A program made the translations under genes and the position numbers. A DNA stretch of 64,000 bases, taken from positions 455 through 64,454 of the forward strand of contig CAZTCT010000001.1 in the NCBI GenBank assembly GCA_964612415.1, given 5' to 3'. The DNA is from an uncultured Candidatus Saccharibacteria bacterium (GTDB lineage: Bacteria > Patescibacteriota > Minisyncoccia > Phycocordibacterales > CAYRGE01). The notes beneath the pieces were generated by a model that worked only from the letters and a program-made list of their open reading frames with translations, was not told where the DNA came from and did not search any database. Each line of letters begins with the position of its first letter. Within the stretch, counting starts at the first letter, position 1. This document shows positions 1 to 64,000 of this stretch, piece after piece.

Positions 1-2695
1 GAAGTTGACGAGTGTAGTTGTGGCTGAGCCAGAGAATACACCTGTTGCAACCTTCGTTCCGCTTGAGTTGTAAAGATCAACTGTACCGCTCTGAAGTACT
101 GCTGATGAGGTTGAAGCTGTAGGCCCCGTCAACTGAAGTGGGAGACGTCCGCTTCCTGAAAGGAAGGAGATATCTTCGTTCGTTGCGTGGATCTTCAATA
201 CACCGAGTGTTACGCCTGACTGACCACCTGCCGCAACAGCGTATGCTGGGCTTGAAGCGTCAAGAGTAATAGTGTAGCTACCACCGCTCTTAAGTGTCAT
301 GGTACCTGCTGTTCCAGAGGTGATTGCAAGCGTTACGCTTGAACCACTTGATACACCTGTACCAGTGAAGCTTGTACCTGTTGCCCATGCGATCGTGTGA
401 TCAGCGGTCAAGTTGGTCGGAATGTCACACTTTACTGCAACTGTCTTGACTGTTCCCTTAGGAATGACAAGTGCTGTGTTGAAGTTGAATGTGTAGTTTG
501 TATCCGATGTTGGGTTGACTGCGTTGTTCGTCAACTGTGTATCACCATCAAAGGCAAGACAGTTGGTTGGGTACGAAGTACCTGTCGGAGTAGTAATAGC
601 AAACGATGCTGAGTTCACGCGGACATCCTCGCCTGATGCGGTTGCATCAAACTGGTAGTTAGCCATCGTGAATCTCGCAACACCCATCACCACGTTCTGT
701 GAAGCTGGGGTGTTTGCAACTGTAACAGTTGTTGTAGCACCCTTAACAGTCATCGTGTTCATTGTCACGAGAGCTGATGGCACCGTGATTGAGTTGCCAG
801 TAACCTGACCTGTTATGTTTGTCCAGTCGTCATTTGGCGTTGTTGACGCAATGACTGTCTGGCCATTCGTAAAGTCAGTTCCAAGCTTACCCTTCAAGGT
901 GTAAGTGTGCATACCTGTACCAATAGTCACCGTGTCGGTGAAGGTAGCAGTTCCGACTGCACCTGTACCAGATCCATCAACTGGACCAGCTACGATAGCA
1001 CCGTTCTCATCATAGAGAGCGATGTTGGTGATGTCGTTTGCTGCACCACCTGTTCCTGAGACCAAGTAGTTGAATACCATCTGCTGGACAGAGACCGGCT
1101 CGCCCTTAAGGTCGATCGTGAAGCCACCGAGTGGTTGATCGTTGACGTTAATAGCGATGTTCTGAGCCGCAACAGAACCAGCCTTAGAGACTGTTGTTAC
1201 GTTACCAGAGTTGATGGTCTTCTGGATACCGTCATACCACGGAGTGGTTGCAGTGAGTTCCTGTGTGCTGTTTGAAGCAGCTGTGTTTCCTGCAGATGGA
1301 GTAACACCGTAGCCATAGATCTCACCTACGAGCACAACGTCAGTTGTCTTGTAGATGTCGAACTTGACTGTGCGGTTTGCTCCACCCAAGACGTCACCCT
1401 TTACAGTAACCTCTACAGAGTTTCCTTTGCCCATAACGATGCCTGTTCCGAAGTTTGACGTGAAGTACTTACCATCAGCAGAAACTACTGTTGGATAAGA
1501 TGTACCGTCAACTACAGTGACAACGTTTGAGAAGTCCCCTGCAGCAACTGAACCAGACTGGTACCACCTGACTGATGTCAAGCGGAGAGCCTCGTTTGAT
1601 CCAGCTGTAAGACGAACACCAGCAAATACATGGTCTGCCTCGCCGATGTCGACAGTGGTGTCAGCGTCGGTAAGTGATGAGACCTGTACGCTTACTGACC
1701 CGAGGGCAAGTGTAGCGTTGATGGTGTGAGCAGCACCCGTGATTGGGAGCGTACCTGTTACTGGGCTCGTTGAGTCGATTCCGACAACAGAGAGCGTAGC
1801 AACTTCACCAGGCTTTACGTTGCCTTGTGTGTTCATGTTACCCGCAACGGTAAGTGTGCGTGAGGTGCCTGCCTTGACGACGAATGTTCCACCGACTGTT
1901 GCCTGGTGGAGTGAGTTCAACGTCTTCTGGAGACCAACAAGGTTTCCGTTCTCATCCAAGAGGACGAGTCCAGAGAAGTTGATGTCCTGTGCAAGACCTG
2001 TGCGCTGTACTGTGATGCCGTTAACTGTTACGTCCTGTGATCCTGCTGTGAGGATGACACGTGTGAACGGAACATTTGAAGCATTGTACGGAGCAAGTGA
2101 GTTTGAAGGCTGTGCACCTGCGGTAACCAAAAGTTGGTTTGCGCCGGTAACAACTCCAGTTCCTGTACCTGTTCCGGTGCCAGTTCCTGTACCTGTACCT
2201 GTTGCTGTCAATTGATTCAACTTAGCACGTGTTGAAGCTCCTACGTAACCAGTGCCTGATGTAAGGCCAACTGGAGCGAGAACCTCAGACGCGTACATGT
2301 TCTGGAACTTCACAACAGCAGCCTTGGTCAAAGAACCAAAGTAGGTTGATTCACTTCCAGGTGATCCAGCTCCTGTTGAAGCAACTTGTGTGCCTGCATT
2401 GGAGTTGAGGACCTTCTGAAGCATCATGACATCGTCACCCGTCATACCTGTTGTAAGGTTACGTGTGAATGTGTACCCTGCAGGAACACCAGAAACTCCA
2501 GTGCCACCTGTGGTTGTACCACCTGTCAATCCAGCGATTTGCGCCTGCAATGCTGCAATTTGCGCCATCAATGTATTGATGATGTCTTGTGTTGTTTGTG
2601 CTGACGCAGTAGAAACGAAAGCTCCTGCTGCGAGGACGAGACCGGTGGTAACACCAGCGACCGCCTTTGTTGCACGTGATTTAAATATACTCATG
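1..2695 (-). CDS. Large secreted cell-surface protein, N-terminal ~900 aa; the C-terminus runs off the window start. Signal peptide, a peptidoglycan-binding-like domain, a (Thr-Gly)n linker, then repeated Thr/Gly/Val-rich beta-type domains.
   Basis: The reverse-strand frame looks open from ATG at 2695..2693 down to position 1. It is not in the ORF track because it has no in-window stop. The N-terminus MSIFKSRATKAVAGVTTGLVLAAGAFVSTASAQ looks like a signal peptide. GMTGDDVMMLQKVLNS...YFGSLTKAAVVKFQ resembles a PG_binding_1 domain. A TGTGTGTGTGTGTG linker follows. Translated by eye, so an overlooked stop is possible. Confidence 0.55.
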
Positions 2696-3308
2696 TTTTG
2701 TAATTGTGTTCGCCTACGCAATACTCATTAGTTGTAAAGATATCAATGTTTGCGTAAACGTGTGTGCACATGTTTTAGATGTGCGTACTTTCATTAACTT
2801 CACTTCCTTTGTGCGCTTTTTATTAAATGTGGTGCGCCCAAGAAGAAAGATTCGTTACCAATAATTTTGAATGACTCTTTTGCATGAAGCGCAAGAATCA
2901 ATCGGTCGACCATACCATTGTCGTATGACAACGACATGATACGACCGCAACGAGAAAGAAATTTGTGTTACCTCCCCGTTGTGGTCGGGCCATGCCCCAT
3001 CACAACAACAAACTTCACACTTAGGTTTTCTGTGCGATTTTACACGCACAGCTCACGCAACGCTCATCTCTATACAGAGAAAGAGCGCACGATACCCTCC
3101 CTCTATTATAGATGAGGGTGGGAGCGCCTCGCAAAAAGGCTAATGTGGATAACTGTATTGGAAATTCGAGGTTTTTCACGAAGTTGCTATATTCTACTTA
3201 AAAAAGACAAAAAGTCAATTTACATAAGGATTTTTGCGGGGGCTCAGTCTCTCATTTTATGTAAAAAATTTCCAAAAAAGTTACACCTGATTCCCTCTCT
3301 TTGAACTC

Positions 3309-4148
3309 CTACGCCCTTATGGAGTACCTACTCCAGCGCCTCTCTCCAGCTCGTACAACCAAATTGTCTTTTATAAGCGCAATCAGCTCTCTTTGCACCG
3401 TCTTCTCACTACATCCAGGGATCGCTTGAGCAATGTCTTTTATAGTAAGATCTGACTTTCTTTGCAGAAGTTTTATGATCGTCGTGCGTCGCTTGCCTTT
3501 CTCCTTGGGGACAAGTCCGGCAAGTGGTGCACTAAAAGATCTATAAGGGACATTTTTAAGGACATTATTGCTGTCCTTTAGTTGTCTTATAGAAGTACCT
3601 CCCTCCTCACCTCCAGATCCCTCTTTTTTATCTAGGGCAGACATTGCATTCCCTCTCCCAGAAAAAGACATCGTGTTGACCGGTGCTGGAGTAACTGATT
3701 CATCTACCTTTAAAAACTCCTGAGTAATTGGAATGTCCTTGGCTAAACCATTGGCGCTCGGATCCTTGCGGAGAAGCTCAATAAGGTGAAGGTATTCCTT
3801 CTTAAGGAGCGAGAAATTCATATCAGAAATGAGCCCCGAGAGACGTGCAATCTCAAGGACAGCAACAACGCCTTCGGCTAACTGAGCGCAGTGAAGTAAG
3901 GCATCAAAATGCCCGGCATGATTTTCTCCATGGAGCGCTCTCACGCCCTCCAAAAAGCGTAGGCTCTCCTGGCGAACATGCCACTTTAGTGGCTCATTGT
4001 CCGATAGTATGCCGCTGGTCATGTATACCGCAGCGGTAAGGCGCTCTGCCTTTTTTAGGACAAAATAAAAGATTCTGTCATTCTCAATATAAGACAAAGA
4101 TTGCTCTTTGCTTGTAAATTCAGGGTTTTTTGACTCTTGGGTGTCCAT
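3309..4148 (-). CDS. Hypothetical protein with a C-terminal winged-helix HTH; putative transcriptional regulator.
   Basis: 279 aa ORF. The C-terminal segment KGKRRTTIIKLLQRKSDLTIKDIAQAIPGCSEKTVQRELIALIKDNLVVRAGERRWSRY looks like a DeoR/MarR-type wHTH. The N-terminal ~200 aa has no recognisable motif. Confidence 0.45.
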   Translation of the reverse strand: MDTQESKNPEFTSKEQSLSYIENDRIFYFVLKKAERLTAAVYMTSGILSDNEPLKWHVRQESLRFLEGVRALHGENHAGHFDALLHCAQLAEGVVAVLEIARLSGLISDMNFSLLKKEYLHLIELLRKDPSANGLAKDIPITQEFLKVDESVTPAPVNTMSFSGRGNAMSALDKKEGSGGEEGGTSIRQLKDSNNVLKNVPYRSFSAPLAGLVPKEKGKRRTTIIKLLQRKSDLTIKDIAQAIPGCSEKTVQRELIALIKDNLVVRAGERRWSRYSIRA

Positions 4149-4479
4149 AAGAAATCCTTATTTAAGGACATATCACTTCTTATACACGCTCATCCTGCTG
4201 TCCTACTGTTGCCTTTTAGATTTTCGCCCATTGCCTACCTCGTACGAACCTGTCCTTTGGTTCATTCTGCCGTCTTATACAAAAGAAAGTACTAATGTGT
4301 CCATTATATACCCCCCGAAACAAATGTAAACCAGTCCTTTACTTCTTGTCTTTTTATCCGCTTATACAAGCTCCTTCAGGATCACTTCCTTGAGAAATTG
4401 TATCCGTCGTATAATTCACACTCTAAATGCAGCCCCTCCTCGTGGTATTATTAGCGACAAATAAAGCTTCGTTTATATT

Positions 4480-6705
4480 ATGGCGCGCAAGAGAAAAAAT
4501 GATGGTGAGGGTATCCTCTCTGGACTCAAAGATGAGACGCGACACAGCATACTCGCTGTGGTGTTTTTTGTTTTAGCAGGATTTTTTGTACTTGCTTCCT
4601 GGAGCATGGCTGGCAGTGGTGGAGAATATTTATTCCGATGGTTTCAGTATCTTCTAGGTACTGGGTATGTCATCCTCCCCCTTCTTTCATTACTTTTGTC
4701 TGTGTCTTTCTTTAAGGAGACGCGCCCAAACTTTGCTCTTCCTGCAACTATCGGAGGGGTGTTGTTTTTCATCTCCGCGCTCGGACTCATACATCTCATC
4801 GGAAGCGGCGAGGCAGCTGGCATTGCTGGAAAGATCATTGCAATTCCCTTACTAAAGCTTTTTGATACAGTAGTAACCACTCTCTTTTTGTCTGCGCTAC
4901 TCATAATTTCTCTGCTTGTAATGTTTAATGCACGACCCCGCCTTCCGAAAGAGTTTATTCTTTTTAGAAACCCTTTTGCTGGAAAAAAGAAGGAGAAGGA
5001 GCTTCACATAGAAATGGGCACGTCTGTTGATGAGGAAGAAGAGAATGATGAGGAGGAAGAAGATGATGAGGAAGAGGAGGGCGAAGATGACACTGACGAT
5101 GATGAGGATGAGAACGAGGAGGAGACCCCTCAAGTACATAAAGGCTCCAAAGAAGAGGTAGCAGGGTCAATCATGCTCTCTACGGCATCATTCGCCTCAA
5201 TACCATTTGTTCCTCCCCCCCTCTCACTTCTTGAGGGTGACAAAGGAAAACCAGGTTTTGGAGACGTAAAAGCAAATGCAAACGTTATACAAAGGACTCT
5301 GCGCAATTTCGGAATTGATGTAGAAATGGACGAGGTAGACATTGGACCTTCAGTTACCCGTTATTCATTCAAGCCAGCAGAGGGTGTACGCATATCTAAA
5401 ATATTGAGCCTCCAGAATAATCTTGAGCTTGCGCTTGCCGCACATCCTGTACGTATTGAAGCACCTATTCCGGGGAAATCGCTTGTTGGAATAGAAGTCC
5501 CTAATACCACCCGCACCGTAGTTGGGCTTCGCTCCTTGCTTGGAGCTCCAGAGTTTCAAAGCTCTGACAAACCGCTTATGTTCGCGCTTGGCCGCGGAGT
5601 AACTGGGAAACTTCACTTTGCTGATCTTGCAAAAATGCCCCACCTTTTGATCGCTGGAACAACAGGATCTGGAAAATCAGTCATGGTACACGCGCTTATT
5701 AACTCTCTCCTATTTAGAAATCCGCCAGAGAACATGCGTTTTATTATGGTAGATCCAAAGCGCGTTGAGCTTACCGTCTACAATAAGACGCCCCACATGC
5801 TCACACCGACAATAACAGACCCGAAGAAGGCCATCCTCGCACTCAAGTGGGCAGGAAAAGAAATGGAGCGACGCTACGACGTACTTGAGGCCGAAGGCGT
5901 CCGAAACATAGCCTCATATCACAAAACCATCGTTGAGCCCGCATACGCTAAGGCAAACAAGCACGGCGCAGGCGACCCAGAAGACTCAGAGACGCTCCCT
6001 GAGCAAATGCCATATATTGTCGTTATTATTGATGAACTCGCCGATATCATGGCAACGTACCCAAGAGAGCTTGAAGCTGCCATTGTTCGTCTCGCCCAAA
6101 TGAGTCGTGCGGTGGGAATACACCTCGTGCTCTCAACCCAAAGACCGTCTGTGAATGTCATCACTGGACTTATTAAGGCCAACATCCCTTCTCGAATTGC
6201 ATTCCAGGTGATCTCGCAGATTGACTCACGCACCATTCTTGACACAGGAGGTGCTGAGAAACTTTTGGGCGCAGGAGACATGCTCTACCTCTCTGGAGAT
6301 ATGTCTAAACCTACGCGCCTACAATCAGCATTCCTTTCAGAACAAGAAGTAAAGAAGGTGGTAGGCCACTTCAATAAACGCTACGGCGACAGCTACCAGC
6401 ACGAAGAAATGCTTCTCACATCCCCAGGAGAGACCACTGCTCAAAACGGAGGATCAATCTTTGAGCAAGATCTTGAGGGGGGCGATGATGATGATTTGTA
6501 CGAAGATGCACGCGCCTTGGTTATTGAAACAAAGAAAGCCTCTACCTCCTTCTTGCAAAGAAAGCTCCGGATCGGTTATTCACGCGCCGCTCGACTCATA
6601 GATCTCCTTGAGGAACGAGGTGTTATCGGTCCAAAAGATGGCTCAAAGGATCGGGAAATACTTGAGGGAGGGGGTGTGGAAGACGAAGAGGAAGAGGAGC
6701 GCTAA
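4480..6705 (+). CDS. ftsK: DNA translocase FtsK/SpoIIIE.
   Basis: N-terminal TM segments, then a ~60-aa poly-Asp/Glu linker. Walker A is LIAGTTGSGKSV and Walker B is IVVIIDELADIM. The C-terminal gamma domain reads TSFLQRKLRIGYSRAARLIDLLEERGVI. Confidence 0.95.
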   Translation: MARKRKNDGEGILSGLKDETRHSILAVVFFVLAGFFVLASWSMAGSGGEYLFRWFQYLLGTGYVILPLLSLLLSVSFFKETRPNFALPATIGGVLFFISALGLIHLIGSGEAAGIAGKIIAIPLLKLFDTVVTTLFLSALLIISLLVMFNARPRLPKEFILFRNPFAGKKKEKELHIEMGTSVDEEEENDEEEEDDEEEEGEDDTDDDEDENEEETPQVHKGSKEEVAGSIMLSTASFASIPFVPPPLSLLEGDKGKPGFGDVKANANVIQRTLRNFGIDVEMDEVDIGPSVTRYSFKPAEGVRISKILSLQNNLELALAAHPVRIEAPIPGKSLVGIEVPNTTRTVVGLRSLLGAPEFQSSDKPLMFALGRGVTGKLHFADLAKMPHLLIAGTTGSGKSVMVHALINSLLFRNPPENMRFIMVDPKRVELTVYNKTPHMLTPTITDPKKAILALKWAGKEMERRYDVLEAEGVRNIASYHKTIVEPAYAKANKHGAGDPEDSETLPEQMPYIVVIIDELADIMATYPRELEAAIVRLAQMSRAVGIHLVLSTQRPSVNVITGLIKANIPSRIAFQVISQIDSRTILDTGGAEKLLGAGDMLYLSGDMSKPTRLQSAFLSEQEVKKVVGHFNKRYGDSYQHEEMLLTSPGETTAQNGGSIFEQDLEGGDDDDLYEDARALVIETKKASTSFLQRKLRIGYSRAARLIDLLEERGVIGPKDGSKDREILEGGGVEDEEEEER

Positions 6706-6731
6706 ATTTGTTATAATTGTAAGTAATTATT

Positions 6732-7133
6732 ATGCGTAGAGTTACATCCATCCTAAAGATGTCTGCTGTCTTGAGTGTGATTATGATTGTAGGAGGATAC
6801 GCATATCTAACTTCTGAAAACTTCATTGAAGGACCAAGCATTGACGTAAAATCACTCTCAAGTGGCATGACTGTCACCGACCCCCTTCTCTCCATAAAAG
6901 GTAGTGCGTCACAGATCTCTTTTATAAATATGAATGATAGAAAAATTTTCACTGATGAGAATGGGGTCTTCAAGGAAGAAATACTGCTCTACCCTGGCTA
7001 CAACGCCATCACGATTACCGCACAAGACAGATTTAACCGCAAGATTGAAAAAACTCTTGAGGTTGTTTATAAAGAAAAAGATACTGGTCCTGCTACCGCA
7101 TTCACAAATACAGCATCACCGGTCACCAATTAA
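6732..7133 (+). CDS. Hypothetical membrane-anchored or secreted protein.
   Basis: 133 aa with an N-terminal hydrophobic anchor (SAVLSVIMIVGGYAYL). No recognisable motif. Confidence 0.4.
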   Translation: MRRVTSILKMSAVLSVIMIVGGYAYLTSENFIEGPSIDVKSLSSGMTVTDPLLSIKGSASQISFINMNDRKIFTDENGVFKEEILLYPGYNAITITAQDRFNRKIEKTLEVVYKEKDTGPATAFTNTASPVTN

Positions 7134-7155
7134 CCCGTAAGTATAAATCAGAAAT

Positions 7156-8187
7156 ATGCCTGTAAAGAAAAAGAAGGAGGTTGTATCTAAAGACACTACA
7201 TCCGTTGACGACGCAATCGCATCTATTAAGACACGCTTTGGAGAAGGAGCCATTATGCGCCTCGGGGAGCGCCCTAAGGTCAATATAGATGCCATCCGGA
7301 CAGGGTCCATGGGGCTTGATTACGCTCTTGGTGTAGGAGGATTGCCTCGTGGAAGGATTGTCGAGATATACGGCCCAGAATCTTCTGGAAAAACCACCCT
7401 CGCCCTTCATGCCATCGCAGAGGCCCAAAAAGGAGGTGGTATCTGTGCATTCGTTGATGCCGAACACGCCATGGACCCAGACTATGCAAAAAAACTAGGG
7501 GTCAACATTAACGAGCTTCTTATCTCACAACCTGACACAGGAGAGCAAGCACTTGAGATCACAGAGAGTCTCGTTCGCTCCGGAAAAATAGACTTGATCG
7601 TAGTCGACTCAGTGGCAGCACTGACCCCCAAAGATGAAATAGAGGGAGATATGGGAGCGCAGCATGTAGGAAAGCAGGCTCGCCTTATGTCTCAGGCGCT
7701 TCGCAAACTCACTGCTATCGTCGCAAAAAGTAAAACCATCGTAATTTTCATCAATCAAATCCGCATGCAAATCGGTGTTATGTTCGGAAACCCCGAAACA
7801 ACTCCGGGAGGTAAGGCGTTGAAATTCTATACATCAGTGCGTATTGATGTCCGCAGGATCGCGCAAATAAAAAAAGGAGAAGAGGTGATCGGCGGGAGGG
7901 TCCGGGCAAAGGTTGTTAAGAACAAAGTAGCTGCTCCATTCCGCGTTGCTGAGTTTGACCTCCTTTATAATGAGGGCATCTCAAGGGAAGGAGAGATACT
8001 TGCATTGGGCGAAAAATTCAATATTATCGATAAATCTGGATCTTCTTACGGGTTTGGAAATGTGAAGCTTGGTCGTGGGTATGATGCCACGCGCCAGTTT
8101 TTGAAGGAAAACCCGAAGATTACCCAAGAAATTATCAAGGAAATCAAGAAACGCTTCACAGAAACAAGCGCTTCAGAAAAGCAGTAA
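7156..8187 (+). CDS. recA: Recombinase RecA.
   Basis: Walker [14 protein letters not shown], the FVDAEHA motif and the L2 loop region. Typical length of 343 aa. Confidence 0.97.
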
Positions 8188-8199
8188 TACCCTACCCCT

Positions 8200-8769
8200 A
8201 TGCTTAATTACAATGAAGTACTTCCTAAAAAGTACATTGTTTTAGATGGTGAACCTTACATTGTGCTCTCAAGTCATGTATTCCGAAAGCAAATGCGCAA
8301 GCCGGTGAATCAAACAAAGCTCAAAAACCTCATCACAGGAAAGGTGGTTGAGCGCGCTTTTCACCAAGCCGAAACAATAGATGAAGCGGATATTGAGGAA
8401 CGCGACATGGCGTTTATTTATGCACGCAAGGGAGAATGTTGGTTTGCAAGCCCTGAGAACAAAGGTGAGCGCGTATCCCTCACAGAAGAGCTCGTCGGGG
8501 ACACCATCCGCTTCCTTAAAGAAGGCTCTGTCGTTCGAGCGCTTGTCTTTGATGAAGATGTTATCGGCATCCTCCCCCCGATAAAAGTAGACTTGGCAGT
8601 AACTGAGGCCCCGCCAAGCACCAAAGGCAATACTGCGCAGGGCGGAACAAAGCAAGTGACCCTTGAAACGGGCGCGCGGATAAACGTTCCTCTATTTATA
8701 AATGAAGGGGATGTCTTGCGTATCAACACAGAAACAGGAGAATACGTTGAGCGTGTAGGCAAAAAATAG
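8200..8769 (+). CDS. efp: Translation elongation factor P.
   Basis: 189 aa with an EF-P fold from end to end: DGEPYIVL...KLKNLITG...GDVLRINTETGEYVERV. It starts immediately downstream of recA. Confidence 0.9.
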   Translation: MLNYNEVLPKKYIVLDGEPYIVLSSHVFRKQMRKPVNQTKLKNLITGKVVERAFHQAETIDEADIEERDMAFIYARKGECWFASPENKGERVSLTEELVGDTIRFLKEGSVVRALVFDEDVIGILPPIKVDLAVTEAPPSTKGNTAQGGTKQVTLETGARINVPLFINEGDVLRINTETGEYVERVGKK

Positions 8770-8792
8770 AGTGAGAAAAAGAGGTTAAAGAT

Positions 8793-8822
8793 AAACGGCT
8801 CAACCGATCGGTTGAGCCGTTT
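8793..8822 (+). terminator. Rho-independent terminator after efp, copy 1 of a recurring palindromic element.
   Basis: Perfect palindrome AAACGGCTCAACC-GATC-GGTTGAGCCGTTT followed by ATTTTCTTTATTTT. Confidence 0.7.
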
Positions 8823-8852
8823 ATTTTCTTTATTTTAGAGGCTTTTTTAGAG

Positions 8853-8881
8853 AAACGGTTCAATCGTTGATTGAGCCGTTT
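8853..8881. repeat. Second, slightly diverged copy of the same palindromic element.
   Basis: AAACGGTTCAATC-GTTG-ATTGAGCCGTTT with one G-U-type mismatch. It lies between convergent efp and rpsR. Confidence 0.6.
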
Positions 8882-8893
8882 CTTCCCCTCAGC

Positions 8894-9091
8894 CTAGCGA
8901 GCAATATAAGGCAAAAGCCCAAGGAACCTTGCCCTCTTCACAGCTTGCGCAAGCTGCCGTTGATGTGTCGCGCATACCCCAGTACGACGACGTGGCATGA
9001 TACGCGCATGAGGATTAAGAAACTTTTTAATAGTTTCCGTGTCCTTGTAGTCAATCGCTTTTATGTTGTTGATGGAAAAATAGCACTGCAT
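8894..9091 (-). CDS. rpsR: 30S ribosomal protein S18.
   Basis: IDYKDTETIKKFLNPHARIMPRRRTGVCATHQRQLAQAVKRARFLGLLPY matches the conserved S18 core. Last gene of the rpsF-ssb-rpsR operon. Confidence 0.9.
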   Translation of the reverse strand: MQCYFSINNIKAIDYKDTETIKKFLNPHARIMPRRRTGVCATHQRQLAQAVKRARFLGLLPYIAR

Positions 9092-9096
9092 AATTC

Positions 9097-9552
9097 TTAA
9101 AATGGAATGTCGTCAGGATTAATTTCTTCGTCTGGATATTCAATGGTATCAATTTGTTCTTCTTTGGTTTTTGCTCCTTTCTTTGAACTTCCTTCAGAGA
9201 ATGATTTCTCTTCTGATGAAGCTCCCCTTTTTGGCCCAAACTGCACACGATCAGCAATGACCTCAGTACGGTACTTTTTGTTCCCGTCTTTATCATCCCA
9301 GCTGCGTGTCTGCATTCGCCCTTCGATCATGACCGAGTCTCCTTTATGGAGGTACTGAGCAGCAGTTTCTGCTTGCCTCCCAAACACCACGATATTGTGG
9401 TAGTCCGTCTCCTCCTTGCGATTGCCGCTTGAATCTTTCCAGACTCTATTGGTTGCCACACTAAAGGTAGTGACACTTGTCCCTGAAGGAAGGGCCTTGG
9501 TCTCAGGATCACGCGTCAAGTTGCCGATAAGAATGGCTTTGTTTAAGTACAT
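9097..9552 (-). CDS. ssb: Single-stranded DNA-binding protein.
   Basis: OB-fold N-terminus (KAILIGNLTRDPE...). Gly/Ser/acidic tail ending in DIPF. Confidence 0.92.
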   Translation of the reverse strand: MYLNKAILIGNLTRDPETKALPSGTSVTTFSVATNRVWKDSSGNRKEETDYHNIVVFGRQAETAAQYLHKGDSVMIEGRMQTRSWDDKDGNKKYRTEVIADRVQFGPKRGASSEEKSFSEGSSKKGAKTKEEQIDTIEYPDEEINPDDIPF

Positions 9553-9556
9553 ACGC

Positions 9557-10033
9557 TTAGCTTACAAGCTCTTTGATAGCCTCGTCAAGCTGTGCGTCAG
9601 AAACGGCTCCTCCTTGAGGAGATCCCCCCTCTTCCTCAGGAAGCTGCTGCTGCGTCGGACGAGAGACTCCTTCTTGAGTGTGCATAAGGAGAGATCGAAT
9701 GATAGTTTCTTTAGCACCGATCCTCTTGCCGATGGTATCTGCGGCTTGGGGAGTTGCTCGAAATTGCACCCAGCCGAAGTAGGCAGACTCATGTGTGGTC
9801 TTTTTATTCCCCACTTTGTGGTCAATGGAGTACGCAAGCTTGATGAGAGAGAGGCTACCTTCAGAGCCTATTTCCCCACCTTCCCCCTCAATAATAGCGT
9901 GTACATCCTCTACTTCCTTTGCGGTAGCGTCCTCGCCTACAAAAGGAGATACGAGAAAAGCTACCTCGTAGAGCGAGGCCTCTTTGGTATCTGCTTTTTG
10001 TGCTGTTTTTTTCTCAGCCATGGTATCGCCCAT
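9557..10033 (-). CDS. rpsF: 30S ribosomal protein S6 with an acidic/Gln-rich C-terminal extension.
   Basis: YEVAFLVSP...AYSIDHKVGNKKTTHESAYFGWVQF matches S6. The ORF track extends the start to 10156, but that overlaps the upstream tatD-like gene, so the internal start MGDTMAEKK at 10033 is preferred. The tail reads QQQLPEEEGGSPQGG... Confidence 0.85.
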   Translation of the reverse strand: MGDTMAEKKTAQKADTKEASLYEVAFLVSPFVGEDATAKEVEDVHAIIEGEGGEIGSEGSLSLIKLAYSIDHKVGNKKTTHESAYFGWVQFRATPQAADTIGKRIGAKETIIRSLLMHTQEGVSRPTQQQLPEEEGGSPQGGAVSDAQLDEAIKELVS

Positions 10034-10067
10034 ACTAACAAACGCCCTTTTAAAAGTCAAAGAGTGC

Positions 10068-10865
10068 CTAACCCTTGGGAAGACCGAATATCCTCTCGGC
10101 ATTTCCCAATAAAATCTGGGCCATTTGGTCAAAAGGGGTCTCCCGCACCTGGGCAATCCTTTTAATCACCTCAATGACTCGAGTTGGCTCATTGCGTGAC
10201 CCTCTATAAGGAGGAGGACTTGCGTAGGGAGAATCTGTTTCAGAAAGAATAAGCTCTTTGGGTGCTTCACGTATCACATCATCGTATTCATGAGCAAAAG
10301 TAATGACTCCCGAGAAAGATACTGAAAAACCTAATTCAAAATATGCCTGGGCGGCCTCAAGGGGTGCGGTAAAAAAATGAATATTCCCTTTCAGTTTTTC
10401 CCCGTAGGAACGCTTTTTTGACTTAATGATATCTAGCATATCTTCATGCGCTGCCCGGCAGTGGATCATGAGCGTCTTCCCTGTCCTTACCGCACACTCA
10501 ATGTGTCCTTCAAAGAGGTCTCGCTGTCTTGTTTTTTCAAATCCGGTATCAGCGTTCGTCCTGTAATAATCGAGGCCACACTCTCCTATTGCCACCACTT
10601 TGGGGTGTTGGGCCATTCTGGTAAATGTTTCGAGGTCAAAAGTTTTCACAATAGTATCAGTAGGATGCACTCCAACAGCGGAAAACAAAAAGGGTTGCTG
10701 TTCGGCCAGCATGATGCTCCGCTCCGATGTTTCCTTGTCCGTCCCGACAACAATGCCTCCTACTTGATCTCCCACCATGCGTGCGATGACTTCAGTACGA
10801 TCCTCGTTGTATTCTTCCCCTTGAATATGGCAATGTGCATCAAAATATTTGAATGCGTTGGTCAT
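10068..10865 (-). CDS. tatD: TatD-family metal-dependent DNase/hydrolase.
   Basis: N-terminal FDAHCHI motif. 265 aa with a TIM-barrel hydrolase pattern. 4-nt overlap with metG. Confidence 0.85.
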   Translation of the reverse strand: MTNAFKYFDAHCHIQGEEYNEDRTEVIARMVGDQVGGIVVGTDKETSERSIMLAEQQPFLFSAVGVHPTDTIVKTFDLETFTRMAQHPKVVAIGECGLDYYRTNADTGFEKTRQRDLFEGHIECAVRTGKTLMIHCRAAHEDMLDIIKSKKRSYGEKLKGNIHFFTAPLEAAQAYFELGFSVSFSGVITFAHEYDDVIREAPKELILSETDSPYASPPPYRGSRNEPTRVIEVIKRIAQVRETPFDQMAQILLGNAERIFGLPKG

Positions 10866-12430
10866 AAAGTCTTTTTCTCAATGCGAGGGAAAAGTGGTGC
10901 ATCCAATTTTTTCAGATGAAAAACATCCGGTGTCTCTGGTTTCCCTTTATTGATAGCAAAAAGCCCCCTTATCTTCTCGGCTGTTTCTGGAATAAAAGGG
11001 TCTGCCATGTAGCTGATATATGATATTCCCACACAAAGATTCCATAGAATGTTTTCTACCTTCTCTGGAGATTCTTTGAAAAGTTTATACGGCTCGTAAT
11101 CAGATATATACCCATCAAGCTCTTGAACTAGTTTCCATGTCACATTCGCCGCATGATGAATTTCAAACTTCTCCATAAACGCTCGGTATTCTGGAAGATA
11201 GGTATGCTCAATAAGGTAAAGCATGCTTGGTTCCTCGACTTTTTTAGAATCAGAAAACGTCTCCAGGGTTTTGCGTGGAGGAATATCTTGGATTAGTTTC
11301 CGCGTCACTGTCCCGCCAAAATACTTGTCGGCCATTGCAAGGGTACGTGAAACAAGATTCCCAATACCATTTGCAAGATTCGCATTATAGCTTTCAATAA
11401 AGCGCTCTTCTGAGAAATCCCCGTCTTCAAACGGCGAGATCTCCCGAGAGAAAAAATACCGCACTGCCTCTGCTCCATACTCCCTTACAAGATCGACGGG
11501 ATCAATCCCGTTGCCAAGACTTTTTGACATCTTTTTCCCATCGCGAGTTATAAATCCGTGGACAAGTATGTTTTTGGGAAGAGGGAGCCCGGCAGATAGG
11601 AGCATACCAATCCAGATAATGGCATGAAAGCGCAAGATGTCCTTACCAACCACATGCGCGTCTGCTGGCCAAAACGTTTTGAACTTCACATCATCCTCGG
11701 TGCCATAGCCTAGCGCCGAGATATAGTTTGCCAAAGCGTCACACCATACGTACATCATTTGCGTTGAGTCTCCAGGTACTGGTACGCCCCACGCAACGGC
11801 ATCCTCCAGACGAGAGAAGCTCACATCCTCTGCTTCGTCGTTAAGTAAAGAAAGCATTTCATTTTTACGTGCCTCAGGCACAATATTGACTTTGCCTGAT
11901 TGAATGATTTCCTTTACTTGATCTTTGTAGCGCGAAAGCTTAAAAAAATAGTTTTCCTCTTCAATGCTTTCAGGGACTTTGTTGTGAATAGAGCATTTCC
12001 CGTCTACAAGTTCTTTTTCCTGGAGAAATTGCTCGCACCCGACACAATAGAGGCCTTTATAGACTCCTTTGTAGATATCTCCCGATTGCTCTAACACCTT
12101 CCATAATGCTTGTGCGCTTGGCCAATGCTTATTCGCATCAGATGTGCGGACAAAGCCATCGTTTGAAACGAGGAGGTTCTTGTCGAGATCTTTAAATAAT
12201 TGTGCGATCTCATCAACAAAAACTTGAGGGCTGACCCCTTTCTCTTGCGCAGCCCTCAATATTTTTGTTCCATGCTCATCTGTCCCTGTAAGAAAAAAGG
12301 TGTCTTTGCCTTGATTGCGTTGGTATCTTGCGATCACATCCGCAAGAATAAACTCATAGGCATGCCCCATGTGCGGAGGGGCATTGGTATAAGCAATAGC
12401 GGTTGTAATATAAAACGTATTCCTGCTCAT
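10862..12430 (-). CDS. metG: Methionyl-tRNA synthetase.
   Basis: HIGH motif (PHMGHAYEF), KMSKS motif (KMSKSLGNG), and a CxxC zinc knuckle (CVGCEQF). Confidence 0.95.
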   Translation of the reverse strand: MSRNTFYITTAIAYTNAPPHMGHAYEFILADVIARYQRNQGKDTFFLTGTDEHGTKILRAAQEKGVSPQVFVDEIAQLFKDLDKNLLVSNDGFVRTSDANKHWPSAQALWKVLEQSGDIYKGVYKGLYCVGCEQFLQEKELVDGKCSIHNKVPESIEEENYFFKLSRYKDQVKEIIQSGKVNIVPEARKNEMLSLLNDEAEDVSFSRLEDAVAWGVPVPGDSTQMMYVWCDALANYISALGYGTEDDVKFKTFWPADAHVVGKDILRFHAIIWIGMLLSAGLPLPKNILVHGFITRDGKKMSKSLGNGIDPVDLVREYGAEAVRYFFSREISPFEDGDFSEERFIESYNANLANGIGNLVSRTLAMADKYFGGTVTRKLIQDIPPRKTLETFSDSKKVEEPSMLYLIEHTYLPEYRAFMEKFEIHHAANVTWKLVQELDGYISDYEPYKLFKESPEKVENILWNLCVGISYISYMADPFIPETAEKIRGLFAINKGKPETPDVFHLKKLDAPLFPRIEKKTL

Positions 12431-12444
12431 GCGGTAATAGACAG

Positions 12445-13548
12445 TTAGGCGGCCTCTTCTCTGTTCTGAAGATCTTTGGTGAATTCAATGACACCAGCAG
12501 CAACAGGAACCGCGAGCAAAATGCCCAAAAATCCTGCAACTTCCCATCCAATGATAAGTGAAAGAATCACAACTATCGGAGGCACCCCAACAACTTTTCG
12601 CACGACAAGTGGGTAGATGAGATGATTTTCAAATTGTTGGATCAATACATAAAAGAGGGTGACTGCGATCGCACTACTTAGTCCTGAGGTGTCAAAAAAT
12701 GCCGTGCCCTGTACAAAAGCAAGGACAACCGCAGGAATGGCAGAGAGCACTGGTCCGAATATTGGGATAAGCTCCATAATACCCGCCAAAAGTCCCAAGA
12801 GAAGCGCGTACGGCACCCCGAGAATAGTAAGCCCAAGATATACAAGCACGCCAATGAGTACGACAAGAAGGAGCTGTCCCTGAGCCCATTGCCCGATTTT
12901 CTCTTGTGTTCTCTGCCAAAGAGTAATTACATAACTTCGATATTTAACTGGCGTCACAAGACGAAGGAAGTTATTGATACCGTTCTCTTGCACGGCAAGA
13001 TAAAACGAGAGAACGACAATGAGCACGAAACTAAAGACACCACCGAAGATTGCAAGGACTGGTCCAACAATCCCAGAGAATCCACTCTGAAAAATATTTG
13101 AAAAGTTTTGTATGCCTGCGATGGTATCTTGCAAAGAAAACGCATCTGTAATTGATGTGGCAATTGGATTACTGCTGTTTGCAAAAGCTTGCGTCCCCTC
13201 TTGAAGTGGGTTCCACACGCTCAATGTATCTAAATACGCGGGCAGAGAGCCTAGAAACGCATTTATTTCGCCAAGAAGCGGCGGGATGAAAAGAGAGACC
13301 GTCCCAACCAGAAGCCCGATAAAAACAAGATAAACAATGAGCACTGCGGGTATTCGGGGAACTTTGTACCGTCTAAACCATTTTGCAGCCGGCTCAATAG
13401 CGGCAGCAAGAACAACAGAAGTAAGCACTATCAAAAGAAGTTCCCTTAAATGAAAGAGTAGGTACCCAAACAGAAGTACGAAAAGGGTTTTTACAATTGT
13501 CCCTGTTGTAATGTGTACACTAATATTCCTTTCTTCTCCTTGTCCCAT
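12445..13548 (-). CDS. AI-2E family transporter (PerM/UPF0118).
   Basis: 367 aa polytopic membrane protein with the characteristic C-terminal IPIFGPVLSAIPAVVLA segment. Confidence 0.75.
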   Translation of the reverse strand: MGQGEERNISVHITTGTIVKTLFVLLFGYLLFHLRELLLIVLTSVVLAAAIEPAAKWFRRYKVPRIPAVLIVYLVFIGLLVGTVSLFIPPLLGEINAFLGSLPAYLDTLSVWNPLQEGTQAFANSSNPIATSITDAFSLQDTIAGIQNFSNIFQSGFSGIVGPVLAIFGGVFSFVLIVVLSFYLAVQENGINNFLRLVTPVKYRSYVITLWQRTQEKIGQWAQGQLLLVVLIGVLVYLGLTILGVPYALLLGLLAGIMELIPIFGPVLSAIPAVVLAFVQGTAFFDTSGLSSAIAVTLFYVLIQQFENHLIYPLVVRKVVGVPPIVVILSLIIGWEVAGFLGILLAVPVAAGVIEFTKDLQNREEAA

Positions 13549-13592
13549 TGCTTTTATTTTAGCTTAGAGCAAAAAGAACGACAAGGATGTTG

Positions 13593-15524
13593 CTACGGCA
13601 TAACACGTTCGGTATTGGGAAGAGCCTGCGGGTCTCCGGTAAGACGGGTGGTGACAGCTCTAATGGCCTTTGATATTTGTGCCTTAGTGAAGAGGTCCTC
13701 GCCTATGAAGATAATATCTGAAGTTAGTTCAGGAACTGAGTCTATTTGACTGATACTTGGTGTAAAAGCAACTTGAAATGCAGCCTGCCTTGCTGGGCGC
13801 ACAAAACCTGTACCCGCTTTCACATCTCCCAAATCCCAAACCACTTGTCCTCCTACTGGATTAAATGAGATATTTTCGGTAAACCCTGACCCTGAGGTAC
13901 CGAGCCATTCTGCGTACACGGGGAGGGTTGCGGTAACCTTGCCATTCCGGACATCACTTGAGGAATTCGTTACAGTCCAAAGAACTGTGTATGTTGTTCT
14001 TTGTTCTGCGCGTGGAGGAATCGGGCCATTATTTAAAAATGGACCTGTGTAGTAAAGCGTTTGCCCAGCAAGAGATACTGTTGTCTGCAATTCAATCTTT
14101 CTTGTCCCTAATGTAACGGTAATGGGTTTCGGTGTACCGTCTGGGTCTACTGACCTGCCGGTAGCAACAACAGATAGATCAATGCTCGGATTTTGTGGCG
14201 GGACCCCGTCCGCTGACTGTTTCGATTCAAGGGTAAAACTCACAAGGCCTGACGCACCTGGCTCAATGGACCCAAGACTCTCTAGTGTCTGCTGGTTCCA
14301 CACAACGGTATTATCAACAGACCTATAGAACCCAGTCTTCCCAACAGTAACAGAAAAACGGTCCAATGAATCCCCTTCAAGCTTGAGTGAAATTTCAGCG
14401 TTCTGTATTTTTACTGGGAGTGTATTCTTCCACGCAACGTCAACCCGCACCCTCTCCCCACTTGTTGAAATATATTCATTTTTTTCAACACCATTAAAAA
14501 GAAGGTTGAGGGCGAGAGATGCGTTACGCAACGCAGTGCTTTCTGATACGGCAACATACACAGCGCCAGGACGATCCCCCGCATCACCCCTTCTCCCCAC
14601 AGAAGTAGTAATAAGCTTATCCTCCCCATCTTTTCCATTAAACACCCCTTTTATAAGAAATGAGCGTTCTGCCCCCGGCTGCAGATCCCCAATAACCCAA
14701 ATATCATTATTGGATGTCGGGGCTGGAGTCGCACTCCCAAATTGAAATCCAGAAGGATAGTCAACAGCAAGCACAAGGTCTTTGAGTACTTTGGACGAAT
14801 TCGAGCGAACAACAACTGAAACTTGTTCTTCCTGCCCAATAACAATCTCTTGATGTAAAGAAAGGTTTACATCAAGTGGTGACGATGAGATATCTACACT
14901 ATATGTTTCCTCTCGCGAAAGAGTCGCGCTTGACCCCTGGAATCTAAACTCCAAAACAAATTTGATTTCTTTTTTCTCTTCTTTTTCGCCAAAGAGAACA
15001 AATTGTGCTTCGTCATTTACTGTTTCAAATGATCTGACATCTCCAACTTCTTTTTGGGATCTTATAAGTGCCTTTGTCGCATCAGCTGTTTCGTAAGCCC
15101 CTGTCGGATATTCTATATACAATTGTGCATTCTCAATCGGTGTTTCATTATTATTTGCAATGCTGACCTGAAGATTAAGTGGGTCTCCCGCAGCAACCGC
15201 AATCGGCCCGCTAATATTTATTTGCACGTTATTTGCTGAAAAAGTACTCCCTGAAAGAATCCTCCAAACAGCAAAGCCTCCCGCAAGCACAAAGAAGACG
15301 ATTGCCCCAATGAGCATCTTCGCAAGAAGAGAATTCTTTTTGGGTGGAGTAATCGTTGCCCGGGGAGGCTTAGGCTCTTCCCTATTCCACTCCTGGGGAA
15401 CATCATACTGTTTCCCAGGGATAGGCTCTACTATCTTTGTGTCGCTGAAATCTTTTGCGTAGAGTGATTTTTTGATCTCTTCTATTCGATCTTGCTTGCT
15501 CTTTTTTGTATTGGAAGGTTCCAT
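13593..15524 (-). CDS. Large membrane-anchored extracellular protein, probably made of repeated beta-sandwich domains.
   Basis: 643 aa. A ~60-aa cytoplasmic N-terminus, one TM helix (LLAKMLIGAIVFFVLAGGFAVW), then a Ser/Thr/Val/Gly-rich ectodomain. No enzymatic motif. Confidence 0.6.
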   Translation of the reverse strand: MEPSNTKKSKQDRIEEIKKSLYAKDFSDTKIVEPIPGKQYDVPQEWNREEPKPPRATITPPKKNSLLAKMLIGAIVFFVLAGGFAVWRILSGSTFSANNVQINISGPIAVAAGDPLNLQVSIANNNETPIENAQLYIEYPTGAYETADATKALIRSQKEVGDVRSFETVNDEAQFVLFGEKEEKKEIKFVLEFRFQGSSATLSREETYSVDISSSPLDVNLSLHQEIVIGQEEQVSVVVRSNSSKVLKDLVLAVDYPSGFQFGSATPAPTSNNDIWVIGDLQPGAERSFLIKGVFNGKDGEDKLITTSVGRRGDAGDRPGAVYVAVSESTALRNASLALNLLFNGVEKNEYISTSGERVRVDVAWKNTLPVKIQNAEISLKLEGDSLDRFSVTVGKTGFYRSVDNTVVWNQQTLESLGSIEPGASGLVSFTLESKQSADGVPPQNPSIDLSVVATGRSVDPDGTPKPITVTLGTRKIELQTTVSLAGQTLYYTGPFLNNGPIPPRAEQRTTYTVLWTVTNSSSDVRNGKVTATLPVYAEWLGTSGSGFTENISFNPVGGQVVWDLGDVKAGTGFVRPARQAAFQVAFTPSISQIDSVPELTSDIIFIGEDLFTKAQISKAIRAVTTRLTGDPQALPNTERVMP

Positions 15525-15571
15525 AATGAGGCACGCTTTTTATAAAAATATCATACCACAAAGTCAGCTGA

Positions 15572-16162
15572 TTACATTTGGGCGGCAGAGAGCGCGCTAT
15601 TAATTTCAGCAACAACCTCCTTCTCTTTTGGGCCAATTGAACGGATGGTTTCCTGGTCCCAAACAGGTGACATAAGCACGTCGGCAAATATATCTCTGTC
15701 CCTTATATAACCAAGTTCTTTGAACAGCCTAAGATTCCATAGCTCTTCTATATACACTGCATCTCTTCCCTCGAGAATATATTCTGCTAAAAAATTAAGG
15801 GCTTGTTGCAATTCATAGAAAATTCCTGCGTGCACGCCTTCACCAACGACAAACTGATTGATGAGCTTGACCATACGCGCGTACAATGCCCTCTTTTGCG
15901 GATTTTTTAAAATCCCTTGATATTGCTCTCCGTTTGCAGCCCCGACAATTCTCCACATCTCTTTTCCACGAACGAGCTCCACGCGCGGCTGCCTATACGT
16001 TTGCAGCGCATATCGGAGCTTTGAAGACTCCTTGCGAACGCCTGAAGCAGTCGCGGCTACCGCCCCAAATTTGTCTGTAAAGAGAAAGAAGACCCGGCTT
16101 GCATCTCCATACTCTTTGCTCCCCAAGACAAAAGCTTCGGTTTGATACTTATGATAGGCCAT
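15572..16162 (-). CDS. recO: DNA repair protein RecO, short form with no zinc-finger cysteines.
   Basis: N-terminal OB-fold region AFVLGSKEYGDASRVFFLFTDKFGAVAATASGVRKESSKLRYALQ matches RecO_N. Start taken at MAYHKYQTEAF to avoid overlap with ileS. Confidence 0.6.
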   Translation of the reverse strand: MAYHKYQTEAFVLGSKEYGDASRVFFLFTDKFGAVAATASGVRKESSKLRYALQTYRQPRVELVRGKEMWRIVGAANGEQYQGILKNPQKRALYARMVKLINQFVVGEGVHAGIFYELQQALNFLAEYILEGRDAVYIEELWNLRLFKELGYIRDRDIFADVLMSPVWDQETIRSIGPKEKEVVAEINSALSAAQM

Positions 16163-16163
16163 C

Positions 16164-19100
16164 TCATCGCTCTTTAAACGCAACCTTAAACTCACTCCCG
16201 TCTACTTTAACAAGTACCCCGCCTTCAATCTTTCCAAAATCAATACCTGAAAGTGCGGCCACTCTTTGAAATTCGCTCTTATATTTTTCAAATATCTCTT
16301 TTTCGCCTACACCACCGTCAACTAAAAGCCCCACTTTTGCTGAAGGTGTAAGGCCCGCGTCTTTTCTTGCATCCTGTATCTGACGGAGGATATCTCTAAA
16401 TTTCCCTTCCTCTTTTAATTCGGGAGTAATGTGTATATCGAGCGCAGGTTGCGCTACTCCCTCAGCGAATAAAATTTCTTTAACATTCACCTCTTCTCGG
16501 ATAATGGTAAGTAATTGCTCATCTTTAGGAATACTGCCTTTCCCAACCATAAGACTGGCAAGAGGCTGCCGGACCTTTAGCCCAGCTTTCGCACGCGCTT
16601 CAAGCGCCTGTGAGACGATTGCTCGGACTGCGGCCATTTTTTTCACAAGAGCTTGATCTCCTCTCATGCCCTTCGGCCAGGCAGCAAGATGTACGCTTTT
16701 TTGATCTCCTTTCTTGTGTACACTTTGGTACACTTCCTCGGCAATAAATGGCATGAATGGAGCAATAGTCTTTGAAAGTTCAAGAAGTATGTACCTCAAA
16801 GTGGCTTGTACGGCCTTTCTGTCGCTCGTATCAAGCCCTTTGAAGCGCTCGCGAGACCGCCGCACATACCATGTTGAAAGGTCATCAACAAAAAGACCGA
16901 TCGGACGTGCCGCAGCGTCGATCTCGTATGCCTCAAGGCCTTTTTCAACTTCCCTGTGTGTTTGAGCGAGTCGTGAAAGAACCCAGCGGTCAAGGATATG
17001 CTTGCTCTTATTGTGTGGCGCCGTAGTGTCTTTATAGAGCTCATAAAATGAGAGGACATTTGAGAGGCGCAGGATTATTTTTTTATATACATCATCGAGG
17101 CCTGTCTCGGAAAAGCGCAAATCCTCTCCCCTCACAACAGGAGAAGAGACGAGATAATATCGGAGGGCATCTGCACCATATTTATTTATCATCGCTCCCG
17201 GCTCAGGGTAATTCTTCAGCTTCTTACTCATCTTGCGTCCGTCTTCTGCAAGCACAAGACCATTTACCACCACATTTTTGTAGGGAGCCTTCCCAAAAAG
17301 TCCTGTGGCAATTACAAGAAGAGTAAAGAACCACCCTCGTGTCTGATCAAGCCCCTCTGCAATAAACTCAGCAGGAAAATTTTTCTTAAAATCCGCTTTT
17401 CCCTTATATGGATAAGCAAACTGCGCAAATGGCATAGAGCCTGACTCAAACCAGCAATCAAAGACATCTGGGATACGCTTCATGTCTCCTCCGCACTTAC
17501 AACCAAGTTCTATCTCATCAATATATGGCCTGTGAAAATCCACCATATAGTCATCATCGTGTGGAATGGGCGCAAACTTAAGCGATAGAGCTTGTGCAAG
17601 CTCGGGGTATTCGTCATGAGTCTTTTTGAAGGCGGCCATTTCTGCAATGGTTTCTCCATTGCTACCTCTCATCATCATCCACCCAGAGTATTCATGGGTG
17701 ACAAAAAGAAGCGTCTCTCCTTTATGGGTACGTTCCATTTCGTACACAAAATCAAGCGCTCTTTTGCGTACATCAATGAGATGCTCTCCATCAGGAGGTC
17801 GCTTAGTAAACTTCTCCTGCAAATTCGCAAAGAAGTTATGATACTCCTCAACGCTCATTTCATTGAATTTCCCTGTGTTGATCTCGCGCAGACGTGCATC
17901 ATATATGATTGCCTCTTTGGGAATTCCTATCGTCTCCGCCACAAGTTCTGCTGTTTCCTTTGCGCGGGTGATATCAGACGCGTAGATTTTGGTAATGCCT
18001 GCTTTGGCGAGTTTCTTTGCGGTCTTCACTACATCCCTCTTCCCTTTTTCTGTCAGATGATGCGCGTTACGGTTGTAACTGACGATACGTTTTACATTAG
18101 TTTCTGACTGTCCGTGCCGCATCACAAAATATGTGTTGCCTGAGACTTTCGCACTCTTTCTTAATTCTGACAATGAGCTCACGACTTTGCGCTCATTACA
18201 AGTAGAGCACTCCCATACAGGAAACGGTGCTCCCCAAAATCTTGTGCGTGAGATAGACCAATCTCGTGCGCCAGAGAGCCAATTTTTGAAACGCCCGTCT
18301 TTTATATGTTTAGGAACCCAAGAGATCTTTTTATTTTCAGAGAGAAGTTTCTTTTTGAGCTCGGTCACCTTCACAAACCACGACGTGGTCGCATAGTTGA
18401 GCAGCGGCGTATCGCATCTCCAACAATGCGGATATGAGTGAACAATCTTCTCCTTTGAGAAAAGAGTTCCTTTGCCTGCCAAATATTTAATGACCTCAAT
18501 ATCTGTTTCTTGAGGATTTTCTTTTGGTTTTGCCAGCCGTCCTGGAAAATCTTTCACTTCTGACGTGAAATGCCCATCAAAAGATACATGTTGCACAAAA
18601 GGTAATGAGTGTTTCTTGCCCAACTCCATGTCATCTTCTCCAAACGCAGGTGCAATATGAACGACACCAGTACCACTTTCGGTCGTAACGAAATCACCAG
18701 AATATATCTTCCAGCCATTCTCTCTGTTCTCTATATTTGAATTGATGAAATAATCAAAAACTGGCTTGTAAGATTTTCCAACGAGTTCGCTGCTTTTGTA
18801 TTCCTTTTGGATAGTAAATCCTTCCTTGAAAACATGCTCTGCGCGGTCTTTAGCAACGATGTAAGTAGCTTCATCATTGGGAATGCGCGCCTTGATATAA
18901 GTGATGTGCTCACCCACTGCAAGCGCGACATTGCCTGGCAACGTCCATGGCGTAGTCGTCCATGCCAGCACATACGTACCCGGTTCATCTACGAGTTCAA
19001 ATTTTGCCGTTACAGAAATATCAGTGATGTCCTTATACCCATCGGCAACTTCCGTCGCGGAAAGCGTCGTCTCGTCTCGTGGACAGATGAGCATTGATTT

Positions 19101-19649
19101 ATACCCTTTGTAGATAAGCCCCTTTTTATACAACTCGGAGAATGCCCACCAGATAGACTCTGTGTATTCGGCATCCATGGTTTGATAATTATTTTCCATA
19201 TCAACCCACCGCCCCACGCGAGGGATAAATGCTTTCCATTCTTTGTCATAACGGAACACACTGTCTTTGGCAGCTTTATTAAATTTCTCAATCCCATAAT
19301 TCTCAATATCCTTTTTCCCTTTGAAGCCAAGCTCATTTTCTATGAGATTCTCAACTGGCATACCATGACAATCCCACCCCCAGACACGACGTACATACCT
19401 CCCTTTCATGGTCTGATAGCGAGGAATGATATCTTTCACCGTCCCCGGAACTGTGTGCCCATAGTGAGGCAAACCAGTGGCAAATGGAGGACCATCGTAG
19501 AAGACATACGGCTTTTTGCCGCGTGTTTTTGCAAGCGTCTTCTCAAAGATTTTGTTCTCTTCCCAAAAACGGAGGGTCTCTTCCTCCTTACGAGCTGTTT
19601 CAGAAATTTTCCTTCCTTCTTGATTTTTCTCATCAGCAGGGTTGCTCAT
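16164..19649 (-). CDS. ileS: Isoleucyl-tRNA synthetase (type 2) carrying an embedded histidine-phosphatase-like domain.
   Basis: HIGH motif (PHYGHTVPG), editing-domain TTTPWTLPGN, WVPKHIKDGRFKNWL, CWFESGSMPFAQ and KMSKKL. Start chosen at MSNPADEKNQ (19649) to avoid overlap with argS. Residues ~545-750 (nt ~17552..18167) carry RHGQSETN...LTEKGKRD...ASDITRAKETAE...THEYSG. Confidence 0.92.
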   Translation of the reverse strand: MSNPADEKNQEGRKISETARKEEETLRFWEENKIFEKTLAKTRGKKPYVFYDGPPFATGLPHYGHTVPGTVKDIIPRYQTMKGRYVRRVWGWDCHGMPVENLIENELGFKGKKDIENYGIEKFNKAAKDSVFRYDKEWKAFIPRVGRWVDMENNYQTMDAEYTESIWWAFSELYKKGLIYKGYKSMLICPRDETTLSATEVADGYKDITDISVTAKFELVDEPGTYVLAWTTTPWTLPGNVALAVGEHITYIKARIPNDEATYIVAKDRAEHVFKEGFTIQKEYKSSELVGKSYKPVFDYFINSNIENRENGWKIYSGDFVTTESGTGVVHIAPAFGEDDMELGKKHSLPFVQHVSFDGHFTSEVKDFPGRLAKPKENPQETDIEVIKYLAGKGTLFSKEKIVHSYPHCWRCDTPLLNYATTSWFVKVTELKKKLLSENKKISWVPKHIKDGRFKNWLSGARDWSISRTRFWGAPFPVWECSTCNERKVVSSLSELRKSAKVSGNTYFVMRHGQSETNVKRIVSYNRNAHHLTEKGKRDVVKTAKKLAKAGITKIYASDITRAKETAELVAETIGIPKEAIIYDARLREINTGKFNEMSVEEYHNFFANLQEKFTKRPPDGEHLIDVRKRALDFVYEMERTHKGETLLFVTHEYSGWMMMRGSNGETIAEMAAFKKTHDEYPELAQALSLKFAPIPHDDDYMVDFHRPYIDEIELGCKCGGDMKRIPDVFDCWFESGSMPFAQFAYPYKGKADFKKNFPAEFIAEGLDQTRGWFFTLLVIATGLFGKAPYKNVVVNGLVLAEDGRKMSKKLKNYPEPGAMINKYGADALRYYLVSSPVVRGEDLRFSETGLDDVYKKIILRLSNVLSFYELYKDTTAPHNKSKHILDRWVLSRLAQTHREVEKGLEAYEIDAAARPIGLFVDDLSTWYVRRSRERFKGLDTSDRKAVQATLRYILLELSKTIAPFMPFIAEEVYQSVHKKGDQKSVHLAAWPKGMRGDQALVKKMAAVRAIVSQALEARAKAGLKVRQPLASLMVGKGSIPKDEQLLTIIREEVNVKEILFAEGVAQPALDIHITPELKEEGKFRDILRQIQDARKDAGLTPSAKVGLLVDGGVGEKEIFEKYKSEFQRVAALSGIDFGKIEGGVLVKVDGSEFKVAFKER

Positions 19650-19704
19650 AAACAAGTGTTGAATGTATCTATAGTATCTATTTTCTTTTTGTGCGCAAAG
19701 GAGA

Positions 19705-21348
19705 CTACATTTTCTCTGGTGCTGAGATCCCGAGGAGACCGAGGGCTTTTGCGAGTGTATCGCGCGCAACAGAAGCAAGAAGAAGTGCTCCTTTTGCATA
19801 GGTCTCCCCTTCTATAACTCTCACATCTCTATAGAACTGGGAGAACTCGCTGGCAAGTTCATATGCATACGTCGTGAGTTTGTGTACATGATAATCTTTT
19901 GCAATCTCATCTACGACTTCCTTGAATTGCACAATCTTGAATGCGAGTGCGCGCGCAGTAGGTTCATCAAGAATGCTCTCTATAGTTGTTTCATTGGGAC
20001 TAAGCGCCATGGCCTGTTTTTCAATTGAACAAATACGGGCGTGCGCGTATTGCACATAGAATACTGGATTTTTCGCCGAAGTATCCCGGGCAAGGTCAGC
20101 GTCAAAATCCATATGAGTAGAAATCGCCTTCTCAGCAAAAAACCATCTCACCACATCATTGCCGTATTCATTGATAAGGTCTTCAAGTAAAATAACCGTC
20201 CCTGCCCGCTTAGACATTTTTTTGCGTTCTTCTCCATCTTTAAGTCCCACAAGTTGCACGACAAAAATAATCGGCTGGGGCGGATTGTCAGGCCATCCAA
20301 GAATCTTGCCTACCGCATGCATACGTTTTACATGCCCATGATGATCTGCCCCCCAAATATCAATCACTGTATCATCTCCTCGAGAGAACTTTTCCCGATG
20401 ATACGCAATATCAGAAAGAAAATATGTCGCTGTTTTGTCAGAGCGCACAAGGACCCTGTCTTCGTCATCGCCGTATTCGGATGTCTTAAGCCACACCGCA
20501 CCATCTTTCTCGTACACAACTCCTTTCTCTCTAAGATCGGTGAGTGTCTTCTCTGTCACATTTTTCTCCCTTATCTCTTTGTCCTCTGAATACCATCGGT
20601 CAAAATGCACGCCGGCTTTTTGCTCAATGAAATTTTTGTTGTATTCCTGAACCTTTTCTCCAAGAAGAAATCCTGCCTCTGACTCCGTAAGTCCTTCTGT
20701 GTTTACATCAGCCATCATTTCGCTTAGCCGCTCCGTCTTATATTGCTCCCCTTTCCCAAGCGCGGTTTTGCCGAGTTCAATGATCTGATTGCTTTCGCGA
20801 GAGTCATTTATGTAGTACTCGCGCGTAACATCTGCGCCCGTGTATTTGAAAATCCGCGCCAACATATCTCCGTAAAATGCACTGCGCCCATGTCCTATAT
20901 GCAAATCGCCTGTTGGATTCGCAGAAATAAATTCAATATTTATCTTCTCTCCTTCGCGCGAAGAGAGCCCTTCGTCTAGTCCCTCCCGCAAAGATGCGAG
21001 ATCCTGCTCAATCGCCTTTTTGGTAAGTTTAATATTTAAGAACCCAGGACCCGCAACTTCCACACCCTCCAGAAGGTCTTTGAGGTTTGGGTTGTGCTCA
21101 AGTTCACTCTTGAGGCTTTCGGCAAGCTCTTTTGGGCTCTTCCCTGCGTCTTTGGCGCAAGAGAGAGCAACTCCTGACGCATAGTCAGCATGAGGGGTTC
21201 GCGACAATACTTCTGCCTTAGGAGAAACCCCGTATTTTTCCTTTAAAATATGCTCTATTTGAGCGGAAATAGTCTCTTTCACAATAGCGCAATGATAGCA
21301 TGGAAAAGTGGACAAAAAGAAGCCGGCGCACAAGCGCCGGTTCTGCAA
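19705..21348 (-). CDS. argS: Arginyl-tRNA synthetase.
   Basis: HIGH region ANPTGDLHIGHGRSA. 547 aa with class-I architecture and an anticodon-binding C-terminus. The true start may be an alternative codon slightly downstream of 21348. Confidence 0.9.
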   Translation of the reverse strand: MQNRRLCAGFFLSTFPCYHCAIVKETISAQIEHILKEKYGVSPKAEVLSRTPHADYASGVALSCAKDAGKSPKELAESLKSELEHNPNLKDLLEGVEVAGPGFLNIKLTKKAIEQDLASLREGLDEGLSSREGEKINIEFISANPTGDLHIGHGRSAFYGDMLARIFKYTGADVTREYYINDSRESNQIIELGKTALGKGEQYKTERLSEMMADVNTEGLTESEAGFLLGEKVQEYNKNFIEQKAGVHFDRWYSEDKEIREKNVTEKTLTDLREKGVVYEKDGAVWLKTSEYGDDEDRVLVRSDKTATYFLSDIAYHREKFSRGDDTVIDIWGADHHGHVKRMHAVGKILGWPDNPPQPIIFVVQLVGLKDGEERKKMSKRAGTVILLEDLINEYGNDVVRWFFAEKAISTHMDFDADLARDTSAKNPVFYVQYAHARICSIEKQAMALSPNETTIESILDEPTARALAFKIVQFKEVVDEIAKDYHVHKLTTYAYELASEFSQFYRDVRVIEGETYAKGALLLASVARDTLAKALGLLGISAPEKM

Positions 21349-21352
21349 AACA

Positions 21353-22012
21353 CTACAGGCCTAATTCTTCTCGGAGAATTCTGAGGGCCTCTTCTAGCAC
21401 CTCTGCTTGCGAGTTCTCTGCGTTCAGATATCTTGCATTGAACACTTGAGCTGACTTTTTGTACCCTGCCGCAACCCTCTCATGGAAGGCAACGGCTCTC
21501 GCGTCAAAACGAGTGAGGTCTTCGTTTCTTCCTTTTGCTCTCTCCAAACACTTCTTACTGTCACCTGTTAGGAGAAACAGCAAATCCGGACTTACGACAA
21601 CTTTGTCATCCGTAGTACGGGCAATGTTATCAAGAGCCCAAAAAGTGTTCTCAAGATACTCTCTCTCTTCTCCCGCAATTTGATATGCATATGTTGAGGG
21701 CGAGAATCGATCACATAAAATGACCTTGCCACTTTTGACCCCTGGTACAATTACTTTGCGAATATGGTCTGCCCGAGATGCTTCGAACAGGAATATCTGC
21801 GTGAGTACGTCAGGGTCATCTCCTTCTGTCTTGCTGGAAAGCAAGAGGTCTCTAATCTTCTCCGCGGACGGTGTGCCACCAGGTTCTCGCGTAAATATTA
21901 CATCGTGACCCTTTTGTGTAAGTATTTTCCGCAGAGACATAATGAGACTCGTCTTGCCAGTCCCTTCGCCTCCTTCAAACACAATGAATTTGCCTTTTTG
22001 GGAATTCGTCAT
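21353..22012 (-). CDS. tmk: Thymidylate (dTMP) kinase.
   Basis: P-loop FIVFEGGEGTGKTS and the TREPGGT motif. Confidence 0.88.
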   Translation of the reverse strand: MTNSQKGKFIVFEGGEGTGKTSLIMSLRKILTQKGHDVIFTREPGGTPSAEKIRDLLLSSKTEGDDPDVLTQIFLFEASRADHIRKVIVPGVKSGKVILCDRFSPSTYAYQIAGEEREYLENTFWALDNIARTTDDKVVVSPDLLFLLTGDSKKCLERAKGRNEDLTRFDARAVAFHERVAAGYKKSAQVFNARYLNAENSQAEVLEEALRILREELGL

Positions 22013-22082
22013 GGAAGTCTCCTGTGTGAATTAAAGAAACATTGCTTGCCAAAAAGTACCACACTCCCCACAAAAGAAAAAG

Positions 22083-22106
22083 CCCCTCATCTGTACAGAT
22101 GAGGGG
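22083..22106 (-). terminator. Hairpin terminator after the dCTP-deaminase-like gene.
   Basis: Palindrome CCCCTCATCTGTACAGATGAGGGG. In minus-strand sense it is followed by CUUUUUCUUUU. Confidence 0.6.
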
Positions 22107-22132
22107 TGGGTTAGGAGGGGTTCAAATGCTAA

Positions 22133-23266
22133 TTACCCATCCCAAACACTTTCGCGGTCTCTAAAATGCTTTGAGAGTGAGGGCCCAGAGCCAACATAAT
22201 TGGACCCTGCGTCCGCCCCGTAAAGTTTCATGGGGATTTCAGTTGTATGCTCAAACGCCATACGACAGATCCTTTGTCCGTCATATAAACGCTGCGGAAT
22301 ATTGTGTGCTCTTACTTCCAAAACAACACTCGTTCCACGCTCTGCACCAAAACCATTGTCGAAAAACCCCGCGTAGTGTGTTCGATATTCTCCCGACGAT
22401 ACATCGTAGGGAATTATTTCTGCACAGCACGGTGGAGGGATCTTGACACGTTCTTTTGTTGTGAGTAGATAAAACCTTCCTGGCGTTAACACTAATTCCC
22501 CATTGCGAGGACGCTTGATGGGGATCCAAAAATCATCCACATCATAGTGGTCTTTTTTGGAAAGATCGAGCGTCTCTGTTGGGTTGGAACGTGACTCAAA
22601 ACCAACAATGTTTCTGTCGAGATCGATGTGTAAGAAGTAGCTCTTCTCGAAAATATCGATTTCATCCTGCGAGAGTGATTCCCCGCTGTTGTGATAAAGC
22701 ACTCCGTATTTTGAATGTAGCAGTGCCAAGCGATCATTGGGAATTGTGGCGTCCCCTGATCGTACTCGGAATTGTGTCAGGGTCAGCCCCGGTGTAACCG
22801 AAATATTAAAGGAAAGCGGTGTAACTTCAAGATAGAGTGGCCCTTTATATCCCGGGTCAATACGGTCATATTGTGTCTTTGAATCACACAACACACGCAC
22901 GAATGTGTCGGTACGCCCCGTCGAACTCTTGGGGGAAAATCCTGCACAGAATTGAGCGGCGAACTGAAGTCGCTCCTTGAGAGGAATCAGATAGCATGCC
23001 CCTTTCTCAAGAACAGATCCCTCTTCTCGAATGGCAAACTCATAGGATGAGAGTTTTTCGATGAGTTGGGATACGGATTCTCCGGGAGCTGGCATTGCAG
23101 CCGCCTTCATGCGATAGATACGCTCGCCAAGTGCACAGTCAATTGTCGCCATCTGAATGTGAGATTCTGGGATAGCCTCTTTTTCCCACGAGATCATTGG
23201 GCTTTCGCCATGCGTGATTTCTCTCAGATTTTGCATGGGCAAAATACCTAGGGTTAACGCTGACAT
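22133..23266 (-). CDS. Long-form dCTP deaminase family protein (DCD/PF06559-like, dUTPase fold).
   Basis: 377 aa. The C-terminal half reads TPGRFYLLTTKERVKIPPPCCAEIIPYDVSSGEYRTHYAGFFDNGFG...GTSVVLEVRAHN, which fits the dCTP-deaminase/dUTPase jelly-roll pattern. It sits next to tmk and dut. Confidence 0.55.
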   Translation of the reverse strand: MSALTLGILPMQNLREITHGESPMISWEKEAIPESHIQMATIDCALGERIYRMKAAAMPAPGESVSQLIEKLSSYEFAIREEGSVLEKGACYLIPLKERLQFAAQFCAGFSPKSSTGRTDTFVRVLCDSKTQYDRIDPGYKGPLYLEVTPLSFNISVTPGLTLTQFRVRSGDATIPNDRLALLHSKYGVLYHNSGESLSQDEIDIFEKSYFLHIDLDRNIVGFESRSNPTETLDLSKKDHYDVDDFWIPIKRPRNGELVLTPGRFYLLTTKERVKIPPPCCAEIIPYDVSSGEYRTHYAGFFDNGFGAERGTSVVLEVRAHNIPQRLYDGQRICRMAFEHTTEIPMKLYGADAGSNYVGSGPSLSKHFRDRESVWDG

Positions 23267-23348
23267 ATTGCACCTCCTCCTTGTAAAAGTTCAAAGTGAC
23301 TACCCAATTTTTACCATACTTTTTAGGAAAAAAGAAAACTCCCTGTCC

Positions 23349-23376
23349 TTGCCCCCTCTTGCAAAATACCTATAAT
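23349..23376 (+). promoter_or_regulatory. Sigma70-like promoter for the 23433 gene.
   Basis: TTGCCC, 16-nt spacer, then a perfect TATAAT at 23371..23376. A strong SD (AAAAAGGAGG) sits 5-14 nt before the ATG. Confidence 0.4.
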
Positions 23377-23432
23377 GGATCCAGTAATAACAGTTCTTAA
23401 AATCAGTTCAACCATGAAAAAGGAGGCTGGTT

Positions 23433-24806
23433 ATGTCTTTCAGGGCACTCAACCATGTAATACGCCCACTTTCTTATCCGCTCCCTCACAAGGGCATGAT
23501 ATTGGTTTTGGACACAGGGGCACAAATTACACCCGAGGCAGAGGCAATGCTTCAAGCATTGTATTCTCGTTCTATTGAAGAGGTACTCGTACATCTCGAT
23601 GAGATCCAGAAAAAGGGTCCTGAAAAATTCATGTCCACATTCTACGTTGGATACGGACATAAATCGATCGGTGATTGCGGCACTGGTACTATTTTTATCG
23701 AGGGTGTCTCAATGCTTGCTGCGAAAGCAATCCAGGATTGGGCACTTTATTCGGGGCAGGAAGCATCAACAAGGTACATTGATTTCTCAAAGCAGTATTT
23801 TCTAAATCCAATTGGTTCGCAGAAAGCAAATGCATTACTTGAAGACTGGCGCGTGTTTTATCTACATGCTCAAAAGCCACTTCAGACTTTCTTGTGTGAG
23901 CGATTCCCACGCGCTCCTGAAGAAAAGGAGTCTGTGTATGACAAGGCGATCAAGGCAAGGGCGTTCGATATCTTGCGAGGGTTCCTCCCTGCCGGGGCAA
24001 CAACAAAACTGGCTTGGCATACCAATCTTCGTCAAGCAGCTGATAAACTTGCGCTTCTGCGGCATCACCCCTTGGAAGAAGTGCGCATGATAGCTGACGC
24101 GATCGAAGATGCACTCAAGGAAATGTTCCCGAGTTCATTTGGACACAAGCGCTACCAAGAAACAGAAGATTATAATGCATTTTGGATGGGTGAAAAATAC
24201 TACTTTACTAATCCACGCCCGAGTGACTACAAGGTAACAAACTGTGGAATAAATCGCCGGCTCGTGGCGCAATACCAGGATATTTTGGAGCGTCGACCCC
24301 CAAAAACAGAGCTCCCCAAATTCCTGGCGGAATGCGGAACAATGCAACTTGAGTTTACTCTTGATTTTGCATCGTTCCGGGACATACAACGTCACAGAGC
24401 AGTGATACAACGCATGCCATTGGTTTGTCACGACCACGGATTTGAGCCATGGTATCTAAATGAACTTCCTTCAAGGCTTCGAACTGAAGCAGAGCAGTTA
24501 CTGCTTTCCCAAGAAAATGGTCTCCGAACAATGATTCTCCCTCAGAGTTCCAAGGAGGAGGCACAGTATTACACTGCTATGGGTTATCGATTGCCAAATC
24601 GTCTTACTGGCGACTTGCCAGCACTAGTCTATTTGGCGGAGTTGCGCGCAACAAGATTTGTCCATTCAACGCTCCGCAAAAGAGCAATTCAAATAGGGGA
24701 AACCCTTGAACAACTGTTCGGAAAACATGGATTGAAAATTCATTTCGACAAAGATCCTGACCGGTTTGACGTTAAGCGTGGAGAGCACGATATCGTCAAA
24801 GTATGA
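23433..24806 (+). CDS. Hypothetical protein, possibly a divergent flavin-dependent thymidylate synthase (ThyX-like) with a large insertion.
   Basis: 457 aa. The N-terminus MILVLDTGAQITPEAEAMLQALYSRS...GYGHKSIGDC loosely resembles the ThyX N-terminus and HxS motif. A later FRDIQRHRAVIQRM segment resembles the ThyX RHR motif, and LPNRLTGDLPALVYLAELRATRFVHS may match the ThyX C-terminal region. The gene lies inside a tmk/dcd/dut cluster. Confidence 0.3.
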   Translation: MSFRALNHVIRPLSYPLPHKGMILVLDTGAQITPEAEAMLQALYSRSIEEVLVHLDEIQKKGPEKFMSTFYVGYGHKSIGDCGTGTIFIEGVSMLAAKAIQDWALYSGQEASTRYIDFSKQYFLNPIGSQKANALLEDWRVFYLHAQKPLQTFLCERFPRAPEEKESVYDKAIKARAFDILRGFLPAGATTKLAWHTNLRQAADKLALLRHHPLEEVRMIADAIEDALKEMFPSSFGHKRYQETEDYNAFWMGEKYYFTNPRPSDYKVTNCGINRRLVAQYQDILERRPPKTELPKFLAECGTMQLEFTLDFASFRDIQRHRAVIQRMPLVCHDHGFEPWYLNELPSRLRTEAEQLLLSQENGLRTMILPQSSKEEAQYYTAMGYRLPNRLTGDLPALVYLAELRATRFVHSTLRKRAIQIGETLEQLFGKHGLKIHFDKDPDRFDVKRGEHDIVKV

Positions 24807-24818
24807 TCCTTTGAGAAT

Positions 24819-24848
24819 AGCCCTGCTCACAGTACTGTGAGCAGGGCT
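24819..24848. terminator. Bidirectional hairpin terminator between the convergent 23433 gene and dut.
   Basis: AGCCCTGCTCACAG-TACT-CTGTGAGCAGGGCT followed by ATCTTTTATTT. Confidence 0.65.
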
Positions 24849-24853
24849 ATCTT

Positions 24854-25282
24854 TTATTTCCCCGTACTCCCAAATCCCCCCTCTCCTCGCACTGTATTAT
24901 CTAACTCTGCTACTTCCTCAATTTCTGCATGCTCTACTTTTTGAATAAGTAGTTGTGCTACTTTGTGCCCCTTTTCTATCGTGTATTCCTCATTCGAAAT
25001 ATTGGCAATACCTACCATAATCTCTCCGCGATACCCAGAGTCAATCACCCCGCCGAGTGTCTTAAGTCCATTTCTCATAGAAAGCCCGCTCTTATCCCAC
25101 ACAAGCCCCACATACCCCTTGGGGATAGCCATAGCGATACCTGTGGGAACCATAACGCGAGCACCCGGCACAACTGTGACATCTTGTATTGCGTACAAAT
25201 CAAGCCCTGCGTCACCATCATGGGCATAGAAAGGCACTTCTGCGTCTTCAGCAAGCTTTTTAATTTTAAGAGTGATTTTCAT
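24854..25282 (-). CDS. dut: dUTP diphosphatase.
   Basis: MKITLKIKKLAEDAEVPFYAHDGDAGLDLYA...GVIDSGYRGEI...RGEGGFGSTG covers all five dUTPase motifs. Start taken at the internal MKITL codon. Confidence 0.93.
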   Translation of the reverse strand: MKITLKIKKLAEDAEVPFYAHDGDAGLDLYAIQDVTVVPGARVMVPTGIAMAIPKGYVGLVWDKSGLSMRNGLKTLGGVIDSGYRGEIMVGIANISNEEYTIEKGHKVAQLLIQKVEHAEIEEVAELDNTVRGEGGFGSTGK

Positions 25283-25302
25283 ACAGCAATTGTACCCCAA
25301 AC

Positions 25303-25338
25303 AAAAAACGGCTCAACCGTACGGTTGAGCCGTTTTTT
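25303..25338 (-). terminator. Rho-independent terminator after rplK, copy 3 of the AACGGCTCAACCG palindromic element.
   Basis: AAAAAACGGCTCAACCG-TA-CGGTTGAGCCGTTTTTT, perfectly symmetric with U/A runs on both sides. Confidence 0.75.
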
Positions 25339-25356
25339 ATGCCTTAAAATCGATAT

Positions 25357-25779
25357 TTAGACCACTTCCATTCCCATTGAGCGGGCGGTCCCCTCTACGA
25401 TTTTCATCGCTGCCTCAACGTCGTTTGCATTCAAGTCAGGCATCTTTTTCTCTGCAATTTCACGAACTTGCGCCTTTGTGACAGAGCCAGCTTTGCTTAC
25501 CAAATTCTTCCCAGAACCCTTCTCTTTCCCCGCAGCCTTAAGAAGAAGATTCGCTGTTGGAGAAATCTTGGTGATGAAGGTAAAGCTTCTGTCCTCGTAT
25601 ACAGAAATAATAACAGGGACGATATCCCCCATCTGCTCACGGGTCTGCTCGTTGAATCGAGTAACGAATTCGCCGATATTTACCCCAGCCTGTCCGAGCG
25701 CTGGTCCGAGAGTCCCTGCAGGAGTAGCCTTCCCCCCTGGAACCTGTACTTTTATTGTCTTAACTACCTTTTTTGCCAT
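25357..25779 (-). CDS. rplK: 50S ribosomal protein L11.
   Basis: [39 protein letters not shown]... is a canonical L11. Confidence 0.97.
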
Positions 25780-25796
25780 AGTAGCGGGATTATAGT

Positions 25797-26342
25797 TTAA
25801 ATTTTCTTAACCTGCAAGAAGTCCAGCTCAATAGGAGTCTCGCGTCCAAACATTGAAACAAGGACCTTGATGCGCCCACGTTCCTCATCTACCTCACTGA
25901 TTTTGCCCTCAAGCTCCTTAAATGGCCCGTCTACGATCTGGACAGGGTCACCAGCTTGGAAATCAATCTTGTGTTTAACAGTCTCGCTCTTCATTCGAGA
26001 GAAGAGCATGTCTACTTCTTCCTTTGCCAAAGGCACTGGATGAATACCAGAGCCAACAAATCCAGTAACACGAGGGGTATTGCGCACTACATACCATGAA
26101 TCGTCAGTAACGATCATATCTACAAGGACGTAGCCAGGGTAGATTTTCTCTTCTACTTCATTGCGCTTTCCTCCTTTGATACGAATCTTCTTTTCTGTTG
26201 GGACGATCACACTAAAGATTTTGTCTTCCATTCCAAGAGATTCAATGCGCTGCTTGAGGTTGCGAGCAACTGCATTTTCATATCCAACATATGTGTGAAT
26301 CGCGTACCAATTTCGCTCTGGTTTTAATTCTTGTTTTGCCAT
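25797..26342 (-). CDS. nusG: Transcription antitermination factor NusG.
   Basis: NGN domain ([14 protein letters not shown]) and a KOW domain ([18 protein letters not shown]). Confidence 0.95.
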
Positions 26343-26381
26343 AAATGTACTATTGTGAAAGGTAAATATTTTGCCTCACTT

Positions 26382-26561
26382 TTATGATGCAATGCTCTTG
26401 AGCGCTCCGCTAAAGAGTGCGTCAAAAACGCCAAGGAAAACAGCAACAACAATGGAGATTGCAATGACTGCAACCGTGAAAAGAATTGCCTGCTTTCTGG
26501 TCGGCCAGCTTACATGCTTCAATTCCCCTTTTGTATCCTTCAGATAGTGTATGAGTCCCAT
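26382..26561 (-). CDS. secE: Preprotein translocase subunit SecE, short ~60-aa form.
   Basis: GELKHVSWPTRKQAILFTVAVIAISIVVAVFLG is the SecE TM helix plus its conserved VSWP segment. The ORF track's longer version starts with TTG at 26633, which falls inside the predicted -35 box, so the internal ATG at 26561 is preferred. Confidence 0.75.
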   Translation of the reverse strand: MGLIHYLKDTKGELKHVSWPTRKQAILFTVAVIAISIVVAVFLGVFDALFSGALKSIAS

Positions 26562-26604
26562 AAAAGTTTTTCCTATTAAAAAACGCCCTTTCGGGCTTTT
26601 TTTT

Positions 26605-26633
26605 ATACTACTCTCCTTGGGGTAATTTGTCAA
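26605..26633 (-). promoter_or_regulatory. Sigma70-type promoter for secE-nusG-rplK.
   Basis: Minus-strand reading gives TTGACA (26633..26628), the 17-nt spacer AATTACCCCAAGGAGAG, then TAGTAT (26610..26605). A small hairpin GCCCGAAAGGGC followed by U6 sits at the very start of the predicted leader (26583..26596). Confidence 0.45.
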
Positions 26634-26640
26634 ATAAAAT

Positions 26641-26664
26641 GCCCCGCCAGCATGCTGGCGGGGC
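26641..26664 (-). terminator. Terminator after the Nudix-like gene.
   Basis: Palindrome GCCCCGCCAGCATGCTGGCGGGGC. In minus-strand sense it is followed by AUUUUAUUU. Confidence 0.65.
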
Positions 26665-26678
26665 TGAGAGATCTTCCC

Positions 26679-27176
26679 TCAAACCATGTGAACAGATGCC
26701 CGAGAGCCTTGTACCAAGACCCTACGCAAGAGCTTTTGGTAGTACCCCCATGCTCTTACAACGGCAGTTCGATGACTAGGATCGACTTCGGGCGCGTCCA
26801 CGATTTGCTGGATTGAAGCCCAGTACGGAATGCGATCGCCACGATAATTCCTACTCTGGAAAGAAAGCTTCACGGGGGCAACACAAGTAAAAAAGAAGTG
26901 TGTCCCACCTTCTCGCTTTGCTGGTATAGTGTAAGAAAGCTGCGTGAGAGTGTCTTCAGGAAGGATTAGTCCTGTCTTTCTGGCGAGATGCCGCACCGCG
27001 GCAGCTAGATAACTATCATTTCCCCCTCGGACACACCCCCCAGGGAGAACATCGGCTAATTCATACACACTAGTACGGGGGTGCATAACGATGACATAGT
27101 GTTCTTTGTCTCTCCGCTGTTGTGGTGAAAAAACAACAACGGAAACAGCGTCACTACGACTTGGTCTCTTTTCCAC
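26679..27176 (-). CDS. Nudix-like hydrolase with a degenerate Nudix box.
   Basis: 165 aa. PGGCVRGGNDSYLAAAVRHLARKTGL occupies the Nudix-box position, but the Glu residues are replaced. The start is GTG, preceded by AAGGAG. Confidence 0.4.
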   Translation of the reverse strand: MEKRPSRSDAVSVVVFSPQQRRDKEHYVIVMHPRTSVYELADVLPGGCVRGGNDSYLAAAVRHLARKTGLILPEDTLTQLSYTIPAKREGGTHFFFTCVAPVKLSFQSRNYRGDRIPYWASIQQIVDAPEVDPSHRTAVVRAWGYYQKLLRRVLVQGSRASVHMV

Positions 27177-27271
27177 CTGTGATCTCCTTTTATATTTGTT
27201 GGTGCCTGAGAAAAGTTAGTAAAAATCAATATATTCTTTTTTAATTATAACACATTATTAGACAATGCGCA

Positions 27272-27295
27272 ACAAAGGCCGCTTTCGCGGCCTTT
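27272..27295 (-). terminator. Hairpin after the SIMPL-domain gene; overlaps a candidate promoter for the Nudix-like gene.
   Basis: CAAAGGCCGC-TTTC-GCGGCCTTTG. Downstream in minus-strand sense is TTGCGC, a 17-nt spacer, then a perfect TATAAT (27249..27244). Confidence 0.4.
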
Positions 27296-27298
27296 GTG

Positions 27299-28132
27299 TT
27301 AGTTAATTTCGTAGATAATCGTCACTGATGAGGATATTGTTGTTTCCCCTGTGGGTATTTCTGGAGATGCTTTCCCTCCTGTCGCAGAATCAAGTGCTGC
27401 GTACATTACTGGGTATGGAGTGTATGACCCACCCTCTTGGAAGCTAACAACCCTTACCAAGTCGACTCCCAGATCGCGAGCAAGCACTTTCGCCTTTTCA
27501 CGGGCCTTATCGATTGCTTCCGCTCGTGCCTCGGCAAGCAAGTCGTCTTCTTCATCTATTGAGAAGGTGACTCCGCCAAGATTTGTGATACCAAGTTCCC
27601 CAAGCCCACCGAGAAGCGTGCCTGTCTCTTCTATATCACGGACTTTGATGGTAAATGATTGCGCGACATCATATCCGGCTAATACACGCGTTTGGCCTGA
27701 AGGACATCCGAATTCAGTGCACAGCACTTGGCTTGCTGCTCTATATTCATACCGTGGGTAGATAGAGTAATTTGTAGTCTTGATGTCTTTATCTTCAACT
27801 CCATTTTTGTTAAGAAAATCCTTTGCCTTTGCGGTAAGGTCAGTAACTGTGGTTTGTGCTTTTTGCACAGTACTTGCCTCACTCTCAACAGTAAATGAAA
27901 ACTCTGCAATATCAGGCTTTGCAAATTTCTCTCCCATTCCCGTAACTTGAATGGTCGCAGACGGCGTCTTCCCTGATCCGACAAACGGCAATCCTTTTAT
28001 TTCTGCAAACGCTTTTGCTCCCACAAAAATCACAAGCATTATTAAAAGGGCGGAAACGAGCCCACTATGCCTCCCGCTCCAGGAATAACACTTCCCCGCA
28101 CACGTATAGTTTTCGTTGTTTTTTCCTTCCAT
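27299..28132 (-). CDS. SIMPL/DUF541-family secreted protein (BP26/OMP28-like).
   Basis: 277 aa with an N-terminal TM or signal segment, followed by a SIMPL-like repeat architecture (GMGEKFAKPDIAEFSFTVESEAST...VTFSIDEED...AIDKAREKAKVLA). Confidence 0.55.
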   Translation of the reverse strand: MEGKNNENYTCAGKCYSWSGRHSGLVSALLIMLVIFVGAKAFAEIKGLPFVGSGKTPSATIQVTGMGEKFAKPDIAEFSFTVESEASTVQKAQTTVTDLTAKAKDFLNKNGVEDKDIKTTNYSIYPRYEYRAASQVLCTEFGCPSGQTRVLAGYDVAQSFTIKVRDIEETGTLLGGLGELGITNLGGVTFSIDEEDDLLAEARAEAIDKAREKAKVLARDLGVDLVRVVSFQEGGSYTPYPVMYAALDSATGGKASPEIPTGETTISSSVTIIYEIN

Positions 28133-28155
28133 ATGAAATAACCCAGAAGAATCTC

Positions 28156-28560
28156 TTAGGAGGCGTTTTTGCCAGCTTCCTGACTAACAGATCCTTCTTC
28201 AAGGGTATGTTTTATTTGATTAATAATCTCCGCTAAAGATTGCTCTGACTTGATAATGTATCCTCTCACCCCAAACGTTACAACTTCGCTCATCTCTTTC
28301 ATTCCTGAGAGCTGTGTACTTACAATAACAGGGGTGTTGGAGAGTCCCTCTTTTTTCTGTAACTCTTTAAGAAATTCTGGCCCTGTTAGTTTAGGCATCA
28401 TAATGTCTAGCACAATAAGATCTGGCCTTTCTCTTTCCAAAGCCACCATACCCTCTTGTCCGTCAACGGCAACGGCAGTCTCAAACCCAGCGGACACTAG
28501 CCCATCTTTAAGTATCTTCCCGAATATCTTGTCGTCATCTACAATGAGAATCTTTTTCAT
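28156..28560 (-). CDS. Stand-alone response regulator receiver domain (CheY-like).
   Basis: MKKILIVDDDKIF...DLIVLDIMMPKLTG...PVIVST has the phospho-acceptor Asp and conserved Thr/Lys positions. There is no output domain. Confidence 0.9.
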   Translation of the reverse strand: MKKILIVDDDKIFGKILKDGLVSAGFETAVAVDGQEGMVALERERPDLIVLDIMMPKLTGPEFLKELQKKEGLSNTPVIVSTQLSGMKEMSEVVTFGVRGYIIKSEQSLAEIINQIKHTLEEGSVSQEAGKNAS

Positions 28561-28578
28561 GCCTCAAATAGTACACCA

Positions 28579-30348
28579 TTAGAGTTTGATAGTGAAGTAA
28601 AACGTACTCCCTACCCCCTCTTCAGAAGCAACGCCCAAAACTCCTCCATGCGCCTCTACAATACCCTTGGCAATAACAAGGCCAAGTCCCGTACCCTTTT
28701 TCTCTTTACTGCGCGCTCCCGCTTCAAGCTGTTTAAACTTGTTAAACAAAGAGCCGATATCTTCTTTTTTGATACCAATTCCTGTATCGGTAACGCTTAC
28801 TACCAGCGCATCTGGATATCGCACAAATAATTTCTCCTTGTCGGTAATGCGGGACTGAATCCCTGCTTTCTTTATCTCGTCCTCAATATGATTTCCTTTC
28901 CTGTGCACAAATACATCTACATTGACCTTCCCCCCTTCTGGAGTAAATTTGATGGCATTGGCAAGAAGATTCGTCACCACTTGTGAGACCCGCCTTCCAT
29001 CAAACTGTGCCTTTTCTGGAGTATCTGGTGCAACAACGGAAGCAAGCACGAGTTTCGCCGCATGAGCAGATGACTCAAAAAGAGCAAGTCGATCTGAGAT
29101 CGTACTTCGTATATCCATGCTCTCTGGTCTTATCTCAAATTTGCCAGCCTCAATTTTTGCCACATCGAGGAGGTCCCCCACAAGTTCAAGCATCTCCCCT
29201 GCGCTATCGCGCATAAGGTCAATGTATTGAAGAAATGTTTTCTGATCCTGTCTGATGGTGTCATCTGTCTGCATCATTTCTCCCATTTTTTTGATCCCAT
29301 CAAGGGGGCTTCTTAATTCGTGCACCATCATGGATGTAAAATCTTCCCTCATTCGCTCTAGTTCCTTGTCGTGTGTAATGTCATGAAGAATAACCACTCC
29401 TCCCATTATTTCCTTTTGTCCCCCTTCACGATCATCTTTCACGGGAGAAACAAATATTTGAAAGACTCTATCTTGAATAAGGATGTCTGAGACAGTAATG
29501 ACTTTATCCAGCTTAACGCTTTCTTCTAATTTCCCACGAATATCAAACTTCCCACCAAGCTTATCTATAAGATCAAAAATTGAGGGGTCTTGGTCTTGGA
29601 GTTTAAGGGCTCTTCTCGCAGCAGGATTTACCACGAGCACTCGATATTCTTGGTCTGTCATGATTACGCCTTCGGCCATGCTCTCCACCATGGCATTGAG
29701 CTTTTTCTGCTCCGTGTGTACTACATCCTGCAATCTTGTGATCTCTTGGGAAGCCTGGTTGACCACTTTATAAAGAAGGGTCATTTCATCTTCCTTGTAG
29801 AGCCCGTCTCTCGTGTGAGCAACGGTAAGAATTCCCACGATTTTCTCACCGATCACCAAAGGAATATTGAAATAGGAGTTGACCGTTGTCGCGGCCGACT
29901 CAACCATAATAGACCCCGTGATTGTCTCTTCAATCTTGTAATTATCAAAGGTTTGATTGAGTAGGGCCGAAAGTGAGTGCAGCATCCGCGCCTTCACATC
30001 ATTTACAAAATCTTTTGACACAGGCCTGTCCAAATCAGCTTTAAAAAGGAGCCTGTCTTGATCAAACAACATGTAAGACGCAACACTGTACTCAATAAAC
30101 TGGTGCAGTGAGCCCACAATTATGTCCACAACTTTTTGGATATCGAGGGAATACCCCGCTCGTTCACCAATCTCCTTAAGGATAGCAAGCTCGTATACTC
30201 TTTTTTTAAGCTCTTTTTCGTGGACTGACTGCTTCTGTTCATGAGATTTACTTTTCCAATAAAAAAACCCTCCTAGGCAAAGTGATATGAGGGTGATGGC
30301 AATCAGGAGAAAATCCATTGTGTAGCAAAAGGTTAGTTCGCCCGCCAA
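28579..30348 (-). CDS. Sensor histidine kinase: N-terminal TM anchor, GAF/PAS-like sensor region, HisKA and HATPase_c.
   Basis: H-box MVHELRSPLDGI. N box and G boxes are present (NLLANAIKFT, DTGIGI, GTGLGLVIAKGIVEAHGG). Confidence 0.92.
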   Translation of the reverse strand: MAGELTFCYTMDFLLIAITLISLCLGGFFYWKSKSHEQKQSVHEKELKKRVYELAILKEIGERAGYSLDIQKVVDIIVGSLHQFIEYSVASYMLFDQDRLLFKADLDRPVSKDFVNDVKARMLHSLSALLNQTFDNYKIEETITGSIMVESAATTVNSYFNIPLVIGEKIVGILTVAHTRDGLYKEDEMTLLYKVVNQASQEITRLQDVVHTEQKKLNAMVESMAEGVIMTDQEYRVLVVNPAARRALKLQDQDPSIFDLIDKLGGKFDIRGKLEESVKLDKVITVSDILIQDRVFQIFVSPVKDDREGGQKEIMGGVVILHDITHDKELERMREDFTSMMVHELRSPLDGIKKMGEMMQTDDTIRQDQKTFLQYIDLMRDSAGEMLELVGDLLDVAKIEAGKFEIRPESMDIRSTISDRLALFESSAHAAKLVLASVVAPDTPEKAQFDGRRVSQVVTNLLANAIKFTPEGGKVNVDVFVHRKGNHIEDEIKKAGIQSRITDKEKLFVRYPDALVVSVTDTGIGIKKEDIGSLFNKFKQLEAGARSKEKKGTGLGLVIAKGIVEAHGGVLGVASEEGVGSTFYFTIKL

Positions 30349-30356
30349 GATGCACG

Positions 30357-30632
30357 TTATGTACGCAAGTTATGTTTTACAGAAGGATATTTTGTAAATA
30401 TAGGGCCAAGCGCATTCTTTACGATCTGTCCAGAAAGTTCAACATACTGATCAATTAATTTTTGCAGCGCAACTTGCGGGTCTCCTTTTATGTCAGTTAC
30501 AACACCATTTGAAGACACCTCAAGCTCAGGGACATTCTTGGCTTTAAGCACCGCAATCTCAGGCCCAAGTATTACTACCTGCTTTGCAATAACTTCTGAG
30601 ATAACTGCTTTGTATTGTTCTTTTTCAGGCAT
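30357..30632 (-). CDS. Hypothetical small cytoplasmic protein, first in the operon with the histidine kinase.
   Basis: 91 aa ORF starting 9 nt upstream of the kinase start. No recognisable motif. Confidence 0.45.
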   Translation of the reverse strand: MPEKEQYKAVISEVIAKQVVILGPEIAVLKAKNVPELEVSSNGVVTDIKGDPQVALQKLIDQYVELSGQIVKNALGPIFTKYPSVKHNLRT

Positions 30633-30634
30633 AC

Positions 30635-31051
30635 CTATTTACCATTAAGTGCTTTGAAAATGTGATTTCCTCCAATTGCCATTAACACATACCCTGCCAT
30701 AAAGAAGAAGTCGTGGGCCAATTTAAAATTTGTGGCGGTAACTGTCCCTGATACAAACGATACCGAACCAATAGTGAACGCAAGGAGCGCGAAAAACATG
30801 CCGCACGCCAAATAAAGAAAGGCTTTCCCAAACACTCCGCCTCTCATTTTGCGCGCATTCCAATACACAAGCCCGCTTGTGATAAACCCAAGCAAAAGCG
30901 CGCTCGCAACAGAATAGGAATTGAGAATGATAATTGTCTGGGAATCAACAACTATATCATTGAGAAACGCCCCCATCGCAGCAAAGGCAGGGACAGGAAT
31001 AAGAGCGAGCAAGACGAGTAGATATTTCATAGAAAGTTTATTCTCTTTCAT
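30635..31051 (-). CDS. Hypothetical 4-TM membrane protein, upstream in the same operon.
   Basis: 138 aa with four hydrophobic helices. Directly abuts the 91-aa gene. Confidence 0.5.
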   Translation of the reverse strand: MKENKLSMKYLLVLLALIPVPAFAAMGAFLNDIVVDSQTIIILNSYSVASALLLGFITSGLVYWNARKMRGGVFGKAFLYLACGMFFALLAFTIGSVSFVSGTVTATNFKLAHDFFFMAGYVLMAIGGNHIFKALNGK

Positions 31052-31103
31052 TTTATCACAGGTGTCATTTGAGGGTGTTCGTTATCCACACGAACACTCC
31101 CTT

Positions 31104-32426
31104 TTAGGGCGCAGGGTTTTGAAGTATTTCTTTTGTGATTTTCTTATACCCTTCAACGTCTGGCTGATCAAAAGCGTCAATATTCCAGAGATGACCAAGA
31201 TACATAACCTCTAGAATTTTTGTTTCCATATATGCACCTATTGAATACGCATCCGTTGCCGATAGGCCTGTTTCAGAGAAAGGTAGCCCCTCGTTTCGAT
31301 ATGTAGTAACCACTGCCCTATAGATCGCATTCATAATTTCTTTAAAAGACTTCCCGTTGATATTGGCGATCGGAATATTAAGGAAAGGTTCTTCTGGGAC
31401 ATGTACAGTGCCGGTGCTTTCGGCGTAAATAAACGAGGTGAACTTATCTTTAGGTCCTCCAATATAGAGCTGGCCAACAGAATGTAAGTCTGTAGACCCG
31501 ACAGAAACAATAGGCGTAATTCCTTCTCTTGTTTCTTCTCCGTTTTTATTCCGCCTCTTCCCAAGGCTCTCTCCGATAAGCTGCCTTTGCCATTTCCCAA
31601 CAGACTCAAGCTCCGAATTAAAGAAAAAAGCGTTGAGTATACTTGCCCCTTTGCTACGAGCAAGGGCGATCATGCTCGCATGTAACACTGTTGGATCATT
31701 TCTTGTATCTTCCCTAAAATAGGCTGCTTGTGTCTCCCGAGCACCGAGCAAAAGCTTAGGGACATCAACGCCGGCAAGCAAAAGGGGGAAAATACCAACC
31801 GCAGAAAATACAGAGTACCTCCCCCCAACTTGTTTTGGGATATACAAAACGCTGCATCCATGGGCGCGCGCCCTTCCATCTAAAGTGGAGCCTTCATCAG
31901 TCGTAACAACGATGCGATACTTTGCATCATCCTCAAAACGATCTTTGAGGTATCCATAGAGTGCCTCAAAACAAGCGATGGTTTCTGTAGTAAGCCCGGA
32001 CTTACTCACAATATTAACGAGAATCTCTTCGGGTGATGTAACAGACTCAATGTGCTTAATAATGCTTGCAAAAGATGTTTCATTCACTGTTTCCAAGAAG
32101 AGAAGTTCGGGGGTACGCTTTTTTAAGTGGAGTCGCTCAGCCAAAACCGCTTCATAAATTGCCTTTGTTCCAAGATTTGACCCCCCTATCCCAACTACAA
32201 TGACGTATTTAAGCTGCGAGCTTTGGTATGCGTAGGCAATACTCCGCACATGTTCAAAGTAAGAATCATCGTGCGGGAGAATAATCGCTGCCTCTTTTGC
32301 GCTATAATCTTTTGCAGCTACCACATGCCGCAAATGTTCCCTATATTCGTGGAGCTTCTCTGCTGTCGTACTTATTTCTTCCTGAGAAAAACCAGTGGCT
32401 CCGTCTTTATTAAAACGAAGTGACAT
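31104..32426 (-). CDS. pgi: Glucose-6-phosphate isomerase.
   Basis: PGI signatures VVGIGGSNLGTKAIYEA, GGRYSVFSAVGIFPLLLAG, and the SIS-domain C-terminus. Confidence 0.9.
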   Translation of the reverse strand: MSLRFNKDGATGFSQEEISTTAEKLHEYREHLRHVVAAKDYSAKEAAIILPHDDSYFEHVRSIAYAYQSSQLKYVIVVGIGGSNLGTKAIYEAVLAERLHLKKRTPELLFLETVNETSFASIIKHIESVTSPEEILVNIVSKSGLTTETIACFEALYGYLKDRFEDDAKYRIVVTTDEGSTLDGRARAHGCSVLYIPKQVGGRYSVFSAVGIFPLLLAGVDVPKLLLGARETQAAYFREDTRNDPTVLHASMIALARSKGASILNAFFFNSELESVGKWQRQLIGESLGKRRNKNGEETREGITPIVSVGSTDLHSVGQLYIGGPKDKFTSFIYAESTGTVHVPEEPFLNIPIANINGKSFKEIMNAIYRAVVTTYRNEGLPFSETGLSATDAYSIGAYMETKILEVMYLGHLWNIDAFDQPDVEGYKKITKEILQNPAP

Positions 32427-32462
32427 ATAAATATTTATCCTTAGTGTATCACGAAGACATGT

Positions 32463-32921
32463 TTAATACAGTGTAATGTCCTCAAACACAGGCGCTCCAG
32501 AAATACTCAAAGCTGGCATATCTCGTGAAATAGCAAATTTCCTATTGCCATCATCGGCGTAGATGATTAACCTAACGCTTTGACCTTTAAAAGGTTGGCT
32601 ATCCAGAGCAATAGAAATATTATTATGCGCTCCCGCTGACAGATAGTCACTCACCCCCAAAACTTCCCCGGGAATACCTTTTTCAATTTCCATTACAACA
32701 ACAAAACCAGGGCGCACAAGGGATGCGTGCAGAACAGACACATTCTCTCCCGCCCCCTGTACTCCCGCAAAAATAGTATTCGCTTCCGTTTCCGCTTCAC
32801 CCACAGAGCTGTTGTCAAAAATAAAGGTGTGCCTTTCTGTCTTCCCAAAAACCAACCATCCCCCCAGAGAAACAGCAGCTACCACGACCAGAGACATAAG
32901 AATCTTCCGTTTCATCTTCAA
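32463..32921 (-). CDS. Hypothetical secreted protein.
   Basis: 152 aa with an N-terminal signal/TM segment (ILMSLVVVAAVSLGGWLVFG). No recognisable motif. Confidence 0.45.
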   Translation of the reverse strand: MKMKRKILMSLVVVAAVSLGGWLVFGKTERHTFIFDNSSVGEAETEANTIFAGVQGAGENVSVLHASLVRPGFVVVMEIEKGIPGEVLGVSDYLSAGAHNNISIALDSQPFKGQSVRLIIYADDGNRKFAISRDMPALSISGAPVFEDITLY

Positions 32922-33913
32922 TGTTTAAGCTTAAGCATGCGTAGAATGTGGTCCGCTACTCGTATCGGCATAGCGAGCATATTTTGCGCGAAATTTTTAA
33001 GTGGTGACATACTAGTGGGAGACGAGTCTTGCAACAAGTCGTCAACGGAAATCATCCCATTTTCACTAAGGGCTTCCAAGACGCAACTTTCTACCGCGGT
33101 ACGGAGTTCATCCGTAGAAATTATCCCTTCAACAACGTCCTCTTCTGCTCTCTCGCCAAGTCGCTCTTTCAAACAGAGAGCTGTCTCCTCTGGAAAACTT
33201 GCAAAATGAAATACCTCTGGCGCCACAACCGCATCAGGTGGAAGAGCACTTTCCCCAGCACCACCGCCAGCCTCAGGGACAGGAATTGTTTCAGAGATCG
33301 TGTCGCTTACCTGTAGCTCTTCGCCAGTTTTTTTGATTGACTCATTCATGTCTGCGGTAGTGGTCGCCTCAATATTTTCATTTAGCACATTTGCCACTGT
33401 GCCACGAGAAATCATCGCGAAGCCAACACACTCACTTACATGCTCGGGCATAAGACAATACGACAGACAAGAATCTTTTGAGGAGCAACCTCCTGGGAGC
33501 TCCCCGCCTGTCTTAAGGTAGCCGAGGACTCTTTTTGCTGCATCAACAATCTGAGTGTTTAGATTAAGCTCTGCAGCAAAAGAAAGGCATTCTTCTATAT
33601 GACCTATATTGTCGCAATACAAGATGCATTCTTTGGTACTTGCGCACGCTCCAGGCGTTTCACTTGAGAGTATCGCTTGAGAAAACTGCTTCGCCACCAC
33701 CACACTCTTGTCGGTAATAATTCCTTGCTTCTCTGCAAAGTCAGCACACGCCGGAATATTAACAGGTAGGTCACAGTACACACGACACTCTTCTTTATTT
33801 GTACACCCACCAAGCTCTTGTATAGGAAAAGAAAAATGCTCTTGCGCAGAAACAAAAAGAGGAAAGAAGGAGATGGCAAAAAAGAGGGCTATTTTAAAGA
33901 AATCGGTTCTCAT
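32918..33913 (-). CDS. Secreted protein with three tandem Cys-rich repeats (C-x5-C-x3-C-x8-C) and an acidic C-terminal region.
   Basis: Signal peptide MRTDFFKIALFFAISFFPLFVSAQE. Repeats are GGCTNKEECRVYCDLPVNIPACADFA, GACASTKECILYCDNIGHIEECLSFA and GGCSSKDSCLSYCLMPEHVSECVGFA. Confidence 0.6.
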   Translation of the reverse strand: MRTDFFKIALFFAISFFPLFVSAQEHFSFPIQELGGCTNKEECRVYCDLPVNIPACADFAEKQGIITDKSVVVAKQFSQAILSSETPGACASTKECILYCDNIGHIEECLSFAAELNLNTQIVDAAKRVLGYLKTGGELPGGCSSKDSCLSYCLMPEHVSECVGFAMISRGTVANVLNENIEATTTADMNESIKKTGEELQVSDTISETIPVPEAGGGAGESALPPDAVVAPEVFHFASFPEETALCLKERLGERAEEDVVEGIISTDELRTAVESCVLEALSENGMISVDDLLQDSSPTSMSPLKNFAQNMLAMPIRVADHILRMLKLKH

Positions 33914-33915
33914 GA

Positions 33916-34233
33916 TTATTCAAATGGGTTTGTGTAAACCCCAGAAAGAGGATTGATCGTCGGGGTTAAAAAGGACGCTACCTCCTCTTTGCTATCCTTC
34001 ATACTAGGAGACTCTTCTTCTTTGGGAGAAACCTCTTCACTTTGAATAGTATCTGTGGGGGTATTCTCTTCTTGAGTTTTGGTTGCCACAGAAAGTACTG
34101 GATCAGGCTCATCATACTCAACCGAAAGTGGTGTCACGTCAGAGAGAAACCACATCACTGCCGCGCAAAGCGCGATGAATAAAATAGAGACAAGAAAAAC
34201 GAGCAGTGTATTGCCTTTTGAATGTACGTTCAT
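33916..34233 (-). CDS. Hypothetical membrane-anchored protein with an acidic ectodomain.
   Basis: 105 aa. TM helix LLVFLVSILFIALCAAVMWFL followed by a Glu/Ser/Pro-rich tail. Confidence 0.45.
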   Translation of the reverse strand: MNVHSKGNTLLVFLVSILFIALCAAVMWFLSDVTPLSVEYDEPDPVLSVATKTQEENTPTDTIQSEEVSPKEEESPSMKDSKEEVASFLTPTINPLSGVYTNPFE

Positions 34234-34294
34234 AAGGTACTTGTTCTCTAATTATAGTAGAAAAATATTTTGTTGTCCTGTCTGCCTTCTACTT

Positions 34295-34732
34295 TTACAC
34301 AAAAAGAATTGCTCCAACCACGACAAGGAGCGCTCCCAGCCCGGTTTTCCACGTTAATGATTCTCCTAAAAAAAGGATGGATAAGGCCAAAATAAACATT
34401 ATGCTCGTTTTATCAACAGCAGCAACGGCTGACGCATTTCCTACTTTAAGAGCAGCAAAATAAAATGCCCATGACAATGCCCCTGAAATACCGGCAAGTA
34501 CAATAAAAAGGAATGGTTTACCTGATAAAGCGGCAGGATCGTAAATCCGAAACGCAAAACAAGCACCTATTAAAACAATGGTGATGATGACGGAGCGAAC
34601 CATTGCCGCAAAAGTACTATCAATACCAGACACTCCAATCTTGCCAAAAACAGCAACGAGGGCTGCAAAAAACGCAGAACAAATAGCATATATAATCCAG
34701 GTGCTCATTTTATTGATGTTTCTTGAAAGCAA
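34295..34732 (-). CDS. EamA-like (DMT superfamily) small transporter.
   Basis: 145 aa, 4-5 TM helices, EamA-like pattern (...AALSGKPFLFIVLAGISGALSWAFYFAALKVGNASAVAAVDKTSIMF...). Confidence 0.55.
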   Translation of the reverse strand: MLSRNINKMSTWIIYAICSAFFAALVAVFGKIGVSGIDSTFAAMVRSVIITIVLIGACFAFRIYDPAALSGKPFLFIVLAGISGALSWAFYFAALKVGNASAVAAVDKTSIMFILALSILFLGESLTWKTGLGALLVVVGAILFV

Positions 34733-35135
34733 ACGAAAGGCTTGTGTATCCTAGGAATGTGGTAACAATTACTCCTAATATATTGAGCCAATATGGAATA
34801 GCAAATCCCCCAACAGAAAAGGAGAGTCCAAATAATACACGCAGAAGGTGCATGGCTGCTACAAGAAAAAACACACAACCAGCGATTATGAAAAAAGTGT
34901 GCTGTGGGTGTTTAAGAGGAAGAGATATTTTCCATCCATAATGAATAAGAAATACAAAAAGTATAAAATCAACGGTCAACCACGCATACACTGGCGGAGG
35001 AGTAAAAACTATTCCTAGAAACGGGAAAGCGTAGACGCCTTGAGTGAGCACCCAGAATCCCACGATTATGTCTGCAGCAATAACGCCTGCAAAAAATTTT
35101 GAAAGTTCGCGAAGTACATAGTGGTCTTTTTTCAT
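34710..35135 (-). CDS. Hypothetical polytopic membrane protein.
   Basis: About 140 aa. Start taken at MKKDHYVL to avoid overlapping the MazG-like gene. Confidence 0.4.
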   Translation of the reverse strand: MKKDHYVLRELSKFFAGVIAADIIVGFWVLTQGVYAFPFLGIVFTPPPVYAWLTVDFILFVFLIHYGWKISLPLKHPQHTFFIIAGCVFFLVAAMHLLRVLFGLSFSVGGFAIPYWLNILGVIVTTFLGYTSLSFAFKKHQ

Positions 35136-35143
35136 ACCATTTA

Positions 35144-35455
35144 TTAGTCTTTTTTCTCCCATCGATCCTTGTCACGCCCATAACATTTGTCCATTGTTCG
35201 CTCAAAACCCTTATCAAGGTCTAAGTCCAACGAGTTCGCGAGGCAACACAGCGTGAAAACAATATCCGCCATTTCATCCTCAAGATCTTTTGTGTCTTCA
35301 CTGTCTTTCTTTTTCTTGGGACCAAATCGATGATTGAGTTCTCGAGCAAGTTCGCCCGTCTCCTCTGTGAGGCGAGCTAATATTTCGAGGGGTTTCCAAT
35401 ACCCCATTTTATACTGTTTAACCCATTCATCTACTTCTCTCTGACGTTCCTTCAT
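35144..35455 (-). CDS. MazG-like nucleoside triphosphate pyrophosphohydrolase.
   Basis: EILARLTEETGELARE...LEDEMADIVFTLCCLANSLDLDLDKGFERTMDKCYGRDKDRW is a MazG/NTP-PPase helix bundle with the EExxE motif. Confidence 0.75.
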   Translation of the reverse strand: MKERQREVDEWVKQYKMGYWKPLEILARLTEETGELARELNHRFGPKKKKDSEDTKDLEDEMADIVFTLCCLANSLDLDLDKGFERTMDKCYGRDKDRWEKKD

Positions 35456-35462
35456 GGCACTT

Positions 35463-35954
35463 TTATTGTACTCCTTGAGGCAAATATTGTCTTCCTAGAG
35501 GAAACTCTGTGTCAGAGGCTGTCAAAAGCCATTGTTTAAAATCACCATCCTCACTTTTCCAGCGAGAGGCAAAGTCAATGAGCGTCATTTTGAATTGCGG
35601 ACCGTTCCAAGGATCATTGAGAACTACGTGCTCATCTCCCACATCTACCACGACAGCATAATGCCCCTCATCCGATGAGGGTTCAATAAAGTGCACAATT
35701 GCGGGATACCCGAGCGCGACAAAATATCGAAGCTCATCTGTTGTTGACTCTGTATTCACATACACATATAGCCCATTCTCACGGATTGTATCAATAATTG
35801 GTCCATGCTTTGTGCCTGTGCTCTTTCTTGTATGAAGAATTTGAATGAGATCCTCTTCGCTAAGTATCTTGCCATAAAACCGCAATATCATTTGGACAAC
35901 AGAAGGTCCGCATGAGTACCCTGTATCTTGTTTAAAAAAAGGAACATTGATCAT
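35463..35954 (-). CDS. Stand-alone peptidase C39-like domain protein (papain-like Cys/His/Asp), paralog 1.
   Basis: N-terminal PFFKQDTGYSCGPSVVQMIL has the C39 catalytic Cys context. GHYAVVVDVGDEHVVLNDPW has the His and Asp. No signal peptide and no ABC transporter domain. Confidence 0.7.
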   Translation of the reverse strand: MINVPFFKQDTGYSCGPSVVQMILRFYGKILSEEDLIQILHTRKSTGTKHGPIIDTIRENGLYVYVNTESTTDELRYFVALGYPAIVHFIEPSSDEGHYAVVVDVGDEHVVLNDPWNGPQFKMTLIDFASRWKSEDGDFKQWLLTASDTEFPLGRQYLPQGVQ

Positions 35955-35955
35955 G

Positions 35956-36522
35956 TTAGTGTCCTCCTCCTGAAAAAATTATCGAGCTCGGCCCGGCTTC
36001 AAAATTATAGTCTGCATTATGCATGTTTTGATCCCCTCCCATGCATGTTGCTTTTGTAAGTTGTGGCTGTGGAGTTTCAAACTTATTTATTGAAAGAACA
36101 GCTCTGTACTGATTTTCATTATTCACATCACACGTGGGAGTAGCCTGACACACAGATGTATTCATACAGTGCTCAGGATCATATGCATAAAAATACGTTA
36201 CTCCATCATACAATGGATCCTTCGGGACACGCGGCAAATATGGAGCGAGCGCCGCATCAATATTTCCGCCAACTCCTATTTTTTCTCCATACCCAGGAAC
36301 TCCTCCATATGGGGCAGGAGCCGGCACTTCTCCATCATGATCACTTTGAAAGAGCGCGATAGCAGTTGCAATGGCCTTAATATCAGAGAGCCTTTGCGCA
36401 TCTCGTGCTTTGGCGCGAGCAGCGTTCAGTGACCCAACAATAACGGTTGCCAATACACCGATAATCGCGATGACAATAAGAAGTTCAATAAGCGTAAACC
36501 CTTTTCCTTTTTTTGTATTCAT
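35956..36522 (-). CDS. Type IV pilin/pseudopilin.
   Basis: Class III prepilin signal MNTKKGKG|FTLIELLIVIAIIGVLA, with Gly at -1, Phe at +1 and Glu at +5. Globular C-terminal domain with Cys pairs. Confidence 0.9.
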   Translation of the reverse strand: MNTKKGKGFTLIELLIVIAIIGVLATVIVGSLNAARAKARDAQRLSDIKAIATAIALFQSDHDGEVPAPAPYGGVPGYGEKIGVGGNIDAALAPYLPRVPKDPLYDGVTYFYAYDPEHCMNTSVCQATPTCDVNNENQYRAVLSINKFETPQPQLTKATCMGGDQNMHNADYNFEAGPSSIIFSGGGH

Positions 36523-36563
36523 TTTCCTGCCAGTAAACCGTTAAAATAAGTGTACAGGATATT

Positions 36564-37049
36564 TTACTTCTCATCCACATCAAAAAGTTCACCCTCTATT
36601 GGTTTATTAGAAATGGCCAAAAGCCACTGTTTATGGGGCATGTATTTACTCTGCCATCGCCTCACAAACTCATCCAGTGGAAGTGTAAAGCCGGGACCAA
36701 ACCAAGGATCTTGAAGAACAATCTTGCCAGCGCTTATGTCTACAGCAACAGCGTAGTGTCCCTCATCCTCTTCTGGTTCAAGATAATCAATTATGACTGG
36801 AACTCCTTGTTTAATAAATTTTTTAATCTCCCTTGTTGTAGTATTCTCATTCACATATGTGAAGAAACCATGATGTTGCGCTGTTGTCACAAGCTCATGG
36901 TTAGCAGCGCCTGTTTCCTTGCTTACACTTAACACATGTGAGATCTCCTCTTCTGTAAGCTCGACTCCATAAAATTCAAGTACCATCCTGATAGACGCAA
37001 GGGCACAGGTGTGATCTTTCTCTTGTTTCCGAAATGGTACTGTAATCAT
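36564..37049 (-). CDS. Stand-alone peptidase C39-like domain protein, paralog 2.
   Basis: PFRKQEKDHTCALASIRMVLEFYG...GHYAVAVDISAGKIVLQDPW has the same Cys/His/Asp layout as the 35463 gene, with roughly 40% identity judged by eye. Confidence 0.7.
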   Translation of the reverse strand: MITVPFRKQEKDHTCALASIRMVLEFYGVELTEEEISHVLSVSKETGAANHELVTTAQHHGFFTYVNENTTTREIKKFIKQGVPVIIDYLEPEEDEGHYAVAVDISAGKIVLQDPWFGPGFTLPLDEFVRRWQSKYMPHKQWLLAISNKPIEGELFDVDEK

Positions 37050-37067
37050 ATATATAACGAGGGTGTC

Positions 37068-37976
37068 CTAAAAAATAGACGGGGTGTTGGCTGGCCCAAA
37101 AGACACCAAGAGACTGAATATCATCAAAACAAGGATAGAAAAAAGAAACATTCTTCGTGCCCACTGCCGTTCTTCTGAACCGTTAACCTTTTTAAGGGAA
37201 AGATAAAGCCACCCCACCACAAGCGGAATAATAATGGAAAAATATAGTGTCCCCACATAACCTACAGCAAACAAGAGTGTTGCAAGGGCAGCAAACACAA
37301 TAATGTATAGGCGAATGTGTACTTTTGTATGTGCAATTCCTTTCACGACGGGGAGCACTGGCACCCCAGCCGCTTGGTAATCTCCGAGGCGATAGATGGC
37401 AATGGCATAAGAATGCGGCATCTGCCAAACACATAAAATAAGAAAAAGAAGCAGTGCGCCAAGATCAAAATACCCAGTAACCGCACAGTACCCCGCCACG
37501 GGCGGCACCGCACCAGATACACTCCCAATGAGTGTCCCATAGACTGTCTGTCTCTTCCCCCACATGCTATACACGATCACATAAAAGAATGCTCCGACTG
37601 CGGCGATAAACACTGCGAGCATATTTGTAAAAAAGAAAAGGAGAGAAAACCCGAGCACCCCAAGAACGCCGCCATATACAAGGGCGTGCCGAGGAGGTAT
37701 AAGCCCCGATACAAGTACGCGAGATTTTGTTCTCTCCATGAGCGCATCAATGTCCCTGTCGATGTAATTATTGAAGACACACCCAGCTGCCATTACAAAA
37801 GATACTCCAAAGACTGTGGCAACAAGAAGCCGCAGATCAATGCGCCCTCCCGCAGCAAGCAAGAACCCCGCAAGAATAGTGACGACGTTCCCGTAAATAA
37901 TCCCCGGTTTTACAAGTGAGTAATAATGCTTAAGCAAGATAGTTCTTAATTTAAAATCCGCCTGCCTGATTTTCAA
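37068..37976 (-). CDS. cyoE: Protoheme IX farnesyltransferase (heme O synthase).
   Basis: UbiA-family motifs NNYIDRDIDALMERTKSRVLV, plus 8-9 TM helices. Confidence 0.9.
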   Translation of the reverse strand: MKIRQADFKLRTILLKHYYSLVKPGIIYGNVVTILAGFLLAAGGRIDLRLLVATVFGVSFVMAAGCVFNNYIDRDIDALMERTKSRVLVSGLIPPRHALVYGGVLGVLGFSLLFFFTNMLAVFIAAVGAFFYVIVYSMWGKRQTVYGTLIGSVSGAVPPVAGYCAVTGYFDLGALLLFLILCVWQMPHSYAIAIYRLGDYQAAGVPVLPVVKGIAHTKVHIRLYIIVFAALATLLFAVGYVGTLYFSIIIPLVVGWLYLSLKKVNGSEERQWARRMFLFSILVLMIFSLLVSFGPANTPSIF

Positions 37977-38349
37977 ACTTCATGCTCTCCATGATCGTAT
38001 TCATTTCTTCCTGCGTCATCATCATATTATTGTTGAGGTTATTCATGATCCAGAGAGAGCCCACAACCACCACCCCCACAATAAACACCGTAAAAGAAAA
38101 AACAAGAAGGTTCCATCTTGGTCGAGACTCAGACCTAAGATGCAGGAAAAATATAAGTTGCACAACAAGCTGTGCTAAAGCAAACCCTAATACAGTGACC
38201 AAAAGAACATCTCGAGCTGCAATAGACTTCACCACAAGAAAATACGGTATGAGAGTGAACGCAAGAGAAAGAACGTACCCCCAAACATAGGACCGAAGTG
38301 TTCCCTGTCGTGCTCCATAATTTGTCTGTAAAACTTCAAAATCATTCAT
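37951..38349 (-). CDS. cyoD: Cytochrome o ubiquinol oxidase subunit IV.
   Basis: GSLWIMNNLNNNMMMT closely matches the E. coli CyoD C-terminus. Three TM helices. Confidence 0.85.
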   Translation of the reverse strand: MNDFEVLQTNYGARQGTLRSYVWGYVLSLAFTLIPYFLVVKSIAARDVLLVTVLGFALAQLVVQLIFFLHLRSESRPRWNLLVFSFTVFIVGVVVVGSLWIMNNLNNNMMMTQEEMNTIMESMKFENQAGGF

Positions 38350-38355
38350 ACGTCT

Positions 38356-38958
38356 TTATCCAATAGCGCCCATAAGATACACGATAGTAAAGATGAAGAT
38401 CCACACAATATCCAAAAAATGCCAGAAGAGCCCCCAGCATGTAAGCCTCCTCATCATCGCCGCAGCAAGATCACGCCCCCAGATTTGAATCATAAGAACG
38501 ATCATCCAAATTGACCCAAGTGTCACGTGTAGTCCGTGCGTGCCGACTAAAGTGAAAAAAGCTGACAAAAATCCGCTTCGAGACCACCCGTTCCCTTCGG
38601 AAAAGAAGTGCATGAATTCACTGATCTCAAGCGAGATGAATGAGATCCCAAGCACAAGCGTAGCGGCAAGCCATCCTAATACTTGCCGCTTCTTGTTGTG
38701 GTGTGCTGCAAGAAGAGCAAGGCCTGCCGTAAAGCTACTTGTTAAAAGAATGAGTGTTTCTGTAAGCGCGAAGGGCAAATCAAACAACTCCATTCCTGAA
38801 GGGCCGCCAAATGTATTGTTGCGGAGAACGGCATAAGTTGCAAAAAGGCTCGCGAACAAGACGCAGTCACTCATGATGTACACCCAAAAACCAAAGATGG
38901 TTTTTGAATCTTTTTCTCGTTGTACCGCAAGTTCCTCTTGATGGTTTTCTGTTGCCAT
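38356..38958 (-). CDS. cyoC: Cytochrome o ubiquinol oxidase subunit III.
   Basis: [23 protein letters not shown] matches CyoC. Start taken at MATENHQ, 4 nt after the cyoB stop. Confidence 0.88.
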
Positions 38959-38962
38959 ATAT

Positions 38963-40924
38963 TTATTGTGTAGCAAGCCGAGCTTCTGTGCGCGCAACCT
39001 CTTCTGCGGTAACCACATGTTCTGTGTGTTCATCAAACGATCGTATTACAAAACATACAATAGCAGCCAAAAGTCCAAAGATGGAGAGCCAGGTAATGTG
39101 CCATATCAACCCAAAGCAAAACAGAAAGCCGTAAAAAGCAATGTAAAATCCGACTGGTGTATTTTTGGGAAGATGAATGTCCTCATATTTTGAATGTGGC
39201 GGAATAGGCGTATCCGCATACTTCATGTGCCAAAAGGCATCTCGACTGTACACTCGAGGTATATGTGCGAAGTTATAGTGAGGAGGAGGAGAAGAAATAG
39301 ACCACTCAAGGGTGCGACCATCCCACGGATCTCCAGTTTTGTCTCGATTTCTTCCTCTATTTTTTATACTCACAATCAATTGGGCTAGCTGCACCAACGC
39401 ACCTCCTGCAAGAATGGCCGCGCCGACCGCAGCAACGATTAAAAGCGGGTTCCACGCAAAAGTATCATAATGATCAAGTCGTCGTGTCATGCCCATAAGA
39501 CCAAGTGCGTACAAAGGCATAAACGCAACAAAAAATCCGATGATCCAATGCCAGAAAGCGATGATGCCAAGCCGCTCGTTTAATTTAAATCCAAAGATTT
39601 TCGGAAACCAATAAGTAAGGCCTGCAAAATACCCAAAAAGAACACCTCCGATGATCATATTGTGAAAGTGCGCAACTAAGAATAAGCTGTTGTGAAGTTG
39701 GAAATCGGCTCCTGGTACCGAAAGAAGCACCCCTGTCATACCGCCCAAAGTAAACGTTGCAACAAACCCCAAGAACCAGTGCATTGGTGATGTAAAAGAT
39801 ACACGTCCCCTAAACATGGTAAAAAGCCAATTGAAAATCTTCACTCCCGTCGGAATAGCAATTACCATTGTAGCTATCGCGAAGAACGCATTCACATTCG
39901 GACCTGCCCCCATCGTGTAGAAGTGATGGAGCCACACAATAAAAGAGAGCACCGTTATCGCCATAGTTGCAACGACCATGGAAGTATACCCAAACAATCT
40001 CTTCTTTGAGAAAGTAGCCACTACTTCAGAAAAGACCCCAAACGCAGGAAGGATAAGAATATATACCTCTGGATGCCCCCACGCCCAAATAAGATTGACA
40101 TACATCATAAGATTCCCGCCAAACCCAGCCGTAAAGAAATGCATATCCATGAAGCGGTCAAGGAAAAGCATGGCGAGCGTCGCAGTAAGGATAGGAAACG
40201 CAAAGATAACAAGCGCCATGCTTCCGAGCACAGTCCACGCGAACACAGGCATGCGCATGAGCGTCATTCCTGGGGCACGCATTTTAAAAATCGTGACAAG
40301 AAAGTTTATTCCTGAGAAAAGTGAGCCGAGACCAGCTATCTGCAAACTCCAAATATAATAATCAACCCCTACCCCAGGACTGTACGCGATTTCAGAGAGT
40401 GGTGGGTATGCAAGCCACCCTGTTGCGGCAAATTCTCCCGCGACCAAAGAAAGGTTGAGTAGTACCGCTCCCATAGCAAAGAGCCAAAACGATAAAGAGT
40501 TTAGGAATGGAAATGCAACATCGCGTGCCCCAAGTTGCAGGGGCAATACCCAATTGATAAGTCCAAACATAATGGGCATCGCAACAAAAAATATCATGAT
40601 GACCCCATGCGCGGTGATCACCTGGTCGAAGTGGTCAGCAGAGAGAAAGCCTTGTGCGTCCCCTACTGCCATTGCCTGCTGAGCCCGCATCATCGCCGCA
40701 TCAACAAACCCACGCGCGAGCATGATCACCGCGACAACGATGTACATGACACCGATTTTTTTATGATCAAGAGAAGTCACCCACTCATTCCAGAACCACT
40801 TCCACCGCTTAAAGTAAGTGAGGAGTCCCGCGAACAAAAGCGCTCCAAAGACTACAGTGAGCTGTGCCATTGTTTCTACTACCCCATGGTGGATAAATGC
40901 ATCGATTGTTAGGTTGCCAAACAT
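38963..40924 (-). CDS. cyoB: Cytochrome o ubiquinol oxidase subunit I (heme-copper oxidase catalytic subunit).
   Basis: 653 aa, 12+ TM helices, with the conserved His ligands ([14 protein letters not shown]...HHFYTMG...[11 protein letters not shown]). Confidence 0.95.
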
Positions 40925-40956
40925 GTGTCTCTTTTGTTTAACTCATTATACAGAAA

Positions 40957-41880
40957 TTAGCGCACAGAGATGTGCTCACCCATGTCCATATTCATGTCCT
41001 CCATTGATCTTTGTTCCATCCCAGGCATCATAAACTTCAGCATGATCCGCTCAAAAAGATTACCTTCAACAGAGGAATAGAAAGTGACGGGATGATTTAT
41101 CGTTCGTTTCGCAAGCTCCGTATAAGTATCCCAGTCAAGCTTAAGACCAGAACTTTTCACATCATCAATCCATGAACGAAAACCTTCTTGGGTAACAACT
41201 CGCGTGAGAAAATTCATCCCAGAAAATCCCGCCCCGCTAAAGTTTGCCGAATTGCCCCAGTACGACCCAAGCTCGTCAGCAATAATATGAAGCTTTGTTT
41301 CCATCCCTGGCATTGCGTAAATCTGCCCGGAGAGTTGTGGCACCCAAAAGGAATTCATCGGCGCGTCTGCAGAAAGTTCAAAATTTATTGCTGTATCAAC
41401 AGGGATCTCAAGATAATTTACTGAGGCGATGCCTTGCTCTGGATAGATGAACAGCCACTTCCAATCAAGTGCTACGACCTGCACAGTGATTGGCTTTCCT
41501 TCTTCATGTAGGGGCCTGTATGGATCTAGCTCATGGGTTGTTCTCCAAGTAACAACCGCAAGTATAGAGATAAGGACAAAAGGAACAGCCCACCAGATAA
41601 GCTCATCTATCTTGCTGTGCTCCCAGTCAGGAGAATATTTTGCTTTTTCATTGCTGGCCCGATATGTCCACGCAAAAAAACCAGTAATCAAAAATACCGG
41701 GATTACTACGGTGAGCATCAAGAATGTTGCAAAAACGATGAGGTTTCGCTCCTCATCTGCAATAAGGCCCTTTGGGTCAAGAACAGAAATCCCCGCAACG
41801 CTTGAGAGAAAAAGAAAAAGGCCAATGGCACCAAAGAAAAGCAGAGCCACACGCAATACGGTCTTGTGATTTTGCTTCAT
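40957..41880 (-). CDS. cyoA: Cytochrome o ubiquinol oxidase subunit II, quinol-oxidase type with no CuA site.
   Basis: ALDWKWLFIYPEQGIASVN...MNSFWVPQLSGQIYAMPGMETKLH...FSGAGFSGMNF aligns with E. coli CyoA. No CxxxC...H CuA motif. Confidence 0.9.
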   Translation of the reverse strand: MKQNHKTVLRVALLFFGAIGLFLFLSSVAGISVLDPKGLIADEERNLIVFATFLMLTVVIPVFLITGFFAWTYRASNEKAKYSPDWEHSKIDELIWWAVPFVLISILAVVTWRTTHELDPYRPLHEEGKPITVQVVALDWKWLFIYPEQGIASVNYLEIPVDTAINFELSADAPMNSFWVPQLSGQIYAMPGMETKLHIIADELGSYWGNSANFSGAGFSGMNFLTRVVTQEGFRSWIDDVKSSGLKLDWDTYTELAKRTINHPVTFYSSVEGNLFERIMLKFMMPGMEQRSMEDMNMDMGEHISVR

Positions 41881-41889
41881 CGCGCATTA

Positions 41890-42894
41890 TTATACCATCC
41901 CTGCATGGATATGTTTCTTGAGATTTCTTTGAGATGACCAGAAGGACAGAAGAATAAAACATAGTCCAATTCCTCCAATGAGTACCCCGGGGACATGTAT
42001 CACAAGAGAAGCAAGCATCGCCCCAGAAAGGCCGAGTATTGCCCAGTGTGCGCCATGCTCAAGATAAATGAATGCTTCCAAGATATGCTTGCGCACAAGA
42101 TAGATTGTGATCGTTCGTACAAAGAACGCTCCAATACCAAGACCTGTCGCAATAACAAAAATATTTGATGAAAGTGCGAATGCTCCTACCACGCCATCCA
42201 AAGAAAAAGCAGTATCAAGGACATTAAGATACAAAAAGAGAAAAAGCCCTGTTTGTTCCATGAGCTTTGCTGATGCACCAAGAGCCTGCGTAACTCCCTC
42301 CATAAGAATAAAGAGTACGATACCGAATATTCCTGCGGTAAGGATATCTGCCACATGCTCCCCTGTTGCGACATAAGAGATGCCAAGAAGCACACATAGT
42401 GCAAGGGCTATCTCTACTGCTTCAACACGGCCCCATCGGGTAAGTCTCTCTTCAACAATTTCTATCCAGTGCACATCTTTTCCCTTATTAAAGAAATACT
42501 TCAATGAAACCATGAGGAGAAATGCCCCTCCGAAAGCGCTGATAATGTGGTGCGACCCTAGAAGTAACTCCCCGTACGCAACGGGGTCTTTTACTGCAAG
42601 CATGGTGATAATGACAGGAGACACCCATGCGGCAAGCGCGACTATAAAAATTGGCAACACCACACGCGTACCAAATACGGCAACCCATATACCCCATGTG
42701 AGAAAGCGGTTTTGCCATTTCTCGTCCATCCTTTTGAGAACGCGGGCATTGATAACCGCGTTATCAAAAGAAAGCGTCACCTCAAGTACGGAGAGCATGG
42801 CTGCAAGCACGAATGCATGGAGCCCAAGATAGTAGTAGATGGCCCCAAGCGCCAAAACAGCAATTATTATTGGGAAAATGAAGATGCTCTTCAT
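41890..42894 (-). CDS. TerC/DUF475-family integral membrane protein.
   Basis: 334 aa polytopic protein with the LSFDNAVINA motif. Confidence 0.5.
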   Translation of the reverse strand: MKSIFIFPIIIAVLALGAIYYYLGLHAFVLAAMLSVLEVTLSFDNAVINARVLKRMDEKWQNRFLTWGIWVAVFGTRVVLPIFIVALAAWVSPVIITMLAVKDPVAYGELLLGSHHIISAFGGAFLLMVSLKYFFNKGKDVHWIEIVEERLTRWGRVEAVEIALALCVLLGISYVATGEHVADILTAGIFGIVLFILMEGVTQALGASAKLMEQTGLFLFLYLNVLDTAFSLDGVVGAFALSSNIFVIATGLGIGAFFVRTITIYLVRKHILEAFIYLEHGAHWAILGLSGAMLASLVIHVPGVLIGGIGLCFILLSFWSSQRNLKKHIHAGMV

Positions 42895-42937
42895 GATTCC
42901 CTAAAGTATACCAAAGAGGACCCTTAAAAATTCCAAT

Positions 42938-43013
42938 TGGGGTGCCTATCCGGATTTGAACCGGAACTGAGGGCTCCACAAACCCTAGTGCTAACCATTA
43001 CACCATAGGCACC
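42938..43013 (-). tRNA. tRNA-His (GTG) with an encoded G-1 and CCA.
   Basis: Reverse complement is gGTGCCTATGGTGTAATGGTTAGCACTAGGGTTTGTGGAGCCCTCAGTTCCGGTTCAAATCCGGATAGGCACCCCA. Anticodon loop is UUGUGGA. Confidence 0.85.
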
Positions 43014-43029
43014 ATATTGTTCGCACCAA

Positions 43030-43578
43030 TTAATATTGGGGCGGTTGCTCCGTTATACCAGATTTATGGTTCGCAAGTCTAGCCAGAGCGTACAAAAGAC
43101 TTGAGAGCCGATTGAGATACCGCAATGTCTGCTCTTCCAACTTCACCACACCTTCATCCGAAACCGCCACAACTCGCCGCTCGGCACGCCGCGCAAGAGT
43201 GCGCGCAACATCAAGATACGCACCAAACTCACTGCCCCCGGGGAGGAAAAAGCTCTTGATTGGGGGTAATTCTTTTTCTACTGCATTTACCATTTCCTCC
43301 ACAGTCTCAACTTTCTCTTTCTGGATAATTTTATCAGCACCGGCAACCTGCGCTTGAATGATAAAGAGATTTTGCTGTACTCCGATCAAAATATCTTTGT
43401 AGAATTGTCCATTAGCTTTATACTCATGCGCATTTTTTTGATTGCGACAAAGGCCCAAATAGGAGTTGAGTTCATCGAGCGTACCAAGCGCCTCAGCGGT
43501 AGAAGAACTCTTTGAAATTCGCTGATTGCATCCAAATGTTCCTGTATCACCCTTGTCTCCTTTTCCGGTAAATAACAT
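43030..43578 (-). CDS. ATP:cob(I)alamin adenosyltransferase, PduO/MMAB type.
   Basis: N-terminal MLFTGKGDKGDTG and a helical-bundle body (LDELNSYLGLCR...DVARTLARRAERRVV). Confidence 0.7.
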   Translation of the reverse strand: MLFTGKGDKGDTGTFGCNQRISKSSSTAEALGTLDELNSYLGLCRNQKNAHEYKANGQFYKDILIGVQQNLFIIQAQVAGADKIIQKEKVETVEEMVNAVEKELPPIKSFFLPGGSEFGAYLDVARTLARRAERRVVAVSDEGVVKLEEQTLRYLNRLSSLLYALARLANHKSGITEQPPQY

Positions 43579-43612
43579 GCAAAAAGTATAGCATGGTAAA
43601 AATTACCTAAAG

Positions 43613-43640
43613 AAAAAGCGGCCGATGTGCGTGGCCGCTT
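43613..43640 (-). terminator. Terminator after the glycine-zipper gene.
   Basis: AAAAAGCGGCC-GATGTGCGT-GGCCGCTT. In minus-strand sense the hairpin is followed by UUUUUCUUU. Confidence 0.55.
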
Positions 43641-43661
43641 CCTGAATAGGAAAATGAAAAA

Positions 43662-43988
43662 CTATCGTATGTGGATTTGGATATTAATCCGGGGGCGAGA
43701 ATGTTGCCGATAGTAGTATCTCGGCGGGGATGTGTAGTGGTAACGGACAGAATATCCGGGGGCGTAATACCGTGCTCTTGCAGAGTAACGATAGCGAGCA
43801 TTCCGCTCGGCCTCAACTCCAGCAAGCGCTCCGATTGCCGCGCCCGTGATCGCTGCGTTACGATCGTGTCCGATGGCTTTGCCCACAATGGCTCCGCCAA
43901 TCACCCACTTTGCGATATCGCTCGCAGAAGCAGTGCCTGCTGCTGTGAGGGCAAAAAATCCTAGGCAAAACACCAATATCTTTTTCAT
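43662..43988 (-). CDS. Secreted glycine-zipper (Gly-zipper/17-kDa-antigen-like) protein with a Tyr/Arg-rich tail.
   Basis: Signal peptide MKKILVFCLGFFALTAAGTASA, then GGAIVGKAIG...GAAIGALAGV, then RYRYSARARYYAPGYSVRYHY. Confidence 0.55.
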   Translation of the reverse strand: MKKILVFCLGFFALTAAGTASASDIAKWVIGGAIVGKAIGHDRNAAITGAAIGALAGVEAERNARYRYSARARYYAPGYSVRYHYTSPPRYYYRQHSRPRINIQIHIR

Positions 43989-44151
43989 CTTCAGGTCCTC
44001 CCTGTTGTAATGAACGAATGACTATACCCTTTTTCAATTATATACGAAAATGAGGGTTTTGTCAATCTGGCAATATGGCAATCGCAAAATACAGGCTTGT
44101 CCCACATAAACCATCAATATCCTTGTGGCCAGGGATAATATCTTCGCCGCC

Positions 44152-44172
44152 GTTCAAGTCCTCTCCTGCGCA
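44152..44172 (+). repeat. Inverted copy of the last 21 nt of tRNA-Leu (T-loop plus 3' acceptor strand).
   Basis: GTTCAAGTCCTCTCCTGCGCA on the plus strand is the exact reverse complement of 44221..44241. The 48-nt spacer carries a GCCGG...CCGGC hairpin with U-rich flanks. Confidence 0.8.
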
Positions 44173-44220
44173 AAAATAAAAGTCGCCGGACACATCCGTG
44201 CCCGGCTTCTTAATTTTGTG

Positions 44221-44304
44221 TGCGCAGGAGAGGACTTGAACCTCCATTCCCTTGCGGGAGCTACCACCTCAAGGTAGTGCGTCTACCAGTTTCGCCACCT
44301 GCGC
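44221..44304 (-). tRNA. tRNA-Leu (GAG), long variable arm, CCA not encoded.
   Basis: Reverse complement is GCGCAGGTGGCGAAACTGGTAGACGCACTACCTTGAGGTGGTAGCTCCCGCAAGGGAATGGAGGTTCAAGTCCTCTCCTGCGCA. Anticodon loop is UUGAGGU. Confidence 0.8.
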
Positions 44305-44382
44305 GTAAAGACTACTCTATTATAAAACACTCCTTTCTACAAGATAGCCCACGAGAAAACCCGCCTTCTGGCGGGTTTGTCT

Positions 44383-44874
44383 TTATGCTTTCTGCTCCTC
44401 TGTTTCTGTTGCTTCAGGAGTATCGTTTGTGGGTTCCGTAGCTTCTGCTGGGGCCTCTGCTGCTTCAGCCTCTTTCTCAATTTCTGCCGTAGAAGAGAAC
44501 CCTGCCTTTGAGATGAGCTTGCTTGTCTTGCTTCGGATCTCTTTGGTAGCCTTATCGCGAATGTAGTAGAGCTTCGCGCGGCGAACTTTCGCGCGGCGAA
44601 CGATCTCAATCTTATCAATCACAGGAGAATAGAGCGGGAAGATGCGCTCTACCCCTACTCCACTTGTTACCTTGCGGACAGTGAAGGTAGCGCCAGCTTC
44701 TGAGCCATGCTTCACAGAAAGCACCATACCCTCAAATATCTGAAGGCGGGTCTTATCCTTTTCTTGAATCTTCTGAAACACGCGCACAGTATCACCCGCT
44801 CGGAGCTGAAGCTTTTTGCGAGCGTCGGTATTTACTGGGGTGAATTTAATTGCTGTTGCTGGCATAGTTTTCAC
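44383..44874 (-). CDS. rplS: 50S ribosomal protein L19 with an Ala/Glu-rich C-terminal extension.
   Basis: [60 protein letters not shown] matches L19. The ~45-aa tail reads [19 protein letters not shown]... Confidence 0.9.
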
Positions 44875-44920
44875 TAAAACAGTAGCACTCTAACATAAAG
44901 GCCTTGGCACGGCAAGGCCT

Positions 44921-45652
44921 TTATTTTTCGCCCATTTTGGCGACCGCCTCCTCCATGTCATCTGGGAGAGGAGCCTCAAGTACAAGCTTGTGCCCATCGG
45001 GGTGCACAATGGCAAGGCGCCACGCATGAAGAGCTAGCCGGTGAAGCCCGAGAAGGGGTTCCTTACTTGGTGCGTAGAGACTATCACATACCACTGGGTG
45101 CTCTATTGCTTTCATGTGCACTCGTATCTGGTGTGTTCTGCCGGTCTTTGGATACACCTCTATATATGTACACTCTTCTCCTCTTAAGAGTACCTTGTAT
45201 TCTGTATGCGCTTCTCGTAGGACTCCTCGCGCATGCGAGCCAGCAAGCCTCTTCCGAAAATCGCTTTTACTTCTCCCAATGGGAAGATCGATGGTACCCG
45301 CATCATCTTTTATAACTCCATATACAATCGCCCGATACACTTTCTCGGTGGCTCTCTCTTTAAATGCATTTTTGAGGTGCATGAAGGTATCTTGATCTTT
45401 CGCAATGACGAGTACACCTGATGTGTCTTTATCAAGTCTATGGACAATCCCAGGGCGAAAGATTTTCTCTCCTGAAGTAAGCACTATGGGCTCCCCAACT
45501 TCCTTAATAGATGGATATCGCTCTAGCACCCAGTCAGTAAGTGTCGGCTCGTCTGTTTTTCCATCAGGATGCACCACAAGACCTGCGGGCTTATTGATCG
45601 CAACCAGATTGTTGTCCTCATAAATGACGCCGATTTCCATATGTGCGGTCAT
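44921..45652 (-). CDS. RluA-family pseudouridine synthase.
   Basis: Catalytic motif GIVHRLDKDTSGVLVIA. 243 aa with no S4 domain. Confidence 0.88.
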   Translation of the reverse strand: MTAHMEIGVIYEDNNLVAINKPAGLVVHPDGKTDEPTLTDWVLERYPSIKEVGEPIVLTSGEKIFRPGIVHRLDKDTSGVLVIAKDQDTFMHLKNAFKERATEKVYRAIVYGVIKDDAGTIDLPIGRSKSDFRKRLAGSHARGVLREAHTEYKVLLRGEECTYIEVYPKTGRTHQIRVHMKAIEHPVVCDSLYAPSKEPLLGLHRLALHAWRLAIVHPDGHKLVLEAPLPDDMEEAVAKMGEK

Positions 45653-45692
45653 TATACAGGATTTTATTTGACCAAAAGAAAGGTGTGGGGTT

Positions 45693-45962
45693 ATGATGGC
45701 AAAAGAAGGACATTACATTCATTTTTTGGAGGGTGTTATGTTAGAGAAACAAGACTCCATGCACAGAAATTCATCCCCTGGTCAGATACTTGCTCCGGTT
45801 ATTTTAAGAGCAATACAGACCGGTAGGCCCCAGCGACTTGCGGGTCACCAGAACAAACAATTTCATAGTGCATTTATTGCTCTGTATGGCGCAGAGATCG
45901 AAAAGAGGCGGACAGAAAAACATCGCTCGTTGGAAAAGCTCAGAAATCTACTTGTAGATTAA
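45693..45962 (+). CDS. Hypothetical small protein.
   Basis: 89 aa ORF preceded by an SD-like AAAGGTGTGGGG. No recognisable motif. Confidence 0.35.
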   Translation: MMAKEGHYIHFLEGVMLEKQDSMHRNSSPGQILAPVILRAIQTGRPQRLAGHQNKQFHSAFIALYGAEIEKRRTEKHRSLEKLRNLLVD

Positions 45963-45967
45963 TCTAA

Positions 45968-46177
45968 GTGCAACTGGAGGGACGCGTGATGTCAAAAGAA
46001 GAGATCATTCGAGGGCCTCGCAGTGAACGCGAGATGCTTCAGGGAGGTGGTCGCCCGAAGAGGTACGACCCTGTCACTGGGTTACCACTTCCTGACAACG
46101 CTCAATTGAAATATTTGAAGGCTTCAAAAGCGAACGCAGGCTCCTTGGGCAAAGAAACGCTCATCCAGGAGGACTAA
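45968..46177 (+). CDS. Hypothetical small protein.
   Basis: 69 aa, 5 nt after the previous ORF. No recognisable motif. Confidence 0.35.
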   Translation: MQLEGRVMSKEEIIRGPRSEREMLQGGGRPKRYDPVTGLPLPDNAQLKYLKASKANAGSLGKETLIQED

Positions 46178-46260
46178 AGGCGCTCATCCGAGAAGGTGAG
46201 CTCCGTCGCGATACAAAATCTTCAACAGATTGAATTTAAAAACAATCAAGGGGGATTAAA

Positions 46261-46428
46261 TGTCTTCAAGACAACGTAAGCAATACAGCTTCGGAAGGAG
46301 AAGGAAAATCCGTGACGATCTTTCTACAGACACAGCTCTACTTCTTCTCAGGAACACTCCTGCAGGTGTGGCTGGAGCAATAAATCGCCTTATGGCACGT
46401 TGTCAGCACAGGCATCACAGGCAGTAAC
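46261..46428 (+). CDS. Possible small basic protein (55 aa), not in the ORF track.
   Basis: ATG preceded by the SD CAAGGGGGATTAA. Translation is MSSRQRKQYSFGRRRKIRDDLSTDTALLLLRNTPAGVAGAINRLMARCQHRHHRQ. It overlaps the start of the next ORF in another frame. Confidence 0.25.
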
Positions 46429-46666
46429 ATATCTTGCAACTACAACAAAGAAGGAGCAGTGCAGCATGACAAGTAAAAACTACAGGGACCTTGGTCTGGT
46501 AGAACCAATTGACCATTCTGAAAACACTCTTTCCGGGTCTTCGTACGAAGATGAGCCCCCCCTCAAACAGCCACCCGTTCACAGTGGGACTCTTCATTGC
46601 ACCGACGAAGGACAAGCACGAAGATTTGGGGTAGAAATGTATCCCATAACAATCCCTTTCATATAA
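46400..46666 (+). CDS. Hypothetical small protein.
   Basis: 88 aa ORF followed 25 nt later by a clean intrinsic terminator. Confidence 0.35.
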   Translation: MSAQASQAVTYLATTTKKEQCSMTSKNYRDLGLVEPIDHSENTLSGSSYEDEPPLKQPPVHSGTLHCTDEGQARRFGVEMYPITIPFI

Positions 46667-46691
46667 AAATGAACCCCTTTTAATTACGAAA

Positions 46692-46714
46692 GCCCCGCAT
46701 TGCGGGGCTTTTTG
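46692..46714 (+). terminator. Rho-independent terminator after the small-ORF cluster.
   Basis: GCCCCGC-ATT-GCGGGGC followed by TTTTTG. Confidence 0.65.
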
Positions 46715-46716
46715 TT

Positions 46717-46737
46717 TAGTGGGCGGTACAGGACTTG
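46717..46737 (-). repeat. Direct repeat of the tRNA-Val 3' end, located 150 nt downstream of the tRNA gene.
   Basis: Plus-strand TAGTGGGCGGTACAGGACTTG is identical to 46887..46907, which is the 3' end of tRNA-Val. Confidence 0.8.
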
Positions 46738-46888
46738 GTCACAACTCTGCCTTGCCTTAAGCGGCAGGTCGCTACCCCGCCTCGCGCACGGCCTTCGGCC
46801 GGCTTCGCGCGCTCCGGCTTTCAAGTCCTCCACGCCGCACAAAATAAAAGTCGCCGAATGCTCTCGCATCCGGCTCCTTTATTTTTAG
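46738..46888. other. GC-rich structured non-coding segment between the tRNA-Val 3'-end direct repeats.
   Basis: Contains GGCCTTCGGCC (a UUCG-tetraloop hairpin), GCGCGC runs, a degenerate inverted copy of the tRNA-Val 3' end (GGCTTTCAAGTCCTCCACGCCGCAC), and the AAAATAAAAGTCGCCG...CCGGC spacer that is also seen next to tRNA-Leu. Confidence 0.5.
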
Positions 46889-46961
46889 TGGGCGGTACAG
46901 GACTTGAACCTGTGACCTTCTCGGTGTAAACGAGTTGCTCTACCAACTGAGCTAACCGCCC
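46889..46961 (-). tRNA. tRNA-Val (TAC), CCA not encoded.
   Basis: Reverse complement is GGGCGGTTAGCTCAGTTGGTAGAGCAACTCGTTTACACCGAGAAGGTCACAGGTTCAAGTCCTGTACCGCCCA. Anticodon loop is UUUACAC. Confidence 0.85.
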
Positions 46962-47087
46962 GTGTGATGCTTGTTTCTTATGGTCACGAGAGCTGCGAGG
47001 ACGCTTCGCTATCTCACTCCTCGGAAACCTACATCCCCTATCACCTGCTCGCTTCGCTTGCATCGGTGATTTTGCTTTGCAAATCGG

Positions 47088-47116
47088 ATGAAACACAAAG
47101 CAGTTTGTGTTTCATT
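47088..47116. terminator. Hairpin downstream of tRNA-Arg, a candidate terminator.
   Basis: TGAAACACAAAG-CAGT-TTGTGTTTCA perfect stem with T/A-rich flanks. Confidence 0.4.
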
Positions 47117-47177
47117 TCTACTCCGGACTTCGTCCTGCCTTCCTCCCCGGGAAACTTCCATTTCCCGACCCCTTCCC

Positions 47178-47199
47178 TGTTCGATTCCTCGCGAGGGAA
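47178..47199 (+). repeat. Inverted copy of the tRNA-Arg(TCT) 3' end.
   Basis: Plus-strand GTTCGATTCCTCGCGAGGGAAG matches the sense 3' end GGTTCGATTCCTCGCGAGGGCA of the minus-strand tRNA, 25 nt away. Confidence 0.7.
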
Positions 47200-47224
47200 G
47201 AAAATATACTCCGTTATTTTCTTA

Positions 47225-47296
47225 TGCCCTCGCGAGGAATCGAACCTCGATTAACGGCTTAGAAGTCCGCAGTTCTATCCATTGAACTACGAGGGC
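47225..47296 (-). tRNA. tRNA-Arg (TCT).
   Basis: Reverse complement is GCCCTCGTAGTTCAATGGATAGAACTGCGGACTTCTAAGCCGTTAATCGAGGTTCGATTCCTCGCGAGGGCA. Anticodon loop is CUUCUAA. Confidence 0.8.
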
Positions 47297-47332
47297 GAGG
47301 TTGCCTCACTATACGAGAAAACACACTTAGGG

Positions 47333-47632
47333 TCAATTGCCTGCCTCAAGTAATGCCTGCATGCGAGCAGCCTTCTGCCCGTAATGATCCATTACTTTAT
47401 TGAGCAGATCCACTTTAAGCGTCGTTTCAGTGACAGATTCTGTAGGAGATTCCTGAAAGATAGTCCCGGCATTTACCTGCAAGAAAACATAGACATGCAG
47501 TGCGATCGCACAGAGGAGTGCCGCAGCGAATACTGAAAAAATAATTCTCCAGTCTCGATAGGGCTTAATTGCAAGTCGAGAGGGATCGTCCTGCTCCTCC
47601 TGTTTTTTAATTTTAAACTTTGGGAATTTCAT
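47333..47632 (-). CDS. Hypothetical small membrane-anchored protein at the distal end of the pilMNO operon, a possible PilP analogue.
   Basis: 99 aa. Basic N-terminus, then a TM helix IIFSVFAAALLCAIALHVYVFL. It starts 7 nt after pilO. Confidence 0.45.
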   Translation of the reverse strand: MKFPKFKIKKQEEQDDPSRLAIKPYRDWRIIFSVFAAALLCAIALHVYVFLQVNAGTIFQESPTESVTETTLKVDLLNKVMDHYGQKAARMQALLEAGN

Positions 47633-47638
47633 ACAACT

Positions 47639-48184
47639 TTATTCTTCTTGAGTAGGAGCAACGTAGCTATCCACGCGGACAGAAAAAGTTCCTCTCCAAC
47701 TTGACCCACTCTTACTATCTCCACCTCCTTGGTTAACAAGATTTACACTATTGATATGCGCGTCATAAGGAATATTCTCCAGTAATTCTATGAAGTTCAT
47801 GACCCTCTCAAAGGTGCCTTCTGCCTGCACAGAAAATGAGAGGCTCTTTCCTCCTTCTTCCCTCAGCCCAGATAGGGTTGTCTTTACCCCAATAGCGGTT
47901 CCCCATCCTTCAATGTTCCCAATGAAATCAATTACATCCTCTGGCGTAAGAAATAATGCATCGAGTTCAGACCGTTTGTTTGCTGTTTCTTCGAGGGTTT
48001 TTTTGAATGTCTGAAGGTTCGCACGACGCATGTCTGCTTGAGCCGATTGTTCAAGAATAAGAGAAGATTGTCCAACCTCCTTTTTCACAAAATAGAATGC
48101 CGCCGCGTAGACCCCTCCAAAGAGCACGAAGAGTACTCCCGCGACAATGGTGACATTTTGTATTTTTGTTGGGTGTTTTGCCAT
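47639..48184 (-). CDS. pilO: Type IV pilus assembly protein PilO-like.
   Basis: 181 aa. N-terminal TM helix, then a coiled-coil and ferredoxin-like periplasmic domain. Position after pilN. Confidence 0.5.
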   Translation of the reverse strand: MAKHPTKIQNVTIVAGVLFVLFGGVYAAAFYFVKKEVGQSSLILEQSAQADMRRANLQTFKKTLEETANKRSELDALFLTPEDVIDFIGNIEGWGTAIGVKTTLSGLREEGGKSLSFSVQAEGTFERVMNFIELLENIPYDAHINSVNLVNQGGGDSKSGSSWRGTFSVRVDSYVAPTQEE

Positions 48185-48189
48185 AATAA

Positions 48190-48765
48190 TTATCCCTCTT
48201 GTGTATCTGCCTTAGCGCTGCCAGTGATTCGCATTGTCATGGAGAACTTAATGTCTTGTTCTGAAATGAGAGTATCTAGGGGATAATTCACATCTTCAAA
48301 CAAAGCATCGTTCTCAAGTGCAGTTGCAAAATTCCCAAGCGCTTTTCTGTCCTTGGCGACACCCTGCAAGGAGATCTGCGCCCCCTCTTTCCCACTTGCG
48401 CTATAAATGAAAACAAGGAGTGTGATGTTCCCATTTGGAATTCGTGCAAGCACCTCATTCACCAAGTGGATCGGTGATGGGTCAGGATTTTGGATGCTTA
48501 TCTCCAGCCTCCCCAGCTTCACGTTTGTATCATCTATGACATCGCTTGGGACCACGCCGATCTCCTGAGAGATCATGTCTTCCACCATCTTAAGATCAGC
48601 CGCGGAGATACGTGCTTGTCTTGCTGAAAGTAGATATGGAGGAGCAAGAAGAAGCGTTGAAATAATAAAAAGCAACGCCCCTAGAAAAAGAATTGTCGTC
48701 CACCTCCTGAGGTGGTAGTTTTTAATAATCGCTTGCTTTGTTTTTACTGGAATGAGATTGCTCAT
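48190..48765 (-). CDS. pilN: Type IV pilus assembly protein PilN-like.
   Basis: 191 aa. Short cytoplasmic N-terminus (NLIPVKTKQAIIKNYHLRR) that would bind PilM, then a TM helix and periplasmic domain. Confidence 0.55.
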   Translation of the reverse strand: MSNLIPVKTKQAIIKNYHLRRWTTILFLGALLFIISTLLLAPPYLLSARQARISAADLKMVEDMISQEIGVVPSDVIDDTNVKLGRLEISIQNPDPSPIHLVNEVLARIPNGNITLLVFIYSASGKEGAQISLQGVAKDRKALGNFATALENDALFEDVNYPLDTLISEQDIKFSMTMRITGSAKADTQEG

Positions 48766-48771
48766 GTTGTA

Positions 48772-49887
48772 TTAACACGTCCTTGGAAGCGCCAGCCCTA
48801 TTGCGGTACCATAGCGAAACAAATCTTCATAATAGAGCTCCGGCACGTACCTGTCATCCGGATTGATGCAGTGCAAAATATCAGCCATAGCAGTATCAGC
48901 ACGAAGCCCCATCGCAAGATAGTCCGTGAGCCCAGGCACAACTGCATATTCTCCACAGAGGATTATTTGCTCTACCTTAGGGAATTTAATTCCACTTTCG
49001 TTCTCGTGCGTATTCCAGAAAAGATATCTTTTATTAAGCTCATCTCGGAGCGAAGAGAGTGCAGGGACAAGTGCATTGAAAAGCTCAGACTCTGCGGGGG
49101 GAATGCCATCTTTTTTGAGCTTGGCGATTGCCTCTGCTTGTCCAAACTGTAAGGCTCCCATGGCTGCCTTCACCAATTGGTCCCCACCCATAGCAAGAGA
49201 TGAGGTCATGCGAATAGCTCCCCCAGACACAACATAGGTGCTTGTTTTCCCAAATTGGATATCAACCACAAGAAAAGTGCCCATGTCTCCTTTGGGTATT
49301 GTAATGCGCGATACAGCCTCAGCCTCCACTTCAAGCGCGAGAGGCATAATGCTTGTATCCTTAAATACTTCGAGATATTTGTCTGCGATCTCCCGCGGAA
49401 GTGCCGAGAGCATCACATGCATGATATCCCCTTTCACGCTCACCACTTTATAATCAAACACCGCCTCAGAGAGTGGGATAGGGACCTGTTCTTCAAACTG
49501 GAGCTCAAGATTTCCGCGGATTTCCTTTGGCGCCATCTTGGGGAGATCAAGGTGGACAATATATGCCTTCTCTTCTGGAATAGAAACGCGGGCGAAGGAG
49601 ATATTGTGTTCCTGCGCGAGTTCGGCAAGAGCTTTGCTCACTACATCTGGTTTTTTGATATCCCCTAGGTCAATCGCACCAGGTGAGAGTGCGCGTTCAC
49701 CATACACATCAACCTCCAACCCATGCGCTGTTTCTTTGAGTCCGGCAATGCGTACCGCATCATCAGATACATCAATGCCTACAAATGGCATTTGAAGAAA
49801 TTTGGGGGGTGGAAATATGCGATCAAAGACACTGCGCGTTTTCATAAAACTTTTCTCTATTATATGAGAAATCCCCTCTTGGCACAA
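48772..49887 (-). CDS. pilM: Type IV pilus assembly ATPase-like protein PilM (actin/FtsA fold).
   Basis: FVGIDVSDDAVRIAGLKETAHGLEV... has an actin-like nucleotide-binding N-terminus. 371 aa. Confidence 0.65.
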   Translation of the reverse strand: MCQEGISHIIEKSFMKTRSVFDRIFPPPKFLQMPFVGIDVSDDAVRIAGLKETAHGLEVDVYGERALSPGAIDLGDIKKPDVVSKALAELAQEHNISFARVSIPEEKAYIVHLDLPKMAPKEIRGNLELQFEEQVPIPLSEAVFDYKVVSVKGDIMHVMLSALPREIADKYLEVFKDTSIMPLALEVEAEAVSRITIPKGDMGTFLVVDIQFGKTSTYVVSGGAIRMTSSLAMGGDQLVKAAMGALQFGQAEAIAKLKKDGIPPAESELFNALVPALSSLRDELNKRYLFWNTHENESGIKFPKVEQIILCGEYAVVPGLTDYLAMGLRADTAMADILHCINPDDRYVPELYYEDLFRYGTAIGLALPRTC

Positions 49888-49893
49888 AAGAAA

Positions 49894-50490
49894 CTAGAGG
49901 AAAATAACGAGAATGAATATTGCCGCGACAGCAACCAGAGTGAGAATGTTGAAATATTTGTAGATAATGCCACTAATCCCCCGTCCAAAGTGGTGCATTA
50001 CATACGCGACGATAAAGAAACGAAGTCCTCTTCCTAGAAGAGATGCGAGTACAAAGAGCAAAATATCAGCGGAAAACAGCCCTCCTGCGATCGTAAATAC
50101 TTTGTATGGGATAGGCGAGAACGCAGCAGCAAACATCGCAAAGAATGTATGTGAGTTAAATATTGCTTCCGCTTGAGAAAATGCATCGGAAAGATGATAC
50201 CACTCAACTATCTTCGTCCCGATAACGTCGAAAAACACCGCACCGATCAAGTATCCAAAGAGGCCCCCAAAGACCGACATGATTGTCGTAAGGGCTGCAT
50301 ACCACGCCCACCTGCCCCGCTCTCCTGCAACCACAATAGGAGCGAGTAAGATATCGGGCGGGATTGGGAAAAATGATGATTCGGAAAACGATACAGCCGA
50401 GAGCCACGTCAGAGCATGCTTGCTCTTTGCTTTCTGTACTGTCCAAGCAGCGAGCTTGTCTCGGAGAGAATGAAGTGCGCGGAAAATCAT
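49894..50490 (-). CDS. DedA/TVP38-family membrane protein.
   Basis: DedA core FFPIPPDILLAPIVVAG...FFAMFAAAFSPIPYKVFTIAGGLF. Start taken at the internal Met to avoid overlap. Confidence 0.7.
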   Translation of the reverse strand: MIFRALHSLRDKLAAWTVQKAKSKHALTWLSAVSFSESSFFPIPPDILLAPIVVAGERGRWAWYAALTTIMSVFGGLFGYLIGAVFFDVIGTKIVEWYHLSDAFSQAEAIFNSHTFFAMFAAAFSPIPYKVFTIAGGLFSADILLFVLASLLGRGLRFFIVAYVMHHFGRGISGIIYKYFNILTLVAVAAIFILVIFL

Positions 50491-50491
50491 A

Positions 50492-50821
50492 CTAGCGCAC
50501 AGTGCTTCCTGGCGGGAGTGGTCTGTCAGGATGGAAGAGTGCGAGCTCTTCACCGCTACTTCCTGCAAGTATCATCCCATGACTCTCTACCCCACGGATG
50601 GTGCGCGGCTTGATATTAGCAAGCACGGGCACCTGCTTACCCACAAGCGCACTTGGATTGGGTACGTGCATAGCAATCCCTGCAACAATAGTACGCGGCT
50701 GTGCTTCTCCAAGATCTATAGAGAGAAGCAGGAGTCTGTCAGCGTCCACGATGCGCTCTGCTTCAAGTATCGTCCCGAGGCGAATATCCATTTCCAAAAA
50801 CTGCTCGTATGTGATTTCCAT
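50492..50821 (-). CDS. tRNA-binding protein (CsaA/YgjH/Trbp111 EMAP-like domain).
   Basis: EITYEQFLEMDIRLGTILEAE...LLLLSIDLGE...RTIVAGIA...LVGKQVPVLANIKPRTIRGVESHGMIL is the Myf-type OB-fold tRNA-binding domain. Confidence 0.75.
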   Translation of the reverse strand: MEITYEQFLEMDIRLGTILEAERIVDADRLLLLSIDLGEAQPRTIVAGIAMHVPNPSALVGKQVPVLANIKPRTIRGVESHGMILAGSSGEELALFHPDRPLPPGSTVR

Positions 50822-50822
50822 A

Positions 50823-51233
50823 TTATTGAGTCGTGTTATCAAGCACGCTTGTCTTGTTCTTTCTATCTAAAAAGGTTTGTAGTATGAGCGCCGCGGCGGA
50901 TGCGTCTATCATATCATGAGACCCCTGCCCTTTTCGCGCCTGCGCGGAGGTCATAAATTCTGGCTCCCAGCAGGTAGTGATGCCTGTCGCCTTGGCAAGT
51001 TCTTCAGAGAATTCCTGGCTTGCTTTGAATACTTTATTTTCCTTCCCTTTAAAATCTCGCGACTCCCCCATCACAATATGCTCAATGTGCTCCTGCTTAA
51101 TAATACTTGTGATGGTTGGTATGACATCTTTGCTATTTGATATCACCGACCGCGGGAAAGCCAAGGTGCCATCGTCATTTGAGATGGCAATACCGATCTT
51201 CTTGCTTCCATAATCAATGCCGAGGTACTTCAC
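50823..51233 (-). CDS. yqgF: YqgF/RuvC-like Holliday-junction resolvase, the putative pre-16S rRNA nuclease.
   Basis: MKYLGIDYGSKKIGIAISNDDGTLAFP is the RNase H-like fold N-terminus. 136 aa. Confidence 0.85.
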   Translation of the reverse strand: MKYLGIDYGSKKIGIAISNDDGTLAFPRSVISNSKDVIPTITSIIKQEHIEHIVMGESRDFKGKENKVFKASQEFSEELAKATGITTCWEPEFMTSAQARKGQGSHDMIDASAAALILQTFLDRKNKTSVLDNTTQ

Positions 51234-51324
51234 ATTGTAACGATACTACGGCGCAGAAGAAACGCAAATTGCGAATACGCAATTTTCTGGTAGTATCTTA
51301 GACACTAGCAAGAAACCTTGCTTT

Positions 51325-51411
51325 GGAGGGGTGGCTGAGTGGTTGAAGGCGCCGGTCTTGAAAACCGGAGTGCACGCAAGTGTACCGAGAGTTCGAATCT
51401 CTCCCCCTCCG
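51325..51411 (+). tRNA. tRNA-Ser (TGA).
   Basis: GGAGGGGTGGCTGAGTGGTTGAAGGCGCCGGTCTTGAAAACCGGAGTGCACGCAAGTGTACCGAGAGTTCGAATCTCTCCCCCTCCG. Long variable arm, anticodon loop CUUGAAA, discriminator G73. Confidence 0.85.
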
Positions 51412-51435
51412 CAAAAGATTCGGTGCCCAAAAACA

Positions 51436-51462
51436 AAAGCCGCTCGGATGAGCGGCTTTCTT
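51436..51462. terminator. Bidirectional terminator between tRNA-Ser and the convergent SixA-like gene.
   Basis: AAAGCCGCTC-GGAT-GAGCGGCTTT, flanked by A-runs on the 5' side and T-runs on the 3' side. Confidence 0.7.
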
Positions 51463-51474
51463 GTAAATGAACAA

Positions 51475-51927
51475 CTACAAACGTTCAGCATTGATGGGTA
51501 TATATTCCCCTGTTTCAAGATCAACAACATGAGCTCCCCACTCAATGTGCTCTTTCATAGAAAGCTCCGGCCAGCGTGGCGAAACAATCTCTTTGAAAAG
51601 CGGTTTGATATTCGGCTTATGTGTCACCACCACAACGCAGTGCGTATCCCTTCTGAAAGAGCCTCGAATGATTGAGCTCATCTTTTCAACATTCCTTTGC
51701 AAGCCAAAGTAGTCGCGCTCAACTACGTTCCCTCCGAGTGCATTGTGGAATATGTGAGCCGTCTGCTTTGCTCGCGTGGCGGGAGAAGAGATGATAATTG
51801 GGATTTCCTCTTCGGAGATTATCTCTCGTAGCTTTTCTGCGAGCATCTCCATCTCATCTTCACCTTTTTTGGTAAGCAAATCGTCAAAAGGTGATGCCTT
51901 CCCATGTCGTGCAAGAATGAGTTGCAT
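51475..51927 (-). CDS. Histidine phosphatase, SixA-like (phosphoglycerate-mutase family).
   Basis: MQLILARHGKA has the RHG motif. VVVVTHKPNIKPL has the second catalytic His. 150 aa. Confidence 0.8.
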   Translation of the reverse strand: MQLILARHGKASPFDDLLTKKGEDEMEMLAEKLREIISEEEIPIIISSPATRAKQTAHIFHNALGGNVVERDYFGLQRNVEKMSSIIRGSFRRDTHCVVVVTHKPNIKPLFKEIVSPRWPELSMKEHIEWGAHVVDLETGEYIPINAERL

Positions 51928-51944
51928 CCTGTTCTCCTTGGCTT

Positions 51945-52133
51945 TTAGGGTTTCTTGTTAGTCTGAGCGGCGTGTCGTTTGCTCCCGATTGGATAGCGGT
52001 ACGCCCCGCTTAGCACCCGACTGGAAATGTTTGCAAGATTACTCGCTTCTGCAAGAATGTCGTCGAGATCATCTCGAATCTGGTCGGGCGTCCTTTTCGT
52101 CTGTTTGGGGAAGATAACGATATTATTTTCCAT
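51945..52133 (-). CDS. Hypothetical small protein.
   Basis: About 62 aa from MENNIVIFPKQ. No recognisable motif. Confidence 0.3.
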   Translation of the reverse strand: MENNIVIFPKQTKRTPDQIRDDLDDILAEASNLANISSRVLSGAYRYPIGSKRHAAQTNKKP

Positions 52134-52188
52134 TTTTGGTCTATGCTCCTTGTTGAGGTTGTATCTTTTTTTAATTATAGCATAAAAA

Positions 52189-53229
52189 TTGCTCTTTTGC
52201 AAGTCTCCCTCCTCCCTGTTGTTCCTTTATAATAATGAGATGGATCAGCAAGCACCTCAGAGCAGCGCCAGTGGGATTTTTATATTCGCTCTTCTTGTCA
52301 TCGCTACAGTGTGTATGTTTTTCTATTTCACGCTTTTTGCTGCGCCCTCTAAAGCGACACAAAGCGACACCACTTTTATCATCAATGAAAACGAGAGTGC
52401 ACAGAGCATAACGCAATCCCTTAAAGAAAAGGGGCTCATCAAAAGTGAAGCCGGGCTACGCATTGCGCTTGCGTTCAAGCAGGTAATGCTCTCTCCTGGC
52501 GGGTTTAAAATCCTTGCAGGAATGAACGCGTGGGAGATCGCAGAAACATTTAGTAGAGAACCGTATCTGCGTTGGGTCACCCTCCCCGAAGGAAAGCGCA
52601 AAGAGGAACTCGCTGATATCCTTGCGAAAAAACTAGGGTGGACTGACATACAAAAGCAGTCCTGGATAGAGATTGATACTGCTCCCGATTTTGATCATAC
52701 AGAGGGAGTCTACTTCCCTGATACATACCTCATCCCCAAAGACGAAACCCCCGCGCAGGTTGCAACGCGATTGCGTGCACACTTTGAAGAAATGTTTGCT
52801 CCTTATGCTAAGGAAGCAGCCGAGCAAAATATAAAATGGACTACCGTACTTAAAATTGCATCACTTCTTGAACGTGAAGCAGCAGGCCCAAGTGATATGC
52901 CCCTTGTCTCCGGGATCATATGGAATCGTCTCCTCATCGGCATGAAACTTGATATTGACGCGACACTGCAATACATAAAAGGAAAGCCAGGTAGTTGGTG
53001 GCCAGCAGTGGCATCTGCCGATAAAAATCTTGATTCTCCTTACAACACCTACAAAAATGCGGGACTCCCTCCCCACCCTATTGATAATCCAGGAATAAAT
53101 GCCATTGAGGCGGCCCTCGCTCCGAAAGAAACCGATTGTCTATTCTATCTGCACGACCTCTTCGGCACCACACACTGCTCTGCAACATACGAAGAGCATT
53201 TGGATAACATTGAGCTTTTCCTCAAATAA
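52189..53229 (+). CDS. mltG: Endolytic murein transglycosylase MltG (YceG family).
   Basis: N-terminal TM helix, LPEGKRKEELADIL, and YNTYKNAGLPPHPIDNPGINAIEAAL, which are the YceG signature regions. Confidence 0.8.
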   Translation: MLFCKSPSSLLFLYNNEMDQQAPQSSASGIFIFALLVIATVCMFFYFTLFAAPSKATQSDTTFIINENESAQSITQSLKEKGLIKSEAGLRIALAFKQVMLSPGGFKILAGMNAWEIAETFSREPYLRWVTLPEGKRKEELADILAKKLGWTDIQKQSWIEIDTAPDFDHTEGVYFPDTYLIPKDETPAQVATRLRAHFEEMFAPYAKEAAEQNIKWTTVLKIASLLEREAAGPSDMPLVSGIIWNRLLIGMKLDIDATLQYIKGKPGSWWPAVASADKNLDSPYNTYKNAGLPPHPIDNPGINAIEAALAPKETDCLFYLHDLFGTTHCSATYEEHLDNIELFLK

Positions 53230-54012
53230 CTATACTTTGCGATTGAACGCGCGCACCGCAGCAAATACCATCACAGCGCTAAATCCTACCAAGAAGAGCG
53301 CGTCCACTCCGATAGAATGAAGCGAGAGGCTAGAGAGCATTCCTGCGTCTACTTGCCCTGCAAGAATGATTTGACGCAATGCATCTACTCCATATGAGAG
53401 CGGATTGACCTGAGTGATGATGGAAAGCCATGATGGGATAGAAGTAAGTGGGAAAAATGCTCCTGACAAGAAAAACATGGGCATGATGAGCAATTGCATG
53501 ATGAGCCCGAAGCTTTCCATTGATTGCATTCGTGAGGCGATCCATAAACCAAGCCCTGATATAGCAAACGCAAGGAGAAGAAGGATGCCCAAGAACTCTG
53601 GGAGCGCTAGCACATTGAGCTTCACACCAAGAAATGGTGCGAGTATCAAAAATATGAAGGCTTGAAGTGACGCAATGCTTGTAGCACTTATAGTTTTCCC
53701 GAGCGCGATCGCCGTACGGGAGACAGGCGCAACAAGCATTTCTTTAAGAAACCCAAACTCTCTATCCCAAACAGTGGATACGGTAGAGAAAAACGCGACA
53801 CCCATTACTCCCATGGCAATGATGCCTGGGTACATGAAGTGCACAAAGTCTACGCCAAAATTTTGCGCAGAGAGCACACGGCTAAATCCGGCTCCAAAGA
53901 TGCCGAGAAAGAGAAGCGGCTGAAGAAGCGATGATATGATGCGCGCCCTATCACGCCAATAGCGGATGAGTTCCCGATGCCAAATAATATTGATCGCTCG
54001 TAAGTAATACAT
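53230..54012 (-). CDS. ABC-2 type transporter permease.
   Basis: 260 aa with 6 TM helices in an ABC-2 pattern. Downstream of an ABC ATPase. Confidence 0.75.
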   Translation of the reverse strand: MYYLRAINIIWHRELIRYWRDRARIISSLLQPLLFLGIFGAGFSRVLSAQNFGVDFVHFMYPGIIAMGVMGVAFFSTVSTVWDREFGFLKEMLVAPVSRTAIALGKTISATSIASLQAFIFLILAPFLGVKLNVLALPEFLGILLLLAFAISGLGLWIASRMQSMESFGLIMQLLIMPMFFLSGAFFPLTSIPSWLSIITQVNPLSYGVDALRQIILAGQVDAGMLSSLSLHSIGVDALFLVGFSAVMVFAAVRAFNRKV

Positions 54013-54022
54013 AGATTTGAAA

Positions 54023-54997
54023 TTATCCTGGTCTCCTCAGTTTCATGTGCTGTCGCATCGTGTCCTTTGAAGAAGCTTCCTCTTCGCGAATCGTACGACC
54101 AGTAAGATGCAAGAACACATCATCAAGCGTCGGTTTGCGGAGCTCAACAGTGTCAATATTGGTTGAGATCTTTTTGAGCAATTGTGGCAAGAACGAACCG
54201 CCATCAGCGACTTCTATATGGAGTGTGCCCTCCTCCTCTTTTATAGACATGTCGTTCTTGTCTCCAATCTCTGCCTTTATTGCCTTTGTGTCCTTGGCTT
54301 TAATCGTTATCACGTCACCACCTACTCGCTTTTTGAGATTTGCTGGTGTATCAAGCGCGACGATTTTCCCATGATCAATAACCGCGATGCGATCACAATA
54401 CTCCGCCTCATTCATATAATGAGTGGTCATGAAGATGGTCATACCCTTCTCTTTCTTGAGTTTAAGAATGTAATCCCAGAGGTGTGCGCGTGTTTGCGGA
54501 TCAAGGCCAATGGTTGGCTCATCAAGGAAGAGCACCGCTGGATGATGGATCAAACCGCGTGCAATCTCAAGGCGCCTCTTCATTCCCCCAGAAAAAGTCT
54601 TGATGATGTTGTCCTTCCTCTCCCAAAGATCTACGAGCTTGAGCACCTCTTCTGTGCGGGATTCATATTCTTCTTCTGGCACTCCATAGAGTCGCGCGTG
54701 AAATTTGAGATTCTCTTTTGCAGTGAGCCTGTCATCAAGTGACGGGTCTTGGAAGACAATCCCGATAGAACGCCTTACATCATTTCTTCCCTCAACAATA
54801 CTGTATTCGTTGATGGTTGCTTCCCCTTCTGAAGGGCTCAGTATAGTAGAGAGCATATTGATGGTGGTTGATTTCCCTGCTCCATTGGGGCCAAGAAAGC
54901 CAAAAATTTCTCCTTTGTTTACGGAGAAACTTACATGGTCAACAGCCGTGAAGTCTTTGAAGACTTTGGTAAGATTGTTTACTTCAATGATGTTCAT
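54023..54997 (-). CDS. ABC transporter ATP-binding protein.
   Basis: Walker A GPNGAGKSTTINML, signature LSGGMKRRLEIA, and Walker B VLFLDEPT. Confidence 0.92.
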   Translation of the reverse strand: MNIIEVNNLTKVFKDFTAVDHVSFSVNKGEIFGFLGPNGAGKSTTINMLSTILSPSEGEATINEYSIVEGRNDVRRSIGIVFQDPSLDDRLTAKENLKFHARLYGVPEEEYESRTEEVLKLVDLWERKDNIIKTFSGGMKRRLEIARGLIHHPAVLFLDEPTIGLDPQTRAHLWDYILKLKKEKGMTIFMTTHYMNEAEYCDRIAVIDHGKIVALDTPANLKKRVGGDVITIKAKDTKAIKAEIGDKNDMSIKEEEGTLHIEVADGGSFLPQLLKKISTNIDTVELRKPTLDDVFLHLTGRTIREEEASSKDTMRQHMKLRRPG

Positions 54998-55260
54998 GCT
55001 TTTTTCTTTTTTGCGTTTTTGACGACCTTGTCTATCATCTTTAGTTTGTGTGCAAGGTGAGCTGCAATGCGTTCGACATGCTCAATCTTAACGAAGGCGA
55101 CCATACCCTCCCCTGTCCCAAAAACAAGAAGCTGCTCCCCTTTCTCAAGCTTGAGATCTTTTCTCGCTTTAATGGGCATTACCACCTGCCCTTTCTCTCC
55201 CATGGTCGTAGCCCCATAGAATGTTTTGCCTTTCTCTTCCTTTTTCCCATGAAATTTCAT
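54994..55260 (-). CDS. AbrB/MazE/SpoVT-type swapped-hairpin DNA-binding protein.
   Basis: TTMGEKGQVVMPIKARKDLKLEKGEQLLVF is the SpoVT_AbrB motif. There is an ATGA overlap with the ABC ATPase. Confidence 0.65.
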   Translation of the reverse strand: MKFHGKKEEKGKTFYGATTMGEKGQVVMPIKARKDLKLEKGEQLLVFGTGEGMVAFVKIEHVERIAAHLAHKLKMIDKVVKNAKKKKA

Positions 55261-55347
55261 ATAAGTATGGAAAGTATGAAATCATTGTATACCTCCCAAA
55301 AACACCGTCAAGGTACAAAAATGGTTTTGTTGGCGTATAATAGAGGT

Positions 55348-56004
55348 ATGATAAACACTAAGCGCACGTACGTTGTTCTCTTTCTTCTTTTTGCCCTTTC
55401 TCTTGGGGTTGGGCTTTTTGTGCTTCCTCAATTGCCCGAGCAGATCGTGAGTCATTGGAATGTTTCGGGAGAGCCAGACGGATATATGACCAAAACTGAA
55501 GGGGTGCTTTTCTTTCCGCTCATAATCGGAATACTCATCGCTTTCTATGCAGCTATCCCCTACATTGACCCCTTAAGAAGCAATATTGAACGCTTCCGCT
55601 CTGCGTACAATCTTTTATGGATACTTTTTTCAGTATTTTTCTTCTATATCTTTTGCATTTCTTTGGCGTGGAATCTTGGTTATGTATTTAACTTTACATT
55701 TCTTATAGTCCCCGCGTTCTCGTTTCTCCTCTATGGTCTTGGCGTCCTCCTTGGCAAAGCAAAGCGCAATTGGTTCGTAGGAATACGTACTCCTTGGACC
55801 CTTTCAAGTGATGTGGTCTGGGACAAAACTCATGTCTTAATGGGACGCTTGTTCAAAATTGCAGCATTTGTGTCTTTGTTTGGCATGTTCACAACAGAGC
55901 GTAGATGGGCACTTGCTTTTACAGTCATTCCCTTAATAGCCATTGTTCTCTTTGGCGTCATATATTCATTTATTGAATTCAAAAAGAAGGAGCGTGGTGA
56001 ATAG
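55348..56004 (+). CDS. SdpI/YhfL-family membrane protein (DUF1648 plus SdpI domain).
   Basis: Four TM helices and the WFVGIRTPWTLSSDVVW motif. Start taken at MINTKRTY, because the ORF track's extension overlaps the opposite-strand AbrB-like gene. Confidence 0.6.
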   Translation: MINTKRTYVVLFLLFALSLGVGLFVLPQLPEQIVSHWNVSGEPDGYMTKTEGVLFFPLIIGILIAFYAAIPYIDPLRSNIERFRSAYNLLWILFSVFFFYIFCISLAWNLGYVFNFTFLIVPAFSFLLYGLGVLLGKAKRNWFVGIRTPWTLSSDVVWDKTHVLMGRLFKIAAFVSLFGMFTTERRWALAFTVIPLIAIVLFGVIYSFIEFKKKERGE

Positions 56005-56061
56005 TAGTTTTGTTCTGCTGAACTCCGAGATATAATAGAGGTATTATAGGTGTTATATTGA

Positions 56062-56475
56062 TTGAATATGAAAACAAAACTTGAGATGTACGCACCAGCC
56101 CTGGGGCGAATACTTATCGGCGTTCTTTTCCTTATGGCAAGCTTTGGAAAGTTCCCTTGGGGAGACGGGTTTGCAGGATCGGTAGCATACGCACAATCTG
56201 TCGGAATTCCAGTGGTTAATCTTGCTATTGTACTTGCTTTCATCATTGAGTTCTTTGGTGGGCTCATGCTTATCTTCGGATATAAGACAAAGATTGCCTC
56301 CTGGACACTTGCTCTCTTCACGGTCATTGTGACCCTCTATTTCCACATGGACTTTGGCGATCAGACACAACTGACCATGTTCTTGAAGAATGTTGCGATT
56401 CTTGGCGGTCTCTTGCTTCTTGCCACATACGGCGCAGGAAAATGCAGTTTGGACAACCGTAAGAAAATGGCGTAG
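56062..56475 (+). CDS. DoxX-family membrane protein.
   Basis: ALGRILIGVLFLMASFGKF...TLYFHMDF...LKNVAILGGLLLL is a DoxX pattern with 4 TM helices. Confidence 0.8.
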   Translation: MNMKTKLEMYAPALGRILIGVLFLMASFGKFPWGDGFAGSVAYAQSVGIPVVNLAIVLAFIIEFFGGLMLIFGYKTKIASWTLALFTVIVTLYFHMDFGDQTQLTMFLKNVAILGGLLLLATYGAGKCSLDNRKKMA

Positions 56476-56495
56476 GAACGATTCGTTTCTTAAAA

Positions 56496-56527
56496 CAAAA
56501 AGCGCACATGTGTGCGCTTTTTGTTTT
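56496..56527 (+). terminator. Rho-independent terminator after the DoxX gene.
   Basis: AAAAAGCGCACA-TG-TGTGCGCTTTTTGTTTT. Confidence 0.75.
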
Positions 56528-56559
56528 GGAACAAGCGCAATTCTTGTTAAAATACCCGC

Positions 56560-57045
56560 ATGGATACGGAAAGCCCCAACCAACAACAAGAAGCCTCCCT
56601 GTTTGAATGGGAAACTCTTGAATATGAATACCGTAAGAAAGCCCTAGACTGGTATTGGGCGGTTGGGATCATTGTGCTTTCCTTCACTGTTGCTGCATAT
56701 CTTTTGGACAGTTTCTTTTTTGCGGCCCTAGTCGCTGTATCGGGCTTTGTCCTTCTCCTGTATGGAGCTAAGAAACCTGGTGTATTAGTTTGCAGAATCC
56801 TCCCAAGAGGAATTCAGGTGGACCGCCGCCTCTACCCCTTCATCTCTCTGGAATCTTTCGGCATAGACGAGACAGGTGCTCCAAAGCTTGTGATTAAGTC
56901 AAAAAAGGTTCTTGCCCCCTTCCTTGTCTTGCCCCTTGGGGACACTCCAGTAGAAAACGTGCGTGAAGCACTTCTCCCACATCTTACAGAAGAAGAGCAC
57001 CAAGAACCTCTCCCACAAAAAATACTTGAGCGCTTGGGCTTCTAG
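56560..57045 (+). CDS. Hypothetical membrane protein with 2 TM helices.
   Basis: 161 aa with two adjacent hydrophobic helices. No recognisable motif. Confidence 0.45.
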   Translation: MDTESPNQQQEASLFEWETLEYEYRKKALDWYWAVGIIVLSFTVAAYLLDSFFFAALVAVSGFVLLLYGAKKPGVLVCRILPRGIQVDRRLYPFISLESFGIDETGAPKLVIKSKKVLAPFLVLPLGDTPVENVREALLPHLTEEEHQEPLPQKILERLGF

Positions 57046-57075
57046 CCCTTTCATGTTAGAGTTCTCTCCACATAA

Positions 57076-57147
57076 GCCCTCGTCGTTCAACGGATAGGAC
57101 GCAAGCTTGCGGAGCTTGTAATTGAGGTTCGATTCCTCACGAGGGCA
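57076..57147 (+). tRNA. tRNA-Arg with anticodon read as GCG.
   Basis: GCCCTCGTCGTTCAACGGATAGGACGCAAGCTTGCGGAGCTTGTAATTGAGGTTCGATTCCTCACGAGGGCA. Anticodon stem CAAGC/GCTTG, loop UUGCGGA. Paralogous to the Arg(TCT) gene at 47225. Confidence 0.7.
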
Positions 57148-57154
57148 TAAGGCA

Positions 57155-57180
57155 GAAAAAGTGAACTGCTTCACTTTTTC
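57155..57180 (+). terminator. Terminator after tRNA-Arg(GCG).
   Basis: GAAAAAGTGAA-CTGC-TTCACTTTTTC. Confidence 0.7.
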
Positions 57181-57295
57181 GGGCGCTTATGCCAAGCGGA
57201 GCCATGTTTTGCAAGCTTGCAAAACAGGCGAGCTGGGGTCGAGGAATTTCAATCGCGACGGCGATTGGAATATCCGTGACCACAAAAGACACAGC

Positions 57296-57333
57296 AAAAA
57301 AAACAGCTCATCCGATCGGATGAGCTGTTTTTT
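57296..57333 (-). terminator. Terminator after rpsT; the palindrome is symmetric.
   Basis: AAAAAAAACAGCTCATCCGATCGGATGAGCTGTTTTTT. Confidence 0.75.
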
Positions 57334-57353
57334 AATCCCCTATGTTTACAGAG

Positions 57354-57620
57354 TTAGGCGCTTGCCTTATTGAGCATCTTGGTAAGGCGAGACTTTTTGC
57401 GAGACGCCGTGTTGGGCTCTATAACCCCGCGCTTGGCAGCCTTATCAATTGCTTTATAAGCAGAGGAGAGCATTTCTTTTGCCTTTCCCATCTCTTTTGC
57501 GCTTACAAGTTTCTTGATTTCTTTGACCGTATCGCGCATAGTCTTGCGGCGGCGGTCATTGAAGACACGCTTCCTGAGGGAAACGCGAAGTGCCTTTTTT
57601 GCTGATGAAGTATTCGGCAT
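57354..57620 (-). CDS. rpsT: 30S ribosomal protein S20.
   Basis: MPNTSSAKKALRVSLRKRVFNDRRRKTMRDTVKEIKK...KRGVIEPNTASRKKSRLTKMLNK is a canonical S20. Confidence 0.92.
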   Translation of the reverse strand: MPNTSSAKKALRVSLRKRVFNDRRRKTMRDTVKEIKKLVSAKEMGKAKEMLSSAYKAIDKAAKRGVIEPNTASRKKSRLTKMLNKASA

Positions 57621-57695
57621 ACCCGCATACTATATAGGAATCCTCTAAATTTGCAAGGAAATGCTCCCTCCCCTTTTTTGGTGTATAGTAATGCC

Positions 57696-58274
57696 ATGAT
57701 TTCTCGTATTTCTGGTATTGCCGTTTCAAAAACCCTTCGCTCAGTGGTTATAGATACTGGAGGAGTGGGATACAAGGTATTTGTTACTCCAGACACTCTC
57801 GCTCAGATCTCCCTTGATGCACCTTTTTCCCTTTGGACACATCTTGCTGTCAGAGAAGACGCCCTTGATTTATATGGATTCCCTACAGAGGGAGAGGTCT
57901 CTTTTTTCGAGATGCTCATTGGTGTTTCTGGGGTGGGCCCAAGAACCGCTCTTGGCATCATGGGGGTGGCGTCAGTAGAAACACTACGCACTGCAATCGC
58001 TTCTGGAGATACCGCCTATCTCACAAAAGTATCGGGTGTTGGGAAAAAAAGCGCCGAGAAGATCGCACTTGAACTCCGTGACAAGCTAGGTGCATATCAA
58101 ACAGAGGGAGCAGAGGCTGGACTCAGACAAGACTCGGAAGCGCTTGATGCACTAATGGCTTTGGGGTATTCGGCCAAAGAAGCCCGCGACGCCCTCAAAG
58201 AAATCCCCCCGGACACAAAAGGATCTGCCGAGCGCGTCCGCGAGGCACTCCGTACTTTGGGTGGATCAAAATAA
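57696..58274 (+). CDS. ruvA: Holliday junction branch-migration protein RuvA.
   Basis: MISRISGIAVSK...GGVGYKVFVTP (OB domain), the HhH pairs GVSGVGPRTALGIM and VSGVGKKSAEKIALEL, and a C-terminal domain III. Start taken at the internal Met. Confidence 0.9.
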   Translation: MISRISGIAVSKTLRSVVIDTGGVGYKVFVTPDTLAQISLDAPFSLWTHLAVREDALDLYGFPTEGEVSFFEMLIGVSGVGPRTALGIMGVASVETLRTAIASGDTAYLTKVSGVGKKSAEKIALELRDKLGAYQTEGAEAGLRQDSEALDALMALGYSAKEARDALKEIPPDTKGSAERVREALRTLGGSK

Positions 58275-58280
58275 CATGGT

Positions 58281-59558
58281 ATGGATAAGATCCTTCGCGC
58301 AATAAAACGTCTTATTCCTCGCTCCCTCTTCCGCGCGCTCCAGCCTTTTTATCATTTTTCTCTTGCCCTCACCGGCGCCCTCCTCTACAGATTCCCTTCT
58401 CGACACATAGCTCTCATCGCTATTACTGGAACAAAGGGGAAAACTACTACGGTAGAGCTTGTGAACGCTATTTTAGAGAAAGCGGGATACAAAACAGCGG
58501 TAGCAAGCACACTGCGCTTCAAGATCGGTGACTCATCAGAGCGCAATCTGTTTAAGATGACTATGCCCGGACGCTTCTTTTTGCAGAAATTCCTCCGCAA
58601 CGCAGTAAGTGCCGGGTGTCAGTACGCAGTAGTAGAGATGACATCCGAAGGAGCCAAACAATTCCGTCACCGCTTCTTGGCGCTTGATGCACTTATTTTC
58701 ACCAACCTCTCGCCTGAACATATAGAGTCACATGGTTCGTACGAAAACTACAAGCAGGCAAAGCTTTCCATAGCCCGTGCGCTTGCTACATCAGACAAGC
58801 CTCGCCGTATCATGGTGGTAAACGGTGACGATAAAGAATCCCCTGACTTCCTTTCTGCTGGTGCATCAGAGAATATTTCGGTAAAGCTCTCCGATGTCGC
58901 CCCTTACCAAACAAGTGATCACACAGCTTCTTTCACTTGGAACACTGCGCCTGTTTCACTAAAACTCCCTGGGCTTTTTAATATCACCAACGCCGCACTT
59001 GCAGCTGGCTTCGCAAAGACTCAGGGGATTTCTGACGAAATCATAGTCTCAGCACTTTCTGAATTCTCTGGAGTTCGCGGACGAATGGAATTTGTAGAGG
59101 AGGGTCAACCATTTTCGGTCGTGGTTGATTACGCTCACACCACAGACTCTTTGCAAAAAGTTTATGAGGTATTTTCGGATAAATCCCGCATTTGTGTTTT
59201 GGGAGGAACGGGTGGTGGACGCGACACATGGAAAAGAAAGGAGATGGGAGCAATCGCCGCAAAATACTGTGAAAGTATTATTCTCACAAACGAAGATCCT
59301 TATGATGAAGACCCGGAAAAAATAATTCGTGACGTTGCTGAAGGAATACCGCAAGGTAAATACGAAATTGTAATTGACCGCCGCGCCGCTATTGCACGCG
59401 CGTTCTCAATCGCACAAAAGGACAATGTAGTGCTTCTCACCGCAAAAGGTACGGACCCCTACATCATGGGACCACGCGGAAGCAAGATCCCTTGGGATGA
59501 CGCAAGTGTCGCAAGAGAAGAGCTTGCGAAACTTGGTTATCGATCAAGCGCACGGTAA
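58281..59558 (+). CDS. Mur ligase family protein (MurE-like, lacking the usual N-terminal domain).
   Basis: P-loop ITGTKGKTTTVELV and the DYAHTTDSLQKV motif. 425 aa. Confidence 0.65.
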   Translation: MDKILRAIKRLIPRSLFRALQPFYHFSLALTGALLYRFPSRHIALIAITGTKGKTTTVELVNAILEKAGYKTAVASTLRFKIGDSSERNLFKMTMPGRFFLQKFLRNAVSAGCQYAVVEMTSEGAKQFRHRFLALDALIFTNLSPEHIESHGSYENYKQAKLSIARALATSDKPRRIMVVNGDDKESPDFLSAGASENISVKLSDVAPYQTSDHTASFTWNTAPVSLKLPGLFNITNAALAAGFAKTQGISDEIIVSALSEFSGVRGRMEFVEEGQPFSVVVDYAHTTDSLQKVYEVFSDKSRICVLGGTGGGRDTWKRKEMGAIAAKYCESIILTNEDPYDEDPEKIIRDVAEGIPQGKYEIVIDRRAAIARAFSIAQKDNVVLLTAKGTDPYIMGPRGSKIPWDDASVAREELAKLGYRSSAR

Positions 59559-60019
59559 AGAACAACTCCCGCTGCAACAGAAACGTTGAGAGATTCCTTC
59601 TCCCCTTTCATCGGGATTTCTATTACTTCTTCACAATATTTAAAAATTGATTGTGCCAACCCATCAACCTCGTTCCCAAAGATAAATGCTGTTTTGTTCC
59701 TAGTTCTAAATTTTTTATAATCTTTCGCTCGCTTATGTTGTTCAACTGCAATAATGACATACCCTGCTTTCTTTAGCTTTTTTAAAATTGGCGGAAGTGT
59801 ATTGTAATGTTCCCATGCAACAAACTTTTCTGCACCAAGAGAAGCTTTTGCAACATCCTTACGATCTACCCCAAATCGATCTACTGGTGTGGGTGTGTAC
59901 CCTGTCAAAATAATTTTTTGCACCCCAGCACCGTCAGCGGTACGGAATATAGCACCGACGTTTTGAGCACTTCTTATGTTGTGTAAGATAACGATGTTTT
60001 CTTTTCTCATCGCCGCCAT
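59537..60019 (-). CDS. TrmH/SpoU-family RNA 2'-O-methyltransferase.
   Basis: HNIRSAQNVGAIFRTADGAG...FIFGNEVDGL...LNVSVAAGVVLY are the SPOUT motifs. Confidence 0.88.
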   Translation of the reverse strand: MAAMRKENIVILHNIRSAQNVGAIFRTADGAGVQKIILTGYTPTPVDRFGVDRKDVAKASLGAEKFVAWEHYNTLPPILKKLKKAGYVIIAVEQHKRAKDYKKFRTRNKTAFIFGNEVDGLAQSIFKYCEEVIEIPMKGEKESLNVSVAAGVVLYRALDR

Positions 60020-60045
60020 TATGGCACATTTCTTGGGTTAAGTGC

Positions 60046-60465
60046 ATGTGCTACAATCAACCCATGCTTGCGACATTCCCCCATCTTTTTGACTACTTGT
60101 TGATAGCGCCAACACTGCTTCGCATTATTGTTGGAATTATCTTACTTTCTTTCGCGTACAAAATGTACATGCGCAAGGAGTGGGGACAAAAGACCATTTC
60201 GCGAATTGGAGTTGCTCCTGTTTTTTTCTTTTGGGTGCTCTTTATTTTCGCCGGCCTGCTCGGAGGACTTTTTCTTATCGTAGGACTTTTCACTCAAATA
60301 GTTTCGTTGGCACTCGCACTTTTTTATGGAGCTGCATTTTTTATCTCTTTGCGCGAACCAGAGGTGTTTGAAAATCGTCCAGAGTTTTTTATCCTCATGG
60401 CTGTCGTGTGCCTCTCACTCGTATTTCTCTACCCTGGTCTTTGGACGATCGATATCCCTGTGTAA
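60046..60465 (+). CDS. Hypothetical 4-TM membrane protein.
   Basis: 139 aa with four hydrophobic helices. Confidence 0.45.
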   Translation: MCYNQPMLATFPHLFDYLLIAPTLLRIIVGIILLSFAYKMYMRKEWGQKTISRIGVAPVFFFWVLFIFAGLLGGLFLIVGLFTQIVSLALALFYGAAFFISLREPEVFENRPEFFILMAVVCLSLVFLYPGLWTIDIPV

Positions 60466-60587
60466 TGACATATTGAGATTCGTGTGGTAGTATGGCGCCC
60501 AAGGTTTCCCGAGGAATATAGTCTGCCCATGAGTAGATTGAGAGTCTCCCGAAAACATAAGTGGTAAGATAATTCTGCTGGTACATA

Positions 60588-60660
60588 TCCGCCCATAGCT
60601 CAGTCGGTAGAGCAGTTGCCTTTTAAGCAAACGGTCGTAGGTTCGATTCCTACTGGGCGG
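60588..60660 (+). tRNA. tRNA-Lys (TTT).
   Basis: CCGCCCATAGCTCAGTCGGTAGAGCAGTTGCCTTTTAAGCAAACGGTCGTAGGTTCGATTCCTACTGGGCGGA. Anticodon loop CUUUUAA. First acceptor pair is C1-G72. Confidence 0.8.
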
Positions 60661-60667
60661 ACAAATG

Positions 60668-60700
60668 ACAAAAAATCTCCCTTAGGGGAGATTTTTATTT
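60668..60700 (+). terminator. Terminator after tRNA-Lys.
   Basis: AAAAAATCTCCC-TTAG-GGGAGATTTTTATTTT. Confidence 0.75.
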
Positions 60701-60978
60701 TGCCCGAAGAGTAGCTCGCCGCCCCTATAGAAACTTTACTTATCCACAACCGTCCCATTGTCGGTATTTATGGCAGAGATATAATTACTTCAGATTTGAG
60801 TGGCAGTGCGCAAAATCGGACCGGGTCTGGTTGCCCATAAAAACCAATTAAAAAGTCCGCTCGCGCACGAGCTTCACATACCGTTCATTCACAACCCAAA
60901 AGTTTTTTCTCCCCATCTGTTCTTTATCTCCTATTTTTTAAAAGCCTCGCTCATGCGAGGCTTTTTCTTTTCTATTAT

Positions 60979-61701
60979 TTATATGGTGAGAGCAATACGC
61001 TCCAGTGCGTGAGCGAACTCCGTCTCTCCTTGATGTGCGCGATGATATGTATCAACAAGGTCTTGGGATAGCTTTGTCAGTTCTTCGTTTGTGAAATTCT
61101 TTGCATACCTTGTAGCATTTTTTAAAACGAATGGATTTAGTCCCGTATTAGATTCTTTTCCTTCCGCAGCATCTTTTGCAAGTGACATTGCTTTCACCTG
61201 CCAAAAAAGCGTTCCATGAATTTCTTCAGGTGCAATACCTTTTTCAAGTGCGTTCATAAGAAGCAGCCACATCCTCTTTTTGTCACGTTCGCCAAGAGCA
61301 TTGGCAAGCGTAAAAATATTAAAGTCCTGTTTTTTGTTGTATGGGTCCTCTTCGCACGCATGCGTAGATATCGCTACTTTCCCGATTTTTTTCGCAAGAC
61401 GTGCATCAAACGCATTCTCCAAAACTATAAAAAATTTACTGGATGCAGAAAGTGATTCGAGGTTTGCCAGAAGAAATTCTTTTGCATCAGCGTCCTTACA
61501 CCACTCGGAAAGCACGATCATTTGTTTTTGAGAAAAAAGATCTGTCTCTTCTGTGAGCGTAGTAAGTGTATCATTCCCCGCCTCATCACCAGACACAACA
61601 ACAATCACAGCACTAGGACTTTCTTTTAGAAATTTCTTTTTTTCTTCTTCAAGAGCCTTCCTTGTCCCTTGTCTGTCTGTGCCGTAAATGAGCGTAAGCA
61701 T
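60979..61701 (-). CDS. holA: DNA polymerase III delta subunit (HolA-like), short form.
   Basis: 240 aa with a delta-subunit-like N-terminus (LTLIYGTD...LFSQKQMIVLSE...). Ends 2 nt before the polA stop. Confidence 0.5.
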   Translation of the reverse strand: MLTLIYGTDRQGTRKALEEEKKKFLKESPSAVIVVVSGDEAGNDTLTTLTEETDLFSQKQMIVLSEWCKDADAKEFLLANLESLSASSKFFIVLENAFDARLAKKIGKVAISTHACEEDPYNKKQDFNIFTLANALGERDKKRMWLLLMNALEKGIAPEEIHGTLFWQVKAMSLAKDAAEGKESNTGLNPFVLKNATRYAKNFTNEELTKLSQDLVDTYHRAHQGETEFAHALERIALTI

Positions 61702-61702
61702 A

Positions 61703-64000
61703 TTATCTTTCGTAAGATTTTAACTCTCCCCAACTTGGTCCGACAGAGACATTCACCACAAGCGGCACAGTGACTTTCTCCACTTTTTCCATAGCATTTT
61801 TTATAAGCTTAACCGCTACTTCAATAGAGTTATTTTCTACTTCGTAGATAAGTTCGTCGTGTACCGACAAAAGCAAGTGGGTATTTTCTCCAAGCCTCCC
61901 GTCTTCAATAGCTTTGTCCGCTTGGATTGTTGCTATCTTCATAATATCAGCTGCCGTTCCTTGCAGTGGTGCGTTCATTGCCATACGCTCCGCTTGCGCG
62001 CGTACATAGGGGATGCGTGACTTGATGCCAGAAAACATTCGCCTTCTCCCAAATAATGTTTTCGTGTACCCAAACTTTTTTGCTTCTGCTTTTACTTTTT
62101 CAAAGTATGAAGATATGGCAGGAAAAGTTTCGAAATATTGATTGTAGAAACTCTGTGCCTCTTCCCTTGTTGAGCCGAGGTTTTCCCGAAGCGCATTCAC
62201 CCCCATGCCATAGATGATCCCAAAGTTGATCACTTTCGCTTGCCTTCTCATGTTTTTAGTAACCTCATCCTCTGATACTCCAAAGACCCGCGCTGCAACA
62301 TTGGCATGAATATCTTTCCCTTCTTTAAAAATATTAACGAGGGTCTCGTCTCCGGAGAGCTCGGCAAGCACCCGGATTTCTATCTGAGAGTAGTCAAAGG
62401 CAACAAGCGAGTGCCCTTTCTCGGCAATGAACCCATTTCTTATTAACATCCCAGCCCCCTCTTTGACCGGTATGTTTTGTAGATTTGGATTGGACGAGGA
62501 CATTCTTCCTGTTGTCGTACCAGTCTGATTGAGATTTGTATGCAAGCGCCCGTCCGCCCCAACCATTTTTGGAATCACATCTATATATGTAGAGAGAAGC
62601 TTCTGGAGCTCTCTGTAACTTAAAATATGCCCGATGATTTTGTGCTCCCCAGAGAGCTTGAGTAGCTCAGACTCTCTAGTAGAGCGCGCACCTCCAGATG
62701 TCTTCTTTAGGCCTTTGGCAGTCAGTTTGAGCTTATCAAAAAGCACTTCGCCAAGCTGTTTTGGTGAATTAATGTTAAATTGCACTCCTGCTTCATCCCA
62801 TATTTTCTTCTCGATAGCCGAGAGCTCCTTATGATAAGTGCCCGAGAGCGTATTGAGATAGTCTGTGTCGATAAGAATGCCTTTTTGCTCTGCCTTCCTA
62901 ATAATAGGAATGAGCGGCTTCTCTATATGTTCAAAAATGTAAGTAAGTTCCCTTTTTTTAAGTTCGCCCTCAAGAACATGCTGCGCGGAGGACAAATTTT
63001 CTGTGTGGGTAAACCCAAGGATGTCATCGGGCGAGGGGTGGGCAAGGTCAGAGTTGATAAGCCACATCATTACTTTCATCTCTTCGAGCTTTTCGGGAGA
63101 TACTGATGTGTCTTGTATCTCCTCTCCTCCATCTTCGCTCTCAGTAGTCTCCAGAGCTCCTCCCGCAAGATCTCGCAGGCGCTCTCGTAATGCGCGAAAT
63201 TCAAGCTCGGAAAAAAGCGCCTCTGCTTTTTTGAGATCAAATGTCTCTTCCCACGTCTTTTGGGGTATAGCAAATTTGATCGGGGCATCTCTTCTGATCG
63301 TGGCAAGGGTCTTCGAAAAAAGTGCCTCTTCCTCTCCCTCGCGAAGCAAATTCACAATTCGCGGTTTCATTCCTATATCAAGGATTTTCTTCTCGTCTTT
63401 TTTAAGCACTTTGTAGAGATTTTCAATTGAACCAAACTCTGTTACTAGCGCCGTGGCTGTCTTCTCTCCAATGCCAGAAATGCCAATGATATTGTCTGAT
63501 GGATCGCCTGCAAGCCCTTTGTAATCAGGGAGTGCCTCCGGCGGGAAACCATATCGCCCCTTTACCGCTTTTTCGTCGTAGAGCACTGTATCTTTGATCC
63601 CTTTTCGAAGAGTATATACTTGAACCCTTTTATCATCTACCAACTGCAGGGTATCCATATCTCCTGAGGCAATGATTGTCTGTAGTCCTTTTTCCTTTTT
63701 TGTAAGCTCAGTAATGGTGCCCAAAATATCATCTGCCTCAAACCCCGGTTCCTCATATATCGGTATATTGAGCGCCGCAAAAATATCTCGGGATCTTTTG
63801 ATTTGAGCAACGAGCGCTTCGTCAGCCTTGGGACGCTTCGCTTTGTAGTCTTCATACGCCTCGTGTCTAAACGTAGGGCCAGGTAGGTCATAACATGCAG
63901 CAACATAATCGGGCTTGAGCTCTTTGATGATCTTCATGAGCATTGCAGCGATACCATAGAGTGCGCCTGTGGGCTCACCCTTGCTTGAAGTGAACTCTGG
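61703..64000 (-). CDS. polA: DNA polymerase I; the N-terminus runs off the window end.
   Basis: 5'-3' exonuclease region (…TSSKGEPTGALYGIAAMLMKII...), then pol motifs A, B and C (DYSQIEIRVLA, RRQAKVINFGIIYG, VHDE). The frame stays open past 63943 to 64000. Confidence 0.95.
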   Translation of the reverse strand, partial: PEFTSSKGEPTGALYGIAAMLMKIIKELKPDYVAACYDLPGPTFRHEAYEDYKAKRPKADEALVAQIKRSRDIFAALNIPIYEEPGFEADDILGTITELTKKEKGLQTIIASGDMDTLQLVDDKRVQVYTLRKGIKDTVLYDEKAVKGRYGFPPEALPDYKGLAGDPSDNIIGISGIGEKTATALVTEFGSIENLYKVLKKDEKKILDIGMKPRIVNLLREGEEEALFSKTLATIRRDAPIKFAIPQKTWEETFDLKKAEALFSELEFRALRERLRDLAGGALETTESEDGGEEIQDTSVSPEKLEEMKVMMWLINSDLAHPSPDDILGFTHTENLSSAQHVLEGELKKRELTYIFEHIEKPLIPIIRKAEQKGILIDTDYLNTLSGTYHKELSAIEKKIWDEAGVQFNINSPKQLGEVLFDKLKLTAKGLKKTSGGARSTRESELLKLSGEHKIIGHILSYRELQKLLSTYIDVIPKMVGADGRLHTNLNQTGTTTGRMSSSNPNLQNIPVKEGAGMLIRNGFIAEKGHSLVAFDYSQIEIRVLAELSGDETLVNIFKEGKDIHANVAARVFGVSEDEVTKNMRRQAKVINFGIIYGMGVNALRENLGSTREEAQSFYNQYFETFPAISSYFEKVKAEAKKFGYTKTLFGRRRMFSGIKSRIPYVRAQAERMAMNAPLQGTAADIMKIATIQADKAIEDGRLGENTHLLLSVHDELIYEVENNSIEVAVKLIKNAMEKVEKVTVPLVVNVSVGPSWGELKSYER

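Follow-up and report, generated by a model that had tools for sequence, protein, structure and literature searches.

A type IV pilin gene between two leaderless C39-like cysteine peptidase genes: a probable gene-order accident in a CPR bacterium

Introduction

Does a type IV pilin gene that lies between two paralogous genes for C39-like cysteine peptidases form a functional unit with them? C39 enzymes cleave after Gly-Gly, and the sequence-only reading of this locus, in which the pilin was seen to end in FSGGGH, proposed a dedicated C39-pilin-C39 module with a role in pilin maturation or trimming. Here, we analyzed the locus within its window (the whole stretch of 64,000 nucleotides, out of a contig of 205 kb) and surveyed ~90 loci of the C39 family, comprising 27 close species-representative and 64 metagenome loci.

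Organization of the locus

The features considered in this study are as follows:

41890..42894, minus strand: TerC/DUF475 gene (DUF475, E 1.3e-88)
37951..41880, minus strand: cytochrome-oxidase-like operon, read as cyoABCD (window genes not Pfam-scanned)
37068..37976, minus strand: cyoE/UbiA gene (UbiA, E 2.6e-66), directly upstream of C39-A
37068..42894, minus strand: TerC-cyoABCDE block upstream of C39-A, absent in syntenic relatives, as are C39-A and the pilin gene
36564..37049, minus strand: C39-A, predicted single-domain C39-fold cysteine peptidase, divergent paralogue, 161 aa
35956..36522, minus strand: type IV GspG-like prepilin with a class III signal, 188 aa
35962..35971, minus strand: AGGAGGAGGA, predicted Shine-Dalgarno site of C39-B, read directly from the sequence
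35463..35954, minus strand: C39-B, predicted single-domain C39-fold cysteine peptidase, 163 aa
35144..35455, minus strand: small MazG-domain NTP pyrophosphohydrolase, 103 aa (PF03819, E 1.2e-14)

Along the minus strand, the gene order is C39-A, prepilin, C39-B, and MazG. The ATG of C39-B (35954..35952) lies 1 nt past the TAA stop codon of the pilin gene (35958..35956) and that of C39-A lies 18 nt past the stop codon of cyoE, so that an N-terminal extension is possible for neither peptidase. The MazG gene follows C39-B after 7 nt, directly downstream as originally read, and its product carries the MazG domain (PF03819, 54.7 bits; cut-off 22). Close same-strand packing is the norm in the window, where 21 of 55 same-strand gaps (38%) measure at most 10 nt. 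A promoter and terminator scan returned nothing above background separating the genes; the same scan noted a weak 5-bp hairpin with a T-run within the 3' end of the pilin gene. Rfam models matched tRNAs and nothing else across the whole window, and the PADLOC defense-system libraries had zero matches for any of the five genes analyzed. An ABC-2 pair at 53-55 kb is the only ABC system in the window, and PilM and a PilN-like gene are found 12 kb from the pilin locus. In L048, which represents an identical strain, COX4_pro is annotated for a 132-aa product.

Two stand-alone C39 proteins and their family

All four ORFs (C39-A, prepilin, C39-B, and MazG) were confirmed, and the two peptidase products scored well above the Pfam gathering cut-offs of 22 bits for PF03412 (Peptidase_C39) and 24 bits for PF13529 (Peptidase_C39_2). 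C39-A matched these models with E 6.8e-14 (52.3 bits) and E 2.3e-12 (48.1 bits), respectively, and C39-B with E 9.6e-13 (48.6 bits) and E 4.4e-13 (50.4 bits). The two proteins are paralogues (42% identical across 148 aa, E 7e-48), and both retain Gln9, Cys15, His98, and Asp114 within the motifs Q9-x5-C15-(G/A), GHYAV(V/A)VD, and (N/Q)DPW, with C39-A reading C15-A16 at the catalytic Cys. The oxyanion-hole Gln thus stands six residues ahead of the Cys and is accompanied by His and Asp, the layout of C39 catalytic sites, and in the HMMER alignment with ComA PEP, C15, H98, and D114 fall on its CGP, HYxVV, and DP motifs. An AF2 model of C39-B (pLDDT 92.7, pTM 0.90) has a papain-like alpha+beta fold. 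The catalytic residues described in the sequence-only reading are present and are conserved among 150 family representatives, and its statement that neither protein has a signal peptide or an ABC-transporter fusion also held, with the C39 domain making up each protein. For the PA2778 model NF033920, whose cut-off is 150 bits, the scores were 37.3 and 36.7 with profile positions 1-135 of 255 matched, which does not place the two proteins in that family. Taken together, the sequence and model comparisons support the prediction of two C39-fold cysteine peptidases that stand alone, lack a leader, and keep the Gln/Cys/His/Asp set intact.

Proteins of this kind form a family of ~160-aa leaderless C39 proteins comprising 152 or more clusters (50% identity, E<1e-30; median length 157 aa), distributed in Paceibacterota and other CPR lineages, and in Pacearchaeota (DPANN). 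In 137 of the 150 best family representatives, the domain starts no more than 10 residues from residue 1, and the catalytic residues are conserved in nearly all of these where aligned (Gln 135/135, Cys 137/137, His 150/150, Asp 148/149). The family also has a conserved C-terminal tail, W-x-M/L-x-I-S...LGxQYxP; C39-B ends accordingly in LGRQYLP, and C39-A lacks the LGxQYxP tail. In a neighbor-joining tree, C39-A forms a long, deep branch; a word-indexed search for its close homologues returned only C39-A itself, and BLAST against the family representatives yielded ties at ~38-42% identity. A second, independent duplication was found in L003, where two C39 genes likewise flank the gene of an exported, membrane-anchored protein (C39-SNase-C39), a parallel that weighs against a mere accident of gene order. 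We set aside distant relatives from Dehalococcoidia, Desulfobacteraceae, Elusimicrobia, and other groups; some of them are lipoproteins or secreted proteins, and their contexts are uninformative for the family. Our literature search found no paper on the ~160-aa leaderless C39 family or on a link between C39 proteins and pilins; a multidomain C39-like protein of methanogens (PMC13642728) is different from the family described here.

Less likely readings of the fold: lysins or leader peptidases

In Foldseek searches, the C39-B model retrieved PeiR, ComA PEP, PCAT1, and LahT150 at TM 0.72-0.74. PeiR was the top PDB match by sequence (E 4.5e-6) and by structure (E 6e-10, TM 0.74), at 20-21% identity and barely ahead of the C39 domains in both sequence and fold. 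In pseudomurein, Pei enzymes hydrolyze the Ala-epsilon-Lys isopeptide bond (PMC4592898), and PMC9600506 describes CPR and DPANN organisms as surface-attached symbionts; the window proteins might be PeiW/PeiP/PeiR-like lytic endopeptidases or endoisopeptidases that cut cross-link peptides of the host's or their own cell wall in episymbiosis. However, they have neither a signal peptide nor a cell-wall-binding domain, and the large majority of family representatives are likewise leaderless. No phage or lysis context surrounds the genes, whose neighbors are housekeeping genes, and a single family spans archaea that are wall-less or have an S-layer as well as peptidoglycan-bearing bacteria. We consider a lytic role quite unlikely.

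The best-characterized structural relatives, the peptidase domains of ComA, PCAT1, and LahT, point instead to a split bacteriocin or RiPP system, in which the C39 proteins would be leader peptidases for double-glycine peptides encoded elsewhere in the genome, with export left to a separate ABC transporter. ComA PEP is similar in its catalytic residues and their spacing, and weak NCBIfam matches to the N-termini of bacteriocin ABC transporters were obtained. Against this, no ORFs with double-glycine leaders were found near C39 genes: scanning every ORF of 25-150 aa in the window and in 48 related loci for the leader pattern yielded only spurious in-gene matches (L010, L014). A PCAT-type exporter is absent from the window, no ABC exporter recurs beside family members, and the family occurs in genome-reduced CPR and DPANN lineages without associated biosynthetic genes. 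A split system of this kind is unlikely, if somewhat less so than a lysin.

The pilin and its SGGGH tail

The middle gene encodes a canonical class III prepilin, as first described. Its N-terminal stretch (MNTKKGKGFTLIELL...) begins MNTKKGKG↓FTLIE, i.e., KGKG↓FTLIELLIVIAIIGVLA, with Gly at -1, Glu at +5, and a hydrophobic helix thereafter. The product matched PF07963 (N_methyl, E 1.6e-8) and TIGR02532 (31.7 bits, cut-off 16.3), and scored 47.1 bits against the GspG equivalog TIGR01710, below its cut-off of 88.85. More than 1,000 pilin homologues have the RDA-R-SD and PKDP...Y-Y-Y-DP core in common with the window pilin. At the C-terminus (...AGPSSIIFSGGGH) the protein ends in SSIIFSGGGH, and homologues that are 43-55% identical stop ~8-10 residues earlier, without this tail.

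The nucleotide sequence offers an explanation for the tail. The final pilin codons (Ser-Gly-Gly-Gly) contain AGGAGGAGGA. Its 3' end precedes the C39-B ATG by 7 nt and its GGAGG core does so by 8 nt; an identical AGGAGGAGGA is kept in the relative L046 even though the stop codon and the spacer base differ. The GGAGGAGGA codons of the pilin are the predicted Shine-Dalgarno site of C39-B. From the sequence, the FSGGGH tail appears better explained as a translated C39-B ribosome-binding site, a lineage-specific extension that is present because the pilin reading frame now runs through this site.

This bears directly on the suggestion that the peptidases mature the pilin leader in place of PilD, trim the pilin after the Gly-Gly of its tail, or process a pilus-associated peptide. 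That the three genes are contiguous on one strand, with the pilin stop codon 1 nt from the C39-B start, speaks for such a module, as does the cleavage of C39 enzymes after Gly-Gly. However, C39 domains bind a ~15-residue amphipathic helix of the leader, whereas the pilin leader has 8 residues, lacks such a helix, and ends in K-G instead of G-G. Moreover, the glycine codons of the tail double as the putative ribosome-binding site, and the topology speaks against trimming: the C-terminus of the pilin is extracytoplasmic, and neither peptidase carries an export signal. The proposed maturation or trimming role is thus not upheld by the features of the pilin itself.

Conservation of the neighborhood and insertion history

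Genomic neighborhoods were compared by ORF calling and all-against-all BLAST clustering, for 28 and then ~90 loci. A pilin gene stood next to a C39 gene in 0 of the 27 species-representative and 0 of the 64 metagenome family loci, and a gene with a pilin motif was found nowhere in the 64 metagenome loci. Conversely, three full-length pilin homologues of ~50% identity (P0168, P0169, P0172) have no C39 neighbors. Adjacency of C39 and pilin genes was seen only in the window, in L048, and in L046, a relative whose C39-B and pilin share 81% and 87% identity with those of the window and in which the C39-pilin-C39 arrangement recurs in part. L046 retains the pilin-C39-B-MazG order, including the 1-nt junction, and the GGGH tail is kept in both L046 and L048. 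This retention could be taken in favor of a dedicated module; however, the synteny for which the sequence-only reading suggested a search of related genomes did not recur in independent lineages, so that the arrangement essentially lacks conservation. One lineage with an adjacent pilin in ~90 loci is about what the frequency of pilin genes (0.3-1%) would predict. The paralogy of the C39 genes and the domain assignments exceed chance, but the pilin adjacency does not. Co-transcription of the pilin and C39-B genes is real in the lineage of L046 and the window, perhaps with translational coupling.

No conserved neighbor of the C39 family emerged, and no neighbor family was present in more than 5 of the ~90 loci. 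The top cluster comprised GT2-like glycosyltransferases (5 loci), and a 4-locus "ABC" cluster grouped unrelated ATP-binding-cassette proteins, FtsE-like or MacB-like by eye (unscanned), with one 597-aa exporter. MazG is kept downstream of C39-B in L046 and L048; it was not among the called neighbors of the listed family loci, and no MazG-like cluster appeared among the recurring neighbor families.

Syntenic relatives indicate how the arrangement may have come about. The same chromosomal neighborhood, recognizable by shared flanks (Cob_adeno_trans, EamA, PGI, SIMPL, SecE-NusG-L11, and a histidine kinase), contains a single C39 gene, no pilin gene, and no cyo genes in L002, L058, L060, and L070. 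Orthologues of C39-B with 44-55% identity occupy this neighborhood in L002, L058, and L070, and L060 has a tblastn match to C39-B there (identity unmeasured). Between Cob_adeno_trans and the C39 gene, no genes of the TerC/cyo block were found in L002, L060, and L070. Given that these relatives have one C39-B orthologue and neither pilin nor cyo genes, we infer that TerC, cyoABCDE, C39-A, and the pilin gene represent an insertion. Of the two copies, C39-B would be the orthologous one and the ancestral occupant of this chromosomal site. Upstream of it, between the cob(I)alamin adenosyltransferase/tRNA-His genes and C39-B, a lineage-specific block may have been inserted, consisting of TerC, cyoABCDE, the divergent C39-A, and one of the scattered GspG-like pilin genes of the genome. 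The C39-pilin-C39 sandwich would then have come about incidentally, as gene order changed in a highly compact genome.

These single-C39, pilin-free relatives, the lack of adjacent pilins elsewhere, and the presence of the C39 family in Pacearchaeota as well all argue against a dedicated pilin module, which we regard as highly improbable. The arrangement is probably a recent, lineage-specific gene-order accident in a tiny-genome CPR bacterium and not a conserved pilin-processing module. As such, the locus is a worked example of how misleading "modules" can arise in compact genomes, and of how a protein tail may simply be a translated ribosome-binding site.

Possible function of the C39 proteins

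The most likely role of the C39 proteins is that of a cytoplasmic processing endopeptidase unrelated to pili. Each protein would act on its own as a cytoplasmic thiol endopeptidase, with Cys15 as the probable nucleophile, His98 as the base, Asp114 orienting the His, and Gln9 contributing the oxyanion hole. It may make limited processing cuts beside small, Gly-Gly-like residues in some cellular peptide or protein, a specificity suggested by fold and family resemblance alone, and the pilin would not be its substrate. No candidate substrate was found for the C39 proteins. The pilin is presumably an ordinary substrate of prepilin peptidase and the type IV pilus machinery.

Archaeal members of the family provide a lead towards a peptidase that would process or deconjugate a protein modifier with a terminal Gly, or would act on a translation factor. 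The C39 gene of L011 (Pacearchaeota) adjoins an intein-containing aEF-2 gene, that of L033 overlaps a diphthamide synthase gene, and that of L057 overlaps a gene resembling S1-domain aIF2-alpha by eye (unscanned). In L025, three genes precede it: one of the TP_methylase family (possibly Dph5-like), one of the Pup-ligase family (PF03136, E 8.5e-91), and an ORF of 60 aa with ...PSGE at its end. In L015 and L022, the next gene downstream is RF2, which in L095 is also found near the C39 match; a GNAT-C39 fusion was found as well (P0103). However, these loci are few and phylogenetically related, so inherited synteny could account for the pattern, and translation genes are plentiful in reduced genomes. 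Only L025 has the Pup-ligase homologue, EF-2/Dph adjacency was seen in 0 of the 64 metagenome loci, and no comparable genes lie near the window C39 genes. We give this lead as little credence as the pilin module. A broader version, in which leaderless C39 proteins form a distinct cytoplasmic, Gly-specific processing or deconjugating class (acting, e.g., on Pup/UBact-like modifiers or translation factors) whose duplicated and co-translated copies were recruited in this lineage to cut the newly gained ...FSGG↓GH tail or the leader of the pilin, seems very unlikely as well. The idea of Pup/UBact-like modifiers and translation factors stems from hints in the archaeal neighborhoods.

Beyond this locus, a processing endopeptidase unrelated to pili would belong to a coherent, apparently catalytically intact, and uncharacterized family of stand-alone C39 proteins that CPR and DPANN, both radiations of ultra-small symbionts, have in common and that comes without an exporter, a precursor peptide, or a conserved genomic partner. 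Were its substrate identified, the very small proteomes of CPR and DPANN organisms would gain a further assigned function.

Comparison with known systems

The peptidase domains of ComA (ComA PEP; 3K8U, 5XE8), PCAT1 (4RY2, 6V9Z), and LahT (LahT150; 6MPZ), all MEROPS C39, have the same fold as the window proteins (TM ~0.72, rmsd 2.1-2.7 Å), and the Gln-x5-Cys...His...Asp layout with similar spacing is shared with PCAT peptidase domains. In contrast to the latter, the window C39 genes have no ABC exporter fused or adjacent and no double-glycine precursor nearby; identity is ~20-24%, an extra conserved C-terminal tail is present on the window side, and members of the family lie in housekeeping contexts of CPR and DPANN lineages. 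With PeiR (8Z4H) and the related PeiW and PeiP (MEROPS C71), the window proteins may have a papain-like Cys/His/Asp catalytic domain in common. PeiR has an added N-terminal region, and the match covers residues 84-216 of its 228-residue chain, the catalytic domain only; furthermore, it is a virus-encoded lysin, whereas the window proteins are single-domain, chromosomally encoded, and without a virus or lysis context.

Other C39-like families are likewise stand-alone papain-like domains, including PF13529 (e.g., 3ERV of B. anthracis), AvrRpt2/C70, DUF3335, and PA2778. C70 effectors are known as secreted type III effectors. The window proteins significantly matched Pfam models PF13529 and PF12385, and the C39-B model matched 3ERV structurally, while their DUF3335 score fell below the cut-off; none of the PF13529, C70, DUF3335, and PA2778 families is defined by a leaderless ~160-aa protein of CPR and DPANN organisms. 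As for the pilin, it has the G↓FTLIE motif and the core in common with the GspG-like type IV pilins of CPR bacteria, among which GspG-likeness is usual and whose genes are scattered singly in housekeeping contexts. It differs from these by its C-terminal extension of ~8-10 residues, which ends in SGGGH and overlaps the predicted ribosome-binding site of the next gene.

Locus organization

Both C39-type peptidase genes and the prepilin gene that they bracket lie on the minus strand, and the sequence-only reading of this pair with a pilin between was right in every detail, coordinates and motifs included.

Genes around the C39 pair in the window
42894..41890, minus strand, TerC/DUF475
41880..37951, minus strand, cytochrome-oxidase-like operon, putatively cyoABCD
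37976..37068, minus strand, cyoE/UbiA
37049..36564, minus strand, C39-A, 161 aa
36522..35956, minus strand, prepilin, 188 aa
35954..35463, minus strand, C39-B, 163 aa
35455..35144, minus strand, MazG, 103 aa
35162..34710, minus strand, membrane protein with no assigned function, 150 aa
34732..34295, minus strand, EamA-like transporter

Coding sequence fills about 90% of the window, and neighbouring genes on one strand are separated by a median of 22 nt; gene content and relatives point to a Patescibacteria/CPR, Paceibacterota-like genome. Given that the start codons abut upstream stops (the C39-B ATG lies 1 nt past the pilin TAA, the C39-A ATG 18 nt past the cyoE stop codon), neither peptidase has room for an N-terminal extension.

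Other genes of the window were also recorded. PilM (48772..49887) is followed by a gene weakly resembling PilN (48190..48765) and then by two short genes without annotation; together (47333..49887, minus strand) they form a partial type IV pilus assembly cluster, separate and 12 kb from the pilin; the usual pilus machinery therefore exists. The cyo-like operon, cyoE/UbiA and TerC/DUF475 (37068..42894, minus strand) are present in a CPR-type genome, and in L048, from the same strain, COX4_pro is recorded for a 132-aa product of this operon. MazG (35144..35455) joins the deoxynucleotide-metabolism genes of a dense run at 21353..27176, comprising thymidylate kinase, a 377-aa dCTP deaminase, a ThyX-like protein (457 aa, Thy1 domain only at residues 40-234), dUTPase and NUDIX. 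In the 1,211-aa isoleucyl-tRNA synthetase (16164..19799, minus strand), a His_Phos_1 (histidine-phosphatase) domain is inserted at residues 558-725, splitting the catalytic domain halves. A 331-aa protein (32918..33913, minus strand) with a signal-like N-terminal segment and three repeats of the four-cysteine motif GGC..KEEC..YCD......C..FA had no Pfam match.

Domain, catalytic residues and fold of the C39 proteins

Pfam's Peptidase_C39 and Peptidase_C39_2 profiles both matched C39-A and C39-B above threshold, and the two proteins share 42% identity (E 7e-48). When the paralogues were aligned with relatives, Q9, C15, H98 and D114 were invariant, as were several structural residues, namely W132 and the motifs IEP, GHYAV and DPW. 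AlphaFold2 modelled C39-B with confidence (pLDDT 92.7), and the closest solved structure was the pseudomurein endoisopeptidase PeiR (E 6e-10, TM 0.74), followed by the ComA, PCAT1 and LahT peptidase domains (E ~1e-7, TM 0.72); by sequence, PeiR was likewise the best PDB match (E 4.5e-6), with ComA PEP behind it (9e-5). The proposed C39 assignment held, and both proteins are genuine stand-alone clan-CA cysteine peptidases, presumably active. A PA2778-family identity was rejected, with 37 bits against an equivalog cut-off of 150.

Origin of the C39-pilin-C39 arrangement

The arrangement had been proposed as a dedicated module for pilin maturation or trimming. We scanned three contigs with close homologues, 42 loci from one-genome-per-species contigs and 64 metagenome-contig loci by ORF calling, the family HMM and the prepilin motif. 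The full arrangement recurred only in the identical strain (L048), while the pilin-C39-B-MazG part recurred in the close relative L046 (C39-B 81%, pilin 87% identity), whose contig, 2.2 kb long, breaks off shortly upstream of the pilin gene. No pilin adjoined the C39 gene in any of 27 close species loci, pilins occurring only in L015 at a distance of 2.5-5 kb, and none of the 471 genes of the 64 metagenome loci carried the pilin motif. Conversely, none of three full-length pilin homologues (P0168, P0169 and P0172; ~50% identity) had a C39 gene beside it, their contexts being unrelated and housekeeping. All-against-all clustering returned no neighbour family recurring in more than five of ~90 loci.

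Four relatives share the chromosomal neighbourhood of the window, each with one C39 gene and no pilin, second C39 or cyo genes.

Gene order in relatives sharing the window's neighbourhood
L002: Cob_adeno_trans ... C39 ... SIMPL, SecE, NusG, L11
L058: EamA, C39, PGI, two small membrane proteins
L060: Cob_adeno_trans ... C39 ... PGI, histidine kinase
L070: pseudouridine synthase, Cob_adeno_trans, C39

The C39 proteins of L002, L058 and L070, the three in which this was measured, are nearest to C39-B (44-55% identity); that of L060 is a tblastn match, not recovered as a single reading frame by ORF calling. Since these syntenic relatives keep a single C39, closest to C39-B where measured, C39-B is the ancestral copy at the site. 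C39-A forms a long, deep branch in the neighbour-joining tree, and sequence searches found no close homologue of it. In L002, L060 and L070, Cob_adeno_trans and the C39 gene have no TerC/cyo genes between them, and these genes therefore look like a lineage-specific acquisition. TerC, cyoABCDE, C39-A and the pilin are a lineage-specific block inserted upstream of C39-B. We conclude that the supposed module is a lineage-specific juxtaposition, the product of insertion plus duplication within a densely packed genome, and that the genes themselves are real and intact.

Elsewhere, two CPR contigs that are unrelated (L051, 4001..5798; L052, 4001..6527) carry pilin homologues in pairs next to a transposase gene of the IS200/Y1 type, which hints that such pilin genes move or get rearranged. 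In L003 (4659..6609), a recent C39 duplication brackets a membrane-anchored staphylococcal-nuclease-like gene; the tree joins its two copies as sisters, and this duplication is therefore independent of the window's pair.

The pilin and its C-terminal tail

The pilin begins with MNTKKGKG|FTLIE, a textbook class III signal. Among 11 aligned full-length homologues, nine stop shortly past a conserved ADYN motif, P0167 carries an extension of another kind, and ...SSIIFSGGGH is confined to the pilin of the window and P0166, its near relative. The last pilin codons run into the C39-B start as TCA GGA GGA GGA CAC TAA C ATG, the Gly-Gly-Gly codons being the AGGAGGAGGA Shine-Dalgarno site with its GGAGG core 8 nt upstream of the start codon, and this site is kept in L046 despite a different stop codon (TAG) and spacer base. 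Because the glycine codons double in this way, the tail is most simply read as a translated ribosome-binding site rather than a motif recognised by a peptidase.

Nor does the leader look like a C39 substrate. By established topology, type IV pilins expose only a short leader to the cytoplasm, and C39 domains recognise amphipathic leaders of ~15 residues ending in Gly-Gly/Ala/Ser (ComA, LahT, PCAT), to which the 8-residue window leader, ending in Lys-Gly, bears no likeness.

The stand-alone C39 family

A profile search over 1.84 billion cluster representatives yielded 152 clusters with E<1e-30. The best 150 of these had a median length of 157 aa; the domain began within 10 residues of the N-terminus in 137, and only one had a signal peptide. 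Where the position was covered, catalytic residues were retained in 135/135 (Q), 137/137 (C), 150/150 (H) and 148/149 (D), the sole exception being one Asp-to-Asn change. Close relatives came from Paceibacterota, Kaiser-, Zambryski- and Nomurabacteria, bins labelled Saccharibacteria, and three Pacearchaeota.

Fusions were rare, as in P0103 (350 aa), where a GNAT acetyltransferase precedes the C39 domain. P0130 (586 aa) is secreted with two C39 domains, and P0151 (253 aa) has two stretches matched in the profile search and one Pfam C39 domain. In L001 (3011..4320) and L067 (4180..5489), the gene for a 264-aa C39_2-like paralogue with a hydrophobic N-terminus and long acidic linker has a YkuD L,D-transpeptidase gene upstream of it and, immediately downstream, the gene for a leaderless 162-aa member of the family.

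Our literature search found no paper on a leaderless CPR/DPANN C39 family or any C39-pilin link; this uncharacterised family is the only part of the locus that might repay experiments.

Predicted role and comparison with known systems

Some family members lie near translation-related genes. In two Pacearchaeota loci whose neighbours back an archaeal origin, the C39 gene adjoins an intein-containing aEF-2 gene (L011, 1871..6065) or is overlapped by a diphthamide synthase gene (L033, 5322..6486). L025 (3532..6486), archaeal by record label only, has a TP_methylase-family (possibly Dph5-like) gene and a Pup-ligase family gene (PF03136, E 8.5e-91) near its C39 gene, along with a 60-aa ORF ending in ...PSGE (5726..5908); for a DPANN archaeon to carry a Pup-ligase homologue is unusual in itself, and this neighbour occurred in this locus only. 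RF2 adjoins the C39 gene in one CPR clade, and in L057 (104..1308) the neighbour resembles, by eye only, an S1-domain aIF2-alpha. Given the small, phylogenetically non-independent sample, these neighbours, together with the GNAT-C39 fusion of P0103, are a thin lead on role.

Our reading is that the C39 proteins would act as cytoplasmic thiol endopeptidases, cleaving some cellular substrate to a limited extent beside small residues. We infer the mechanism from conserved residues and fold, and the cleavage specificity from family resemblance only. PeiR resemblance could suggest a Pei-type lysin, but the proteins have no export signal, wall-binding domain or virus context and their family spans bacteria and archaea; we do not consider them Pei-type lysins. 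Nor are they members of the PCAT/bacteriocin systems whose peptidase domains they resemble, differing on all three tests: they have no ABC fusion, no peptidase-type exporter lies in the window or recurs beside family members, and a scan of the window and 48 related loci gave no credible double-glycine precursor ORFs. By profile, catalytic residues and fold alike, the window proteins belong to the C39-fold peptidases.

Follow-up and report, generated by a model that had tools for sequence, protein, structure and literature searches.

tRNA genes of the window and the copies of their 3' ends

Three minus-strand tRNA genes in the window, the 64-kb stretch of DNA analyzed here, are each followed by copies of their own 3' ends. 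When spaced inverted repeats are ranked across the whole window, the repeats behind tRNA-Leu(GAG), tRNA-Val(TAC) and tRNA-Arg(TCT) take the first three places, the remainder being plain terminators, and it is confirmed that these copies are real and not a product of chance. The tRNA-Leu(GAG) gene (44220..44304, minus strand; ARAGORN, Rfam tRNA 51.7 bits) contributes its last 21 nt (44221-44241, minus strand), a segment referred to here as a. Its inverted copy, a' (44152..44172, minus strand), is perfect over 21 nt and spans the T-loop, the 3' strand of the T-stem, the 3' strand of the acceptor and the discriminator. The arms (44152-44172 / 44221-44241) are 48 nt apart, just as an earlier note on this DNA had described them, and 0.01 such matches per window would be expected by chance. 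Between them lies T1 (44173..44220, minus strand), a bidirectional terminator-like hairpin recognized from the sequence and by terminator prediction, with its stem at 44185-44206, an A-run and a U-run on its flanks and a GGAG/CGAC tandem G.A motif. A short hairpin remnant past a' (GGCGGCGAAG-hairpin; 44110..44151, minus strand) was read by eye and could possibly be a decayed form of X, the core element of complete units; the class A model of this core (R1) gives no match to 44110..44151, and no direct copy follows the remnant. The promoter of the gene next to the Leu unit is at 44065-44037. What Leu holds is only the a-T-a' part of the full module.

A complete unit, of class A, is found behind tRNA-Val(TAC) (46888..46961, minus strand; ARAGORN, Rfam tRNA 71.4 bits). 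Its T1 (46842..46887, minus strand) is homologous to that of Leu and consists of a terminator-like hairpin (46853-46874) and a U-run. The Leu and Val spacers are 76% identical over 71 nt, which bears out the shared hairpin spacer proposed earlier; on the tRNA strand both have the G+C-rich hairpin followed by a U-run that defines an intrinsic terminator (44206-44185 at Leu, 46874-46853 at Val). The inverted copy at Val (46820..46841, minus strand) is indeed degenerate, as had been noted, with 73% complementarity over 30 nt, and forms the 5' strand of a closing helix, P0. Its T-arm part, AAGTCCTC, is closer to the Leu inverted copy than to the T-arm of tRNA-Val itself, AAGTCCTGTA. The class A core X follows (46738..46819, minus strand; R1 52.3 bits, E 9e-12; fold z -3.6; covariation), in the order P1 (3 bp), an internal loop of GGAG/GA, hairpin P2, GGGG and P4, in which one G.U pair is conserved, ending in the bases GUGAC. 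The 3' strand of P0 is a direct copy of the tRNA-Val 3' end from C56 to the last base (19/19; 46719..46737, minus strand). This copy is perfect and lies 150 nt downstream, in agreement with the earlier note, although it measures 19 nt and not 21; the repeat reaches 46708 through an A-tract, with 28/30 matches. The T2 hairpin past it (46688..46712, plus strand) is predicted to be a good terminator for the convergent small ORFs on the plus strand and a weak one on the minus strand. No promoter was recognized for either the Leu or the Val unit, and both sit behind a good terminator.

The tRNA-Arg(TCT) gene (47225..47296, minus strand; ARAGORN, Rfam tRNA), which has a promoter-like site at 47336-47308, is separated from its inverted copy by an A/U-rich mini-hairpin (47198..47224, minus strand); this spacer has no G+C-rich stem of an intrinsic terminator. 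The inverted copy (47179..47197, minus strand, matching 47227-47245) is perfect over 19 nt, and 92% complementary when stretched to 24 nt. It begins 27 nt past the tRNA. The inverted copy described in the earlier note stands, with a perfect stretch of 19 nt and not 22. The class B core X (47002..47178, minus strand) contains the blocks GGGGUCGGGAAA..UUUCCCGGGGAGGAAGG and GGUUUCCGAGGAGUGAGAUAGCGAAGCG together with a lineage-specific expansion, and of the direct copy, read against class B relatives, just TCCTCGC is left (46995..47001, minus strand). Class B is probably transcribed, because the spacer from Arg-TCT to Val, which holds its core, has no predicted terminator; the Arg-TCT unit with its decayed direct copy would then probably lie within an Arg-Val co-transcript.

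The His, Ser, Arg-GCG and Lys tRNAs of the window have no copies of their own 3' ends. The earlier note had set all four apart from the arrangement, and this holds except for tRNA-Arg(GCG) (57076-57147), behind which lies a class A core as at Val (57191..57286, plus strand; R1 66.6 bits, E 9e-16; fold z -6.6). This unit has only 4 nt of tRNA-derived a' and no direct copy, and a terminator follows its core at 57298-57333. The X of the units has no ARAGORN or tRNA-model match. A tRNA pseudogene or tandem tRNA duplicate was rejected, the insert being unlike a tRNA body and the 3' end alone being copied. A permissive cmscan against Rfam 15 (window 42500-48500 and loci L014, L081 and L072) returned nothing beyond tRNAs and, over the units, spurious matches to hairpins, with no match to RtT RNA (RF00391) or any other covariance model, and a full-text literature search returned no match to the modules.

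A family of modules in related Paceibacteria

A survey of tRNA genes, such as the earlier note had suggested for the genome itself, covered 80 related loci of Paceibacteria, which belong to the ultra-small CPR bacteria, together with the window, 328 tRNAs in all. The copies turned out to be widespread, yet not present at every tRNA: the same layout is found behind about a quarter of the tRNA genes in the related loci, and 42 of the 80 loci have at least one such copy. Downstream of the 328 tRNAs there are 49 inverted copies (at ~15% of tRNAs) and 59 direct copies, against 2-6 in upstream controls, and 26 loci have both. Read on the tRNA strand, the full layout is a (the tRNA 3' end), T, a', X, a (the direct copy) and a second terminator, where a runs from the T-loop to the discriminator and the direct repeat starts in the T-loop, at C56. 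Occurrence is patchy among orthologous tRNAs (Leu-GAG 12/66, Arg-TCT 14/50). The inverted copies comprise 15 that are continuous through acceptor and T-stem, 9 split by a hairpin and 23 with the T-arm only; since about half are of this last kind, the full acceptor mimic is not general.

The X elements fall into at least three classes, with Val and Arg-GCG in class A and Arg-TCT in class B. Model R1, the class A model built in this analysis, recovers 52 copies. For 48 of these, a tRNA on the same strand lies no more than 700 nt upstream; 38 begin within 130 nt of such a tRNA and another 10 belong to tandem arrays. In the class A alignment, 94% of cells are paired (25-44% in slid controls), both partners vary in 10 of 12 pairs, and there are 95 compensatory cells versus 26 in shuffles (0/500). 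The G.U pair is kept in 41 of 47 sequences and A.C pairs are absent, from which it follows that the folded strand is the tRNA strand. In class B, long blocks are invariant and compensatory changes are found in two hairpins. Pairing of a' with the direct copy across the T-loop/T-stem part is seen in almost every class A unit. The inverted copy and the downstream a are the closing helix of X, one that copies, in whole or in its T-arm part, the T-stem/acceptor helix of the neighboring tRNA, and a'-X-a is accordingly a folded single strand. It is most likely an RNA made in the direction of the tRNA, although the class A covariation fits a folded single-stranded DNA equally well. At least one class A copy (L066) lies behind a protein gene and has no tRNA-derived arms or repeats, so linkage to a tRNA is not obligatory.

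The best reading of how these modules are distributed is that they behave like inserted cassettes at tRNA 3' ends. Units occur in tandem arrays in which the older copies have decayed; in L024 the direct repeat comprises a plus T (69 nt), and related genomes carry a different X at the same tRNA. At three loci (L032, L081 and L049) the units behind tRNA-His bear cargo, and the unit closes the cassette; every cassette of the array thus has a single palindromic site, located at its 3' end. Two near-identical tRNA-Leu genes are found, one filled (L018) and one empty (L048), in a single moderately related pair whose downstream flanks align unconvincingly. Near-identical contigs of the same species from two other samples (L001 and L002) do not differ from the window in this region and share its Val unit, which leaves no visible polymorphism within the species. 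The recombinase gene that the earlier note had thought worth looking for did not appear: the tyrosine-recombinase box II pattern, a single regular expression, is absent from six-frame translations of the window and of all loci, about 10 kb on each side, and Pfam recognizes only housekeeping or cargo genes among the neighbors of the units.

How the modules may arise and what they may be

Taken together, these data lead us to a reading that we hold at roughly even confidence, namely that compact, cassette-like structured-RNA modules recombine with tRNA 3' ends in Paceibacteria-type CPR bacteria. The copies, the family, the fold and its strand, the link to tRNA 3' flanks, the arrays and the cargo-bearing versions are observed; the transcription of X, its role, and the recombination step with its enzyme we infer. 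A donor copy would be ordered a'-X-a-T, with cargo genes optional, and would recombine with a tRNA gene, the exchange falling within segment a, which the two share. As a result the tRNA would remain intact and acquire the terminator of the donor, and X would receive the old 3' end and terminator of the tRNA. Modules would come and go at the segment from T-loop to 3' end in cassette fashion, and X, as a guess, might serve in the processing or stability of 3' ends by borrowing the recognition of tRNA ends.

Several other explanations have to be weighed against this one. In one of them, integrase-mobilized islands that were small or have since been deleted left the copies behind as att sites (attL/attR identity blocks), and what lies between the copies is without a function of its own. 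The att-site remnants raised as one possibility in the earlier note hold in outline, in that the direct repeats run from the T-loop to the tRNA end like classical tRNA att sites, and the units are sporadic, stacked in arrays with decayed older copies, and bound cargo; partial tRNAs also flank tRNA-integrated elements, and are scattered behind them, in the tycheposons of Prochlorococcus (bioRxiv 10.1101/2020.12.28.424599). The units are nevertheless unlikely to be inert scars, because a conserved, covarying core lies between the copies and the inverted copy is a strand of its closing helix. This core is kept across genomes whose L19 proteins are just 55-76% identical, shows compensatory changes and a conserved G.U pair, and in class C is identical in L059 and L081 with differing inner hairpins; the tyrosine-recombinase pattern revealed no remnant of an integrase, either in the window or in any locus, over about 10 kb. 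A rather unlikely alternative takes the fold as DNA: a'-X-a would be the counterpart of an integron attC site, with the tRNA 3' end as attI and the recombinase encoded elsewhere. The cassette geometry of L032, L081 and L049 fits this well, with an ORF ahead of an imperfect palindrome (a'...a) whose center is branched, and the array anchored at one site; strand-specific folding tolerates G.T pairs, and the GCGAAGC motif, a heptamer that forms a very stable DNA mini-hairpin, recurs in the units when read by eye. However, conservation within the X classes extends to the sequence and not just the shape, in contrast to attC centers. The units end in ...GGAATCGAA and start with CGATTCC / CAAGTCC, and by sequence reading the R''/R' consensus of attC, RYYYAAC / GTTRRRY, is not matched by the ends TCGAA / CGATTCC. 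No intI-like gene is seen in the window and loci, and the arrays begin at tRNA-His; moreover, class B lies inside a predicted tRNA co-transcript, and the L066 copy has no repeats at all.

The inverted copy could also pair with the 3' half of its own tRNA in the precursor, as a hairpin for 3' maturation, termination or protection. Folding of the tRNA with its trailer does give a long hairpin of the kind that the earlier note expected, and a very stable one (-84.6 and -60 kcal/mol; z -8.0 and -7.1), in a palindrome that continues through the terminator, but if transcribed it would unfold the cloverleaf and destroy the acceptor and T arms. A lineage-specific device of this kind, also raised in that note, is poorly supported and in our view very unlikely: the inverted copy, found at only ~15% of tRNAs, is patchy among orthologs, many copies are partial or split by a hairpin, the U-run of the terminator precedes the copy at Leu and Val, and in L051 it pairs with the downstream direct copy and not with the resident tRNA-His, a different gene. 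The same locus speaks in favor of an intron-like a'-X within the T-loop, where a' would align the exons and the upstream intact 3' end would be a later bypass. The tRNA-Arg(TCT) of L051 has no intact 3' end ahead of the insert, and a' is the exact complement of the stretch from T54 to the 3' end across the T55|C56 junction; ARAGORN misses the gene because the unit interrupts it, and finds the tRNA once ~109 nt are removed. This is one case among about 330 tRNAs, from a metagenome bin, while elsewhere a complete tRNA precedes the unit, and Rfam has no match over the units scanned, group I introns and ribozymes included; the explanation is highly improbable. A group I intron of the anticodon-loop type was rejected, as the insert is at T55/C56 and Rfam gives no group I match over the units scanned. 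Least credible of all is an origin without function, in which template switching at the hairpins of terminators extends palindromes outward into an inverted copy of the flank. Mutation is well known to correct quasi-palindromes by template switching, and a-T-a' is a single long quasi-palindrome, but no flank-derived extension is seen in the window at terminators behind protein genes, and X, the direct copies, the arrays and the cargo would be left unexplained.

The recombining-module reading has a bolder form, which we put forward only tentatively: a'-X-a may be an undescribed small mobile RNA gene of CPR that ends in a copy of the acceptor/T helix of its host tRNA and inserts behind the tRNA via the shared segment, with or without cargo, so that tRNA 3' ends would become cassette platforms. 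L051 would be its extreme, in which the unit interrupts the T-loop and a working tRNA would require splicing or the joining of two separate parts. To our knowledge, CPR bacteria have tiny genomes and few recognized mobile elements, and their exchange of accessory genes is poorly understood. If the reading is true, recombinase-less cassettes at tRNA 3' ends would be a concrete, testable route of gene gain in a large part of the bacterial tree, and the conserved structured RNA closing each cassette would represent at least three new RNA classes. Annotation and assembly are affected as well, with seven locus ends of the survey falling inside a tRNA gene and one tRNA missed by ARAGORN.

Relation to known systems

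The modules share with tRNA-targeting integrative elements, including the tycheposons, the partial tRNA copies that flank the insert and the intact tRNA; the 3' segment is present on both sides here (19/19 at Val; 26 loci). In both, later insertions at one tRNA push older ones outward and cargo is carried. The units here, in contrast, are as small as about 150-250 nt and have no integrase in or near them by the tyrosine-recombinase pattern (about 10 kb), and their conserved structured core with an inverted copy of the att segment has not been described for tycheposon-type elements. As with integron attC, each cassette has a single site, placed 3' of its cargo, as an imperfect inverted repeat with a variable, branched center, an anchored array and strand-specific folding. 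They differ from attC in that the anchor is a tRNA 3' end and not an attI beside intI, R''/R' do not fit, the center is conserved and falls into classes, and no IntI is seen.

Closer to the tRNA itself are the distal repeats of E. coli tyrT and their RtT RNA (RF00391), associated with Egan and Landy (1978) and Bosl and Kersten (1991), whose units reportedly end with the last ~19 nt of the tRNA and from which the RNA is released. They too are repeats behind a tRNA that end in a copy of its 3' end; the units here have no sequence or model similarity to them (Rfam), and the tyrT repeats lack an inverted copy and are not spread over many tRNAs. Finally, tRNA-like RNA ends serve as processing or recognition signals in plant mitochondrial t-elements, the mascRNA of MALAT1, viral tRNA-like structures and bacterial YrlA. 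The likeness would lie in a non-tRNA transcript, predicted in our case, that carries a helix mimicking the acceptor/T-arm; what sets the units here apart is that the neighboring tRNA gene is the source of the putative mimic, with the T-loop replaced by X.

The copied tRNA 3' ends and the units they belong to

The window, with a G+C content of 45.6%, belongs to a Paceibacteria/Parcubacteria-type CPR bacterium; proteins from metagenome bins of that type match its L19 protein at 76% identity or less. ARAGORN places seven tRNA genes in it, and the observation of tRNA 3'-end copies behind three of them, made in an earlier note on this DNA, is confirmed. The copy behind tRNA-Leu(GAG) is exactly as described there: at 44152-44172, after a gap of 48 nt, 21 nt are repeated perfectly in inverted form, covering the T-loop, the 3' strands of the T-stem and the acceptor, and the discriminator. 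The perfect inverted copy of tRNA-Arg(TCT) (47179-47197) is equally real but measures 19 nt rather than 22, and tRNA-Val(TAC) is followed by two copies, one inverted and degenerate (46820-46841), the other direct and perfect (46719-46737), of 19 nt rather than 21 and matching at 28 of 30 positions when extended. Shuffles give an expectation of 0.00-0.01 such matches per window, and in a whole-window scan these copies at Leu, Arg(TCT) and Val are the top three spaced inverted repeats of the 64 kb, the remainder being ordinary terminators; together these results rule out chance or generic terminators as the source of the copies. The terminator-like spacer said to be shared by Leu and Val also stands: over 71 nt the two homologous spacers are 76% identical, and on the tRNA strand both score as terminators.

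The copies form part of larger units. On the tRNA strand the recurrent order is the tRNA 3' end (a), a terminator hairpin (T), the inverted copy (a'), a core (X) and the direct copy (again a), often followed by a second terminator; a' always ends in ...TCGAA, and the direct copy mostly begins at C56. The Val unit is complete, with a class A core at 46738-46819 between its two copies. Its a' is closer to the Leu than to the Val sequence, which indicates that a match between the arm and the resident tRNA is not required. The Arg(TCT) unit has a class B core (47002-47178) and a direct copy reduced to 7 nt; it is probably transcribed, since a promoter-like site (47336-47308) precedes it and no terminator is predicted in the Arg-Val spacer of 263 nt where it sits. 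At Leu a remnant is left, consisting only of a-T-a' and a short hairpin, with the promoter of the next gene directly after it. The tRNA-Arg(GCG) gene has a class A core without tRNA-derived arms, so the claim that the arrangement is missing from the other tRNA genes holds only in part.

Other features of the same stretch may be recorded here. The CCA end is encoded in tRNA-His (42938-43012) but not in the Leu, Val, Arg, Ser and Lys genes of the window, and the L19 gene holds a perfect tandem duplication (44573-44601) of the 14-mer TTCGCGCGGCGAAC, 15 nt apart.

Spread of the units and structure of their cores

The comparison set consisted of the rplS regions of other CPR genomes, 80 loci in all (denoted by L numbers below) and each annotated with ARAGORN; the order Arg(TCT), Val, rplS, Leu, His is recurrent among the loci that it lists. 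Of 328 tRNAs, 49 are followed within 320 nt by an inverted copy of their own 3' end and 59 by a direct one, against 2 to 6 in upstream controls, so that the copies do not occur at every tRNA. The 5' ends show no downstream-copy pattern in the same survey, with exact inverted matches of at most 9 nt. At least one unit is found in 42 of the 80 loci, patchily among orthologous tRNAs (Leu-GAG 12/66, Arg-TCT 14/50, His 9/59, Val 7/65). Some "inverted copies" in locus L042 are merely convergent tRNAs, and those at Arg-GCG of L050 and in L025 may be inverted tRNA 3' halves; for classes A to C, a reading of X as a convergent tRNA in reverse complement was rejected. With respect to rplS and tRNA-Arg(TCT), tRNA-Val is oriented differently in different lineages (L003, L008, L009 and L014 compared with the window), so the small segment has undergone repeated inversion. 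Beyond this set, an exact-protein look-up returned two short near-identical contigs as its only matches, scanning metagenomes with the RluA-like protein turned up no close relative (best match 60% identical), and viral contigs scanned with two motifs gave chance-level matches only.

The cores fall into at least three classes. Class A, found at Val and Arg-GCG of the window, consists in order of AA, helix P1 (3 bp), GGAG, the P2 hairpin, (C)GA, P1', GGGG, helix P4 and GUGAC. Class B, at Arg(TCT), has two hairpins and long invariant purine-rich blocks, and class C consists of GACCUUG, a hairpin, CAAGGUGUAC and a 4-5-bp hairpin with a UGUAA loop, a pentaloop compatible with the U-N-N-R-A pattern of T-loop motifs. 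At two places on the minus strand (L014:8727 and L081:2510) class C, with its GACCUUG…CAAGGUGUAC and UGUAA-loop hairpin, is nested within the P4 loop of class A, which makes the cores modular. A subset of the terminators, namely those at 44173-44220 and 46842-46887 and some in L055, L080 and L067, have the common flanks AAAAYAAWGRAG-hairpin-CGACTWTNTTTT, which correspond to the tandem G.A motif (GGAG/CGA) of the class A P1/P2 arm; the motif is also present at a tRNA terminator without X (L067 Val).

The class A fold was assessed in a hand-checked alignment of 16 copies, in which 94.8% of cells are paired and 31 are compensatory, compared with 9.7 in shuffles. A covariance model built from this alignment (R1) found 52 class A copies in 1.12 Mb at E ≤ 0.01; in these, 94.1% of cells pair, two-sided changes occur in 10 of 12 pairs, and there are 95 compensatory cells versus 26 in shuffles (0/500), figures that are biased towards structure because the alignment is fitted to R1 but that agree with the independent 16-sequence result. 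When the partners are shifted by 1-3 columns, pairing drops to 25-44%. In P4, 41 of 47 sequences have G.U at one pair and 13 have it at another, and no A.C pairs occur, which identifies the tRNA-sense strand as the folding strand. Most copies (38 of the 52) start within 130 nt after a tRNA on the same strand, 10 lie 131-700 nt after one, as second or third units of arrays, three are more distant, and the last stands at the beginning of a locus. The core at L066:18441-18512 (34.9 bits) follows a 140-aa ORF immediately after its stop codon; it has no tRNA-derived arms, and the nearest tRNA is 2.5 kb away.

Two permissive scans of Rfam 15 gave no family matching the units, and a known RNA family was rejected as the identity of X on that basis. 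A full-length but sub-threshold match to sX4 on the minus strand of L014 (2655-2821; 56.7 bits, E 5e-9, gathering score 70) spans tRNA-Ser and the first 67 nt of its trailer, and is probably driven by the tRNA itself. By-eye comparison, which serves as a lead rather than a test, gave no convincing core match to hammerhead, twister, HDV-like, pistol or hatchet ribozymes, to RNase P P4, SRP, tmRNA or Y RNA/Ro sites, or to the L1-binding site or dif/Xer sites. A TnpB/IscB-type guide RNA was set aside, since the target of the guide-like arm would be the very tRNA gene behind which the unit resides.

The partner of the inverted copy

In the predicted fold of the Val unit, as in the units generally, a' and the downstream direct copy form a helix that closes X, and a complete a' with a is a copy of the acceptor/T-stem helix of the neighbouring tRNA; read from sequence, the tRNA-His mimic even includes G-1:C73. 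Within class A, nearly all units pair over the T-loop/T-stem part (7-12 bp) and a minority over the acceptor part. Of 47 inverted copies, 15 run without a break for at least 17 nt, with the Leu and Arg copies of the window among the longest, 23 contain the T-arm only, and in 9 an extra hairpin is placed exactly at the boundary of the acceptor and T-stem complements.

The earlier note had offered as one explanation a processing or maturation hairpin, in which a' pairs with the tRNA's own 3' half in the precursor. This is unlikely. The a' of Leu and that of Val come only after the U-run of the terminator, and upon folding of the precursors the a:a' hairpin, if transcribed, would replace the tRNA cloverleaf. 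A further argument comes from locus L051, whose tRNA-His, compared with that of its relative L062, is a different gene with a different T-arm; its a' and direct copy nevertheless retain the old sequence and are still mutually complementary, so the conserved partner of a' is the downstream copy rather than the tRNA. A folded single-stranded DNA site of the attC type would account for the covariation as well as an RNA does. We rate it lower than the RNA reading on account of the sequence conservation of the cores, the position of class B within a co-transcript, and the class A copy of L066, which follows a protein gene and has no repeats. The other explanation of the earlier note, small integrative elements, was right in outline, but the elements are conserved structured modules and not scars.

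Insertion-like behaviour, cargo and known systems

Several comparisons suggest an insertion-like behaviour of the units. A full class A unit follows tRNA-Leu in L018, where a near-identical tRNA-Leu in L048 is followed by a plain terminator; the same tRNA carries differing T and X variants in the related genomes of L055, L062 and L051; and units are stacked in tandem at His and Val of L014, His of L080 and Arg-GCG of L072. The direct repeat in L024 comprises a and the entire terminator (69 nt). In the simplest model, a donor ordered a'-X-a-T would recombine with a tRNA gene within a, and both genes would retain a 3' end and a terminator. The one hint that a unit might also act as an intervening sequence is a tRNA-Arg(TCT) in L051 (VMHB01000002.1, 5245-5420), in which the T-loop is split by a class A a'-X with no intact 3' end upstream. 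ARAGORN calls this gene only once about 109 nt are removed; it would be either a pseudogene or a gene requiring splicing or two-piece assembly.

Behind tRNA-His in three genomes a unit closes a block of cargo genes: two unit-closed blocks in L032 (UbiA-like, dCTP-deaminase-like, GNAT and EamA genes), three ORFs between two units in L081, and one ORF in L049. The blocks of L049 and L081 appear, by sequence reading, to start with a similar extended -10 promoter module. The region of L032 at 10640-16300 (CAZXQA010000002.1) is an array of at least seven single-gene cassettes behind tRNA-His, whose genes include HAD, Ser hydrolase and AAA kinase besides the four already named; between the cassettes stands a repeated module some 100-150 nt long (…AAAATCCAGCTT…CCAGAATAATTTTCCTACTCTGGCCCC…CTTATTCTGGTATAGTTT), and T-a'-X-a units are also present at two of the junctions. 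Seven locus ends (L010, L018, L033, L035, L048, L065 and L076) break inside a tRNA gene, which suggests assembly breaks at a repeated or variable 3' segment; the truncated tRNAs keep their 5' part, up to model position 51.

In the window, the region that separates the Val unit from the RluA-like gene (45690-46690) contains four small plus-strand ORFs (55-89 aa) without a Pfam match and may be the rest of an inserted block. A pseudouridine-synthase-like gene comes soon after tRNA-Val in the loci whose Val flank was read (L007, for instance). The same-species contig L001 is 99.3% identical to the window, and of the 18 differences 10 fall in the small-ORF region, including a 1-nt indel at 46103, versus none in X, counts too small for significance.

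The arrangement is not described in the full texts searched, whose coverage is incomplete, so that a prior description is possible; the same texts yielded nothing on RtT for comparison. Arrays at tRNA genes have been described for tycheposons (bioRxiv 10.1101/2020.12.28.424599), and the geometry of tRNA-integrated islands and of tycheposon arrays is the same as that of the units. However, a tyrosine-recombinase motif was found neither in the window nor in any locus, and the units have housekeeping genes as neighbours. Taken together, the units seem akin to tRNA-anchored integrative cassettes and to RNAs that mimic tRNA ends, with a substantial chance that they are something more distinct.

Follow-up and report, generated by a model that had tools for sequence, protein, structure and literature searches.

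Folded repeats 3' of tRNA genes and a separate small-gene operon at the tRNA-Val locus of an uncultured Saccharibacteria bacterium

What occupies the stretch between rluA and tRNA-Val in this uncultured Candidatus Saccharibacteria bacterium, where an islet of short ORFs, a GC-rich segment and a displaced copy of the tRNA-Val 3' end follow one another? The original prediction joined all three into the decayed remnant of a tRNA-integrated mobile element carrying small cargo genes. Its description of the parts, in the 64,000-nt stretch of DNA analysed here (the window; features in Table 1), largely holds. The islet ORFs do run opposite to the surrounding genes, the islet does have a terminator hairpin of its own, and the GC-rich segment, with 65-66% GC against about 45-50% around it, is indeed unlike its surroundings. 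The direct repeat of the tRNA-Val 3' end is also real, though it is exact over 23 nt rather than the 21 nt first given. The tRNA genes are apparently single-copy within the sequence available. It is the joining of the parts that has not stood up, as set out below.

Table 1. Features of the tRNA-Val locus and of related elements elsewhere in the window.
Feature	Position	Strand	Remarks
X remnant after tRNA-Leu	44120..44219	-	only the 3' half of hairpin 2 left: CGGCGGCGAAGATATTATCCCTGGCCACA
Promoter-like TTGACC-18-TATGAT of small-gene operon	45668..45697	+	divergent from rluA; consensus scan
ORFs of 89, 69, 55 and 88 aa	45693-45962, 45968-46177, 46260-46427, 46400-46666	+
89-aa ORF (possibly 74 aa)	45693..45962	+	no homologues; occurs only in near-identical strains
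62-aa ORF	45989..46177	+	frameshifted form of an 81-aa gene, intact in three other strains
55-aa ORF, strongly basic	46260..46427	+	nowhere called as a gene in the protein collection
66-aa ORF, acidic	46466..46666	+	AAGGAG Shine-Dalgarno
Terminator hairpin	46688..46712	.	ends small-gene operon; also the hairpin following the distal tRNA-Val 3' copy
Distal copy of tRNA-Val 3' end	46715..46737	-	mid T-loop to discriminator plus 5 trailer bases
XVal core	46733..46822	-	AGCCGGAGC - hairpin 1 - GCGAGGCGGGGU - hairpin 2 - GUGACCA
Anti-arm, imperfect inverted copy of tRNA 3' end	46820..46849	-	30 nt, 73% complementary
G+C-rich terminator hairpin, directly 3' of tRNA-Val	46853..46874	-	flanked by A and T tracts; usable in both directions
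tRNA-Val(tac)	46888..46961	-	CCA not encoded
XArg, 263-nt structured tRNA-Arg(tct)/tRNA-Val spacer	46962..47224	-	X-like modules inside; GUGACCA end
tRNA-Arg(tct)	47225..47296	-	promoter-like TTGACC-17-TATAGT upstream at 47336-47308
X1, complete copy	57148..57290	+	between tRNA-Arg(gcg) and the terminator shared with rpsT
Neighbours rplS, rluA, tRNAs, pilMNO		-	all on the minus strand; islet ORFs on the plus strand

Four short plus-strand ORFs are present in the islet, as had been claimed, and the strongly basic stretch RQRKQYSFGRRRKIRDD lies within the 55-aa one. Starts placed by Shine-Dalgarno sequences shorten two of them, to 62 aa (ATG 45989) and 66 aa (ATG 46466). All four are genuine coding genes, as shown by the differences between strains. 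Third codon positions hold 24 of the 29 strain differences in the islet overall; all six variable sites of the 66-aa ORF are synonymous, all four of the 55-aa ORF are third-position sites (three of them synonymous), and the 89-aa ORF differs at eight third-position and four second-position sites. The 62-aa ORF owes its form to a 1-nt deletion at 46102/46103 in the window relative to strains L001/L014, L016 and L021, and in the 81-aa frame third positions make up six of the seven variable sites. The promoter site and the downstream ATGATGGCAAAAGAAG are conserved in L018, the closest relative (82% L19 identity). As the first ATG of the 89-aa ORF shares bases with the -10 hexamer, the true start of that gene may be ATG 45738, which has GGAGGG upstream and would give 74 aa. 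AlphaFold models are of low confidence both for the 89-aa protein, which is predicted to be helical (pLDDT 57, pTM 0.34), and for the 66-aa protein (pLDDT 63, pTM 0.17). Four tiny proteins, restricted to this lineage and under purifying selection, are encoded by the islet as a small operon whose promoter is divergent from rluA.

Homologues of these proteins were not found, with a single exception. Of the islet genes, just the 66-aa one has a homologue in a relative: its product is 50% identical to that of a partial ORF lying directly after the same promoter beside rluA in L018, where the other three of the four islet genes are missing between the promoter and this homologue. Searches with the 66-aa protein among 1.8 and 5.8 billion proteins gave low-complexity repeat artefacts and no other true homologue, a profile of it with the L018 fragment recovered the query itself only, and the search with the 89-aa protein gave only self-matches. 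The 81-aa and 55-aa proteins had no tblastn match in a phage collection, and none of the small proteins had a match (E up to 1) in Pfam, PHROGs, PADLOC or NCBIfam, which leaves the proposed toxin/antitoxin or anti-defence-sized identity without a match there. At the islet position, relatives carry acyP with or without uppS; an origin of the islet by overprinting on decayed acyP/uppS was considered, and tblastn detected no remnant of either. RluA scans of genomes and metagenomes reached only distant relatives (41-60% identity) with other upstream genes. Where the islet adjoins rluA, a weak gapped resemblance to tRNA-Val over the rluA start codon and promoter was considered as a possible third fragment and judged to be chance.

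That tRNA-Val holds a decayed island with the islet as its toxin/antitoxin or anti-defence cargo is very improbable. The reading would account for small genes without homologues, on the opposite strand, at the site of acyP with or without uppS in relatives, and for the three genes missing in L018. Against it, a genomic island must sit between the regenerated tRNA and its displaced fragment (PMC4383910), and the islet (45693-46666) lies beyond the distal fragment, outside the repeat-bounded interval, so that its standing as island cargo is unsupported. Recent import of the whole islet is unsupported as well, because the promoter and the 66-aa gene stand beside rluA in L018 too, and so is a link between repeat and islet, because the same tRNA-Val repeat architecture exists in L019, a relative that has no islet. 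The GC content of the islet is genome-like, and neither a third tRNA-Val fragment near rluA in relatives nor phage or plasmid homologues of the islet were found. No integrase was found by Pfam among ORFs of at least 130 aa in 35-43 kb or genes at 43-45.7 kb, nor in the called genes of overlapping contigs at about 46.9-50.6, 54.6-57.1 and 57.3-60.6 kb, a scan that left out the ORFs at 50.8-51.9 and 53.2-54.0 kb. The islet was partly inherited vertically, and evidence that it is mobile cargo, which the original prediction had supposed, was not found.

The repeat therefore has to be considered with the GC-rich segment that it encloses. On the tRNA strand it reads CAAGTCCTGTACCGCCCACTAAA, with its two copies at 46715-46737 and 46884-46906, and it extends to 30 nt at 93%, far beyond chance. 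The interval between tRNA-Val and the displaced fragment is 146 bp and holds no credible gene, its only ORFs being non-ATG frames of 61-64 aa that overlap one another in the G+C-rich repeat. Set against the Islander description of genomic islands (PMC4383910), the locus has the regenerated tRNA with a displaced direct 3' fragment, in the form of the 23-nt copy; it has no island genes between tRNA and fragment, the islet being on the far side, and no integrase in or near the interval among the genes scanned within 35-58 kb. Repeat and element are present and identical in all three strain types and absent from marine relatives, where the tRNA is inverted too; the L018 contig stops short of the site. 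L019 (64% L19 identity) has tRNA-Val, a terminator, an inverted piece, a hairpin core and a 22-nt exact copy in the same layout, with the 22-nt copy matching L019's own, different tRNA-Val sequence; the architecture is shared, the core sequence is not.

The element in the interval belongs to a repeat family of folded elements 3' of tRNA genes, to which the name X is given here. X is a previously undescribed, lineage-specific structured family, about 95-130 nt long, found in tRNA 3' trailers and spacers. After the tRNA 3' end come a hairpin, a stretch complementary to the 3' end or trailer of that same tRNA, and AGCCGGAGC; these are followed by a variable hairpin 1, GCGAGGCNGGGU, a variable hairpin 2 and GUGACCA, and then by a terminator or the next tRNA. 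The Val copy (XVal) occupies 46715-46849 on the minus strand; it has this motif layout and lies 3' of tRNA-Val in the same sense. A complete copy, X2, follows tRNA-Leu in the sister strain L016. MAFFT was unable to align XVal with X1 and X2 because its hairpins share no sequence with theirs, and a covariance model built from those two copies (X1 at window 57191-57285, X2 from L016) was used instead. Its best match outside X1 in the 64 kb is 46733-46822 on the minus strand (23.4 bits, E about 0.004), and the two significant matches outside X1 are XVal and X1's own antisense; the tRNA-Leu remnant is weak (E 0.55), and no match away from tRNA flanks in the window has an E below about 0.6. X1 and XVal alone contain the motif CGGAGC-N25-GCGAG-N3-GGGT at exact spacing, against 0 expected by chance. 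X1 and XVal are supported by the model in the window and X2 is a third copy in L016, to which come the Leu remnant and XArg, a motif-level relative between tRNA-Arg and tRNA-Val. X-related sequence is found 3' of four of the seven tRNAs in the window.

The Leu remnant comes after a Val-type terminator and an inverted copy, perfect over 21 nt, of the 3' end of tRNA-Leu (44152-44172). XArg, a looser and longer relative recognised by motif and not by the covariance model, begins with 19 nt perfectly complementary to the 3' end of tRNA-Arg (47179-47197), and in strain SRR33902050 only 13 nt stand in place of an X-like module of about 95 nt. As whole modules at the Leu and Arg(tct) copies differ in this way among near-identical strains, at least some X copies are dispensable or dynamic. 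Rfam, at its gathering threshold and at a relaxed E-value limit of 1-10, gave only the tRNAs and nothing credible over 46700-47224 or 57148-57300, and so places the GC-rich segment in no family. ARAGORN at default settings found no tRNA or tmRNA in XVal; a hidden, split or permuted tRNA or tmRNA in the segment was also considered, and relaxed thresholds with introns allowed gave noise only. Compared with phage DNA by blastn, XVal matched nothing except a generic terminator hairpin. A single X-motif match in a viral contig, in a high-GC coding region, was set aside as chance and is rejected by the model. In relatives the model detects no copy of X, which limits the known family to a single species-level lineage. 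The unannotated structured small RNA offered as a further possibility thus has a counterpart in an RNA-like structured element, on the minus strand and as a member of a multi-copy, tRNA-linked family.

The hairpins of X covary. Between X1 and X2 there are nine compensatory pairs, with 95.7% pairing, and at most one when the pairing partner is slid by 1-3 columns as a control, the structure statistics being based on two or three sequences. X1, X2 and XVal share the same two-hairpin layout in their minimum-energy folds, with a z of -3.5 for XVal on the minus strand. The perfect GGCC-UUCG-GGCC tetraloop that had been described in this segment is in fact GGCC-UUC-GGCC; the sequence is GGCCTTCGGCC, so the fold is CGGCC-UUC-GGCCG with a triloop, and on the minus strand, whose fold has the better support, these bases form the apical portion of hairpin 1. 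The junction motifs are unpaired and conserved, as is an 8-nt loop (AACUGCUU). The tRNA-sense strand folds better than the antisense in all five elements compared (-63.9 vs -50.0, -66.7 vs -54.0 and -68.4 vs -59.2 kcal/mol, and in two further elements -36.3 vs -30.1 and -43.3 vs -41.2 kcal/mol), and the base-composition-corrected z-score agrees in four of the five. In the Val copy the 23-nt repeat forms the 3' strand of a long stem enclosing the X core, a strand with the same sequence as the T-stem and acceptor strand of tRNA-Val, and the anti-arm could pair either with the genuine tRNA-Val 3' end or with the distal copy. XVal is 100% identical in the diverged strain L021, with no differences in 46667-46943 against 19 in the adjacent 711 nt (P about 0.003, a value that would be smaller if neutral sites evolve faster).

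One explanation of these facts treats the 146 bp as an integration scar, the remains of an integrative element recombined at the tRNA 3' end or a trans-mobilised miniature element. Such an element would have supplied the terminator of the regenerated tRNA, and the X likeness elsewhere would be the conserved tRNA-proximal arm of related elements. An exact direct copy of 23 nt, from the T-loop to past the 3' end, is the classic footprint of such an event (PMC4383910); the distal copy is directly followed by what appears to be the original tRNA terminator, L019 would be an independent example at the same tRNA, and strains have entirely different sequence directly 3' of tRNA-Leu, in the manner of island junctions. 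Yet a distal tRNA copy is missing from X1, X2 and XArg, integrase-binding arms predict neither covarying hairpins nor a sense-strand advantage, and all three strain types carry XVal, fixed and without variation; with the islet outside the interval and no integrase among the genes examined at 35-58 kb, a scar is rather unlikely.

Another explanation, and an unlikely one, makes X palindromic DNA of a selfish or mutational kind, its hairpin modules combined into a mosaic as in REP/BIME, BOX or MITE repeats, and spread and reshaped by recombination and template switching at terminator palindromes. The process would copy the adjacent tRNA 3' end in inverted form and "correct" imperfect palindromes, and X would have no specific RNA role beyond that of a terminator or transcript stabiliser. 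As in REP/BIME- or MITE-like repeats, hairpin modules are present here in several copies that are modular and polymorphic, gained and lost between strains. The inverted tRNA-Leu and tRNA-Arg 3' copies are perfect over 21 and 19 nt, the former recent, as it is absent from the sister strain. Hairpin 1 and several of the terminators are perfect palindromes, and in X1 and X2 hairpin 1 is a perfect 22-nt palindrome through its centre, a form commoner in DNA palindromes than in RNA hairpins. The terminator at 46853-46874 is homologous to the hairpin 3' of tRNA-Leu (76% identity over 71 nt), and palindrome correction is able to mimic compensatory change. What speaks against this explanation is that the conserved unpaired junction motifs and the 8-nt loop suggest specific recognition, that the sense strand consistently folds better, that copies lie only at tRNA 3' flanks within the 64 kb, and that XVal is wholly invariant among strains. 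A transposase gene is absent from the Pfam-scanned part of the window, and only XVal has flanking direct repeats, which at 23 nt are too long for a typical target duplication.

The segment may well be a lineage-specific structured RNA element of tRNA trailers and spacers, with the islet a separate, small operon alongside it, and this is the reading that is tentatively favoured here. X1 and X2 lie between their tRNA and the first G+C-rich terminator, and XArg lies between two co-oriented tRNAs with a single promoter; by anatomy all three are inside the tRNA transcription unit. XVal is preceded by the strong terminator at 46853-46874 and lies between two terminators capable of acting in both directions, with no promoter of its own found, so it may be transcribed only by read-through. 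Both the transcription of the Val copy and any function of X are, on the sequence evidence, inferred: X would be transcribed within the tRNA precursor and fold as RNA, and it could act in cis on 3'-end processing, stability or termination of the precursor, or alternatively be freed as a stable trailer RNA through cleavage of the precursor at the tRNA ends. In the Val copy the repeat would then provide the 3' strand of a long RNA helix around the core. A more elaborate proposal, and a distinctly doubtful one, makes X a new class of RNA derived from tRNA precursors, in which a sequence antisense to the 3' half of its own tRNA, with a decoy copy in the case of Val, would gate 3' maturation or mimic the tRNA end. 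The decoy would neutralise the antisense in Val and so give a mimic of the acceptor and T-stem, which the tRNA end-processing enzymes of a bacterium with a minimal RNase set could cut and extend.

For the reading of such loci the islet holds a caution: a tRNA 3'-end repeat with adjacent small genes that lack homologues is insufficient for calling a genomic island. As for X, tRNA genes here carry downstream a folded, multi-copy element with sequence complementary to, or copied from, their own 3' ends, and conserved non-coding sequence of this kind is notable because genomes of the candidate phyla radiation are small and compact. If it acts as RNA, it would represent an undescribed layer of tRNA-precursor processing or control and a candidate family for RNA catalogues; if it works as DNA, it would be a record of repeated remodelling of tRNA 3' flanks.

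Several known systems resemble X in part. REP/BIME, BOX and ERIC are multi-copy, modular hairpin repeats in intergenic DNA downstream of genes, with gain and loss of modules between strains. X is like them in its modular hairpins but, in the sequence available, lies at tRNA 3' flanks only; it also incorporates tRNA-specific sequence, and no cognate transposase was found in the part scanned. RNAs with a tRNA-like acceptor end include tmRNA, with its tRNA-like domain, and the mascRNA-type RNAs, which RNase P and RNase Z cleave. XVal has 5' and 3' ends that pair, with a 3' strand that repeats the T-stem strand, acceptor strand and discriminator of tRNA-Val, but it has no T-loop or cloverleaf, and neither ARAGORN nor Rfam gives a match there. 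XVal has in common with the displaced tRNA 3' fragments of genomic islands (tyrosine-integrase att sites; Islander, PMC4383910) an exact direct copy downstream of an intact tRNA; here, by contrast, the interval is only 146 bp without integrase or gene, the other X copies have no distal fragment, and the space is filled not by island DNA but by a covarying folded element. Functional spacers are known from tRNA precursors, such as the 53-nt 3' external transcribed spacer of leuZ in E. coli (PMC8166272). X resembles that spacer as non-tRNA sequence in a predicted tRNA transcription unit that could be cut out in maturation; it differs in being longer, at about 95-260 nt against 53 nt, in its multiple copies and conserved motifs, and in carrying a stretch complementary to the 3' end of its own tRNA.

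All four of the short ORFs predicted between rluA and tRNA-Val were found, each with a Shine-Dalgarno-like sequence, along with the predicted islet terminator; the basic stretch noted among their products lies in the 55-aa ORF. They run on the plus strand, opposite, as had been stated, to the listed housekeeping neighbours (tRNA-His, tRNA-Leu(gag), rplS, rluA, tRNA-Val(tac), tRNA-Arg(tct) and pilM/N/O-like genes). Among comparison strains from public read assemblies, near-identical to ~3-8% diverged (L001/L014, L002/L015, L016, L017 and L021), 24 of the 29 variable sites across these ORFs fall at third codon positions (binomial P < 1e-7), an excess which indicates that they are real genes; the basic 55-aa ORF, singled out for a check of its conservation, varies at such positions exclusively. 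In the window and in L002 a 1-nt deletion shifts the frame of an 81-aa gene that three other strains keep intact, leaving the truncated and recoded 62-aa ORF. Every islet protein is without a family match, as had been anticipated; no true homologues of two of them were found among billions of proteins and no phage matches for the other two, and the AlphaFold models of the 89-aa and 66-aa proteins are of low confidence. The four tiny islet proteins, encoded as one operon, are under purifying selection and have no detectable homologues. A 15-nt repeat (TGATGGCAAAAGAAG / TGATGTCAAAAGAAG) recurs at the start of both the 89-aa and the 62/81-aa ORF, and its first copy belongs to a leader conserved in the relative L018, hinting that the extra genes may have arisen by local duplication.

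Positions of features in the window, with strain variation in the islet ORFs
Feature	Position	Strand	Variable sites	At third codon position
Two Peptidase_C39 paralogues flanking a pilin-like gene with N-terminal methylation motif	35463-37049	-		
COX2, COX1, COX3, COX4_pro and UbiA-family haem O synthase	37068-41880	-		
tRNA-Leu 3' flank, compared with L016 1-203	44120-44219			
rplS	44383-44620	-		
14-nt tandem duplicate in rplS	44573-44601			
Islet of four ORFs	45693-46666	+		
89-aa ORF		+	12	8
81-aa frame		+	7	6
55-aa ORF		+	4	4
66-aa ORF		+	6	6 (all synonymous)
15-nt repeat	45694-45708, 45987-46001			
1-nt deletion	46102/46103			
Islet terminator	46688-46712			
Distal copy of tRNA-Val 3' end	46715-46737			
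Covariance-model match in XVal	46733-46822	-		
Anti-arm	46820-46849			
tRNA-Val(tac) region	46888-47296			
X-like module of XArg	47035-47129			
Contig end at X hairpin	47124			
tRNA-Arg(gcg) trailer	57148-57290			
Contig end at terminator	57304			
Non-coding stretch 3' of tRNA-Lys	60663-60985	+		

Ribosomal protein L19 homologues place the window in the Patescibacteria (candidate phyla radiation), near Paceibacteria. In more distant relatives acyP, with or without uppS, occupies the islet's position, the rest of the order being collinear (pilMNO, a 99-aa ORF homologue, tRNA-Arg(tct), tRNA-Val, acyP, rluA, rplS, tRNA-Leu, cobA, tRNA-His). The window's tRNA-Val(tac) is inverted with respect to these relatives, where it converges with tRNA-Arg (loci compared: L029 8743-8911 and L019 6066-6140); in the marine relatives the convergent tRNA-Arg(tct) and tRNA-Val are 18 nt apart and tRNA-Val encodes CCA, which the tRNA-Val of the window and of L019 does not. 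The window also holds a pilin-like gene and a haem-copper oxidase set, respiratory oxidases being to our knowledge uncommon in Patescibacteria; rplS ends in an acidic, low-complexity tail that varies among strains, and contains a short tandem duplicate.

L018 (82% L19 identity) keeps beside rluA a promoter-like TTGACC-18-TATGAT and the ATGATGGCAAAAGAAG that follows, with a 50% identical homologue of the 66-aa gene directly after this site and leader, so that the islet core is inherited; the 89-, 81- and 55-aa genes were either inserted in the window's lineage or lost from L018. The original prediction saw here the remnant of a tRNA-integrated element carrying small cargo genes. The standard definition places an island between a regenerated tRNA and the displaced tRNA fragment (PMC4383910); here only 146 bp separate the two, and the islet lies beyond that interval. 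With the promoter-like site and 66-aa gene also inherited in common with L018, it is very improbable that the islet is mobile cargo.

The segment between islet and tRNA-Val is indeed GC-rich (65-66% versus about 45-50% around it) and matches no Rfam family; where a GGCC-UUCG-GGCC tetraloop hairpin had been read, the sequence is GGCCTTCGGCC, a triloop hairpin. tRNA-Leu, tRNA-Val and tRNA-Arg(tct) each have their own 3' end copied in inverted orientation just past the downstream hairpin (21 nt perfect, 73% complementary over 30 nt, and 19 nt perfect, respectively). In sister strain L016 the sequence after tRNA-Leu (X2) is different, resembling the window's tRNA-Arg(gcg) trailer (X1). X1 and X2 are 85% identical, and their differences are mainly compensatory: nine pairs are changed on both sides, with 95.7% of positions paired, versus at most one such pair when the partner is slid by 1-3 columns. 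A covariance model built from these two alone has its best window match outside X1 in the segment after tRNA-Val (XVal; 23.4 bits, E about 0.004), and all its matches with E under about 0.6 lie at tRNA flanks. X1 and XVal alone contain the motif CGGAGC-N25-GCGAG-N3-GGGT (chance expectation none), and the minimum-energy fold of the XVal minus strand has the family's two hairpins, with the conserved motifs closing them. The anti-arm, as the inverted tRNA-Val copy is called, and the distal direct copy are predicted to form a ~19-bp helix enclosing XVal. XArg, the 263 nt that separate tRNA-Arg(tct) from tRNA-Val, is related but longer, with a perfect tRNA-Arg 3'-end complement, X-like modules and a terminal GUGACCA. 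Downstream of tRNA-Lys two terminators frame about 300 nt of non-coding DNA, which neither a whole-window Rfam gathering search nor the X model matches significantly, the model's sole hits being two weak partial ones on terminator hairpins.

The predicted direct repeat of the tRNA-Val 3' end exists, but is longer than the 21 nt given: the exact match covers 23 nt, and over 30 nt the identity is 93%. The arrangement recurs at the tRNA-Val of L019 (64% L19 identity), where the tRNA is followed by a terminator, an imperfect inverted T-loop piece, a hairpin core and a 22-nt exact copy. This copy matches L019's own tRNA 3' end, and by our count the tRNA-Val sequences of L019 and the window disagree at 3 of 19 positions in the repeated stretch; no islet follows. 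The repeat therefore tracks the tRNA in each lineage and does so independently of the islet. Two explanations suit this pattern: the copy may be needed functionally, as the strand that closes the helix or as a decoy for the anti-arm, or integrase-type events may have struck a hot spot independently. Under the second, XVal would be the scar of an integration or a miniature integrative element, a possible but doubtful origin; the genes examined between 35 and 58 kb include no integrase, which speaks against it as well as against mobile cargo.

Several observations count for X acting as RNA. In all five elements the tRNA-sense strand has a more stable fold than the antisense, and composition-corrected z-scores favour it in four; X1, X2 and XArg sit within tRNA transcription units, ahead of any G+C-rich terminator; junction motifs are conserved, and an 8-nt loop (AACUGCUU) is common to X1, X2 and the XArg module; and L021 has no differences in 277 nt of XVal and flanks, versus 19 in the adjacent 711 nt. 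Counting against RNA, a strong terminator precedes XVal and no promoter is evident there, hairpin 1 is perfectly palindromic in X1 and X2, whole modules differ in the Leu and Arg(tct) copies between very close strains, and the covariance model found no X copies in more distant relatives. The proposed unannotated structured small RNA stands as far as a folded element outside Rfam is concerned. That X is instead REP/BIME-like selfish or template-switch palindromic DNA is unlikely.

Beyond the 3' end of tRNA-Leu the window and L016 share nothing but 32 nt, which form the 3' half of X hairpin 2, and downstream gene content differs too, making this flank a strain-level recombination hot spot. The ~95-nt X-like module of XArg is replaced by 13 nt (TCGGAAAACCGTG) in an otherwise 99.3% identical strain, as seen across the joined ends of L026 and L001, a join resting on a 16-nt overlap only. 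Every one of the public read-assembly contigs breaks off at a perfect palindrome, either a terminator or an X hairpin, which is read as assembly artefact and not biology.

The reading preferred over integration scar, palindromic DNA and mobile-cargo islet is that of a structured RNA family: X is quite possibly a lineage-specific family of tRNA trailer or spacer RNAs, whose transcription, processing and function we infer. The leuZ 3' external transcribed spacer of E. coli provides a precedent for functional tRNA spacers (PMC8166272).
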